This document shows, in pieces, positions 1 through 64,000 of a stretch of DNA of 64,000 bases. Under the pieces are notes generated by a model, which saw only the letters and a program-made list of their open reading frames with translations, had not been told where the DNA came from and did no database searches. The stretch covers positions 434,001-498,000 of the forward strand of contig JANJGN010000152.1 of the NCBI GenBank assembly GCA_026770705.1, given 5' to 3'. This DNA comes from Isurus oxyrinchus (taxonomy: Eukaryota). The translations under genes were made by a program, and so were the position numbers. Within the stretch, counting starts at the first letter, position 1; each line of letters starts with the position of its first letter.

Positions 1-304
1 AGCATTAAGGTAAGAAAGCAGAATGTGATAATGGCAGAATAAGGGTAAGCCCACAACGACACCTGATAACCACGAATAGTAATAACTTCTATCAGGGAGA
101 TAGAACAGGGAGATGTGACATTGATAGTGAGATGAGTCATGAGATAAGTGCATTTAAGTCCAGAAAGAGGTTGTTTAATTCAGTGCTTCCCAGATCTTTT
201 CCCAGTGTGACCCCATTTTAATGCCTCAGACTTTGTGGACCCCAGAGTGAAAATTTGAGGGTACACAACCTGTTGAGTGGAGTTGGAAGGATTGTTGATG
301 TACT

Positions 305-912
305 TGGGCTCTGATTATTAATATAATAGCCTCCTGGTTATTCATCTTATAGGATCCTGATTATGGACACAATTGGAAAATGACTTTAATGTAATAGGAT
401 CCTGATTATTGATGCCATAGGACTTTAATTATTAATTGAAATAATTCTGATTATTAATGCATTAGCATCCTGATAATTGCAATAATTTCCTGATAACTGA
501 ACCAATAGGCAAATGCATTAATGCAAATGGAACCGTGTAATTAAATGTAATTAGATCCTTATTATTAATGTAATAGAATCCTGATTATTAATCTCATAGG
601 ATGATTATTTATACAATAAGGTCTTGATTATTGATGAAATAGGCACCAGACTATTAATCTAATGGAATCTTGATTATTAATGTAATAGGATCCTCTTTAT
701 TGATGCAATAGGATTCTGATTATTAATGTAACAGTATCCTGATTATTAATACACTATGATGCTGATTATGAATATATTTTCCTGATTATTAATGTATTAT
801 GATCCTATTAATACATTATGATTCTGATTATTAATATATTATGATTTTGATTAATATATTATCCTATTAATATATTACAATCCTGATTATTAATACATTG
901 TGATTCATTTAT
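305..912. repeat. Degenerate AT-rich minisatellite, unit about 20-22 bp (gatcctgattattaatgtaatag-like)
   Basis: The motif (t)cctgattattaat recurs many times at roughly 20-22 bp spacing. Confidence 0.8.
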
Positions 913-1084
913 TGAAGAAATCAGCTTTTCAGAAAAAATGAACACTAACCTTTTCACGAGCTTTTTCTGCAGCAGCAATTCGGCCTCAGAAAGCAGTCCA
1001 TTAGGTCACGTCCGCCAATAAAAACAGGAGCCGGCTTTTCAAACTTTTGTCACATTCTAAGCATTAAACCCCCTCTCTCTCCAG

Positions 1085-1305
1085 TATGAACTTGCTGGTG
1101 TGTCTAAGAGCTGAATGACCAAGCGAATCCCTTCCTACACAAGGAGCAGGTGAACAGCCTCTCCCTGGTATGTTTGTGTTGATGAATTTCCAACTCAAAT
1201 GAGTATTTTCATCCCTTTCCACTGTCCCCACATTAACATGGTTTCTCCCCAGTGTGACTGGGCTATTGTCTTGACAGGCCAGATGATTGGCTGAATCCTT
1301 GTCCA
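1085..1305 (-). pseudogene. Degraded C2H2 zinc-finger gene fragment (about 3 finger remnants)
   Basis: The minus strand resembles the HTGEKPW/CGKGF finger DNA of the neighbouring ZNF genes but has no long ORF. Confidence 0.7.
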
Positions 1306-2089
1306 GCGATATGATGAAGGAGTGGAGGAGTGGGATTAACCGGATTGCTCTTTGAAAGAGCCAATGCAGATTCGATGTGCTAAGTGGTCTCCTTCTGTAC
1401 TGTACTCGGATGAGATCCTATGATTCTATAACAGGATGATGATTCATAATAAACACCTTACAAATGAATCATAGAGCTCAGAAGGTTTCACATTCAGCTC
1501 ATTTTTTCTGTACTATCACTCTGAAAATGTTGACATTCTGTCCCACTCCCCTGATCTTTCTCCTGAGCCCTGAAAAATCTTTCCTTATGAAATAAAAAGC
1601 CCAAATCACTTTTGAAGTTACTATTAGATCTGCTTCCATTAGTCATTCAGACAATGTCTTCTAGATCATCAGAACTCACTGAGTAAAATAACCTCTCCTC
1701 ATCTCCATCCTGGATTTTTTGCCATTTTAAATCTGTGTCCTACAGTTACCAACCATCTTGCCAATGGAAACAATTTCTCCCTATTTGATAAAAATTCTTC
1801 AAAAATGCTCACACCTCTATTAAAATTACTCCTTAACCTTCTCTGCTCCAAAGAGAACCATCCCAGATTCTCCAGTCTCTCCAGATAACAGAAACCCCTC
1901 ATCCCTGATAGTATTCTGGTCAATGTTCTGCATACTCTCTCCAAGGCCTTGACATCTTTCCTGAAGTGTGGTGCTCAGAACTGAACACAATATTTGAGCT
2001 GAGGATTAAAAAGTGATTTATAAAGATTCAGTGTGACTTCCTTGCTTTTGTACTTCATGTCTCCATTAATAAATGGAGGACCCCATTGT

Positions 2090-2370
2090 TGAGGGAAGTT
2101 GGGTGGTCAGCAGTTTAGTGAGAATAGGGTCAAGGGAGCAGAAGGCAGGTCTCACGGACAAGATGAACTTTGCGGAAGTTAGAAGATAGGAGAGAAATTG
2201 GAGAAAGATGCAAGTTCAGGGCTCGGAGAAGGAAGAATTTTAGATACAGTTTTTCCCAGTGGGCTAGTGGAAGGGAGGGTAGCTGATCAGATTGTCTCAC
2301 TCTTTGTGACAAAGAAGCTCCATGAGCTCCTCACACTTGTTGTTGGGAGGTGAGGATGGAGGAGACGGGA
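2090..2370 (-). mobile_element. L2-like LINE fragment shared by the ZNF duplication units
   Basis: Closely similar segments lie at about 6545-6830 and 23600-23890. The last is contiguous with an RT fragment (QSGF...HSTETAL...LDLSAAFD). Confidence 0.6.
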
Positions 2371-2560
2371 GACAACTTCAAAAGGAACTAACGTGTTAGA
2401 GATATTAAGAAGATTCAACACAATGTGTCAAATACAAATCTAATTTATTTGACTTTTATCCAGAAAACTAACCATGATAACTAGGCAGGAGTTTATTAAC
2501 GTCAGTAAAAATAGACAGCAATGAACATGGTTCATGGACATGATTAAAAGCAAAATCCAG

Positions 2561-4270
<1,710 letters not shown>

Positions 4271-4289
4271 CCCGCTCACCGAACAATCC

Positions 4290-4760
4290 CCGCCCACTCC
4301 CTCTTCCCTCACCAAGATGGCCGCTCATGTGCCTCGCTCCATGAACAAGCCCCGCCTTCCTCCCTCAAGATGGCGGCCCGTCACCGGTGAGGAAGCTCCG
4401 CCTCCCTGATCTGCCCTGATTCGCAATATGGCGGCCAGTAAGCCCGCTACCCAGCCTTGTCATTGCAGGTAAATGCGGGGCCAATGGCCTCTTATTCAGG
4501 GCCTAGAGCCTACCCCAGAAGTTAATCCAGTTCCCAGTCCAGCTGCGGTTTCCGTTCCTACCCTCTGCACGCAATCTCCTCCTGCCTCCCGAACCGTCCG
4601 CTCCTCCTCACTCTGTCACCATGACTGACACTGAGCATGCTCAGAGCGCACACCCACACTGCATCTGCGCACTGGACTACTATCGTCGTTGATAGACTTT
4701 CTGCAGCACGGCGTATTGTGGGTAAACAAAGCGCCATTGACAGCTTGAACTGCTGACTGA
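4290..4760. promoter_or_regulatory. CpG-rich putative promoter/first-exon region of ZNF gene A
   Basis: YY1-type AAGATGGC(C/G)GC at 4314 and 4367, and AATATGGCGGC at 4425. ZNF143/SBS-like TACCCACAATAC on the minus strand at 4713-4724. It lies upstream of a minus-strand ZNF. Confidence 0.55.
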
Positions 4761-7269
4761 AAATCAATGTCTCGGTATCCCAAGCGAGATCGGGGCCAAA
4801 GGCGTAATACAGCATAAGCGCCTATAATATGTAGAAAATCAAAAGCCTGGACCTTCCACACCTGATACGAAGACTGTGCAGTGCACCCCACCTCGCTCAT
4901 CAATATCGGATTGGAAAAGGGTCAAAAAAGGTGATCAACAAGGACCAGTTCTCATAGCACTGCTATTTGGACCTGAGAACAAGTAATTCAATGTCAAAAT
5001 TTGCAGCTGATATCAAGCTAGGGGCGTATATCTGAAACTGAGGAAAAATGTAACATACACATTACAAAACTTCCAGCCTAGGGAGTGAAGTGGCAAGTGA
5101 ACATTAACATAGATAAAAGCAAAAAAAACTGCGGATGCTGGAAATCCAAAACAAAACTACCTGGAAACACTGAGTTTATCCAGATGTTTTTGTTTTTGAT
5201 TAACATAGATAAGTTGTGATGATGCACTTTGATGTGAAAAATACAAACATCACCTGCAACTGAGAAAATAAGAAAGTTACTGGTGCAGAAGAGCAAAGCA
5301 ATCTTTGGAAAGAAGTGAACAATTAATTAAAACCATCACTGCAAGTCAGTACATCAATTAAAAATGCTCACAAATGAGTGGCATTTATTTCTAGAGGTAC
5401 AGAATTCAGAAATAGTGAAATTATGTTCAATTCATGTACGGTCCTGTGCACAGTTCTGGTTTCTGTTCTATAGAAAGGACAATGAAGCACAGGTGAAAAT
5501 GCAAAAAGATTTGCAAGGGTAAATCTCATAACTGAGATTTTGCAGTTTTTTGAAAGAATGAACAGGTTTGGGCTTTTATCTTTCGAAAAGAGAAGACTTT
5601 GAGGTGTTAGAGATCTTTTAAATTATTAACTTGTGGGAGAATAAAATACTAGCGCCATATGTGCAAGATGGCAACTAACAAATCCAACAGGCAAATAAAG
5701 GGAAACGTCTTTACTCAGAGAATGGTTAGAATGTGAAATTCGCTACCCCAGGAGGTGGTCGAGGTGAAATAGATTCAATGTTTTCAAAAGGAAAGATGGT
5801 TACATGAGAGAAAAGAGAATAGAAAGATAAGCTGAAAGACTGAGATGAGGAAGATGGAATGGAAGGAGATTCATGTGGAAGATAACCACCCAGACTAGTT
5901 GAAACAACTGGTCTGTTCCTGAACCCAATGTTCCCTGTCCACTCTGCCCGGCTTCTGATCAGCATGTTGCACATCCACCACTTGCACTGCATGTGCTCAG
6001 AGTACAATCCGGTGCTGAGGAATCACACTGGGCTCCTGTAGTCATTGATGAGGCACATTCTCTCACATGGAAAATTATGGGTTGTAACAGTGTAATTGAA
6101 AACCCAATTGGTGAACAGTAATTTTCGCCAACACATTGAGATGGGACCGAATGGCTTGTAATCCAATGAGGTAGAATTGGATCGATTCTCTGGTCTGTAC
6201 AGTGTGGCCCAGGAGGTGGATTAATAGGTAGGCCCATGAAACCTCCCCCCACCATAAACTTTGTTATCCTCATTACCAGCTCCATCTCCCTCCCTGACCA
6301 CAGTCTGAGACTGAACCAGGCCAATTGCAACCTTAGTTTCCTATTTGACCCTGAGGTGAGGGCGACATATCCTCCTCCAACACTAATATCACCTCCGTCC
6401 ACCCCTGTAACATCAGTTGTTTCCATCCTGCCTCAGCACATTTGCTGCTGAAATCCTCATCCATGACTTTGTTACATCCAGAATCGACAATTCCAATCTT
6501 CTCCTGATTGGTCCCCCATCTTCCACCCTCCTTCAAAACTCTTCTGTGTTGTCAACAGTTTAGTGGGAATAGGGTCAATTAAGCAGAAGGTGGATCCCAT
6601 GGACAAGAGGAGCTCTTGAGGAGATAAGAGGAGACAGGAGAGAAACTAAAGAAAGATGTGAGTTTAGGGCTACAGCTGGGCCGATCTTGAGGCGCAGTTT
6701 TTCCTGGTGCGCTAGTGGGAGGGAGGGAAGAGGAAGTGGCAGCTGATCAGATTGTCTCAATCTTAGAGACAAAGAAGCACCATGAGCTCCTCACACTTGT
6801 TGGTGAGGAGGAAGAGACAGGGAAGAGGGAGAGACCTTAAAAAGGCACTAATTTGTGAGAGGTGTCAAAATGGCTCATCATGCAGTCTTTTAAAGCTGAT
6901 TTATTTGACTTTTATCCAGAGTATTAACACATATAACTGGATAGAATTTATTAACATCGGCAGAAACAGATCCCAAAGCTATTTTTGTTTTGAGACAAGT
7001 GATGGAGAAATACCGGGAAGGTCAATACAACATGGAGATTGTTTTAAATAAAAGAAAAATACTATGAATGCTGGGAAACTGAAATAAAACCAGAAAATGC
7101 TGAAAAAACTCAGCAGGTCTAGCAGCATCAGTGAAAATAGAAAAACCAAGTTAACGTTTCGAGTCCAGACAGATTTCCTTCCCTGAAGGATATTAGTGAA
7201 CCAAAGACCCAATCTGTGGACTGTTGGTTTGAGCCTAAGGAAGACAATCAGAGTGAAGGTGTAAAGATG

Positions 7270-7722
7270 ATGGGTGAAGACTTGGACAACACGAATAGCT
7301 TCAAATACCCGGGGTAACTTGGACAATATCAGGAAGAGAGGACAACGACTGGATACTAATGAGACACAGAGGTTGAGATGGACGTGTGGAGTGACAAGAA
7401 AGGACAGGATTAGAAACCAGTACATCAGGGAGTCAGTGAAAATTGTGGAAACATCAAAGAAAGTAGCTGAGAAGAGATTGAAATGGTCTGGTCGTTTGTC
7501 TTAGAGAGAGAGAGAAAATATGGTGAGGTGAGTGATGGACGTGGGACTGTCAGGAAGAAGAAGACGAAGGTCTAAGACCAGATGGAAAGATGTGGTGGCC
7601 AGAGACAGAAATGCAGTGGGATTGGAAGAGGAATGTTTGAGTGATAGGAGGAGATAGAGAAGGTGATCAAGCAGCATTGTGGTGACCCCAAGTAAAATGG
7701 GAGGAAGAGGAAGAAGAAAAAA
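7270..7722 (+). mobile_element. RTE-clade LINE 3' fragment in the ZNF B 3' region
   Basis: The peptide ...LRWTCGVTRKDRIRNQYIR...EKRLKWSG resembles RTE ORF C-termini, and it ends in a GAA/A-rich tail. Confidence 0.6.
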
Positions 7723-7783
7723 AAATCCCAATGAACATGGTTCATTCCTGGATGTGGTTGACAGCAAAATCAAATCACGGTAG

Positions 7784-8743
7784 TTACTCATGAACTCGCT
7801 GGTGTCTCAGCAGGTTGGACAAGTCAGTGAATCCATTCCCACACTCGGAGCAGATGAATGGCCTCTCCCCAGTGTGAATCCGCTGGTGCCTCAGCAGGCT
7901 GGCTGACTGAGTGAATCCCTTCCCACACTCAGGGCAGGTGAATGGCCTCTCTCCAGTGTGCACGCGCTGGTGATTTAGAAGGGTGGATAAATCAGAGAAT
8001 CCCTTCCCGCACTCAGAGCAGGTGAATGGTCTCTCCCCAGTGTGAATTCGTTCATGTACAGTGAGGTTTGTTGATCGCCTGAACCCAGTTCCACAGTGAG
8101 AGCACTTGAACGGTCTCTCCTCAGTGTGAACACGTTGGTGGGAGATCAATTGCCCAGAAGTTTTATAGCACTTTCCACAATCTGGGCATTTAAAAGGCCT
8201 TTCATCAGTGTGAACTCGCTGGTGTATAAGCAAGTTGGATGTCCGAGTGAATCCCTTCCCACATACAGAGCAGGTGAATGGTGTCTCCCCAGTGTGAACT
8301 CGCTGGTGTGTCATCAGGTGGAATTACCGAGTGAATCCCTTCCCACACACAGGACAGGTGAATGGTCTCTCCCCAGTGTGATCACGCTGGTGTGTCAACA
8401 GGTGGGATGACTGAGTGAATCCCTTCCCACACTCGGAGCAGGTGAATGGTCTCTCCCCAGTGTGAACTCGCTGGTGTGTCATCAGGTGGAATGACCGAGT
8501 GAATCCCTTCCCACACACGGAACAGGTGAATGGTCTCTCCCCAGTGTGATCACGCTGGTGATTCAGCAGGGCGGATGAATGAGTGAATTCCTTCCCACAG
8601 TCCTCACATTTCCATGGTTTCTCCCTAGTGTGACTGTGCTTGTGTCTCGACAGGCCAGATGATTGGCTGAAGCCTCGTCCACACACAGAACACACGTATA
8701 GTTTCTCTCCATTATGGATGGTGCTTTTCCCTTCCATATTCAA
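7784..8743 (-). pseudogene. C2H2 zinc-finger gene B, 11 fingers, one in-frame TAA in finger 5
   Basis: ORFs 8324..8743 and 7784..8314 share a frame and are separated by TAA at 8326-8324, where the paralogous finger has TCA. The splice acceptor of this exon is at 8848-8847 (tttcacAG). Confidence 0.88.
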
Positions 8744-11724
8744 AATCCAATAATATTCACGTTAATATAAATTGGGCAACTCTGTCAGATCCTGATGTGA
8801 TGTTTGGTTTCAGTTTCCCGGCTGCAAATCCTCCCCTTCTAATACTCTGTGAAATTTAAAACAGAAAAAAAAGAGTGACAGAGAACCCACAAAAACACAA
8901 AGACAGACTGTGAAATTGTGTTGAATGAATTTATGGGACTTGCAATCGGAAAAAAGACCATTAAAGCTGAAGGGCTGTCATAAAAACCCAACTGGTTCAT
9001 TAATGTCCTTCAGGGAAGGGAAACTGTCACCCAGTCTGGACGTAAAGGGAACTTTGGACACTATAGGAGGAAAAAGAGAGAGCAAGAGCGTGAGAGAAAG
9101 TGCGAGTGAGAGCACGAGCACGAGAGAGAGAAATAGAGATATAGAAAGAGAGATAGAGAGAGGGAGAGGGAGAAAGAGAAAGAGAGAGAGAGAGGGGCAG
9201 TGGATGAAAGAGTCCTTTTATAAATCTAGTTTGGCCAAAAGGTGACAGAACCTCCCAAACCGTCAAGCTCAACCACCTGGAAGGACCAGGGTAGAAGGTG
9301 TATGTTAACACCATCGCCTGCAAGTTCTCCTTCAACTCAGACACCATCCTGACTTGTCTAACATCCAGTCCTGGGTGAACAGAAATTTCCTTCAACTAAA
9401 TACTGGGAACATGATTGCCATTGTCTTCAGTCCCTGCTGCAAATTCCACTCCATAACCACTGACTCCATCCCGCTCCCCAGAAACTGTCTGAAGCGGAAC
9501 CAGACTGTTCACAAGATCGCTGTCATCTTTTACCCCAAACTGAGCTTCTGACCACCTTTATCATCAAGACCGCCTATTTTCACCTCAGTAACATTGCTCG
9601 GCTCGTTCCTAGTCTCAGCTCATCTGTTTCTGAAACTCTCCTCCATTCCTTTGTTACCTCTAGACTTACCCATCCATATCTCTGTAATCTCCTTCAGTCA
9701 CACAACCCTTTTGAGATATCTGCGCTCATCTAATTGCAGCATCATGAGCATTCCACATTTTAATCACACCTGCAATGGTGGCCGTTGCTTCAGTTGCCCA
9801 GGCCCAAGCTCTGGAATTTCCTCCTTAAATCTCTCCACTTTACCTCATTGACTAAGCTTTTGGTCGCCTGCTCTCTCATCACCTTATGTGACTCAGTGTC
9901 TAATATTGCTTTGTAACATTTCAGTGAATGTCTTGGAAAGTTTTATTATGTTAAAGACACAATATAAATGCAAATCATTGTCATTGATTTGGACATATAT
10001 CTCCATTCCATCATCACCACTGGGTGAATAACCTGTAACTCCTTACCGAAAAGCATTGTGGGAGCACCTTCACCATACAGACTGCAGCGGTTCAAGAAGG
10101 TCAAACATCATCTTCTCCACAGGTAACTGGGGATTGCCAATATCTGCTGCTGGTCTTGTTAGTGTCACCCAAATTCCACAAACTTTTAAAATATGTATAT
10201 GTAAAATAGATTGAAGCATCTAAAGAAATGCTTGTTCCTAAATGTCCGGTTAGCAACCAGATCTCCCCTGGAAATTTTCCTCCCTTGACAGTTTCACAAC
10301 TAAAATCATTGGTCCCAACTCGCTTCCAAAGTCCTTGAGGTTAAACCCAGCAGCTTCTGCTCCATCTCCACTCCAGCTCAAATTGATGCAACAAAACAAA
10401 GGGAATTGGATAATATCCTGGAGAGAAAAAAAAACTACTGGGCTATGAGGAAAGGGCATGGGAGTGAGACTAACTGATCTGCTCTTGCAGAGAGCCAGCA
10501 CGGGTATGATGGGCTAAATGGCCTCCGACAGTATTGTAACCATTCAATGATTCTGTGAAAAAGGACCTATTCCGGGGATCAACCTTTGCACCAACACGCA
10601 GCCCATTACCAATCAGTTCTTAATTGGTCTATCTGTATTTCTAGACTCAGTTCTGAGGGAAATACTTGGAATAAAACAAAAACAAGATACTGCAGCTGCT
10701 GGAAAACTAAAATAAAAAGACCAAATGCTGAAAGTACTCAGCAGGTCAGACAGTAACTGTAGAAAGAACAGTAACATACCAAACATGGTTAAATTACAAC
10801 CATTATTACAGGCAAAGGAAGTTAGACCATGGCAGAAAGGTGATCAGGGAGGGCAGAGGTGAAACAGAGCAATAGATGGACATGGATTCAGATCCACAGT
10901 AAAGGGGCCACACCAGCTCCAGAGCCATGGAGCCAGAGCACAGCACTAAAAGGTAGATGAATGTTCAATAGTACTCACCCCCGAAACAATTTCACTGTTT
11001 TCAAATTTAAAATCTGCTGGAGCCTGTAGTTGAAAAGATATTAGAAGCACTGAGTCAGGGAAAAATATCACAGTTTTCAAATCTTTAGCTCCCTGTGAAA
11101 GGAGATTACAAGAGTTATAAGTATCAGTAGTAGTTAGAAATTCAGAATATATAAACTATTCTCTTGAATTGAGCTTGCTGTGTGTAAATCCTCCCCTTCT
11201 AACCCCTTGTAAAAAGTTTCCAAAATCCATCAATACAGGATAGAAATTCACAACATTCCCTCCTTTTTCCAGTCCCAGGAATACTCAAGGCTTATTATTT
11301 GCACGGGAGGCAATTCAGTAAAGGTTCGCTAGTCTGATTCTTGGGATGAGGGAGTTTGTCGTTTGAAGCAAGGTTGTACTCATTGGAGTTTATAAGAATG
11401 GGAGAGGATTTTATTGAAACATATAAGATTCTGAGGGCTCTAGACAGATAGATGCTGAAAGGTGTTTCCCCTCATAGGGAGAATCTAGAACTAAGGGGCA
11501 GTGTTTTAAACTAAGAAGGCTCCCATTTAACATTGAGATGAGGAGAAATTTCTTCCCTCAGAAGGTCATTCGTCTGTGGAATTCTCTTCCGCAATGGAGG
11601 CTCAGTCTACAAGGGACTCAAGGATTATGGGGGCAATCAGATCAGCCATGAGTCTATTTCATCAGCGGGGCAGGCTCGATGGGCCGAATGGCCTATTCCG
11701 GGTCCTAATTCTGATAGCTTCCGT

Positions 11725-12230
11725 TCTTCGAATGGCCGCGCATGCGTCCTAAAGCACCTGGCTCCTGGTAAGATGGCAGCCTTTCACCCAGACCTGTCAA
11801 TCTGCTGCTCACTGGGAACCTGGAGCCCCGCCCACACCCTATTGCGTCACCAAGATTGCCGCGCACGCGCTCTGCTCAGCGCTGAACAAAGATGATGGTC
11901 ATTAATCTGGGCCTATTCCAGAGAAAAAGTCCCGGAAGTACAAACGCTGGACCTGCAGGGTCTAACTCGGAGCTTGTGGCCTACAGCGTCTGTTTATAAA
12001 ATCTGCCCTCTCTCCACCCACCCCACCCAGGACTGCCGGCTCCGTTCCTCACACCAGCTCTCACCCGCAGAAAAAAGCATCCATTGCACTCACAGGGCTC
12101 TGATCAGTGACACTGCGCATGCCCGAGACGGTTTCCAGCATTGCACCTGCGCACTGGGCTCCTGTACCGTTAATAGGGCACATTCGCAGCCGCCGTGCAT
12201 GGTGGGTAACGGTAGCGCCATTGATTCTCC
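11725..12230. promoter_or_regulatory. CpG-rich putative promoter of ZNF gene B
   Basis: NRF1-like GCGCATGC at 11738 and 12115, YY1-like AAGATGGCAGC near 11770, and SBS-like TACCCACCATGCA (minus, 12196-12208). It aligns by eye with 4290-4760. Confidence 0.55.
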
Positions 12231-13399
12231 AAACGGAATGGAAAATAATTTTGTTAAAAATTGGGGTACGTTAACTTAAGAAATCACATACATGCTTGTG
12301 AACGGGTGCATGCTATGTTCTATTTCTCAAAGTGTTTCAAACCGTTGCTCTGGAACTACACAGAACTTATAAAGCTTTTCTTAATGATTCCTTTCTCATT
12401 TATCTCCAGATACTGAATATTCACTGCTTTATAGAATGATACAGCACAGATGGAAACCATTTGGCCCATCATGCCTGTGCTGACTCTTTGCAAGATTTTA
12501 AAATTGATTTCACAGCCCTGCTGGTCAAGTCAGAACAGTCTGCTGTCAGTCTGCTGTCGTAATGCAAGAGATGAATGGAGAAGATTTTCCAGTTGGACAG
12601 ATCTTAGACATACTCACCCTTGTGCAAAGATGGATTGCCCAGTGTACTAAGCAGATATGAAGAGTCCACTGGTTAATTAAGCATAGAGTTACCTGGTAGA
12701 GTTTAATTCAATAATTCTACATACCCCACATACCACAGTGACATTTTTAATACAGGGTCAATTAAGGGAGTATCGCTGATGTAATAGAGTAGATGAATTA
12801 ATGTCCTGCAACCTCACAATTAAGAATTGGCTGGAATGTTGCAGTATGAAAGAACCTCACATACATGTCAGGTGAAATAGGCCATGTAGAATGAACCAGT
12901 AAAAGCCACATCATTGTTCGACTCCACTGTTCATCTGGATGGATCTTTGTTTTATAAACAAAGTCTGTCCCAGACTTGTTCTGTGTCTTTGATTCCTCAT
13001 GACAGCTGTAATATCCTTATTAAATAACCACCACAATATTCAGCCTAGAAAGCATCATCACAGCCCTTCGAACCGTTACTGAGAGAAGCACCACTATTCT
13101 GAAAGCTCTTCTAGTTGTAATTCCTTCATGCAGAATCTTTCATCCTGGCAAAAAACATATGGCTTCTCGACAACAGAAAGGAAACCACTCAGTCACCACT
13201 ACAAACTCTGAATGATTTGGGATGTTGCTGGTAAGTGTCCAGGACAAATTGCTGTTTGTAAGGTGAAGGTACGTCAGCAGCAGGAGTTAGTGAAGAGGGT
13301 GATGGTAATAACCAGGCAGACTGGCTCATCAAGAAAGCAGCCCCAGAGGGGATTCCCAAATCACAATCATTAGCACCTGCACCGCAGTCCACAGACTCC

Positions 13400-16300
13400 A
13401 GGGGGATGGAAACCTGAGTGGGAAACATAGAAGAGGGAAACAAAGATCGACTTGAAAGACAGGAAAGTAAAAAGCAAAAGTGGAAGGCAGAGTAAACGAG
13501 AGCTAGCAGCAAATAGGGCAATAGTACAAAAGAAGATGCAAATAAAGACAAGTCTAAAAGCACTGTCCCTGAATGCATGGAGCATTCGCAATAAGGTAGA
13601 TGAATTAATAGTGCAAATAGATGTAAACAGCTATGATATGATTGTGATTACAAAGGCATGGCTGCAGGGTGACAAAGGCTGGGAACCGAATATCCAAGGG
13701 TGTTCAATGTTTAGGAAGGGCAGGCACAAAGGAAAATAAAGTGGAGTGGTATTGTTAGTTAAGGATGAAATCAGTGCAATAGTGAGATAGGATATCGGCT
13801 GAGAAAATCTAGATGTAGAATCAGTTTGGGTGGAGCTAAGAAGCAACAAGGGGTGGAAAACATTAGTGGCGGTTGTGTACTGGCCTCCAAACAGTAGTAG
13901 TCAGGCAGGTGATAGTATTAAAAAGAAAATTAGAGATGCAAACAACAAAGGTGCTACAATAATCATGGGTGATTTTAATCTAATATAGACTGGGCAAACC
14001 AAATTAGCAATAACATTGTGGCGGATTAATTCATGGAGTCTGCATGAGCTTTTTTTTAGACCAGTATGTCGAAGAACCAACTAGGGAACAGGCTATCTTG
14101 GATTTGGTTTTGTGCAATGAGAAAGGGTTAACTAATAATCTTGTGGTGCGGGGTCCTTTAGGAAACAGTGACCATAACTTGAGAGAATTCTTCCTTAGGT
14201 TGGAAAATAAAGTAGTCCAATTCGAAACTCAGGTCCTAAATCTAAACAAAGAGAACTCAAAGGTATAAGGCATTAGTTAGCTAAGATAAATTGGGGAATT
14301 TCATTAAAAGGAATGATGGTGCATGGGCAATGGCTAATATATAAGAAATGAATTTACGCATTGCGACAGTTATATATTCCTTTCTGGTGCAAAAACACAA
14401 CAGGAAAAGTAGCCCAACCATGGCTAACAAAACAAATGAAGTGTAATATTAGATCCAAAGAGGAGTCATATAAAGTTGCTTGAAAAAATAGCAAGCCTGA
14501 GGATTGGGAGCAGTTTGGAGTTCAGCAAAGGAGGACCAAGAGATTGATTAAGAGGGGAAAATAGGGTACAAACATAAACTTGTAAGGAACATAAACGAGG
14601 GCTGTAAAAGCTTCTACAAGCATGTAAGAAGAAAAAGATTAGTGAAGACAAATGTAGGTCACTTACAGTCCAAAATAGGAGAATTTATAATAGAGAACAA
14701 GAAAATGGCAGTGCAATTAAACAACTACATTAGTTCTGTCTTCATGGAGGAAGACACAAATAACTTCCAAGAAATACTAGGTCTAATGAGAAGGAGGAAT
14801 TGAAGGAAATTAGTTTTACTTAAAAAAAAACAGTGCTGGAGAAATTAATGGGACTGAAAGCTGATAAATTCCCAGGGCCTGATAATCTATATCCCAGGGT
14901 ACTAAAGGAGGTGACCATGGAAATAGTGGATGCGTTGGTTGTCATCTTCCAAAATTCTGTAGATTCTGGAATAGTCCTGGCAGATTGGAAGGTGGCAAAT
15001 GATTTAAAAAAAAGGAAGGAGGGAAGAAATGAAATTACAGACCGGTTAGCCTAACATCTGTGTAGGGAAAATGCTAGAATCTATTATAAAGGCTGTGACA
15101 ACAGGATATTTAGAAAATATCAACAGGATTACACAAAGTCAGCATGGATTTATGAAAGGGTACTCATGTCTGACAAACCTCCTGGAGTATTTTCTGGACA
15201 TGACTAGCAGAATAGATAAGGGAGAACCAGTGGATGTGATGTATTTGGATTTTCAGAAAGGTTAAAGTCCCACCTAAGAGGTTAGTGTGCAAAATTAAAG
15301 CACATGGGACTGGGGGTAATATATTGGTATGGATTGAGAACTGGTTAGCGGCAGGAAACAGAGTAGGAATAAATGGGTCTTTTTTGGAATAGCAGGTGGT
15401 GACTAGTGGGGTACCGCAGGGATCAGTGATTGGGCTCTAGCTATTCACTGTATATATCAATGATTTGCAGGAGGGAAACAAATGTAATATTTCCAAGTTT
15501 GCTGACCACACAAAACTAGGTGGAAATGAGTGATGAGGAGGATGTCAAGAGGCTTCAAGGTGATTTAGACAAGTCAATTGAGTGGGCAAATACATTGCAG
15601 ATGCAGTATAACATGGATAAGTGTGAAGTTATTCAATTTGGTAGGAAAAACAGAATGGCAGAGTATTATTTAAATGGTGATACATTGGGAAATGTTGATG
15701 TACAAAGGGATCTTGGTGTCCTTGTACACCAATCACTGAAAGCAAGCATGCAGGTGCAGCGAGTTGTTAAGGCAAATGGTATGCTGGCCTTCATTGCAAG
15801 AGGACTTGAGACAGGAACAAGGATATCTTACTGCAGCTATACAGGGCCTTGGTAAGATCACACCTGGAGTATTGTGTGAAGTTTTGTCTCCTTACCTAAC
15901 AAAGGATATACTTGCCAGAGAGAGGGTGCTGCAAAGGTTGACCAGACTGATTCCTGGGAGGGCAGAATTGTCGTATGAGGACAGGTTGGGCCAACAAAGC
16001 CTGTATTTACTGGAGTTCAGAAGAATGAGAGGGGATCTCATTGAATCATATAAAATTCTGACAGGGCTGGACAGACTGGATGAAGGGATGACGTTTCCTC
16101 TGCCTGGTGGAGGGGGGCGGGGGCTGGAACAAGGGGTCACAATCTCTGGATACGGGGTAGGCCATTTAGAATTGAGATGAGGAGAAACATTTTCACTCAA
16201 AGGGTGGTCAACCTGTGGAATTCTCTATCACAAGGGGCTGTGGTGGCAAAGTCACTGAATATATTTAAGAAGGAAACAGACAGACTTCTAGGCTCTAAAG

Positions 16301-16410
16301 ACTTCAAGGGGCATGGGGAGAAAGCGGGGGTATGGCTTTGAGATAGAGGATCAGCCATGATCATATTGAATGGTGGAGCAGGCTCGAAGAGCTTCATGCC
16401 CTACTCTTTC
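13400..16410 (+). mobile_element. CR1-type LINE, near-complete degraded ORF2 (endonuclease plus RT) and 3' tail
   Basis: Fragments occur in order: LNAWSIRNK (EN start), EPTREQAILDLV, DKFPGPD..YPRVLKE, SQHGFMKG..CLTNLL..VDVMYLDFQK, FAD-like RT core, RRMRGDLIE. Confidence 0.9.
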
Positions 16411-16559
16411 TATTTCCTATGTTTCTCAGCTGACAGCTCACAATGCCTGGCTGATTGATGGCAGATAAAAGCAAAAAACTGCGGATGCTGGAAATCCAAA
16501 ACAAAAACAAAAATAAAAATACCTGGAAAAACAAATACCTGCTGAGTTTTTCCAGGTAT

Positions 16560-16850
16560 TTTCATGATTGACGGCAGATCCGGACCAATAGAAAAGGAGA
16601 GGGCGTCGAGGCGGCTGGTCCTCCAGCCAATCGGAGTGAACGCGGGGCAGAGCTGGGCTGAGTGTAGCATGCACAGTGTGATTAATGACGATGGGGAAAA
16701 GCTTCTTTCTCGGATTCGCCTTCGGTAAAGGCACAGAGCAGGGTCGCCACTTTCTCCCAGTTCCAGACCCGGATTAATGGCCGCCATTTTTATTGGGGGC
16801 CATTTGCAGCAGGGCGCATGCATGGCATCCATCTTTGTAGGGGGCAATGT
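16560..16850. promoter_or_regulatory. CpG-rich ZNF-type promoter copy (CCAAT x2, YY1, NRF1-like)
   Basis: gattgacggcag...ccaatag...cagccaatcggagtgaa is paralogous to 30660-30770. GCCGCCATTTT at 16780 and GCGCATGC at 16814. Confidence 0.5.
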
Positions 16851-17339
16851 TATTTAAAATTTTACAATTACAAAATGTGAACAATTGTCCATCAAGTTGC
16901 TTCACACTTTGAGTTACAATGTCTTATTGATGAGGCAGAACAACGATATATGTCCAAGTCAGTGACAATCATTTGTATTTATATTGTGCCTTAAACAGTA
17001 TAAAACATTCCAATGCATTTCACAGAAATGTTACAAAGTAACATTTGCCACAGCCACATAAGGAGATATTAGGGCAGGTGACCAAAAGCTTTGTCAAAGA
17101 GGTAGGCTTAAAGAATATCTTAAAGGAGGAAAATGACGTGGAGAGGCAGAGAAGTTTAAGAAGGAAATTCCAGAGCTTTTGGCCTAGGCAATTGAAGGAA
17201 CAGTCACTGATGGCGATTAAAATCAGGAATTCTCAAGAGGCTGGAATTAGATGAGTGCAGAGATCTTGGAGACTGTGTGCTGGTGGTGGAGATTGTGGAG
17301 ATAGGTATGATCACAACCATGGAAGAAAACAAGAATGAG

Positions 17340-17575
17340 AATTTTATCCTTTTGTCTATGACATCTTTGGCAATCTCTTCTTTGCCTCCACCTAACACTG
17401 GCCCTCTATCCAGCTCTACCTGCCCCACCCCCCTCAACCAGGTTATATTTCACCTCATTTCTATTTCTCCTTTGTTCTGATGAAGAGTCATACGAACTCA
17501 AAACATTAACTGTATTCCTCTCCGCAGAGGCTGTCAGACCTGCTGAGTTTTTCCAGCTATTTTTGTTTTTGTTTG
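17340..17575 (+). mobile_element. Penelope-like element terminal fragment with a degenerate hammerhead
   Basis: ctgatgaagagtcatacgaactcaaaac at about 17477, followed by the recurrent cagacctgctgagtttttccag tail. Confidence 0.65.
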
Positions 17576-18189
17576 AGAATTTTAAAAGTTGGTGCTTCTT
17601 AACTGGGAGCATTTGTAGGTCAGCGAGCACAGTGGCAGTGGGTGAACAAGGTAGTGCAAGTAAACACAAGCAACAGAGCTTTGAATGACCTCAAGATTAC
17701 GGGGGTGGAGGGGGCTGGTTTAATGTTGAAGGCCGACTGGGCGTGTGTTAGAATAGTTTAGCCTTGCATTAACAAAGGAATCGATAATGGTTTCTGCAGG
17801 AGATAAACTGAAACTAAGCTGGAGTCAGACCATATTACTGAGGTATCTTGGTGGTGATGTGGATATGTGGTTGGAAGCTCATCTATGACACCGTGGTTGT
17901 GAACAATCTTGTTCAGCTTCAGAGGAAATTTCTGTGCATCCCGTACTTGATGTCAGACAAGTCAGGATGGTGCGTGACTTGGGTGGGAACTTGGAGGTGC
18001 TGGTGTTCACATACCCTGGTCTGTCCAGGTGGTGGAATCTGAGGATTTGGGTGATTCTGTCAACGTCGAATTATAGATATAAAATTTTTCTCCTTCACCA
18101 CCTGCCTCTCCCACCTCTCTTTCTCTCACACACACCCTCTCTCCACCCATAGAACCAGAGTTTTGTTTAGGCCCAGACCAGATTCCCAC

Positions 18190-18430
18190 CCTGAAGGACT
18201 TTAGTGAACCAGTTGGGTTTTTACGACAATCCAGCAGTTTTCATGGTCACTTTTTCCTGGTGCTGGCCCCACAAATTACCAGATTTATTCAGCTCAATTT
18301 CACATCCTACCTTTGTGTCTTCTGGGTTCTGTCTCACTCTCTTTTTCTCTTTTATATCAATTTCACAGGATATTGGAAGGAAAGGAGTTGCAGTCAGGAA
18401 GCGGAAACCAAACATCACATTGGGATCTGA
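18190..18430 (+). pseudogene. Inverted, truncated ZNF paralogue stub (intron end, splice acceptor, start of the last exon)
   Basis: Reverse-complement match to about 25100-25340 and 8790-9020. Acceptor tttcacAG at 18367-18368, but no fingers follow. Confidence 0.6.
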
Positions 18431-19559
18431 ACCCACGACTGTTACCATCTAGAAGGACAAGGCAAGCAGATAGATGGGAACATCATCTCCTGGAAGTTCC
18501 CCTCCAAGCCACTTACCGTCCTGACTTGGAAATATATTACCTTTCCTTCACTGTCGCTGGGTTGAAATCCTGGAACTCCCTCCCAAACAGCACTGTGGGT
18601 GTACCTACACCACAGGGCTGCTTTAAAAAGGCAGTTCACCCTCTCCTTCTCAAGGGAAATTAGAGATGAGCAATAAATGCTGGCCTCGACTGCAATGCCC
18701 ACATCCAATGATTGAATTAGAAAAAAACAAGTGTGAGGAGCTGATGGGGTTTCTTTATAACTATGATTAAGACAATCCTATCAACTGCCTCTGCTGCTTT
18801 CCTCCCTTCCACTTACACACCGGGCTCAACTGCCTCTCAAGCTGCTCCTTCTCCTAGCCCTGAACTCACATATTTCTTATGTTAATCTGCCATGTCTCCT
18901 CATGCCCTCTCAGAGCTCATCTTGTCCATGAGAACCACCTCCTGCTCCATTGACCCTATTCTCACTAATCTGCTGATCCTCCAACTTCCCCATTTTCACT
19001 GACATTGTTAATGGTTCTCTCTCTCCAGATCCTGTTCCTCTGTCCTTCAAATCTGCCATCATCACCCCCTCTTCAATAAAACCAATCCTTGACCACAACA
19101 TATTTACAAACTCCCACCCCATCTCCAACCTCCCTTTTGCATCCAAAGTCTTTGTCACTTCCCAAATCCATGCCTATCTTTCCAGGAATTCCATTTTTGA
19201 ATTCTCCCAATATGATTGTTGCCCTGTCACAGTGTTGAAGGAGCTCTTAGGATCACAACTTACATTCCATGTCACCAAGACGAATTCTCCCTCCTTGTTC
19301 TTCTCGGCCTCTCTGCAGACATTGACACCATGAACCAAACCATCCTCCCCCAATGCCCCTCCACTGGTGCCCAGCAAGATGGGACATCATGCTCCTGATT
19401 CCTTTCTTATCAAATTGTAGCCAGAGGATCACCTGCAGTAGCTGTGATTATTTGAATAACACTGTTATAGGCTCACTCACTCAATAGGTGATCAGGTATC
19501 ACAACACTTTGATATAAAAATGTTCCATTATCACCCTCATTGGTCTGCACAGGAGGGCT

Positions 19560-22275
19560 GCTTTGGGGTGCCTCAGAGTACTTCAGCTGGAGTTTGATGA
19601 GAGAGGGACTTTTAAGGGTTAATTTCTATCTAAAGTATAATCTTTCTTTAATTTAGCAACTAACTAAATGTTGTTCTTTGGGTTGGGAGAAGTTGAGTTT
19701 TCGTCCAGCTTTAAAACAGGGGTTATACAGGCTCTGCTTGCAGCTGCAGCTAGTTAATTAGTTAACTGGCTTAATCAGGTTTTCAGAAGCTAGATTCAGG
19801 CAGCATAAAAGAATCCATTGATAGTTATGCTTTTATCTTCACTCGAGTGTTGCTTTGGGTTGCAATGGAATGCTTAAATTGGCATTTGGTAAGAGAGGGA
19901 CTTTTAAGGATTAATTTCTCTCTAAAGTCTAACCATTCTTTAACATTTTTATTCATTTATGGGATGTGGGAATCGCTGGCTAGGCCAGCATTTATTGCCC
20001 ATCCCTAATTGCCCTTGACAAGGTGGTGGTGAACTGTCTTCTTGAACCACTGTTGTCCATGGCGTAGGTACACCCACAGTGCTATTGGGGAGAAATTCCA
20101 GGATTTTTATCCAGCAACGGTGAAGGAATGGCAACCTTTTTCCAAGTTAGGATGGTGAGTGGGTTGGAGGGAGGTGTTCCCCTCTGTCTGCTACCCTTGT
20201 CCTTCCAACTGTTGCTAAAAGTTACTCTTTGGGTTGGGAGAAAGTGAGTTTTAGCCCAGAGCCAGATTATACAGGCTCTGCTTGCAGCTGCAGCTAGTCC
20301 ATTAGTTAACTGGCTTATACAGTTAAGTCATGGCAGGTGGCTCAGCCAAGTGGAATGCTCCTCCTATGCGATGTGGGAAGTCAGGGAAACTTCAAGTCTC
20401 CAGGTGACCAAGTATGCAGGAAATGTCTCCAGCTGCAACTACTCAAAGTCCACGTTTCAGAGCTGGAGCTGTGGTCAGAGTCACTGTGGAGCAAAAGCAA
20501 AGAAGAAATCTTCATGGATAACACATACAGCAAGGTGGTCATACCGCAGGTAAAGAGTACGCAGGCAGAAAGTGATTGGGTGACTACCAAACAGAGTAAA
20601 AGCATTAGGCAGGTAGTGCAGGCGTTCCCCGGGTCAAAGCAAAGGGGAAACAGTAGCGTAGTGGTATTGTTGCTGGACGAATAATCCAGACACCCAGGGT
20701 AGTGCTCTGGGAACCTGGGTTTGAATCCCAGCATGGAATTTGAATTTGATAAACAATCTAGAATTTAAAAAGTCTAAAGACCATAAAACCATTATCGATT
20801 GTTGTGAAAACCCATTTGGTTCACTAATGTCCCTTTAGGGAAGGAAAATCTGTCATCCTTACCTGGTCTGGCCTACATGTGATTCCAGACCCACAGCAAT
20901 GTGGTTGACTCTTAAATGCCCTCTGAACAAGGGCAATTAGGGATGGGCAATAAATGCTGACCCAGCCAGTGACGCCCACATCTCATGAATGAATTTTAAA
21001 AAGTCTGTGGCATCACGAATGGCTCAGCTGCACAAGGTGGGGAGAGCGCAAGTGAAATATTGACAGGGGATTCAATCATAAGGGGAACAGATAGACATTT
21101 CTGCGGCCACAGACATGACACCAGGATGGTATGTTGTCTCCCTGGTGCCAGCATCAAGGTTGTCACTGTGTGGCTGCAGGACATTCTGGAGGGATGGGTG
21201 AACAGCAAGAGGTCACTGCCCATATAGGTACCAATGATGTAGGGAAAAAGAGGGATGAGATCCTGAAAGCAGAATATAGGGAGCTGGGAATTAAGTGAAG
21301 AAGTATGACCCCCAGGATTCCCCTGGAATCAGGATTACTCCAAGTGCCACATGCTGGAAAGATCAGGAATAGGAGGATATACCAGATTAATTCATGGCTG
21401 GAGAGATGGTGAAGGAGGGAGGGATTTAGATTGCTGAGACATTGGGACTGATTCTGGGGAAGGTGGGACCTGTACAAGGTGGATGGGTTGCACCCCAGGA
21501 GGACTGCAACAAATATCCTCACTGGGATATTTGCTAGTACTGTGGGAGAGGGTTTAAACTAGGCTGGCAGGGGATAGGAAACTGAGCAGGGAGACACAAG
21601 AGAGGGAAACAAAGATTGGAATGAGAGACAGAAAAGTAGAAAGCAAAAGTGGAAGGCACAGGAAACAAGGGCTAGCGGTAAATAGAGCCACAGTACAAAA
21701 AAATGTGTAAAAATGTTAAAAAGTCTAAAGCACAGAACATTCGCAATAAGGTAGATGGAGTTACAGTGCAAGTAGATGTAAACAGATACAATATGACTGT
21801 GATTACAGAGACATGGCTGCAGGGTGACCAAGGCTGGGAACTGAATGTCCAAGCATACTCGATGCTTAGGACAGACAGGAAAAATGGAAAAGGAGGCGGT
21901 GTGGCATTGTTAGTTAAGGACAAGTTCGGTGCGATAGTGAGAGAGAAAATTGGCTCAGAAAATCTAGATGTAGAATCAGTCTGGGTGGAGCTAAGAAGCA
22001 ACAATGGGAAGTAAACATTATTGGGTGTTGTCTGTAGGCTTCCAAACAGCAGTGATCAGGTGGGGGTCAGTATTAAATGGGAAATTAGAGATGCATGTAA
22101 CAAGGGTGCTACAGTATTCAGGGGTGACTTTAAGCTGCATATAGACTGGGCAAACCAAATTAGCAATATTACTGTGGTGGATGAATTCCTGGAGTGTACA
22201 AGATTTTTTTTAGATTAGAATGTCGAGGAACTGACTCGGGAACAGGCTATTCTGTATTTGGTATTGTGCAATGAA
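19560..22275 (+). mobile_element. CR1-type LINE 5' part: duplicated 5' UTR, ORF1 (zinc finger plus SGNH esterase), start of ORF2 endonuclease
   Basis: ECSS..MWE...CRKCLQL at about 20350-20430, GDSIIRG at 21066, HIGTND at 21221, DGLHP at 21482, then NIRNKVD...ITETWL...GGGVALLVK. Interrupted by SINE insertions. Confidence 0.85.
20644..20996 (+). mobile_element. tRNA-headed SINE, full length (family not assigned)
   Basis: Pol III box A TAGCGTAGTGG at 20654 and box B GGTTTGAATCC at 20718. Its core and its tail (gggcaattagggatgggcaataaatgctg...atgaatgaat) recur across the window. Confidence 0.8.
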
Positions 22276-22899
22276 GGAGAGTCATACACGCACTCAAAAT
22301 GTTAACTCTGTTTCTCTCTCCACAGGCGCTGTCAGACCTGCTGAGTGTTTCCAGCATTTCCTGTTTTTATTTCAGACACCCAGCATCTGCAGTATTTTGG
22401 TTTTATGCTAGCATCATAAGGAAATCTTTTCAGTAACAAGTGGTAAGAATTTGGAATTCACTATTGGATGGATACAGATTCAAAAGTGACCTTCAAAAGG
22501 GAATCGGATAAATTCTTGAAGGAGAAATGATGCTGGGATGGGGTAAAGAATGCGGGAGTGGGACTAACTGGATAGCTTGCTGAATTTGTCAGCACAGATT
22601 CAATAGGCCAAATGGCCTCCTTCTCTGCTGTGGTTTGATGACAATCTGTCATTTATAATAATGGAACGATTCATAATAAACATATGATAGTACCTCATAG
22701 AGCACGGATGGTGGCCATTCAGCCCACTGTGCCTGTCCTGTCTCTGAAAATGTTACCAATCTGTTGCACTTGCCTGCCCTTTTCCGATCGCCCTCCAAAT
22801 CTTTACTTATGAAGTTGAAATTCAATTCACTTTTGAAAGTTACTACTGAATCTGCTTCTACCAGTCATTCAGACAATGACTTCAGTCTTCCCAAGGTTT

Positions 22900-23890
22900 A
22901 ATTTGAAGAAATTTCTACACATCCCACCACCAGATATCAGACAAGCAGTCTGATAATTTACCAAGAGTGGAGAAGTCGAGATAGGTGTTGGTGAGACAGA
23001 GCTGGGAGCTGTCAGTGTAAATGTGATAACTGACAGTGTTTTCAGATTATCATTGTGTAGAGCAGGTTAATGAGAAATAAGTGGAGACCAAGGCTGAATC
23101 CTTTGGGGACACCAGAGGTAACTCTGGGATTGGAAAGGGAAGATATTGCAAGTGAGTCTTTGGCTATGATTAGACAGAGAAGAATAGAACCAGGATAGAG
23201 CAGCCCCATCCAGCTGAATGACAGGGGAGAGGCGAAGGTGCAGAATGATGTGGTCAACATTGTCAAAGGCTGCAGACAGGTCGAGAATGAGAAGGGAGAG
23301 TTTATCTTTGTCACAGTCACATAGAATGTCATTTGTGACTTTGATAAGAGCTGTTTCAGTACTGTGACAGGGGCAGAAACCTGATTGGAGGGATTCAAAC
23401 ATGGAGTTCTGGGAAAAATGGGCACAGATTTGGGAGGTGACAACAAGGACTTTGGAGAGGAAAGGGAGGATGGAGATGGGGCAATAGTTTGGAAAGACAC
23501 TGGGGTCAAGCATTTGTTTTTTGAGAAGGGTATAATGATGGGAAATCTGAAAGAGAGAGGGATAGTACCTGAGAGAGAAAACTATTGACATAGTCAGTGG
23601 ACATTGGGAAGTTGAGTGATCAGCAGTTTAGTGGGAGAAGGGTCGATGGAGAAGGAGGTGGGTTTCATGGATAAGATGAGCTCTGAGAGGGCATGAGGGG
23701 AGATGGGAGGGAAACTACAGAAAGATGAGATTTCAGGGCTCAGGTAACAGGGAAATTCAGGGAGGGCAAGTGGAAGGGAGGGAAGCAGCAAAGGCAGCTG
23801 ATCGGATTGTCTCAATCTTAGTGACAAAGAAGCTCCATGAGCTCCTCACACTTGTTATTGGAGGTGAGGATGGAGGAGACGGGGAGAGGG
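22900..23890 (-). mobile_element. L2-type LINE RT fragment
   Basis: ORF 23067..23591: NYCPISILPFLSKVL...LQSGFCPCHSTETALIKVTND...LDLSAAFDNVDH. Confidence 0.85.
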
Positions 23891-24095
23891 AGAGCACTTC
23901 AAAAGGAACTAACTTGTGTTAGTGATATTAAAAAGATTCAACGCAGTGTGTCTTTAACACAAAACTAATTTATTTGACTTTTCGCCAGATTAGACCCTGT
24001 AAGTGGGCTGTAGTTTATTAACATCAGCGGAAACAGGCCCCGATGAACATGATTCAGTCCTAGATGTGATGAACAGCAAAATCCCATCACTGTCG

Positions 24096-25048
24096 TTACT
24101 TGTGAATTCGCTGGTGTCTCAGCAGTTGGGGTGAATGAGTGAATCGCTTCCCACACTGGGCGCAAGTGAATGGTCTCTCCTCAGTGTGAACTCGCTGGTG
24201 TATCAGTAGGTTGTTTGAGGTAGTGAATCTCTTCCCAAACTGAGGGCAGGTGAATGGCCTCTCTCCAGTGTGAATTCTTTGGTGTGTCAGCAGGTTGGAT
24301 GAGGTAGTGAATCTCTTCCCACACTGAGGGCAGGAAAACGGCCTCTTCCCACTGTGACTTTGCTGGTGTCTCAGCAGGCTAGATAACTGAGTGAATCCCT
24401 TCCCACACTGGGGCAGCTAAATGGCCTCTCCCCAGTGTGAACTTGCTGGTGTGTCAGCAGGTGGGATGACCGAGTGAATCCCTTCCCACACTCAGAGCAG
24501 ATAAACGGTCTCTCCCCCATGTGAACTCGCAGATGTCTCAGCAGGTGGGGTGAATAAGTGAATCCCTTCCCACAAGTGGAGCAGGTGAACGGCCTCTCCC
24601 CAGTGTGAATTCGCTGGTGTACAATGAGTTGAGATGATCGCCTGAACCCATTCCCGAATTGAGAGCATTTAAATGGTCTCTTGTCAGTGTGAACACACTG
24701 ATAGTACATCAGCTCCCAGGAACTTTTAAAGCACTTCCCACAGTCTGGGCATTTAAAAGTTCTCACGTCACTGTGAACTCGCTGGTGTCTCAGCAAGTTG
24801 GATGAGAGGGTAAATCCCTTCCCACAGGTGGAGCAGGTGAACGGCCTCTCCCCAGTGTGACTGCGCCGATGCTCTTCCAGTTCTGACGGGAATCTGAATC
24901 CCTTCCCACAGTCCCCACATTTCCATGGTTTCTCCCCGATGTGGCTGCGCTTGTGTTTTGACAGGTCAGATGATTGGTTGAAGCCTTGTCCACACATAGG
25001 ACATGTGTACGATTTCTCTCCACTGTGAACGGTACTTTTTCCTTCCAT
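24096..25048 (-). pseudogene. C2H2 zinc-finger gene C, 11 finger units, with a frameshift near 24412
   Basis: ORF 24371..25069 ([12 protein letters not shown]...) leaves frame at FSCP|SVGRD. The alternative frame stays open, completing that finger and three more, up to TAA at 24098-24096. Confidence 0.85.
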
Positions 25049-27249
25049 GTTCAAAATCAAATGATACACAGGTTATGATAAATCGGGCGAATGTCAGATT
25101 CTGCTGTGATGTTTTGTTTCTGTTTCCCGACTGCAAATCCTCCCCTTGTAATCCCCTGTGAAACTGATTTAAAACAGAAAAAAGGGAGAGAGAGAGAATC
25201 CACAAAAACACAAAGGCAGGTTGTGAAATTGAGCTGAATGAATCTGGTAATGTGTGGGGCTGGCACCAGGAAAAAGTGACCATGAAAACTGCCGGATTGT
25301 CATAAAAACCCAACTGGTTCACTAATGCCCTTCAGGGAATGGAACCTGCCACCTGGTCTGGGTTACACAGGACTCTGGCCTCCATGGGAGGAAAGAGAGA
25401 GGTGGGAGGTGCAGGGGGTGAAGATGTTTTTAATACATCTTCAGCTCAACCAGAACTCTGGCAGAATATCCCAATCCCTCAACATCCACTACCTAGAAGG
25501 ACGAAGGTAACAGATGTCAGTGAACACCATCACCTCCAACTCACACACTGTCCTAACTTGTCTGACATCCAGTACTGGATGAGCAGAAATTTCCTCCATT
25601 TAAATGTTGGGAAGATGAAAGCCATTGTCTCCGCTCCCGAACCACCGACTCCATCCCTCTTGCAGCTCTCTGAGGCTGAACCAGACTGCTCATAATCTTG
25701 TTGTCATATTTCAGCCCAAGCTGAGCTTCTGACTACAAATCACTAAAACCATCCATTTCCACCTCAGTAATATTGCCCAGCTGTGCCCCTGCCTCAGAGC
25801 ACAGCCCGGTCCCCACACTGGCGCTCTGGGTTCCTGTTCTCATTGATAGGGGACTTTCTGACCCACAGGGCATTCTGGATAAACCAGCTGTCAATGATAC
25901 CAATCAGTGAACGGGCATTTTTTTCCCCCAGTTGGTAAAACAGAAGGTCCATGCATGGGGGCGGATATTGGACAGGAAGCACAATGAGGGGTTCAGACAC
26001 TTTATTAAATACTCACAGCAGAAGCACATTAATTTGATCGGAGATCACTTCCTCATGAGCAGCCAGCGGTGTGCAGCCTCCTGAGATTCCGGGCCCTTTC
26101 CAGTCAGTATTTCTAGGAGCTGGGACACAGAAAAGAGTCTCAGTAAATTCAGGGATTTATTTGTTCACTGCTTTACAATGGGTCTGGGCTCATATTTGAA
26201 GTTTGTGCAGCCTGTGACTCCCTGGGATTATTAACCCTCCCCCTCCAGAGCCTTTGGGCTCTCTATTGCTTTTCAATGTCCTCCTGGCCTTGTTGTATCT
26301 GATCCAATAAAAAACCTTCCTTACATCACACAGGGAACAGCTTTAGACATGTTCTGACTTTTCACCTCAATCTTATTCTGCTGAATGATCTCATTGACCA
26401 TTCCCTTTCTCTCGATCAGTCTGTCCACCATCTCTTTTCTGGATTTCACTCCTTCTTGTTCCAGGATTTCATCTCTCTGCCTTTTATTTCTTTTACTGAA
26501 GATTCCTGTCCATTGCTGCCTCACAGCCTCGTCCTGTTCCCACATATTCTCCATGTCTAAGTGCTTCTCAGCTGCTGTGCCAGCCGTGGCCTCTATTCCA
26601 GCCCAGTCACCGATCTCTCTCTTCCCTCCACCCTTTTTACTGGTGTCACTATCACAGGGACAATCACAGTGTTTTCCGAAAACTGCCTTAACATCGGGGT
26701 CTTGGCAACTGGGTGGTCACAGTCCACCCATCTCTCTCCCTGCATTCAGACTAATAAGATTCCTGGATAATTCCCTTATCATCTGAAGATCGCGGTTCTT
26801 GTAGATGTGATGACATAGCCTTGGGGATGGGTGTGTGGTGTTCAGGGCACATATTACAGGAACTATTTTAAATCTTGTATCACTACATCAGCTTTGTGAG
26901 TATAAGTGATAATTAAGCCATTTGTGGGACCGATTTCTTATGGCAGGGCAGATTGAGGAGTAGTCAGTGAAGCATATGGGGGTCTTGGCTTCATAAATAG
27001 AGGTACTGAGTACAAAAACAGGGAAGTGCACCAACAGAGAGTTGTCAGGATCTGGAACTCTCTCTTTGAAAAGATGTTGGAACCGGATTCTATATCTAGC
27101 CTCCGCCCACTTGTCCTAGATTCCCCAACCAGTGGAAATAGTTCCTCTCTATCCATCCTGTCAGTTCCAATTAATATCCCAAAAACTTTGATCAAATCAG
27201 CTCTTATTCTTATAAATTCCAGGGATTACAACCCTCACAGTGAGGTGAA

Positions 27250-27960
27250 GGCTTTTATCAGGAGGAATAGGGAGAGGGAAAATATTATTCATGGCACAGC
27301 TCTAAAGAGTGTGCAGGGACAGAGGGACCTGGGGCTTCATGTGCTTTGATCTCTGAAGGTGACAGAATGTATTAAGAGAGTGGTTAGCAAAGCCGATTGG
27401 ATCTTGAGCTTCATAACTAGTGATATTGAGAACAAAAACAGGGAAGTTATGCTGACTTCTTTATAAAGCTCTGGTTAGGCCACAGTTCGAGAATTGCATC
27501 CAGTTCTGGTCACCTCACTTTAGGAAGGATGTGAAGGTTGTTGAGAAGGTGCAGAGGAGATTTACCAGAATAGCTCCTGCAAAGGAGGTTGAGGGGAGAT
27601 TGGTAGAGGTGTACAAGATTATGACTGGTTTAGATATGGGGACAAAGAAAAGCTATTCCCATCAGCTGATCAGACAAGGACTCAAGGACAGAGTTTTAAG
27701 ATTTTGGGTAAAAGGTGTGGGAGATGTGAGGAAGGATATTTTTACACAGTGAGTGGTAATGACCTGGAAGCTACTGCCTATGAGGTGGGTGGAAATGGAC
27801 ATGGTGAGCGATTTCAAAAGGAAATTGGACAGAAGCATGAGGGAAATAAACTTGCAAGGATACGGGGATAGAGCAGGGAATGGGACTGATTGGATTGCTC
27901 TACATAGCTGGCATGGACTCAATGGGCCTAATGGCCTCCTCTGTGCCACAATAACTCTGT
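27250..27960 (+). mobile_element. CR1-type LINE 3' fragment
   Basis: QRDLG, ALVRP..CIQFWSP and EKVQRRFTR motifs, plus the 3' tail. Confidence 0.75.
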
Positions 27961-28697
27961 GACTCTTTTGTGCAATCTCATTCTGTAACTTAACCCTTGG
28001 AGCTCAGATCACTCAGGTAAATATGTGCTACACTCCCTCCTAGGCTTTTCTATTCCTCCTGATGTGTGTTGCCCAGAACTGAACACAGTTCTTCAGGTGT
28101 GCTCGAACCAGGATTTGTGTGTCTCGGCATTTTTCCAGTCACACCTGAAATCGTCTCAGAATCACACAGTGCAGAAGAGGCCCTTCAGCCCATCGATTCT
28201 GCACCAACACGTGAGAAACACCTGACCTACCTACCTAATCCCATTTACCAGCATTTGGCCCATAGCCTTGAATGTTGGTCAAGATGTCAAGACCCATTGG
28301 TCCCTAATGAGCCCTACTCTTTCCCTGGTTATCCTCTTCCCATTGGCATTGAAAAAAACTTTAGATCCCTGCAGTTAAATCTTTCAGACACTGAATTGTA
28401 GATTTTTCACCAAATATCAATTTACGATTGTAGTAAAAGTTCATAATTTTATTGTCAAGGGGCTCCTGCTGAAAGTTTTTGAAATTAAGGGGAAGGATCA
28501 CAGATGGTGCTTTGAAAAAGGGACACTGCAGCCCTGAAAATCAGTGATATCTCCAGAATATTAAACGCGAGCCAGTTATACGGTTGTGAACATCAGCAGA
28601 AACAAAATATTGCCAGACTATCAATACTAAACAAGCTTACAAGCAGCAAGAACAGCAGGATCCAAACCCTGCAGTCACTTATGAACTTGCTGATGTC

Positions 28698-29597
28698 TCA
28701 GGAGGCATCGTGACTGAGTGAATCCCTTCCCACACACTGAGAGTTGAATAACCTCTTCTCAATGTGAGTGCGTTGGTGGGTCAGCAGGTTGAAAGATTTT
28801 GCAAATCCCTTCCCACACAGCGAGCAAGTGAATGGCTTCTCCCCAGTGTGAACTCGTTGGTGTGCGGTGAGGTTGGATGACCGACTGAATCCTTTCCCAC
28901 ATACGGAGCATGTGAATGGTCTCACCGCAGTGTGAGTGCATTGGTGAGCAGTGAGGTTGGATGACTGCCTGAGACTCTTCCCACAGGAAGTGCAGCTAAA
29001 TGGCTTCTCCCCAGTGTGAATTCGCTGGTGTCTCAGCAGGTTGGGTAAAACTGTGAATCCCTTCCCACACATGGAGCAGGCAAATTGTCTCTCCCCAGTG
29101 TGAACTTGCTGGTGTAAAATGAGGGAGGATGCCTGCCGGAAACTCTTTCCACAGGAAGTGCAACTGAATGGCTTCTCTTCAATGTGAATTCGCTGGTGTG
29201 ACAGCAGGTGGGCTAACCCAGTGAATCCTTTCCCACACACAGAGCAAGTGAACAGCCTCTCTCCAGTGTGAACTCGCTGCTGTGTCAGGTGGAATGACTG
29301 AGTAAATCCCTTCCCACACTCGGAGCAGGTGAATGGCCTCTCCCCAGTGTGAGTGCATTGGTGTACAGTGAGTGCAGAAGAATGCCTGAACCTCTTTCCA
29401 CAGGAAGTGCAGTTGAATAGCTTCTCCTCAGTGTGAATGCGCTGGTGTGACCAAAGGCCAGATGACTGAGTAAATCCCTCCCCGCACATAGAACAGGTGA
29501 ATGGCCTCTCCCCTGTGTAACTGCGTTTATTGTTTTCCAGCAGATATGAGTAACTGAATCCTTTCCCAGAGTCCTCACATTTCCATGGTTTCTCCAT
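28698..29597 (-). CDS. C2H2 zinc-finger protein D (about 9 fingers; first degenerate, last frameshifted)
   Basis: 299-aa ORF of tandem CxxC-x12-HxxxH units with TGE(R/K)PF linkers. The upstream finger remnant contains TGA, so function is uncertain. Confidence 0.75.
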
Positions 29598-30289
29598 AGT
29601 GCGGGTGTCTTTGTGTCTCTCCAGGTTGAATGATCAGTTGAAACCTTGTCCAGACACAGACCATGTGTATGGTTTCTCCTCACTGTGACCGATGTGATGC
29701 TTTTTCAGGCTGTTCAGCTGGTTAAAGCTCTTTCCACAGTCAGTTCACTGAAACACTCTCACTCGGGTGTGTGTGTGTGTGTGTCTCGGTGTTTTTCCAG
29801 TGACACTGAAGTTAAGTATCTTTCCCCATGAACAGAACAGACAAACATTTCTCCTTCCACATTCAAAATCCGAGGATATTCAGGTTCTGGTGAACCGGGT
29901 GACTCTGTCAGAAGATGTTCGGTTTGAGTTTCACATCTGCAAATCCTTCCCTTCTAATACCCTGGAAAACGAGTTTATAAAAGTCATCACTGTCAGTCCG
30001 GGATGGAAAGTCAGAACAAACAATTCTAGTTTTAGTGGAATATTGTTTTTTCTCTTGTTCCCCCAAAGCTGTAAATTCACGTACAACACACTCTCCCTCC
30101 TCCCTGGGCTGAAATCCAAACCCATCTCCTCCATTTCTTTCCTCCACTCACAATTTTCTCCCTCCGTCTCCTCTGCCTGGGTTCAATTCTCCAGCTCCTG
30201 TCTGCAGACTGACAATAAAATCAATGAATTAATCATTTTCCAAAATCCAGCCCTGTCAGTCCAGGATAGAAATGCACAATATTCTCTCC

Positions 30290-30800
30290 TCCTGCTGACA
30301 AAGGCAGGGATGACCGCGCATGCGCCCTGCTGCACAAGAGGGCAGTCGTTAATCCGGGCCTCTCACCGAGGAACGCGGATCGGTGCAACTGCCGCCCACA
30401 GACACCAGCGAGGAACCGGTAGCTTGTTATTCTGGCTTCACAACTGCTCAAGGTGTTTCCGAAGCCTGCATGTCCACCCGCCGGCTGCATTTCTCCCTCA
30501 ATTCCGCCCTTTATCTTACCGGCTGCGGACCGGACAAACCAGCAGCTTTCCTTCGCCCTCACTCACAATGCGCGTGTTCCAAACTCGAGGCGGAATTGCA
30601 CCTGCACACTGATGTCCAGCTCCAGCAGCCACAATGCGCATGCTCCTATCACAATGCCTGGGTGATTGACGGCAGGTCTGAACCAATAGGAAGAGGTAAC
30701 AGTTCTGCAGGACCAAAGGGGGAGCGGCTGGCCCTGCAGCCAATTGGAGTGAAGGAGGGGCGGGGCTGAACCAGGGTCTCCCTCATTGGCTGAAACTCTG
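30290..30800. promoter_or_regulatory. CpG-rich putative promoter of ZNF gene D
   Basis: GCGCATGCGC at 30316, TGCGCATGC at 30635, three CCAAT/ATTGG boxes, and a GGGCGGGG box near 30757. Confidence 0.6.
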
Positions 30801-33699
30801 CATCATTTTGGAAGATGATTTGCCTCAAACGCAAGGAGAAAACTGGACCTTTCTGTTTGTGGCTTTAAACAGATGAAACCCTGTGGGTGTGGAGCAAATA
30901 TTTCAACATTTGTTACTGAAATGTGGAAACATGGTGAAACAAGGCACAAAATTAAAGGAATAACTCCGCAGACAGGGAATTCACCATTAGAACAAGGGGA
31001 GTCCTTGGTTTCAATAAATGAACCGGCATGAGGGTTAGGACAGGTCAGGGATAAGTTTAATATTCAGAACAACACAGAATGTAAACAAAAACTGATCTCA
31101 AAGACAATTTGTTGTAATGTGTGTGGAGGGGATGTGCTGAACCTGGTTTAAAGAGGTTAAACATGTTTTCCATATTGCACAATCACAAACCTTCAAAGAT
31201 GAGACATGAAAGCCCTCAACATTAATCATGACAAGTGGGAAGCTAATTGATGATTGATGCATTTGGAAACACCAGCTGTGGGCAGGAGTTCACCACCACA
31301 GCAACATGTTATTTCAGAAACTCCAACACAGACAAACAAGGTGTCAGCAGAGATCGTCTCGCAACACGAGTAAGGAAAACTTTCATCCGAGGCACTTTCG
31401 CCTTTACAGAATCGGCTTGTTCAGCCATCATATGAAGTGCAGCAGATCATCTCATCTGATCTCACCAAAGTTCTGAGGTTGCATTACCATCATCTCTCAC
31501 AGATGGACAGATGCTAAACATATCTGACAATCACATTAAAATCTGAAAGTCGGATGGGGATAAGCATTGGTGTTAGGTGGGAAGGTCTGGATCAATGTCT
31601 TACTCCAGGAAGACTTAAAATCAGAATGACAGCATTTCAGAAATTATTCCTGTGATATCAGTGATCCCAGTCCTATCTGTTAGTAAGACTGATGGAAGTA
31701 TTTAGTGGAGACAGTAGCATGCTGGAGGATGATGTACACAAATGTTTTCTGAACTGAGGATAATAGTGAGGGGAAAGGAAGGGATCTTGAAAAAAAAAAC
31801 AGACTCTTCATGTTGTTACAAAGGACATGGGACCTTGCACTTGCTTTGACACAACACAAACACAAACCCACATGGATTCACTTCCTATTGATCAGGTGAA
31901 CCAGGTTATGCCTCACATCACCAACCCAACTACTGACTAAGACTGGCGATAAAGTATCAGTGTCTCTAAGGACCAAAAGGTTATAGAAATTCAAGTAAAC
32001 ATCACCCTCCAGGGACTCAAAGCAGTTTTGACTATTTAATTCCAGCACTTTCTCTGAACATTAATCTATACTGGACAACATCTTGAACAGACATAATGAC
32101 AAAAAGCTAAACCACCGATATTAGGTGGTCTATGGCCACTCTGGCGATCAGCCCTGGTGGGAGATTTTAGACAATACAGAACATCTTTGCATAATTGCAG
32201 CCTCTACTTTCCTATTGGTATTCTGGATAATTCCCCTTATATTGATGGTCTCGGTGAAGGTCAGGCCACAGAGCAGAATGGATGAAAAGATGGCTCCAAA
32301 CTCCCTCTAAATCTAACCCTCTGATTTCGGTTTTGTAGCCATCTTTCCATCCATCTGCTGCCTGGCCCTTCACTCCACACAGCATGATCTTGGTCACCTT
32401 GTGCACACTGTTATGGATAACAAGCGGGTTACAAAACAGAAAACAGAGGGAAGAGGTTAAGAGTAGCGACTCAGACTGGTAAAAGGTGGGAATTGATGTT
32501 CCACAGGGAGCAATGCTTGAACCACTGTTATTCATTTTTTTATAAACGATTTGGACTCAGAAATCAGAAATCCAATATTAAAATTTGGGAGCAGGATTAC
32601 AGTAAATCACTGATAAGAATTCCCAGTTAATAAAACTTTGTTGTACAGTTCATTAAATCTTTAATTCAGAGTGTACAATGACACGAGGAAGTGATGAACT
32701 GATTTATTTATGAATTAATTGTTTATCAAATTGGGAAGCACAGTTGAGGAAGCAAAGCTGAGGAAGACGGCAACAAAATCCTGGGATCTAACACACATAC
32801 ATCAATATAGCAGGGAATTCTTGGAAACATGGTGTAGGTCCTTCTTTATCTGGAGATCAAATGTCTGTTGTTTAATTGTCCCAGGAGTTTAAAGGATCCT
32901 GTGAATTCCTCCTTGTGTTATTTTAATGCAGACTTTACACTATTTACTTTTAGCTACGTTTTACTATGTTAAAGGTGCTATTTCAATACAAGTTGTTGTT
33001 GATATTGGCTAAAAGTAGTGGACTCAGGACTGTCACCAATAAACCTTAAAAACTTCACAGAATAATCACCACAGTCATTTTTAAACCGGAGACTTATTCC
33101 TGCATTTCAGTTTCAGTCAGAAACAGAGCACAGTTTTTACACCAATCTCTGATTTAACAGCACGTTTCCAGACTGCCTGACCCATGTTGTACAACCACAG
33201 TTGCAAAGGAGCCTTCTACTCGGTGCCTGGGAGCTTTGAAACCCAATGATTCCAAACAGAAATCAGAGTGTTAGATTTACAGGGAGTTTGTATTTCTCCA
33301 TCCATTCTTCTATGTGGCCTTGGACTCCACAGCCTGACTTGGGCATCTTTAGGCTGTATGTATTGCACAGAAGTGGTTGTGACACATTTCTCACACCCCT
33401 CAGGATTAATCCACATGTGGGTTTTGCTGTCAGTGAAGAAATATAAGAAAGACCAAAGTGTCATTTGTCGCTTTCAGTATGACCTTAAAGGATTGCATCC
33501 AGGCTGAAGTTCTGTTCCTGCCATATGATCCTCCCCCAGATTGTCCTTTCTGAGCTCCAGCCAGCTGATGTTAAACACTCAGGTACGAAAGACAAAATTA
33601 TACAACAATGTTTGAAAAGCAAAGTTTGACATGCTATGTGACATGTATCCAGAATATTAAACAGCAGCCCATTGATATGGTTTATCAACTTATATATGA

Positions 33700-35590
33700 A
33701 CATACGAATTAGGAGCAGGAGTAGGCCACTCGGCCCCTTGGGTTTGTTCCACCATTCAATAAGATCATGGCTGATCTGATTGTAATCTCAAGTACACATT
33801 CCTGCCGACCCCGATAACCTTTCACCCCTTGCTTATCAAGAATCTATCTACCTCTGCCTTAAATATATTCAACGATTCTGTCTCAACTGCCTTTTGAGGA
33901 AAAGAATTCCAAAGTCTCACAACCCTACGAGAGAAAAAATAATTTCTCATCTCTAACTTAAATGGGCGACCCCTTAAAGATTGGTCCCTAGTTAAAGATT
34001 CTCTCAGAAGAGAAAACATCCTTTCCACATCCACCTTGACAAGACCCCTCATGATTTTATGTGTATCAATCAAGTTGCCTCTTACCCTTCTAAACTCCAG
34101 CAGATACAAGCCTAGCCTGTCCAACCTTTCCTCATAAGACAACCCGCCCATTCCTGGTAATGATCAACTGAACCTTCGCTGAACTGCTTCCAATGCATTT
34201 ACATATTTCCTTAAATAATGAGACCAATGTTACACATTGTACTCCAGATGTGGGCTCACCAAGTGCCCTGCATAACTGAAGCATAACCTCCCTACTTTTA
34301 TAATCAATTTCCCTTGCAATGAACGATAACATTCTTTCAGCTTTGCTAATTACTTGTGGTACCTGCACACTAACCTTTTGTGATTCATGCACTAGGACAC
34401 CCAGATCCCTCTGAATGTCAGAGCTCTGCAATCTCATTCAAATATGCTTTTTTATTCGTCCTGCCAACATGGACAACGTCACATTTTCCCACATTATACT
34501 CCATTTGACAGATCTTTGCCCACTCACCTAACCTATTTGTATCCTTTTGTAGCCTCCTTGTGTCCTCTTCACAATTTATTTTCCTACCTGTGTGTCAATA
34601 GCAAATTTAGCAACCATACCATTGGTTCCTTCATCCAAGTCATTTATATGAACTATAAAGAGTTGAGATCCCAGCACTGTTCCTTGTGGCACACTAATCA
34701 TCACATTCTGCTAATCAGAAAAATACTCATTTATGCCCACTCTCTGTTTCCTGTTAGCTAGCTAATCTTCGAATCATGTCAATATGTTACCCCCTACACC
34801 ATGAGATTTTATTTTCCACAACAAGCTTTAATGTGATATCTTATCAAAAGCCCTCTGGAAATATAGGTACAGTGCATCCACCAGTTCTCCTTGATCCACT
34901 GCACCTATTACTCCTTCAAATAACCCCAATAAATTGGTTAAGCATGATTTCCCTCTCACAAAACCTTGTTGACTCTTCCTGATTACCTTGAATTTATCTA
35001 AGTGCCCTGTTATAACACTTGTAACATTTTTCCTATGATAGATATTAAGCTAACTGGCCTATACTTTCCTGCTCTCTGTCTCCCGCCCTTTTCTATTTTT
35101 CTGTCTGATAAGACCTTCCCCGAATCTAGCGAACTTTGGAAAAGTAAAACCAATGCATCAACTATCTCACTAGTCACTTCTTTTAAGACCAGAGGATGAA
35201 ATCCATCAGGACAGGGGGACTTATCAGCCCACAACTCCAACAATTTGCTCAGTACCACTTCCATAGTGATTGTAATTTTCTTGAGCTCCTCCCCACTTTC
35301 AAATCTTGATTTACAGCCATTCTTGGCATATTACTTGTATCCTCTATAGTGAAGACAATGCAAAATACCTCTACAATTCATCTGCCATTATTAACTCCCC
35401 AGACTCACTTTCTATAGGAGCAACCCTCACTTTGTTAACTCTTTTCATTTTAAAATATCAATATTTACTCTTACTATCTGTCTTTATATTTCTAACTAAC
35501 TTTCTCTCGTTCTCGACCTTTTCCTTCTTTAATCTTTCAGTTATTGATCTCTTTTTTTAAATTCTGTCCAGTCTTCTGAGCTGCCACCCA
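33700..35590 (-). mobile_element. CR1-type LINE, RT and 3' end
   Basis: ORFs 35010..35264 (DKSPCPDGFHPLVLKE...YRPVSL), 34132..34437 (QRDLGVLV) and 33822..34151 (LSYEERLDRLGL). Confidence 0.88.
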
Positions 35591-35698
35591 TCTTTCCACA
35601 ATTATATTTCAGCAGAAACAAACTCCAGCTGTCAAAATGAAAGAATTCAATCCTGAACAGGATTAACAGCAACAGTAACCAGATTTCAATCCCCATAG

Positions 35699-36484
35699 TC
35701 ACTTATGAACTCGCTGGTGTGTAATCAGATCCTTTTCACTTTTAAAGGTCTTCTCACAGTCAGAACATTTAAAAGGTCTCTGATCAGTATGAACAAGTTG
35801 ATGTGTCAGAAGGTGGGATGACCGAATGAATCCTTTTCCACACATGGAACATGTGAATGGCCTCTCGCCAGTGTGAACTCGCTGATGTGTCAACAGGTCA
35901 GATGAATTGGTATATCCCTTCCTGCACATGGAGCAGGTGAATGGCCTCTCCCCAGTGTGAATTCGCTGGTGTGTCAGTAGTTTGGATGGCCGATTAAATC
36001 CCTTCCCAAAGATAAAGCAGGTGTATGGACTTTCCCCAGTGTGAATTCTCTGGTGCGTCAGAAGCCTGGATAATCGGTTAAATCCCTCTCCACACAAGCA
36101 ATAGATGAATGGACTCTCCCTTGTGTGAATGCGCTGGTGTGTCAGCAGGTAGGATGACTGAGTGAATCCCTTCCCACACACAGAGCAGGTGAACGGCCTC
36201 TCTAAACTGTGAGTTTGCTGGTGCCTCAGAAAGTTTGATGAATGAATGATTGCCTTCCCACACACGGAGCAGATGACTGAACTCTGCTCAGTGTGAATGT
36301 GCTCGTGTCTCAGAAGGTTGGATGAATGAGTGAATCCCTTCCCACACACGGAGCAGGTGAATGGCCTCTCCCCATTGTGGCTGCGTTGATGAATTTCCAG
36401 CTTTGATGGGGAACCAAATCCCTTCCCACAGTCCCCACATTTCCATGGTTTCACCATGGTGCTGGTGTCCTCGTGGCTATCCAT
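35699..36484 (-). CDS. C2H2 zinc-finger protein E (9 finger units, uninterrupted ORF)
   Basis: 261-aa ORF of tandem fingers. One unit lacks its second Cys (YTCFIFGKG). No KRAB/SCAN/BTB domain is visible. Confidence 0.82.
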   Translation of the reverse strand: MDSHEDTSTMVKPWKCGDCGKGFGSPSKLEIHQRSHNGERPFTCSVCGKGFTHSSNLLRHEHIHTEQSSVICSVCGKAIIHSSNFLRHQQTHSLERPFTCSVCGKGFTQSSYLLTHQRIHTRESPFIYCLCGEGFNRLSRLLTHQRIHTGESPYTCFIFGKGFNRPSKLLTHQRIHTGERPFTCSMCRKGYTNSSDLLTHQRVHTGERPFTCSMCGKGFIRSSHLLTHQLVHTDQRPFKCSDCEKTFKSEKDLITHQRVHK

Positions 36485-36859
36485 ATTGGGTGGTTAGTTC
36501 AAACCTCATCCACACAATTTGTCCTCGATGTGAATGCTGCAATGCTTTTTCAGGCTGTGCAATTGGTAAAACATTTCTCCTTCTATATTAAAGATTCAAT
36601 GATATCCAGCTCCAGATGTATTGAGTGAATCTGTCAGATTGTGACGTGATGTTTTCTTTGAGTTTCCTGTCAGCAAATCTTCCTGTTCAAGTATCCTGTA
36701 AAAGGAGTTTACTGAAGTCAGTAAGGGATAGAAATTCAGAACAGACAATTCCAGTTTCTTTCCTTTTTCTAATTTGTTCATGTGATGTGGGTGTCACTGG
36801 CAAGACCAGTATTTGATGCCCAGCTGGAATTGGGCATACCATCATTGGCAGAGTTATAG

Positions 36860-38720
36860 AATAAAAAAGTAAGGATATAATGTTGGAATTGTATAAAACA
36901 CTGGTGAGGCCACAGCTGGAGCGTTGTGTGCAGTTTTGGTCATCGCATTACAAGAAGGATGCAATAGCTCTGGAGAGAGTGCAGAGGAGGTTTACAAGAA
37001 TGTTGCCAGGGTTAGAAAAGTGTAGCTATGAGGAGAGATTGGAGAGGTTGGAGTTGCTTTCCTTAGAACAAAGAAGGCTGAGAGGTGACTTGATTGAAGT
37101 GTACAAAATTATGAGGGGAATAGATAGAGTGGACAGAATAAAATTGTTTCCCTTTGTGGAAACTTGTGGCACCAGGGGACATATATTCAACATAAGTGGC
37201 AGAAGATGTAGGGGGGACATGAGAAGAACTTTTTTACACAGAGGGTAGTGGGTGTCTGGAATTCACTGCCCAATATGGTGGTAGAGGCAGAAACTCTACA
37301 CTCTTTTCTGCAGGGCTATGGCACGGACGCAGGATGGTGGGATTAAAAAGGGCACCTGGGTGTCCTCGGGCTGACATGGACAAGGTGGGCCGAATGGCCT
37401 CCTTCTGTGCTGTCACTTTTCTATAGTTCTATGGTTCTAAATATACTCCATGAACAGGCCGCGGCCAAAGGCTGCAGGACACTGACAGGGGAGTTGCAGA
37501 AGGGTTGCTCAATATTAGTCAGGCACAGAAACTGCAGTAAAATACATTATGTAAATTGAAGTAAATAAACTTATGAAGGTCGGTTATATTACAGATGTGA
37601 ATTTAAATCATCTAATATAATTCCGCAAGTGTTCCTGACCTTTTCTTGTTGAGTGTTGTGTTTTGCTGTGATCTTTCAGGAATGGCTCCTTGACTCTCAA
37701 TGTAGCATGAATGGATTTAAACTGAATTGGATTTAAATTAAATTGGCAGGGTGTGGGGATCCTGAAACGTAGTTCAACGGGGAGAGAAGCTGAGATGGAA
37801 TTCGAAGTTAAAACGCTAGTAAGTGAGGCTGGAAGGCAGAGAAATCATAGGCTAGATAAGAAAGAAGAGAGTTTAGCAAGGTTAAATGGAATATATTTTA
37901 ATTCAGGGAGGCTGAGGAATAAGACAGACGAGCTCAGGGCACAGATAGGTACGTGGGAGTATGACATCATAGTTATGACCGAGAATTGGCTAAAAGAAGA
38001 GCAGGATCGGCAGCTCAACATTCCTGGTTATAGGGTGCTCATACGAGATCGAGAGGGGGTTAGAAGAGGATGCCGGGTCGCAGTGTTATTCAAGAAATCA
38101 ATTATAGCATTGAGGAGGGATAATATCCTGGAAGGAGCATCAAATGAGGCCATCTGGATAGAATTAAAAAAACACAAAAGGGGCAAACGTGCTGTTGGGT
38201 GTGTGCCATAGGCCCCCAAATAGTTAGGGAGCGATAGAGGATCAGATGTTTAATCAAATTTCAGAGCGGTGTAAGAATAATAAGGCAGCAAAACTGGGGG
38301 ATTTTAACGACCCAAATTTTAACTGGGAGAGTTTGGTGTGCATGTTAGGGAGGGAGCAAAATTCTTAAGTTGCATCCAGGAGAATATTTTTTTGCCAGTA
38401 TGTAAAAACCTAACAAGGAAAGGGGGCAGTTCTCGACCTAATGTTCGGAAATAAGCCCGGGCAGGCGGAAAGCTTATCTGAAGGGGAACATTTTGGGGAT
38501 ACTGACCGCAGCTCAATTCGATTTAGGATATATGTGGAAAAGTATAAGGTTGAGCCGGGAATAAAAGTTCTAAACTGAAGAAAGGCTAATTTTACAAAGA
38601 TGAAATACGATTTCGCCCAAGTGGACTGGAAGCAGCTCCGAGTCGGGAAAACTGTGTCAGAAGAATGGGAGACGTCCAAGGAGGGAATAGCGGGAGTACA
38701 GGGCAAATATGCTCCCGTAA
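36860..38720 (+). mobile_element. CR1-type LINE fragments (3' end at 36860-37440; endonuclease at 37750-38720)
   Basis: LYKTLVRPQLE..VQFWS..RRLRGDLIEVYK, and YFNSGRLRNK..MTENWL..EAIWIEL. Confidence 0.8.
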
Positions 38721-39362
38721 AGAGAACTTGGACTAGTCACAAAAAGACATATCTGCCGATGGTAAATTTCCTTCTCGAAGGCTTAACATTGGTGTGTAAA
38801 TGATTCCTTACAGCTGTTAGCACATTCGTTTGAAATACTTTAATGGCCCATGTAAATGTGCACCACCAAGTAATGTATTGCACTTTCCGGAGTTCATTTG
38901 TGAACTTTACAGATCTGCAAATCTATCAGATCACTTTACAGTACCCTTCGGTATCCGGAGGAAGGAAGTGGGACAGAGCTGCCTTGTGCCAGAGAGACAG
39001 GGTGAAGATTGAATAGAATGGGCTCTAGTCTCAGAGTTTCGGAGCATGAGAAGTGAATTGCATAGCCCTCCCTACTCCCATTTCTGATGTTCCTCAGGAG
39101 AAACCTCTAAAGGAGGGCGGGACAGGATTAGAGGGACTGATTACACAAGTCTGGCGATCACGAACCGGCTGCGGATTTTACATCCAGCCCGGTTTTCTTC
39201 ACTTGACACGTCAGTGAAGCAGGATACAAACTGGTGGCAGGTTGTTTAGAGCCGTTTTACACGGCTGTGCAAGATCAATTTCACCCCACATGTCAGGGAG
39301 AAAAACGTAGAGATAAAAATACACATTTTGACGAGTATCCCAAACTCAAACATGTGACTTTC

Positions 39363-40270
39363 CTAGTTTACTAACTTCAGAATTAGATTCACAAGATATT
39401 TTGCTGCATTTTTCAGCTCCTCTCTGAATTTTCTCTGGATCACTGCATAAATACACGTGTTGGTGCAGCAGCTCAGGAGTTGAAGCATGTTTCCGCTTTC
39501 TTGACGAATGAATTTGGGATCATTGAAATTGGAACCTGTAAAATAAGGTTCGTTTGTAATTTTCACATATAGGAAATTTACAACATACGTCATCCACAAC
39601 AAAATGAAGCTTGCCGAGATGGTAAAGAGTAAAACGATTGACTTTCTCCGGTTCTCGATCTCTGGATCACTCTGCTTCTCTCCACTGCTGTGAGCTCGGA
39701 GTCTCCTGCGGGCTCCACTGGCCACGATGATGTGCCTGACGGTCAGAGCATTGAACAACAGAATCAGAAGGAATGGCAGACCCGGATTTAAAATACGTGC
39801 AAACCAATCATAGGCTGTCCATGCGAATGAAGTGTAGAAGCTTGATTTTACATTACAAAACCACGGTACATTGTTCATTATATAGACTGGTTCATACATA
39901 AAGTACCAGGGAACACTTTTTAAACAGCTTAACAGACAGACAGTTCCTACAACCACAGCCGCCACTCTCTCGGTGCAATAATTTGTTTTCAGCTTTTGGA
40001 AGCAAATGGCAATGTATCGATCAAAGGTGAAAGCGACGGTTAACCAGACAGAACTCTCCGTGGCTGCGTAGATTAGCACAGTACTGAGAGTACAGGCTGG
40101 AGTCATGGACATAAAACTAACGGGAAAATAAATGCCAATGATCCGATTGAATATCACAGCGCTCACAACAACTAGGAGATCCGTCACTGCCATGGACACC
40201 AGGTACCGAGCGATGCATTTGGAGAGGCCACACCTTCCTCGGGATAGGATCACAATCGCCACCAAGTTAA
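39363..40270 (-). CDS. GPR139/GPR142-like class A GPCR, exon 2
   Basis: Acceptor ttctctcAG at 40272-40271. Reads VNLVAIVILSRGRCGLS, TM2 MAVTDL, FTFDRY, TM6 FILLW, TM7 CCTNTCIY, with an open frame to TAG. Confidence 0.9.
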
Positions 40271-42059
40271 CTGAGAGAAAAAACAAAATTAACATTGTAA
40301 TGTTCAAGCAGGGACGTGAATGTTATAGGCTTTTGATACTTCATCCTCGTTTATAGAAGACAACCAAATCAATGATTAATAGCTTTTCAATGTCATCTCT
40401 GTTTCAACATAAACAACACGGATACGCTGCATTTGTATCGCGCCTTTAACGTAAAAAAGTGGTCCAATCGCATGACAGGAGAGTGATACAGCAAAATTTG
40501 ACATCCAACCACATAAGGAGAAGTTTTGCCAAATGACGAAAAAGAATGAGAATGAGATAGATTTAAGGGATGATTTAAGGAAGAGAGTGCAGTAGAGAGG
40601 CGGAGTGTTTTAGGGAGTGAATTTAAGAGAGCTTAGGACATAACAGCTGTAGGCCTCGAGGTTACTTGTAGTATTTGGCACTCAACTTTTGGATGTTGCA
40701 TCATGTTACAGGGCATTTCCTCTAAACACAGTAGCCATATTAATTATTTTTCTGTTGTTGAAATGTACACTGTGACATCGTTTAAATTGGCTCGATAGGA
40801 TTCCACGGGAGGATATTTAGGAAGCAGGATGTGTCGGGTGTATGCAATTGGAGAAGAACCAAATGACTTATGTCTGAAACACTGCTAGTTTGAAGGCGAT
40901 ATGTCCACGTTTCCACAGTTCGCATTCTGCTGAAGTGTCATGTTTATTCCCCGACGATGAAAGGTGAAATAACTTTGTCTTATATTTTCAGGGATTTAGA
41001 AGAATGGGAGGTAATCACAAGTACTATTCTCAAGGGGCTTGACGGGATAGACATGCGGAGGGTTTTCCCGCTGGCTGGAAAATCTAAAGCCTCCGGGAAC
41101 AGCTTCGGGATAAGAGAGCGATCATTTCGGATGGAGAGCAGCAGAACGTTAGTGCATTTCTGGAATTCTATACCCAAAGGTCTGTGGATATTTCATTGTT
41201 GAGAAGATTTTAGACTTGGATAGACAGATTTCTGACGTCTCAGGGAATCAAATGATATGTGGACCCGGCGGAAAGCGGATAGAAGCCCAGGATCAGCCAT
41301 GATTTCATTTAAATGAGGAGCTGGCTCGGCGTGTTGCATGGTCTTCTGCTGCTTCTATCTCTGGTGTTCTTCTACACAAATCTGTCTGAGCTTCCGGAAA
41401 GACATAAATCATACCACAGCGAGAATGGAGCGCACATGGTGCCATATGCAAATCTGCAGCTGTAAGAGCACATGACCATGTATATATAGCTTGACAATGA
41501 TCACCTCCCAGGTCATCACACATCGTCCATCTGGATATGTAAACCAGATAACTTTCAGTAATTTTTTGGTACTCAGTGCTGAGCAGCCCCCTGGATTGGA
41601 TTATGTATCTCAGATCCCGGTAGCGATGCTACCTGTAAGTGTGGATGCATGACATACTTTAACATTCTAATGACATTAATTAAATCAACAAGTTGGATTA
41701 TTGCTGATGTCCAAGGTGATATAATTTGGATTAATAAAATAAAGATGAGGCGATTTTCATGAGTATCACTTGCCTCTAGAGGGCCTCAAAATAGGAGGGA
41801 TAATTTTCAGGCCCTGTGACACCAGTGAAGAGGAGGAGCTACAGTTCGAGGCCCAGAGCAACTCTTGTTTAAAATAATTAAACCGTTAGTCTGGACCCCC
41901 AGATGTAACCAGAATCATGTCCGTAGTTCTTTTCCCACATTTCACCCCCATTGGCCAAAAGGCAATTCAATACCCCAAGAGAGTCAAACCAAATATTGGC
42001 GCTGAAATTCTTCTTTGGGACAGTGCACAATGATTGAAGAAAACATCCGGCATGGTTTG

Positions 42060-42730
42060 AATTTTCTGGAAAAACTCAGTAGGTCTGGCAGCATCGGCGG
42101 AGGAGAAAAGAGTTGACGTTTCGAGTCCTCATGACCCTTCGACAGAACTTGATTTCGAGTCCAGGAAAGAGTTGAAATATAAGCTGGTTTAAGGTGTGTG
42201 GGGGGGGGGGGGGGGAAGGAGAGAGAGAGAGAGACAGAGGTGCTTGTGTAGACAAACAAGCAGTGATAGAAGCAGATCATCAAAAGATGTCAGTAACAAT
42301 GGTACCAAAGAACACATAGGTGTTAAAGTTAAAGTTGGTGATATTATCTAAACGAATGTGCTAATTAAGAATGGATGGTAGGGCACTCAAGGTACAGCTC
42401 TAGTGGGGGTGGGGGGAGCATAAAGGATTTTAAAATATTTAAAAATAATGGAAATAGGTGGGAAAAGAAAAATCTATAAAATTTATAGGGAAAAAAAAGG
42501 GGGAAAAAAGGGGGAAACAGAAAGGGGGTGGGGATGGGGGAGGGAGCTCACGACCTAAAGTTATTGAATTCAATATTCAGACCGGAAGGCTGTAAGGTGC
42601 CTAGTCGGAAGATGAGGTGTTGTTCCTCCAGTTTGCGTTGGGCTTCACTGGAACAATGCAGTAAGCCAAGGACAGACATGTGGGCAAGAGAGCAGGGTGA
42701 TTTCCAGCATCCGCAGTTTTCTTTGTTTTC
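42060..42730 (-). mobile_element. Penelope-like element 3' fragment (GIY-YIG C-terminus, terminal repeat, hammerhead-like motif)
   Basis: Minus strand 42700-42548 reads SPCSLAHMSVLGLLHCSSEAQRKLEEQHLIFRLGTLQPSGLNIEFNNFRS*. Hammerhead-like motif at 42111-42149, and an inverted terminal piece at 42700-42730. Confidence 0.8.
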
Positions 42731-43613
42731 AACTCATGGTTTGAATTTTGTTTGGAACCTCTCTCACTCTGAGCTACAGGAAAAACGAATTTTATTCCTA
42801 ACATTTGTCTTCACTCCCAGATGAATTCTGACGTTTGAGCGGCTGAAGTATAGAGCGTGCCGATCTGTGCCCTGTAACCGCAATGAATAGAAGATTACTA
42901 TAGTGGCTATGCACTGAACTATTAATTCAGTAGCCTTGGGCGAATGTTTCAGGGACATACAAACAAACGAATCAGGAGCAGAGACAGGCCATTCGGCCCA
43001 TCTAGCTTTCTTCACCATTCAGTAAGATCACGGTTGATCTCATTACGGCCTCAATGCCACATTGCCACCTGCCCCCGATATCGTTTGATTCCCATGGGGC
43101 AGCAACCGTTTTTGGGCCGGATCGAACTGAAGAATCTTTCTCATTTATATCAGTCTGGCAACCCCCAGAGCATCAAATGGATATCTCAATGCAGGTCACC
43201 GATTTTATGCCTCCCTAATATCGGGAACGTTTGGTTCTATGTGAATTTCCCATTCGCCACGTTTCATCTCGCACTGAGCGGAATGCAAATTTTGCAGCCT
43301 ATTGGTACATATCTAAGCGTTGCCTATCACTAAAACCTTATCATGCTCATTTAGAGCTACACATAATGACAGAAACATGGAACTTGCCCATTGTTCATAT
43401 ACGCTCAGGTAGCTTCTCAGGTCTGTTCCAGTGGCGCACAGCTCGGCAGAATGCCTGATTCTCAAGTTAACAGCAGTTTCGACTTACCTTCCAACTTTCT
43501 GGATGTAGGGTTAGCGCTCTAGCCCCTCCTACACCCAGGCCCTTTTTATTCATTCATTTACTCGATTTAGGCGACATTGGAGCAACAGCATTTATTGTCC
43601 ATCACGAATTGCC

Positions 43614-46600
43614 ATTTTTTTTTCAAAAATATACTTTATTCATAAATCTTCAAAAACATTTCGAACCATTTCAAATCACCATTACAAAAACACAATCAAG
43701 TTCAACTTTTACAACATGAATCACAAGGTGTATCAGAGCAAACAATGAATATTTCAATCATTGGCAGACATTCATTTTAATCTGTGCAGCCTGAGGGGCT
43801 CTTTACAGCTCCCAGCCCCCCAGTGCACTGTGGCAGAAAGGTCTTAGGCAGCGACCCTTCCCCATTGTGCCTTTGCGGCGGCTGCCCCAAGCTTATCTGT
43901 GTCCCTCAGCACGTAATCCTGGACCTTGGAATGTGCCAGTCTGCAATACTTGGTCGGGGACAACTTTTTGCGCTGGAAAACCAACAAGTTTCGGGCAGAC
44001 CAAAGAGCGTCTTTCACCGAGTTGATGATCCTCCAGCTGCAGTTGATGTTTGTCTCGGTGTGTGTCCCTGGGAACAGCCCGTAGAGAACAGAGTCCTCTG
44101 TCACAGAACTTATCGGGATGAACCTCGACAGAAACCATTGCATCTCTCTCCAGACCTTCTTCGCAAAGACACAATCTACGAGGAGGTGAACAATGGTCCC
44201 TTCCCCACCACAGCCACCTCGAGGGCAACGTGCAGAGGGGGTGAGACTCCTGGCGTGTAGGAAGGATCTTACAGGAGGGCCTTTCTCACCACCAGCCAAG
44301 CTACATCTTGGTGTTTGTTGGAACGTTCTGGTGATGAGGCATTCTGCCAAATGACTTTGTCAGTCTGCTCAGGGAACCATCCCACAGGATCCACCCTCTC
44401 CTTTTCCCTCAGGGCCTTTAAGACGTTATGTGCCGACCACTGCCTATTGGACTTGTGGTCGAAGGTGTTTCCCTGCATAAATTTTCCCACGAGGGACAGG
44501 TGGTACGGCATGGTCCAGCTATTTGGAGCATTCCACGGCAGCGTGGCCAGACCCCTCCTTCGCAACACCGGGGACAGGTAGAACCTCAGCATGTAGTGAC
44601 ACTTGGTGTTAGCGTACTGAGGGTCTATGCACCACTTGATGCAGCCACACACAAAGGTGGCCATCAGTATGAGGGCGATGTTGGGCACGTTTTTCCCCCT
44701 TTATCTAGAGGTTTGTACATCGTGTCCCTGTGGACACGATCCATTTTTGACCTCCAGATAAAGTGGAAGATGGCTCGGGTGATCACCACCACACAGGAGT
44801 ATGGAATGGGCCAGACCTGCGCCATGTACAGCAACAGCGGGAGTGCCTCACACCTGAGGACCAGGTTCTTACCCACAATGGAGAGGGAGCGTCTCTCCCA
44901 CATGCCCAGTTTCCTTTTCACCATAGACACTCGCTCCTTCCAGTTTCTAACGCGTGCCCTGGCCCCTCCGAAACATATCCCCAGCACCTTCAGGCCATCA
45001 GCCCTGACAGTGAAGGAGACAAAGGATCGGTCAGCCCATTTCCCAAAGAACATGGCCTCGCTCTTCCCATGATTTAACTTGGCTCCCGAGGCCAGTTCGA
45101 AATGGTCACATATGTGGATCAGTCTGCGCACTGACAGCAGATCCAAGCAGAATACGGTGACATCATCCATGTACAGGGAGGCTTTGACCTGAGTGCCTCC
45201 ACTGCCTGAGATCGTCACTCTGCTTATGCACGGATCCTTCCTGATGGACTCAGCAAAGGGTTCTATGCAACACACGAAAAGAACAGGTGAGAGAGGGCAG
45301 CCTTGCCTGACTCCAGATTTAATAGGAAAGCTATCTGATTCCCACCCATTGATTGAGACTGCACTACTGATGTTAGTGTAGAGCAGTATGATCCAATTGC
45401 GAATTCCCTCCCCAAACCCCATTTTGGAGAGCACATTCACCGTGTAGGTGTGTGATATTCTGTCAAAGGTCTTCTCCTGATCGAGGCTGATGAGGCAGGT
45501 ATCCACACCCCTGTCCTGTACATAGGCAATTGTAGCCCTGAGCAGCGTGAGGCTGTCAGAGATCTTACTGCCCGGCACAGTGCAGGTCTGGTCAGGGTGG
45601 ATCACCAATTCCAGAGCGGATTTGACCCGATTGGCGATGAACTTGGACAGAATTTTATAGTCCACATTCAACAGTGAAATGGGTCACCAATTTCTAAATT
45701 CCTCCCTTTCCCCCTTGTGCTTGTAGATGAGGGTGATAATGCCTTCCCTCATGGATTCTGACATACTGCCGGCCAGGAGCATACTCTCGTACACTTCTAG
45801 CAGGTCTGGGCTGATGCAGTCCCACAGAGCCGAATACAACTCCGCTGGCAAGCCGTTGCTTCTGGGAGTTTTACTCTTCTCGAAGGATTCAAGGGCCTCA
45901 GTCAGTTCGTCAGGAGTTAGCGGTTTGTCCAGACTCTCCCGTGTACTGTCGTCTAAGACCTCCGTGACAGAGGACAGGAAAGTCTGGGAGGCCGTGCAGT
46001 CTGTGGGCTTCACGTCATATAATCCAGCATAGAAGGATTTGCTGATCCTCAAAATGTCGGACTGTGATGACTTTACTGAGCCAACTTCTTCCTTCAGGCT
46101 GCTGAGCACAGAGCTCTCTCTGTGTACCTTTTGGAAGAAGAAACGTGAGCACGTCTCATCCTGCTCCACGGAGCGGACTCTGGAACAGAAGATGATTTTG
46201 GAGGCCTCCGAGGCAAAGAGTGAGGCTTGCTAGCTCTTCACCTCTTGGAGTTCCTCCTTGACATCGACCCCCATCGACCGCAGCCAGAGCAGGTTCTGCA
46301 TGTTTTTCTGGAGTCGGGACATTTCTCTCTGTTCCTTTCTAGCTTTCTGGGTGCCTTTGAGGACGACAAACCTCTTGATGTTTCCCTTGATCGCTTCCCA
46401 CCAGTGTGTCAGGGATTCAAAGAGAGGTTTCACGGTTCTGCAACCTTTGTAATCCCTCTTGAGCTCCTCAATGTTCTCTAGGGTCAGCAGTTCCACGTTT
46501 AGCTTCCATGCCCCCCTGCCAACCCTCTGGTCCTTCTCTAAGTGACAGTCAGCCAGTAGGAGGCAGTGGTTAGAGAAGAACACTGGCTTGACGTCGGTGG

Positions 46601-48895
46601 ATCTGACTGTGAATGCACGGGACCCAAAGAGGAAATCTATCCTGGAACAGATGGACCCGTCAGGCCGCGACCAGGTGTATATATGCTGCGCTCTGTCTGC
46701 AGGGTTGCTGAAGACGTCGTGCAGCTTGGCATCCTTTACTGTTTCCATCAGGGATCTGGATGTAGCGTCCAATCTGCTGTCAGCCCTGCTGGATCGTCCA
46801 GCCACATCGATGATGCAGTTGAAGTCATCGCCCAGAATGACCAGCCTGGAGGTTGCCAGCAGCAGTGGGAGCTGCTGAAAAACCTCCAGCCGCTCAACCC
46901 CTTGTGATGGTTGTAATTAACCAGAGTGGAGCATTCTTATACATTACGTCTGCTACGAGGAGGCACCCGCCCACCACCTCCTTAACCTGGGAGACGGTGA
47001 AGCTGCCTCCCCGCAGCAGAATCCCCAGGCCGGAGGAACGAGAGTCGTTTCCTCCCGACCAGATCGATGGCCCATGTGACCACCATCGTGACCATTGCCT
47101 GTAGGAGCTGAGGTGCGGTATCGCACACTCCTGCAGAAACAACAGGTCAACTTTGACCTTGGCAAGGTAGTCCAAGGTCGCAACACATCGCGTAGTAGAT
47201 TTAATGCTACGCACATTTATGGATACAATCTTTACACCCATTGTAAAGCAATTAGTCGCTTACCAAACCTGTTGTCTTTGAGAGTTCCAGACCATTGGTC
47301 TGCTCCTTCATGCCCGTGGTGTGCTCAAATTGCTTCACTTGGGATGGGCTGAGGAAAGCGTCCTGAACCTCCCCATTGGCAGTGTTCTACTCGGGTGGCA
47401 TCTGGGGGTCCGTGCAGAGAGCGGAGTTTGAAATGTCCTCTGTTGGAGAAGCTTCTCCAATCCTCTCCCCCTCTGGGGCGTTGCTGCTCCTGGCTTCCCG
47501 GAGCTGGGGTGCGCTGAGCGCCTCACTGTTCCCAGATTCCTGGGGCTGTGGTGCACTGGCCTCTTCGGGTTGTGGGCAAAGTTGGGGTGCGCTGGTCTCT
47601 TCATTGTCTCCAATGTTCTGGAGCTCGGGTGTCTCAGCCTCCAACTCCCTAGCGTTTTGCCGCTTCTTCTGTTGGCGCCGCCCTGGCCCTTCTTTGTCCG
47701 AAGAGCTGCTGCTCTTGTCATCCGTGTCAGATGGGAGACGCCTCTTGACTCTTGTCTGGGAAGTGGCTTGGTTTCTTTTTAGCCCCTTCTTCCTTTTGGC
47801 TCTCTTCACCAGCTGCCACTCCCCCTGCTGCTTTCCCACTGTTGCCTCCTTCTCCTCTGTTGATTCACTCTCCTGAGGAGTGGGAGGATCAGGGGGCAGT
47901 GCTGTTGGTTGGACGTCTGTTGCCCCAATCTTTTCCTCCACCTTGTCTCTCTCTGTGTCCTCCTTTGTCCCGTTGTTCTCCCTGGGGGCCTTGGTGGTTG
48001 GAATGACGTGAGGCATTTCATCTGCTTCCCCCTCGTTGGCTTTGGCTGCCTGTGCATTACTACGGCAATGTTTGGGGCAGGTCTTGTAGAGGTGACTTGC
48101 CTCACCACACAGGTTGCAGCACTTAGCCAGTTTACAATCTTTTGTCTGGTGCCCTTCCTTTTTGCAGTTCTTGTAGAGGGCGGCACTGCAGTTGGCCGCC
48201 ACATGACCAGACTTGCCGCATGAGCTAGAAAGTTTGGGTTGCCCAGCGTAGACAAGGTACCCATGGCTTCTCCCGATAGCAAATCTGGAAGTGGGGTGGA
48301 AACTGGCTCCCTTACCGTCGGTCTTGAGCATTACATTAACCTGGCGTTTACATGTCCAGATCCCCAAATTATCTTTAACCTCAGTGCAGCTCCCAACCTT
48401 ATCGAAGTACCTGGTAAGGAAGGTGAGCACGTCAGCGACAGGGACGTAGGGGTTGTACAGATGCACCATCGCAACCCGTTCTCGTTGCAACGGTAGAGCA
48501 AAGAGTGGCTCCGCTGTCAGGATCTTCATTTCTGGCAGGTCTTCCTTTTCCTCAAACACCTTCAGGAGTTTGACACAAGCTGCCACTTGCTTGAAGGTCA
48601 CATCAAAGAAACCAGCGCTGGGGAAATCCTGTAGGCAGTAGATCTCCACAGCCTCAAAACCACACAGCTTGAATAGGATCCTCTTGGTGAAGAAGGTCCT
48701 ATCCATTCCTGTTCCTTGCTCGCTGCCCTTCACCATGACTCAGATGGTGTTAGGTACCCCATGGTAAGGGGTTTGACTGGTTATAGCCATTGCTCTTTCC
48801 CTGGCAGAAACACGATGAAGGTCTCTCCCTTGCCAGGTAAGTATCCAAAAATTGCAAGAAAAAAGAGCACACAACGCAAGGGTATAAGGTATAAG
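43614..48895 (-). mobile_element. Full-length, decayed Tx1-clade (L1-like) non-LTR retrotransposon
   Basis: ORF1 47387..48736 has CCHC knuckles (CKKEGHQTKDC, CNLCGEASHLYKTC). ORF2 starts at 47241 (SINVRSI..LQEC endonuclease; LDQEKTFD, GVRQGCPLSP, YMDD RT; CPRGGC..HLLVDC) and is broken by frameshifts and stops. AATAAA at 43640-43635, poly(A) at 43623-43615, 17-bp TSD. Confidence 0.93.
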
Positions 48896-50649
48896 GTCCA
48901 TCACTAACTGCCTTTCAGAGGGTGGACAGCCGCCACCTACCAATTGAATGGTTTTCTGGGTCATTTCAGAAGGCCGATAATGTTCAACCACATTGTTGTG
49001 GATCTGGAATCATATCAGAGCCGGAGTAGATGTCCTTCCCTGAAGGACGTTAGTGAACCGGGTAAAGTTTATTGCGATGATCTTGTAGTTGCCTGATCAC
49101 TATTTCTGGCACTTCAACTTTATTCCAGAGTTATTTATTATCTCCATTTAAATTAATTAGTAGAATTAGAATTGCAACTCATGTCATTGGCTCAGGCCTC
49201 TGGATCATTAATCCAGTGACGTAAGCATGAGTTTCTGCTCACGGAACATAACCTGGTTCCCGTGAAAGGTCTATGTTAAATTGTACATTCCTTTTCTCAG
49301 CCACAAAAATTTTTTTGCAAACACGACTGATCTCGGTTATCTACCGGGGATTTTGTCATGTATGAAATAACACAACAGCATTTCCTTCCTCGCTCAACCA
49401 GCTCTGGCCAGAGAAAAATGTTTCAGAACACAGAGTAGCAAAATCATTAGAACAAAGTAGCGGCGACTCAGTAAGATACAATACAAAAAGTAAATATTCA
49501 CCTGGTTTTCTCATGAAAGCGATAAAGAACTGAAACATAACTACTTATGTTAACTTACTCGGTAAGTATAATGATTGACTTTGTAATTAAAAACATTTGA
49601 CACCAGTGATTATTTTGATCAGATCTCCGCATTCATTTTTAGACTTCATTTAGTTCATAACTTCATGGCTTTCGTTGTAACAGCAAACCCATAAAGAGAC
49701 AAATTGAAGGGCAATTTTAGCGCAGAATGGGAAATAGTGATTGATTGGCTTAATGTAAAGGAGCCCAAACTCAAAGGGAAGATCACTATATTGACTCTAA
49801 ACTATTAATTCAGTAGCCTTGGGCGAGTATTTCAAAGACATACATACATGCGAATCAGGAGCAGAGACAGGCTATTCGGCCCCTCTAGCCTGCTTCGCCA
49901 TTCAATAAGATCTTGGCTGATCTGAGCATGGCCACAGCTCCACATTCCCACCTGCACTCGATATCCTTTGACTTCCATGGGGCAGGAACCGTTTTTAGGC
50001 TGGATTGAATGAGCTGACAGTTTTACACTTGGTCTGATTTCCAAGCCTCCGATGTCAATGGGACAGAGGACTGCATCGAGTGTAAAACTGGCAGCCAGCT
50101 TGCTTCACAGCTCAAGGTCAATTTCACACCTCAACCATTTCAGGTAGGTGAATCTTAACTTCAGGCAGAAATGTGAAATGGCTGTTAATGAATCTGCAGC
50201 TCATTCCACATCCGTCCAGAATTGTAATTCACCTGAAAACAATGGAACCATAATTAAAGGCACATATAACAATGGCAATTGCCATTTTTAGACTAACGCA
50301 AAATCAAAATCTACCTAAAGTTGGTATCGTTAGATATGTATTCTCCAGTTACTCACTTGTAGAAGAATATCCGTGAACTATCGATTTCGAAAAGGTTACC
50401 AGAATATTACTTTTTAGAAATCAATCTAGCAACCTGAGCAGCCTTGGCATGGGATGGTGGAAAGGAATAGACGCAGTGTTTTGGGTTTTTCAGAGACTTA
50501 ATTATTAATGCTTGAGTTTAAAACAAAGGAATATTAAAACGGTGGAAAGTTTGTATATCCCTGATCAAATGAGTTTAAAGAAATGCCTGAAGATGACAAT
50601 ATCACAATTTTTAATTGTCATTGACAGAACCAGCTTCATACAACAGTGA

Positions 50650-51035
50650 TAAAAACAAAAAAAATTGCAGATGCCAGAAATCCAAAACAAAAACAAAAAT
50701 ACCTGGAAAAACTCAGCAGGTCTGGCAGCATTGATGGAGAAAAATAAAGCTGACCCTTCAACAGAACTGAGTAAAATTAGGAGATGGGTGAAATATAAGC
50801 TGGTTTAAGGTGGGGGTTGGGGGGGTGGGGTTGTGGGGAGAGATGTGGATTGGGGGGGGGTGCCGGGCGGTGGTTGTAGGGACAAGCAAGCAGTGAACAA
50901 GGCAAAAGAGAGATACGAAAATCCTGTCGGAGAGCAGAGCAGTACTTATTCAAGGTAGGCATTTCTTGAAGAGAAGTGGCAGTCAATTAAACACAGAGAT
51001 AAAAACAAAAAACTGCGGATGCTGGAAATCCATAA
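50650..51035 (-). mobile_element. Penelope-like terminal-repeat fragment
   Basis: Same terminal sequence as 42060-42290 (ctggaaaaactcagcaggtctggcagcat; aaatataagctggtttaaggtg), with the terminal motif repeated at about 51000. Confidence 0.7.
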
Positions 51036-51077
51036 AACAGTGCTTTGTCCAATTGATGGTTTAGCCCAAAGACTTAC

Positions 51078-51147
51078 CCGGAACTCCAATAGCAGCAAGA
51101 ATTGGATAGTAAATGGCATAAACTACACCAGATATTCGGCCGTGCAT
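51078..51147 (-). CDS. GPR139/GPR142-like GPCR, exon 1
   Basis: MHGRISGVVYAIYYPILAAIGVP+G|GTAAGT. This phase-1 donor joins exon 2 in frame (G+TT=Val), giving 325 aa. YYP..IGVP.N is the typical TM1 start of this family. Confidence 0.88.
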
Positions 51148-53318
51148 TTTCTGAGAAGAGATGTTCTCTGCCCGTGATAGTTGATGACAGAGATTCTCTG
51201 TGTTATTTATACTGTTGGAATTCTACAGAGAGACAATTAGCTTCCATAATTATTTACAGTTACCCGAACAAATAGATTCAGCAATTATTTTTCATGTTAT
51301 TTTTGAGAGGTAGTAGAATGTTGGGAGACACTTGGGAGATGATTATCGAGTCTTGATGCCTCATGCAACCCAGTGTAGTTTTGAATGTAACTTGTTAGTG
51401 CTTGCGCAGATCTAAAATATGCTTAGTTATGTGGAATGTTCATTTATGGGAGACACTGAAAGAAACATTGTTAGCTATTAGGCCGAAGCCAGCATAGCTC
51501 AGTGACGTGAGACCAGGTAAGAATCAGAATGACAGTGACAGTCAAATTGCAAGTTATACCACACAGTGGAAGTTATATCCACACAATGCAAGTTATGCCA
51601 GCAATAGCCAAGGAGTATCCACACAACACAAAGCTTAATCTCACAACATCAACACGCATTTACACACGTTTAACATATATTATAACATTTTAAAACAGTT
51701 TAAATGTTACCATGCGCCTTACACGGGCACAATAAAATAAAATTGTGATTAAGTCACATAAAGCAATATTAGGATATTTTTGTATCAGTCCTAGGCTCCT
51801 TGATTCTGACGTTAGGCTCTTTTTCTGTGAATGTTTTAATGGATCCACATTATTTTACACTTCCTCTTTGATTATTACACTAGGCTCTGCCTCTGTTAGT
51901 ATTCATCCTAATTATTGTTGTATTCCCAAGTCCATATACTGTGCTTTAAGAGGATACAGCGATAAACAAGATCCAGAATGTGTTTACTACAACAACATTG
52001 CATTGAATTGATGGCAAGTACTCCTCGAAAACTATTGTATCTGCATTACGTGTTGACTGTACGAAATCGTTGTTAGTAATTAAAAATAAGCAATTGATGT
52101 TCAGCCACCTGACTGAATCAATGCATTAAAAAATGTCACTTTCTTCCGATCCATATTTTAACCACTAATCATCCCTCCTAAATACTAAACTTAGCCAAAC
52201 AGCTCGCAACCCTTTAAGAACTGTGGTTTTATCCCTCTTCCAAGGACCGGGTCAAAAGTTACACGATTTACAAGCCGGGCGTTTTAATGCTGGGCGGAGC
52301 CTAAAAATACGCCGTCACCTCCTGACCCCGGATCAAGGGAGAAAGAGACAATCACCGTGCTGTTATCCTGCTGACAATATTTTGCCCTGAGCCATTGAAA
52401 ACCGGAGGCCAGGTTTCTGTGACAGACAGTCGGCCCTGTATGTGTGTGTTTGAGATACAGCAGGCTGTGCATATCTGACGTGTTTGTAGGTAAAAAGGCT
52501 CGATTTATACGAAACATTATATAAACATTCGGTCTTAATGGACAAAATTGATTGTTTGTCCAGCCGCGAAGGACGATTCTCGTAGAGTGCCGCCCGCACA
52601 ACCTGTGCCACAGAAAGAGGCCTTCCCAGGCGCATTGAATTGTTGGAGCCGCTTCTTTCCACGGCCCATTCACCAAGGAAGCGAATCGAAAACCAACCTC
52701 CTGTTCTTTTTCTCTGCCCTTCCACCTATAGAAACTGTTTATTTTGATCTACTCAGCCCAGGGCCACATGATTTTGAGCACCTCTATCAGATCTACCCTG
52801 AACCTTCCATTCTCCATGGAGAACAAACCCAGTTTCCCCAATCTATACAATTAACTGAAGTCCTGCATCCCTGGGACGATTCTGGTAAACTTCTCTGCGC
52901 CCTTTCTAAACCATTCACATCCCTCCTAAAGTGCGATGCCCGAAGTGGACATAATGCTCCAGTTGAGGGGTAAGCAGTGCTTTCCAGGGGAACAGTAGTA
53001 TTCCTTTGCATTTGGACTCTATGCCACTGTTATGATGCCGATAATCCCGGATGTTTTAGCATTATTTCTCAGGCTGTTAGGCCACCTTCAACCATTTATG
53101 CCAAAATAGTGCACATCGCTTGATCAAGAATGGATAATTGAAAGAATTCTTTTGGCAGGGGTATTATCGGCGGCTCGAAGTATAAAAATATTAAAGGCTC
53201 TGCGGAGCCAGAAAGAATGTGCGAACTTGATGTTTTTAACGATTTTATTCTGTGCTACAAAATTATAAAGTCAATTGAAAATACATTCGTGGAGTGATTC
53301 CCTCCCCCCACTACCCTT

Positions 53319-53349
53319 CTGTGTGTGTATGTGTGTGTGTTTATGTATG

Positions 53350-53384
<35 letters not shown>
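53319..53384. repeat. (GT)n microsatellite
   Basis: Directly visible. Confidence 0.95.
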
Positions 53385-53386
<2 letters not shown>

Positions 53387-53443
53387 CCTTTCAATTTAAA
53401 CCCGAAAGTTGACAATTATTTGAAATCTTTTCGTGCCTTCCAT

Positions 53444-53869
53444 TACTGTGTCTATAATCCCACCATGTTCAGGTTTTTGTACAGCTCTCTCCGTGCTCTG
53501 TATCACTGTGTGTCTGTTATCCCGCCATGTTCAGGATTTTGTGCAGCTCTCTCCGTGCTCTGTATCACTGTGTGTCTGTAATCCCACCATGTTCAGGTTT
53601 TTGTACAGCTCTCTCCGTGCTCTGTATCACTGTGTGTCTGTTATCCCGCCATGTTCAGGATTTTGTGCAGCTCTCTCCGTGCTCTGTATCACTGTGTGTC
53701 TGTTATCCCACCATGTTCAGGATTTTGTGCAGCTCTCTCCGTGCTCTGTATCACTGTGTGTCTGTAATCCCAGCATGTTAAGTTTTTGTACAGCGCCCTC
53801 CGGTTTCTGTATCACTGTGCACCATGCTGAGGTTTTTGTACAGCTCTCTCCGTGCTCTATATCACTGTG
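53444..53869 (-). repeat. Tandem array of seven 23-bp-spacer recombination signal sequences (62-bp unit)
   Basis: Plus-strand nonamer/heptamer starts: 53472/53504, 53534/53566, 53596/53628, 53658/53690, 53720/53752, 53781/53813, 53831/53863. Every heptamer is CACAGTG on the minus strand and every spacer is 23 bp. An orphan CACAGTA sits at 53450-53444. Confidence 0.95.
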
Positions 53870-54169
53870 CTGTGCGCCGACTCAGTTCACAGTAATAAAG
53901 TGCGGAGTCGCTCAATTGTAATTTGGAGATCTTCAACCGGCTGATTTTCTCGGTAGAATCGACAGAAGCAGAAATTCTCCCCCAGGCAGCATTTTCTTTA
54001 TTCTCCTCTCCTGAAATGTGTCCCTGAAGCAGATATTCCGGAGCCTGTCCTGGGGACTGACGGTACCAGTGTACTGTGCAGAACCCTGAATATCCCCAGT
54101 TTAAAATAACGGTGTCAGCGATGGCAGAGATTTCTAGAGGCGAAATCCGGGAAATTATGGAACTGGAAT
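53870..54169 (-). other. Leaderless NAR-TCR-supporting TCR-delta V gene segment (first canonical Cys replaced by Trp)
   Basis: Acceptor ttatcctccAG at 54171-54170. Reads (D)SSSIISRISPLEISAIADTVILNWGYSGFCTVHWYRQSPGQAPEYLLQGHISGEENKENAAWGRISASVDSTEKISRLKISKLQLSDSALYYCELSRRT, with WYRQ, DSALYYC, a CDR1 Cys and a perfect 23-RSS at 53869-53831. Not in the ORF track. Confidence 0.9.
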
Positions 54170-57099
54170 CTGGAGGATAAAAAAATGAACACAGCCAATA
54201 TTTGTCCAGGAGAATTTGTCAATCGCGTGAATAGCTCTGCTTTTTGCAGTAATTTTATTTGCTGGAAGCCTATTAGAACCTTGTTCACTGTTATGAAAAT
54301 ATGACCAAATGGGGAATTAGGTGATGTTTTATTTTACATTGCGAGTTCTTCCGATCAGGACTGGACTGTCTGAATTGGTGTTGGGGATAGATTCAATAGT
54401 AACTTTCAAACGGGTAATGGGTCTGTGCTAGAAATGTAAATACAAATATAGAGCAAGGAGAAAATTCATGGGCAGTGGGAACAATTGTATTACACTTTTA
54501 AAGGGTCAGCGCCTACACGATGGGCCGAATGTCATCCTTCCGTGCTGGATAATTCTATGAATTATATTACATTCCGGTTTCTACTTTCCTTGGTGAGACA
54601 CATAGCCGGGGGAGCATTTTATGATCAGTGAGTCAATCAATTTCCAAAAAAAACATGTTTGTTGGAGAGAAACACAGCTGTGTGGCATCACTGCGCACAG
54701 CAAGATCCAACACAAACTGACGGGATTCATCAACACCGATCGGGCCAAACCGAGAGTGAACATCTCTCGTGGTGAACGGTCAATCATTTACTGCGGTTTA
54801 AAACGGCTCGGGAATTTTTATCTGCCATTTGCTCTATTTCTATATATTCTATCAATAGGGTCCACTTTTCTCCAGTTCAGCTTAATTTCGAACACATGCA
54901 ATTAATTTCATTTTATTTCTTTAAGTTCACATTCCCTTTATTTCACGTTAATTTTGTGCTGCTTGTGCTTGTTGCAATCCTGGGAACTTGTCCCAAATTC
55001 TCACAGTTGTCGGTTGGGCTCAGTCTGTTCAGTTTCCGCAGCGATTTTAACTGTTACTCACTGGGAACTGCCTCTTCTGGCTCTCTGACAATTTCAATTC
55101 CTTCCGCCCATTGGTTGATTCTCTCCTGGGTTCACTAGGCGGAGTTCTCTCTCACTTTTACATTATAGAGGAAGAAGAATGCAAAAGAGGAAAGGGCCAT
55201 TCAGCCTTTGTATATAATCAATTCCAGCTTGACCTCACCAGTAACCTAACTGACCATTTCCATCCAGCTCCCTGTGTTGGTCTGTTCCGTTCTCCCTCCT
55301 GAAATTTCAAGTGTTCCAATAAATATATCAATACTATCTGCCCCGACCTCTCCCTGTGGCAGCAAGTTCCACATTCTAACCTGCCTTTGTTTAAATTCAC
55401 TTGTCTTAAATGTTTTATTTGTTCTGTTAGTTACTGTCATATGTTGACAGCTATTGCTTTACACTCAGCCACAAATGAACAATTTCTCCACCATAAAACA
55501 GTTCATGATTCAAAAGATTTCTATGGATTCTCCTCTTGGTTCTGTTTTCCAGAAAAAAGAGACCCAGCCTGTTCAATCTTCGCAAAGAGATGTAGATTGT
55601 TGCTGATTTCTTTTCTCAGGAGTGTAAAAAATCAAAGCAGAGAATCCAATCAATAGAAACAGGAGCCCCCATATCACCTTTCTAACCTGCTCAGCCATTC
55701 AGGAATATCCTGGCTGATTTACAACCTCAACGTCAGATTCCCGCACTCTCCCCATATCCCTGATCTTTTAGTGTCCATAAACCTATCAAATATTGTCTTC
55801 AAAGCAAACAGATACTGAACATCCACAGCCCTCTGAGTTACAGAATACCACAGATTCACAACAATGGTTCTAGTGAAGATGCTTTTTTCCTTCTCAGTTC
55901 TAATGGATGACTCTTTACTCTGAAGCTGTGACCCCGAGTTCTATACTCCTCAGTCTGGGGAGACACCGACCCAGAATCTCCCCTGTCAAAACCCTTCAGT
56001 ATATTGTATGTTTTCATGAGATCACCTCTCATTCTTCTAACTCTAGGAAATATAGACAGAGACGACTAAATCTCTTCCCATTGGACAATCCCTTCATCTC
56101 AGGAATCAGTCTGATGAAACATTGTTACGCTCCTTCCAATGCAGATTGATCTCTCTTCTGTAAGGAGAACAAAACTTTACACAGCATTCCGGACTGGAGT
56201 CCATTTCAGTCCTTCCCTCCATAAACCTCATCCAACAGCTTGGGGTCGGATTGTACTTTAAAAGGCACCCAGAAATCATTCAATCCTTCCCTCCCGTTCG
56301 ATTCCTTATTTCTTGCTGGTTCTCAATGAACATTCCCACAGTTTCCTTCTGTCCCTACTCTCCTTTATAAGATTAATGCATTACCCTGACTCGCTCACTG
56401 CACTGTGCTGTTTCAATTCACAGTAATCAGGGATACAGATAAATTATAGCAATCCCATCTCTCAAACATCTACATTCAATATAGAGAAGTGTCTGCAGAT
56501 CCAAACTTTCACATTTCAGTCTGAGGGCGGAAAAGCAGGAAAGTGATTCGTTTTATGAAGACAATTGAAAGAAATGGCAGGCAGAATGTTACTAATTTCA
56601 GTCATTGATTGTCCAAAAATAAAATTCCACCTGGACCCACATCAGGGTCTAATTTCTGAAGTCCGTGGTGTCACTCTCCCGTTTTTCTCCCGGGTCAGGT
56701 ACTGAACGAGCCGCTGCAGGTATCCGAACTGGCCGAAGTTGTGTTGAGTTTATTCACCCGGTGCCTCATTCACATTGCGCGGCTTGGACTGCAATCTGCT
56801 ACCCAGGAGACAGCTCTGTGACCCCGCTCCCGAGCTCTAAGGGACAGACAGAGTTCCCTCGGTCACAGTTAACACCGGGTGTGGAGTCCGGATTGTCAAC
56901 AATCTGCGCTCATTAAAAGCAATTCAGCGTGTGAGGGTCCATGATGTTGATATTGTCCCCGATGTGCCCGTTAAACTAATAATGGCCCAGAATCCACCAA
57001 CTCCCACATCCCACCCAAACTCCACTGATATCAATAATAAACTGTCTGTGAACATTACCAGGGACAGTCTGTAACCCGGCGGGGTTTGGAGTCACTTAC

Positions 57100-57152
57100 C
57101 GGCTGTGACAGTCACCAACATCCCGGATCCATCCACATATTTAATACATCAC
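57100..57152 (-). other. NAR-TCR J gene segment
   Basis: G TGA TGT ATT AAA TAT GTG GAT GGA TCC GGG ATG TTG GTG ACT GTC ACA GCC G|GTAAGT = *CIKYVDGSGMLVTVTA. It has a GxG motif and a phase-1 donor matching the supporting V acceptor. Confidence 0.9.
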
Positions 57153-57191
57153 CACAGTGACACCGCTCTCAGTCTCCCCGGTACAACAACC
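57153..57191 (+). other. J recombination signal sequence (23-bp spacer)
   Basis: CACAGTG at 57153-57159, 23 bp, then ACAACAACC at 57183-57191. Confidence 0.9.
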
Positions 57192-57506
57192 GCCGACACC
57201 TCACCGTGCCGGGAAATCATCATCAGACAGTAGAAACTTCCCAATTATTCAGCGGATTTAAATAAATAAACAATATTCAACGTTCCAAAGTCTCTGTTGG
57301 GTCAAACTGTTCTTTGTGAGGCCCTGAGCTCTGAGTATATGGTGCCCGGAACGAGATGTTCGCTTCATGTAAACCGACAAAAATAACAAAGAAAGATAAC
57401 TGAATGGTGGAAATTAAAATCAAATGTAACCAGATTCCATTGATAATAACATTAACCCGACAATTCACTATCCGAGCCCGGAGAATTTATATTTAAATCA
57501 TACAGA

Positions 57507-57579
57507 GGTATTTGCTCAGGTTTCTCCTATTGTGACTCCTCCACCCATCCATACAGTGTTACAAGTCAGTATAAAATCC
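57507..57579 (-). other. D gene segment (17 nt, TGGATGGGTGGAGGAGT, 57551-57535) flanked by two 12-bp-spacer RSSs
   Basis: J-facing RSS: CACAATA (57534-57528), 12 bp, GCAAATACC (57515-57507). V-facing RSS: TACAGTG (57552-57558), 12 bp, ATAAAATCC (57571-57579). G-rich and open in all three frames. Confidence 0.82.
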
Positions 57580-57919
57580 CCCGGGTACTTGGGGAGATTT
57601 GGGGACATTAGTTAAACAGCGGGGACTGCGGTTCCCGGTTCCAGCTGTTAGACCAGGATCACATCTGGTGTTCGAGGTTTGTAACTGGGATCAGTCTTTC
57701 CCAATCCTCACTCACTGACACCAATCCCGGGAAAAACATCACCATCCGCACACACTCGGCATTTATAAAACTCAAGATGTTAACAGCAATAATCCAATCT
57801 CATTATAAACTAGACTGTGGGGCAGACGGTCCTGTGGGGGAACTGAAGCGGAACTGTGGGGGTTTAATTGCAGACTTCACTCCACTTTTCCATTTGTTTC
57901 TGTGACAATCTGCAGTGAG

Positions 57920-57957
57920 AGTTTTTGTATCGCGGGAAGCCGAGGCCCATCACTGTG
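57920..57957 (-). other. V recombination signal sequence (22-bp spacer, 23-class)
   Basis: CACAGTG at 57957-57951, 22 bp, then ACAAAAACT at 57928-57920. Confidence 0.92.
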
Positions 57958-58231
57958 TATCAATAGTATTGAGCTTTACAGTAATAGGTGGCGGTGTCTT
58001 CAACTCTCACATCCCGAATTTCCAGAGAAAATGTCTTTTGTACTTTATTCACCGACGCCACAAATCTCCCCGCGCGGGGATCGGCTCCCACAATGTCCCG
58101 GGTTTGTCTGAAGAAATGCCCATTTTTAAAATAATAATAATTATCATTGAAAACACAGGTGATGGTGAGAGACTGACACTCCTTCCTGGTCACCGCTGCC
58201 GGGGTCTGTACCACTGACTGACTGAAAGAGC
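57958..58231 (-). other. NAR-TCR (IgNAR-like) V gene segment
   Basis: (R)SFSQSVVQTPAAVTRKECQSLTITCVFNDNYYYFKNGHFFRQTRDIVGADPRAGRFVASVNKVQKTFSLEIRDVRVEDTATYYCKAQYY*. A short V lacking the CDR2 region as in IgNAR, with an extra FR1 Cys (KECQS) and DTATYYC. Acceptor AG at 58233-58232. Confidence 0.9.
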
Positions 58232-58353
58232 CTGGAAATTAAACAGAGAGAATTTAATGGAGCATCAGAGCCGAACCACAGAACTGGTTTAAAACCCCGG
58301 ACAGTGTCTGTATTTGAGATGGATACGGACAGCTTTGTTTGATCTGCACTCAC

Positions 58354-58396
58354 GGGGTAAACAGACACACAGAGTGAAAAGAAGGAGGATTCCCAT
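58354..58396 (-). CDS. Leader (signal peptide) exon of the NAR-TCR V
   Basis: MGILLLFTLCVCLP+C|GTGAGT, followed by a 122-bp phase-1 intron that joins the V exon in frame. Confidence 0.9.
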
Positions 58397-58413
58397 CTGC
58401 CTGGAGCTGAGGG

Positions 58414-58515
58414 TTTATATGACGGGGAGCTGGAGACTGCAGCCTTGGACCGCACTGGGAGACCGGATCTCAGAGCTGGACTGAAATACTTTAGGGGGAT
58501 CGAGTTAATTTGCAC
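58414..58515 (-). promoter_or_regulatory. Putative V-gene promoter (TATA, CRE half-site, octamer-like)
   Basis: On the minus strand: ATATAAA at 58420-58414, abutting CGTCA at 58424-58420, and GTGCAAAT at 58515-58508 (one mismatch to ATGCAAAT). Confidence 0.45.
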
Positions 58516-59271
58516 AGGGTAGTTTCGCTGAGACTATTGATGGGCCGCATGGTTCCCGGATAGCTGGCTAAGTGTTGTGGAAATAAGCGACAGCTTTATA
58601 AAAGGAAACTGCAACTTTCTGACCTTTCGTTTGGATAGTGATCCGGATGTGAAAGCCCCTCCCACAATACTCTGGTGTACAGGGGTGGAGAAGGGGAGCT
58701 TTTCTTTCTGCCAGTTCTGTTGCCGCCTTCCTTTCCCCACAGTAATGAATTGGGAGGTGGGTGCATGTCTTTGTATTGGGTGGTGTTTGTTAAAGGTGGA
58801 ATGTGGGCCCAGGACACCGAGAGAAACCCCACGACCCACTCTTACTCCAACATTCCGGAGATTCTCCCTGTCATTTAGCCAAATGCATCCTGCACCAGCC
58901 CTGCGATGGGTTACATGTAAAATGGCGTTTAATTTCAGCCACGTTTGACTTCCAGATTGGGAAAATTCAGAATTTCTGTTAGCAGTAAGTGAGATGGAAA
59001 CGGCACTCGGGAGGACAACAGACCTTGGGGGGCTGTGCTCTTGGGGTTCTCTTTAAAGATGACAGTCACAACATTCTGTTCTGAAAACTGTTTCTGGTGT
59101 ATGATTATCTCTCAACCAGCAACAGCAATACTCAATCAAATAAACCCCGTGACAAGGCCGAGGTCAGAGGCTTCACGAAGCTGACACCGGAGTTCGGGAA
59201 AAAGCTGCTAAACGTTGCAGGCAGGTACGGAAATGCCATTAAAAGGCGAAACGGAAATTAAGAACTGCAGC

Positions 59272-59470
59272 ACGTCACACAAACATGGCCGACAGGACGT
59301 CACAAAAACATGATCAACAGTAAGTCACACAAACATGGCCGACAGCTTTGTCACACCAACATGGCCGACAGTACAACACAAGCATGGCCGACAGTACGTC
59401 ACACCAACATGGCCGACAGTACGTCACGCAAACATGGCCGATAGTACGTCACACAAACATGGCCGATGAC
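59272..59470. repeat. Minisatellite, 8 copies of about 25 bp (acgtcacacaaacatggccgacagt)
   Basis: Directly visible tandem copies. Confidence 0.9.
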
Positions 59471-59599
59471 TTGAGATGCAATGTGTAAAGTTACAATTTT
59501 TCTGCACGTCCGGCCAACTCCTGTCAGCTTTCTCAACGTGATAAAAATGCTGCTTTGAGAATAATAATTAGTGTAAATCACTGTTAAGGATAACATATA

Positions 59600-60500
59600 A
59601 ATGTGTCGTGCAAATAAACTTAGTTAATATAAACAGGGATTTGGTCAAGAATCGTAGTAACAAAGGCACGGCCTGGTGTAACATAAATAGAGGCAGGTTC
59701 TATTTCAGTATTAACTGAAGCAAGGCATGGAGTAAGGCAACTAGAAATTGGGTCTTGTGTAATGTAAACAGGAGTTGGGTTTCGAGCGGGAATAACAAAG
59801 ATAAGGCCTACCGAAATATAAGCAGGATCAAGGGTAATGAGATAATAGTTCAGACAGGTCTCCAGCTAACATGAACAAAGACATGGTCTAATGTAATCTA
59901 CAGAGGGGCAAAGGCTATTTAAGTATAATGTGAGTACTGTCGTAGTGCAATATCAGCAGGGACGTGGCCTAGTGCAATGTAAATTCAATCATGTCCTAGT
60001 GCAGTAGAGCACAGACAATGGCCAGTGTAATATAAACTGAGACAGAATCTAATTCAATAGTAAATCAGGCAGGGCCTAGCGTCATACAAGCAGAGACATG
60101 TCAAATGCCGCAATAAACGAGACTGTGTCTCATGTACCTTAAACAGAGACACAGGTTATTGTAATATAAAGATGTCACATTGTCTGGTGTAACACTGAGA
60201 CAGGATGTTGCTGAACACTAACGGAGATTATCTATTGCAATAATAACTGAGATGCGACCTAGGGAAACATAGAAGGATATGCAACAACCTGTTGCAAATA
60301 ACTGGAAAAAGGGACGAATGCAACATAAAGTGAGGTGTGGTCTAGTGTAATTCGACTCAGGCAGTGTCTGGTGTAATATAAACGCAAGCATTAAGATGTT
60401 GTAGTCAGTAATAACAAAAATTGCGCCTGGTGGAACATAAATGGAGGCAATCTAATGCAGTAATAGATAAGACATGATTTACTGTGACTGTCCAGTGCAC
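59600..60500. repeat. Old degenerate tandem repeat, unit about 27 bp (ggcctagtgtaatataaacagagacat-like)
   Basis: Recurrent ctagtg/ctggtg-taa-ataaac-gag motifs at a regular spacing. Confidence 0.55.
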
Positions 60501-60569
60501 TAATAAATGAGTATTGCTTAATTCTCGAATACTGGTTTAGAACCAGGCACTGAACTCATGCCACTTATC

Positions 60570-61780
60570 TTCTCACCTATTTTGTGTCATCTGCAAATTT
60601 GATGATTGTATATTCACTTCCCTCATCTAAGTCATTAATATATGTTATAAATAATTGAGGCTCCACACTGATCACTGTGGCGCCCCACGAGTTACAGATT
60701 GCCATGCTGAAAATGCGCCCCCCCCCCCTCCCTTAACCCATCTCTCTCTGTCTTCTATTAGTTAGCCAATCCTTTATCCATGCTGATATACTACCCCCAA
60801 CACCGTGGGGTCTTATCTTATTAAGTAGCCGTGTGTGAAGTACCTTGCCGAACGCATTTTGGAAATCAAAATACATTACATCTACTGGCTATCCCCTTTC
60901 AATCTTACTTGTTACCTCACCAAAAAATTATAATTAATTTGTAAGACATGATTTCTCCTTCTTGAAGCCATGCTGACTCTGCTTCATTAGACTATGTATT
61001 TCTAAAGGCTCTGCTATTGCATCATTTATAATAGACTCCAATATTTTCCCAAGGACAGATGCTAAGCTAACTGGCCTGTTTTTCTACAAACCCCAATTCC
61101 TCTGTCAGGGCAGAAATGCAAACACCGTCCCACTCCACTGCTGATCCAACCAACGTCAAACGAGAAACAGCAGCAAGCACCTTTCCAAAGCACAGGAAAG
61201 ACAAAAAAGGCCAGAGGAATAGAAACATACAAAACTATGTGGGGAGCTGGCCTTGCGCACCGTTGCCTCATGTAAATCTGTCTTCTACCTCTTAGCTTAA
61301 ATCTCTGTCCCCTGGTTATTGACTCCTCTACTAATGGAAAAATTGCCTTCCTATCCACCCTAGCTGTGCCACTCATAATCATATACACATCTATCAGGTC
61401 CCTTTTCAACCTTCGTTGCTCCAAGGAAAACAACCTGTGATGACACTTTTGGCCCTCTATCACTACCCGCCTGTTTGGGGGCCTACAGTACACACCAAAA
61501 CTCGTGTTTGCTCTTTTAGCGTTTCTTGCTTCTACCTACACGGCTTCGTTTGATGACCCTTCTAAAATATCATCACTCCCCAAGATTCCTTGATCAATAT
61601 TGCAACCCCCCAATCCAACTCTTCTAGCCCTCTCTCCACTTCGTCCGAATACCCTATAACCAGGAAGCTGCCAATCCTAGCCATCCTTTAGCCAAGCCTT
61701 GGTCATAGCTATAATATCATGCCCTTCGTGCCTATCTGTGTCCTCAGCTCGTCAGTCTTATTCCTCACGCCCCTTACAAT
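60570..61780 (-). mobile_element. CR1-type LINE fragments
   Basis: Minus-strand RT core (SQHGF..., FADD at about 60585-60600) plus C-terminal and endonuclease pieces (LEQRRLKRDLID, YCRPP). Confidence 0.75.
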
Positions 61781-61899
61781 AATTATATTCAATTTGTGTT
61801 CCATTTGTAAATGTTTAAAATGGAACATTTGAATGGAACATTTAAAATAGAACATTTTAACAAGAACACCCAGAAACTGATTCCTGCTCAACGATGAGT

Positions 61900-64000
61900 A
61901 TAAGGGGCATCAAATGTTAGTGGGGGTTGTATAAAGATCCGAAACTGTGGTGGTGATGTTGGGACTGGAATTAAACAGGAAATTAGAGACGTATCCAATA
62001 AAGAAACATCTGTAATTATGGGTGATTTAATCTGCATATAGATTGGGCAAATCAAATACCGTAGAAGAAGAATTCTTGGAGTGTATACAGGATGGCTTTC
62101 TGGACCAATGCATTGAGAAACGAACTAGAGAACAGGCTATTCTTGACTGGGTATTGTGTAATGAGAAAGGAATAATTGGCAATCTAGATGTGCTAGGCCC
62201 CTTGGCGATGAGCGGCCATAATATGATAGAATTCTTCATCAATATGGAGAGTGACGTAGTTGATTCTGAGACTGGGGCCCTGAACCTTAATACAGGAAAC
62301 TACGATGGTGTGAGGCGTGCGTTGGCTATGATGGATTGGGAAACGTTACTTAAAGGGATGACGGTGGTTAAGCAATGGCAAACATTCAAAGAGCGCATGG
62401 GTGAACTGAAACAATTGTTATTCCTGCCAGGTGCAAAAGTGAAACAACAAACGTGGCCAAACCATGGCTTATGAGAGAAATTAGAGATAGTATTAGATGC
62501 AAGGAAGAGGCATACAAATTGGCCAGGAAAAGAATAAAGCAGACCTGTGCATTGGAAGCAGATTAGAATCCAACAAAGGAGGACCAAGGTATTGATTAAG
62601 AAGGAGAAAATAGAGTACCAGAATAAGCTTGCAGGGAACGTAAAACCTGACTGTAAAAGTTTCTATACGTATGTGAAGAGAAAAAGGTTGGTGAAGACAA
62701 ATGTAGGTCCCTTACAGTCAGAAACAGGAGAATTTAAAATGGGGAGCAAAGAAATGGCTGACCAAGTAAGTACATACTTTGGTTCAGTCTTCACAAAGAG
62801 GACACAAATAACATACTAGAAATGTTGGGAAACACAGGGTTTAGAGAGATGGAGGAACTGAAAGAAATCTGTATTAGTAGGGAAATGGTATTGGGGAAAT
62901 TGATGGGATTGAAGGCCGATAAATCCCCAGGGCCTGATAATCTACATCCCAGAGCACTTAAGTAAATGACCCTAGAAATAGTGTATGCATTGGTGGTCAT
63001 CATCCTAGATCCTATACACTCTGGTACAGTTCCTGCAGATTGGAGAGGAGCTAATGTAACCCCACTATTTAAAAAGAGTGGTACAGAGAAAACAGGGAAT
63101 AAAAGGCCAGTCAGCCTGACGTCGCTAGTGGGGAAAATTCTAGAGCCCATTATAAAAGATTTAATAGCTGAGCACTTGGAAAACATTGGCAGAATCGGAC
63201 AGTCAGCACACATTTACGTCAAATCTATTGGAATTCTTCGAGGATGTCACTAGTGGAGTGGATGCATTTTAGTTGGACTTTCAGAAGACTATCGACAAAG
63301 TCCCACAGAAGAGATTAGCATGTAAAATTAAAGCGTATGAGATTGGGGATAGTTTGTTGAGATGGATAGAAAACTGGTTGGCAGACATGAAACAAAGAGG
63401 AGGAATACACGGGACATTTTCCGAATGGCAGGCAGTGACAAGTCGGGTACCTTAGGGATCGGTGCTGCGTCCCCAGCTATTAACAATAGATATTAATGAT
63501 TTAAATTAGGGAACTAAATGTAATACCTCTAAATTTGCAGATGACACAAAGCTGGGTGGGAGGGTGAGTTGTGAGGAGGATGCAGAGAAGCTTCAGTGTG
63601 ATTTGGACAGGCTGAGTGAGTGGGAAAATGCATGGCAGGTGAAGCATAATGTGGATAAATTTGAGGTTATCCATTTGGATGCAAAAACAGGAAGGCAGAT
63701 TATTATCTGAATGGCTATAAATTGAGAGAGGGGAATGTGCAACGAGACCTGGGTGTCGTCGTACACCAATCGCAGAAGGTAAGCATGCAGATGCAGCAGG
63801 CGCAAAAGAAGGCAAATGGTACGTTGACCTTCATAGCAGAGGATTCCAGTACAGGAGCAGGATGTCTTGCTGCAATTGTACAGGGCCTTGGTGAGGCCAC
63901 AACTAGAATATTATGGCCAGGTTTAGGCTCCTTATATGAGGAAGGATGTTCTTGCTATAGAGGGGGTGCAGCGAACATTTATCAGACTGATTCCTGGGCT
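61900..64000 (+). mobile_element. CR1-type LINE ORF2, degraded, running off the window
   Basis: REQAILDWVL, CKSFYTYVKRK, WRGANVTPLFKK..RPVSLTS, DFQK..DKVP, FADD at about 63534. Confidence 0.9.

Follow-up and report, generated by a model that had tools for sequence, protein, structure and literature searches.

A NAR-TCR cassette with intact layout, probably a decaying copy, of the TCR-delta locus of the shark Isurus oxyrinchus

A 64,000-nt stretch of the Isurus oxyrinchus genome (GCA_026770705.1, contig JANJGN010000152.1, positions 434,001 to 498,000; hereafter the window) carries a cassette that we assign to the NAR-TCR family, reportedly described by Criscitiello in 2006 as the doubly rearranging TCR-delta of cartilaginous fish. 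With a probability of roughly 0.68 we read it as a NAR-TCR cassette of a shark TCR-delta locus: its layout is intact, yet the copy is likely in decay and assembled rarely or never. It adds a copy to an already known system, and its relatives elsewhere in the genome lead to the broader predictions given below.

Results

Layout of the cassette

All parts of the cassette, from the leader through the NAR V, D, J and intron to the second V exon, lie on the minus strand, as follows (in GCC G/GT and AG/AT TCC the slash marks the exon boundary):

58414..58419, minus strand: candidate TATA-like box, 18 nt 5' of the start codon (sequence only)
58354..58396, minus strand: leader exon, 14 codons plus 1 nt, phase 1, GT donor; peptide of the type of other-shark NAR-TCR leaders
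57958..58231, minus strand: NAR-TCR V exon, FR1 Cys at 58178-58176, no Trp at the 'WYRK' position
58076..58101, minus strand: frame-shifted segment of the NAR V between 5-nt and 1-nt deletions, from alignment with 20 paralogs
57920..57957, minus strand: NAR V recombination signal (RSS), 22-nt spacer, canonical heptamer; CACAGTG/22/ACAAAAACT
57552..57579, minus strand: D 5' 12-RSS, heptamer base 1 changed from C to T at 57552; likely dead
57535..57551, minus strand: D segment, 17 nt, matching paralogs in position and length
57507..57534, minus strand: D 3' 12-RSS, heptamer CACAATA with 2 mismatches, CAC intact
57153..57191, minus strand: J 23-RSS
57100..57152, minus strand: NAR-TCR J exon, DGSG motif, phase-1 donor GTAAGT, exon end GCC G/GT
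54170..57099, minus strand: J to supporting-V intron, 2,930 nt, without a credible leader exon
53870..54169, minus strand: leaderless supporting V-delta exon, start AG/AT TCC, open frame, Cys104 at 53891-53889
53831..53869, minus strand: first 23-RSS of the supporting V, perfect consensus
53444..53830, minus strand: tandem array of six extra 23-RSS and a broken eighth unit, units of 61-62 nt

The cassette is not a product of chance: nine RSS with at most one mismatch occur in the window and none in any of 30 shuffles, and each of the two V exons scores above the Pfam V-set cut-off. A weak second J-type 23-RSS at 57202, with 5 mismatches, was taken as chance. Scanning the intron for a leader gave no convincing candidate: its two hydrophobic ATG..GT stretches, 505 and 2,827 nt from the exon, both have poor donors, and a leader belonging to the second V was rejected on that account. 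The preliminary description of this DNA was thus borne out for the leader, the IgNAR-like V with its 22-RSS, the J with its 23-RSS, the 2.9-kb intron, the leaderless second V, the matching splice phases and the extra cysteines in FR1 and CDR1.

Assignment to NAR-TCR

In the tree the window V groups with 14 paralogs and with 8 NAR-TCR V of other sharks (group support 90/67, not starred), and seven IgNAR-cluster V of the same genome form a separate clade (98/94), which agrees with the family call made at the outset. Looking for a grouping with IgNAR and for a J leading to Ig constant exons, we found the IgNAR V apart and a V exon after the J. The FR1 (a-b loop) cysteine lies within KEC, GHFFRQ stands where the 'WYRK' tryptophan is missing, and the supporting V, without a leader, with a CDR1 Cys and in phase with the J, is 62-79% identical to those of other elasmobranchs. 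The cassette thereby resembles NAR-TCR as set out in the portions of PMC1845163, PMC6795676 and PMC12227049 drawn on here, namely a leadered IgNAR-like V with the a-b loop Cys and without the Trp, its own D and J, a leaderless supporting V-delta with a CDR1 Cys, and phase-1 splicing; it differs in its defective D signal, compensated frameshift and Trp for Cys23. Every defining feature in the portion of PMC1845163 considered, where an inter-domain disulfide between the two extra cysteines is called putative, is present in the cassette.

A reading of the first V as part of an IgNAR antibody cluster, or of the second V as an independent leadered V-delta, is hardly credible and already refuted at the level of sequence. 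VNARs are indeed the best solved-structure (PDB) matches of the first V, and the IgNAR-type clusters of the same genome share with the window the V fold, the 22/12/23 style of signals and a related J motif, but their V are 42-45% identical to the window V, keep the Trp and lack the FR1 Cys, and the clusters have several D segments and D signals, a different J and their own constant exons, where the window has one D, no such Trp and a J followed by a V exon. The search for a leader ahead of the second V was negative, and in NCBI gene models from other sharks the J is spliced onto the supporting V.

The family is large, with at least 138 V matches in the genome and at least 64 on one contig, counts in which haplotype duplicates are possible. 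C-delta was matched twice, on contigs C26 and C242, in units that each have one 12/23 D and at least 10 or 11 J; none was found on the window's 1.2-Mb contig (C152), and sister cassettes lie on C26. In working members RAG would join V, D and J inside the cassette, and would join the supporting V to elements of a distant D-J-C unit, namely its one D-delta and a J-delta; the spliced transcript would then read L-NARV-Vdelta-Cdelta. This two-rearrangement route is established for the family, and we infer it for the window copy. No RNA data set was found among the listed carriers of the window-copy sequence; what the possibly-RNA runs contain is parts of relatives and leader introns left unspliced, which is uninformative for the window copy, and runs X1 and X2 appear to be a single data set.

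Lesions of the window copy

The D had been described as flanked by two 12-spacer signals. Both spacers are indeed 12 nt, and the D and J segments with their 12/23-compatible spacers are present, but the heptamers read TACAGTG (5', in signal orientation) and CACAATA (3'), the former having lost its invariant first C. No alternative register with CAC and a usable nonamer was found among signals with at most 5 mismatches. An alignment of 34 V-D-J cassettes shows this base changed in five, every one of them within the window's clade, and it is C in 8/8 covering contigs of a related shark's DNA run. The V-to-D join of the window copy is predicted to fail because the heptamer is without the CAC needed for cleavage by RAG (PMC9723617, in the part considered here), a rule derived from mammalian RAG assays and applied here to a shark host; direct joining of V (22) to J (23) would be barred by the 12/23 rule.

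The NAR V frame is open solely through compensating 5-nt and 1-nt deletions, which leave nine altered residues in place of 11 in the HV2 region. The first deletion is common to the window and five sisters, three of which have a broken supporting V, and the compensating one occurs in the window and L061 only; the frameshift is retained in 4 of the 5 closest sisters. As part of our preferred explanation the open frame would be a chance or gene-conversion rescue within a frameshifted clade, and the cassette is a mosaic of L061-like and L062-like stretches. In itself the window copy illustrates, on a small scale, how a second deletion can rescue a frameshift. An in-frame stop two bases 5' of the heptamer could be removed by trimming. 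In the cassette survey 'open' means open to the YYC motif, and intact NAR V are thus overcounted.

The supporting V has TGG (Trp) at the canonical Cys23 codon (54098-54096) and does not have the canonical Cys23-Cys104 pair of an Ig V domain; its CDR1, with the Cys at 54080-54078, has a 2-residue deletion. Cys occupies position 23 in 47 of 61 cassettes, and its loss recurs in horn shark, catsharks and smooth-hound: among 27 supporting V matched in other sharks, eight carry Trp or Tyr at this position, P0015, which escaped the pattern, makes a ninth, and three catshark supporting V are without both canonical Cys with their frames open. Paralogs L066 and L067, whose D signals are canonical, have lost it too. 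Since the same change recurs in other sharks, we rejected Cys23 to Trp as decisive pseudogene proof. Between the window and L061 the supporting V shows 8 N and 2 S changes (dN/dS 1.21), and the median dN/dS is 0.73 in 26 short-CDR1-group pairs versus 0.38 in 36 full-CDR1 paralog pairs, the pairs being few and mutually non-independent.

The cassette had been called complete; all of its parts are real, but that it is complete in the sense of usable is not supported. The altered D signal, the frameshift with its compensating deletion, the broken state of sister copies and the relaxed dN/dS of the supporting V speak for a decaying copy. Counter to decay, neither V frame is broken, every splice site is intact, and so are the TATA-like box and the V-, J- and first supporting-V RSS, and the J and supporting V could serve with V-D from another cassette. 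One may picture a working cassette, whose second deletion gave back a usable V and with it a new HV2 loop, whose D is used at low efficiency or borrowed from another cassette, and whose supporting V can fold though it lacks the canonical disulfide; the open frames and intact splice sites, the recurrent loss of Cys23, also beside canonical D signals, and the second frame-restored copy, L061, are consistent with this. We nevertheless judge it unlikely: the frameshifted sisters share the D heptamer lesion, which thus predates the frame rescue, dN/dS between the two rescued copies is near 1, and shark Ig clusters rearrange almost only intra-cluster (PMC4279169, in the portion drawn on).

A tandem array of recombination signals

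Behind the second V, for which one 23-RSS had been described, that signal is present as the first of seven in tandem (heptamers at 53869, 53819, 53758, 53696, 53634, 53572 and 53510, and a broken eighth at 53450). Two or more units occur in 47 of 61 cassettes and a single unit in 12; conventional V have one RSS in 17 of 18 cases (3 of 20 control loci yielded no V motif), and no NAR V out of 60 has more than one. Array-like read-through appears in a whale shark model and in one ENA protein. The array is absent from the accounts in PMC1845163, PMC6795676 and PMC12227049, as far as the portions considered here extend; Criscitiello 2006, Ott 2021 and Criscitiello 2010 may describe arrays or joined exons.

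Heptamer changes stand at 0.78 of the base-matched expectation in downstream copies (P=0.14) and at 0.38 in first copies (P=0.02), and heptamer and nonamer combined show a borderline deficit in downstream copies (46 observed vs 59.3 expected, P=0.04). We suggest that the array is an old family-wide minisatellite, grown from a functional signal, whose extra copies would turn over under at most weak constraint and yield non-productive primary joins only; still, the extra signals may do something, given the borderline deficit and the read-through in distant sharks. A selected capture or retry device is doubtful to us: once a distal signal had brought the supporting V beside D-J-delta, the retained first signal would join (23 to 12) to a J-delta lying downstream, and the resulting CDR3 would be short and without D. 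Such a device would fit the restriction of arrays to supporting V, the 72 of 137 downstream units that keep a near-canonical state, the D-J-C units with one D and at least 10 J bearing a 12-RSS, the location of the largest arrays (3-10 units) behind stacked cassettes, and the array-like sequence in distant sharks. Against it, the critical CAC of downstream copies changes no less than the spacer (4.67 vs 3.57 per site), array size is related neither to whether a cassette is intact (P=0.70, 33 vs 28 cassettes) nor to how far it lies from C-delta (rho -0.08 over 52 cassettes), and 12 of 61 cassettes have but one unit. A role as CDR3-length switch was rejected: 45 of 46 open multi-unit supporting V (74 V, minus 15 broken and 13 single-RSS) reach a stop before the second heptamer, L058 being the exception.

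Stacked sister cassettes

Outside the window, 13 of 103 supporting V are preceded by 2-4 NAR V, and the closest of these is the next cassette upstream of the window's own, on the same contig (C152:554,275-564,590). The nine that were read consist of a rearranging V-D-J followed by open, mostly leader-dead, germline-joined NAR exons, predicting delta chains with 3-5 V domains, and a splice of the predicted kind is seen in one possibly-RNA contig. Multi-V cassettes L176-L180 on C242 are of another type, with V and D joined and the FR1 Cys changed.

Table S1 of PMC12227049 (2025) labels white shark LOC121270133 'NARTCR V(gj)V(gi)V' without comment, and the main text, in the part considered, is silent on it. 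This gene model, whose NCBI description is identical to that of P0009, likewise has two NAR V before one V-delta, apparently marked germline-joined; the table rows considered say nothing of a rearranging V-D-J upstream, of dead leaders, of a CDR3 Cys or of selection. In the portions of PMC7615758 and PMC3457774 considered, marsupial TCR-mu also sets a rearranging antibody-like V atop a structural V, which is germline-joined and invariant like the middle exons of the stacked shark cassettes. TCR-mu differs in its VH-like domains, its own C in each cluster and its two V domains; the stacked shark cassettes, unlike it, have a rearranging V-delta below 1-3 joined NAR exons, and the window cassette, unlike it, has no joined exon.

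Discussion

The window copy alone is of little weight, being one more, probably crippled, NAR-TCR cassette. The family survey is weightier, as it gives exact and testable germline templates for a class of receptors with no known ligands (PMC7615758, in the portion considered), and it shows supporting V that have frequently lost the canonical cysteine and have stacked recombination signals. Reviews, in the passages considered, describe NAR-TCR as a three-domain delta chain, and a 2023 paper, again in part, holds germline-joined TCR exons to be unique to marsupial TCR-mu; the survey predicts delta chains beyond the three-domain form, built with such exons.

We think it somewhat probable that mackerel sharks make TCR-delta chains of three to five V domains, with a rearranged NAR V, 1-3 invariant germline-joined leader-dead NAR domains, in which a fixed CDR3 Cys would clip onto the FR1 Cys of the domain above, and a supporting V-delta, the window cassette being a decaying two-V relative. 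If true, such chains would set a single-domain antigen binder on an extensible stalk, a case of convergence with marsupial TCR-mu.

Organisation and identity of the window cassette

The layout proposed in the preliminary description, a leader, V, D and J followed by a second V, was largely right, with every part located on the minus strand:

58419-58414, minus strand: TATA-like box, as read from the sequence
58396-58354, minus strand: leader exon, 43 nt
58231-57958, minus strand: first V (NAR V) exon with 22-spacer RSS, Pfam V-set passed
57551-57535, minus strand: D, 17 nt
57152-57100, minus strand: J with a 23-RSS ahead
between 57100 and 54169, minus strand: intron from J to the second V, 2,930 nt
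54169-53870, minus strand: second V (supporting V) exon with 23-RSS, Pfam V-set passed
53869, 53819, 53758, 53696, 53634, 53572 and 53510, minus strand: heptamers of a tandem RSS array

All junctions are in phase 1, bearing out the matching splice phases reported earlier, and the second V indeed lacks a leader and carries a CDR1 Cys. It also has the 23-RSS ascribed to it, although six further tandem copies of this signal had been overlooked. An eight-copy, 25-nt tandem repeat with TACGTCA-like motifs lies 0.9 kb upstream of the leader (59268-59466).

The best structure matches of the first V are VNARs, and it carries a Cys in the a-b loop and no Trp in the 'WYRK' motif. These features, together with a leaderless second V with a CDR1 Cys, are the hallmarks given for NAR-TCR in the available text of PMC1845163, in agreement with the original assignment. 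In a tree the window V does not group with the V of IgNAR clusters, but sits with 14 paralogs and 8 NAR-TCR V from other cartilaginous fish (group support 90/67, with the long outgroup branches meeting). The genome also contains seven IgNAR-type clusters, which fall on their own side (support 98/94) and differ from the window cassette in keeping the Trp, lacking the FR1 Cys, and possessing several D signals and another J. One paralog type is nearly identical to a white shark model (P0021), which suggests a mackerel shark as the source. The window cassette is thus a further copy of the known NAR-TCR system.

Other elements of the window include an open, single-exon GPCR frame of the rhodopsin family (Pfam 7tm_1; 319 codons, 39363-40322, minus strand) and, beside the cassette, at least five C2H2 zinc-finger arrays (2575-3548, 7791-8692, 24101-25072, 28698-29633 and 35699-36493). 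There is also a fragmented LINE (43844-48739, minus strand) in which the first frame is ZCCHC3-like and a reverse transcriptase is present, and a decayed CR1-like element recognized by eye at about 62000-64000 (plus strand), a tested piece of which had no Pfam match.

Genomic family

The window V has 152 matches in the genome, and those listed represent at least 138 distinct NAR-TCR-type places. On contig C26 at least 64 NAR-TCR V lie at 23.1-40.2 Mb, in either orientation and to either side of a C-delta at 29.90 Mb; family counts for this contig and for C242 are lower bounds from 150 of 578 candidates scored, and may include haplotype duplicates. C-delta itself has two matches in the genome, neither on the window's contig, each preceded by a single 12/23 D and by at least 10 or 11 J; the second D-J-C-delta unit, which is diverged, is on C242.

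Among 61 cassettes, 34 are V-D-J, 15 have a germline V-D join and a 12-RSS directed towards J (L080, L082, L084, L086, L089, L092, L093, L098, L099, L101-L104, L111 and L120), 8 are V-D-J joined and adjoin the supporting V, 3 are ambiguous and 1 is without a NAR V. The commonest V-D joined type is also present in the DNA run of a related shark (joint 57520-57966).

The window copy is probably decaying

We set the window copy against 60 paralogous cassettes, with the RSS consensus and the IMGT numbering of Cys23 and Cys104 as reference. By the 12/23 rule its V (22 spacer) and J (23 spacer) cannot pair directly. The first C of its D 5' heptamer has become T, as in 5 of the 34 V-D-J cassettes, all of one clade; the related shark's run has C here in 8 of 8 covering contigs. 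Cleavage by RAG needs CAC, according to the available text of PMC9723617. The NAR V carries a 5-nt deletion common to five sisters and, 26 nt beyond it, a frame-restoring 1-nt deletion found only in the window and its close sister L061, the two together putting 9 other residues in place of 11. The supporting V has Trp at Cys23 and a CDR1 shorter by 2 residues, and is broken in three sisters. For this exon dN/dS between the window and L061 is 1.21 (8 N, 2 S), and median values are 0.73 for the short-CDR1 group and 0.38 for full-CDR1 paralogs, the pairs not being independent. The cassette as a whole is a mosaic, 99.1% like another close sister, L062, and 98.0% like L061.

That the cassette still works could be argued from its frames, splice sites and outer signals, all of which are intact, and from the recurrent loss of Cys23, met in other sharks too, in 8 of 27 supporting V. 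On balance we judge against this reading, and estimate at about 0.68 the probability that the window cassette is decaying and is rarely or never assembled; it is probably not functional.

In horn shark, catsharks and smooth-hound, the supporting V frequently has Trp or Tyr at Cys23 (models P0006, P0008, P0010, P0015, P0017-P0020 and P0023). Three catshark models lack Cys104 as well as Cys23 with open frames, and might possibly encode a disulfide-free V domain.

A tandem RSS array behind the supporting V

With one mismatch at most allowed, the window contains nine RSS and 30 shuffles contain none; seven of the nine form the array behind the second V (period 62, 91% matches). Such arrays, of 2-10 units, occur in 47 of 61 cassettes. 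Conventional V have a single RSS in 17 of 18 cases, the remaining one having a weak second match, and multiple RSS were found behind none of 60 NAR V.

Selection was assessed on array copies 2 onward, identified by their similarity over the whole unit. By parsimony, the changes per site in these copies were 3.14 (heptamer), 3.57 (spacer), 2.67 (nonamer) and 4.09 (linker), and 0.57, 1.38, 0.89 and 1.55, respectively, in first copies. Constraint on the downstream array is weak, because changes amount to 0.78 of the base-matched expectation both for heptamers (P=0.14) and for heptamers plus nonamers (P=0.04), versus 0.38 for first-copy heptamers (P=0.02). The downstream units could owe it to having been copied from the first one.

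When a distal signal is used for joining, a stop codon in frame is retained in 45 of 46 cases, and the array therefore cannot lengthen CDR3 here. Such a join would leave the first RSS available to recombine with a J further downstream. That the array serves this purpose is rather unlikely, even though alternative RSS use combined with germline retention has been described for the TCR of mouse and human (PMC6857471, available text). Translated read-through aligning with the array was found in one whale shark model and one ENA protein (P0029), the latter open for 109 residues past YYC; in this genome only locus L058 reads through to the second heptamer. We met no mention of a tandem RSS array in the literature searched, which did not include the primary NAR-TCR papers.

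Stacked, pre-joined cassettes

The setting of the joined cassettes speaks against taking them for receptors ready-made in the germline. In 13 of 103 cases the supporting V is preceded by 2-4 NAR V uninterrupted by another supporting V. Nine of these stacks, of one type, were examined, namely six among L161-L172 and three located at:

C152 (the window's contig), 554,275-564,590: stacked cassette
C26, 38,750,351-38,769,355: stacked cassette
C26, 37,894,879-37,914,958: stacked cassette

The others are two near-identical four-V stacks on contigs C151 and C210, and two of another type on C242. The first V of each of the nine has a leader, with a full V-D-J in 7 and no separate D found in 2, and the later V are germline-joined VDJ exons. 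All 12 distinct joined exons are open, with GT donors and a CDR3 Cys, and their median dN/dS is 0.44 over 32 pairs; in 11 of the 12 the leader is dead (stop at codon 4, ATG lost, or donor lost).

A single contig of depth 3.1 (record 6, over 57974-58232) from run X4, whose RNA nature is a guess, contains a NAR V 3' end and 83 further letters that run straight into base 1 of a different NAR V exon. This length and a count of 11 differences are also those of two joined exons, in L161 and L164, which precede a further NAR V, and the same J-to-NAR-V splice occurs in P0009, a white shark model. The simplest reading of these sequences is that stacked cassettes would give delta chains of 3-5 V domains, in which the fixed CDR3 Cys of the joined exon may stand in for the CDR1 Cys of the supporting V.

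One white shark model is labelled 'NARTCR V(gj)V(gi)V' among 10 NARTCR rows examined in table S1 of PMC12227049, and the available main text of that paper holds no discussion of the arrangement. Stacked pre-joined cassettes have thus been labelled once, in that supplement, and we met no description of them in the literature examined, itself available in part. The RSS array across the family and the stacked cassettes nearby are more notable than the window copy alone.
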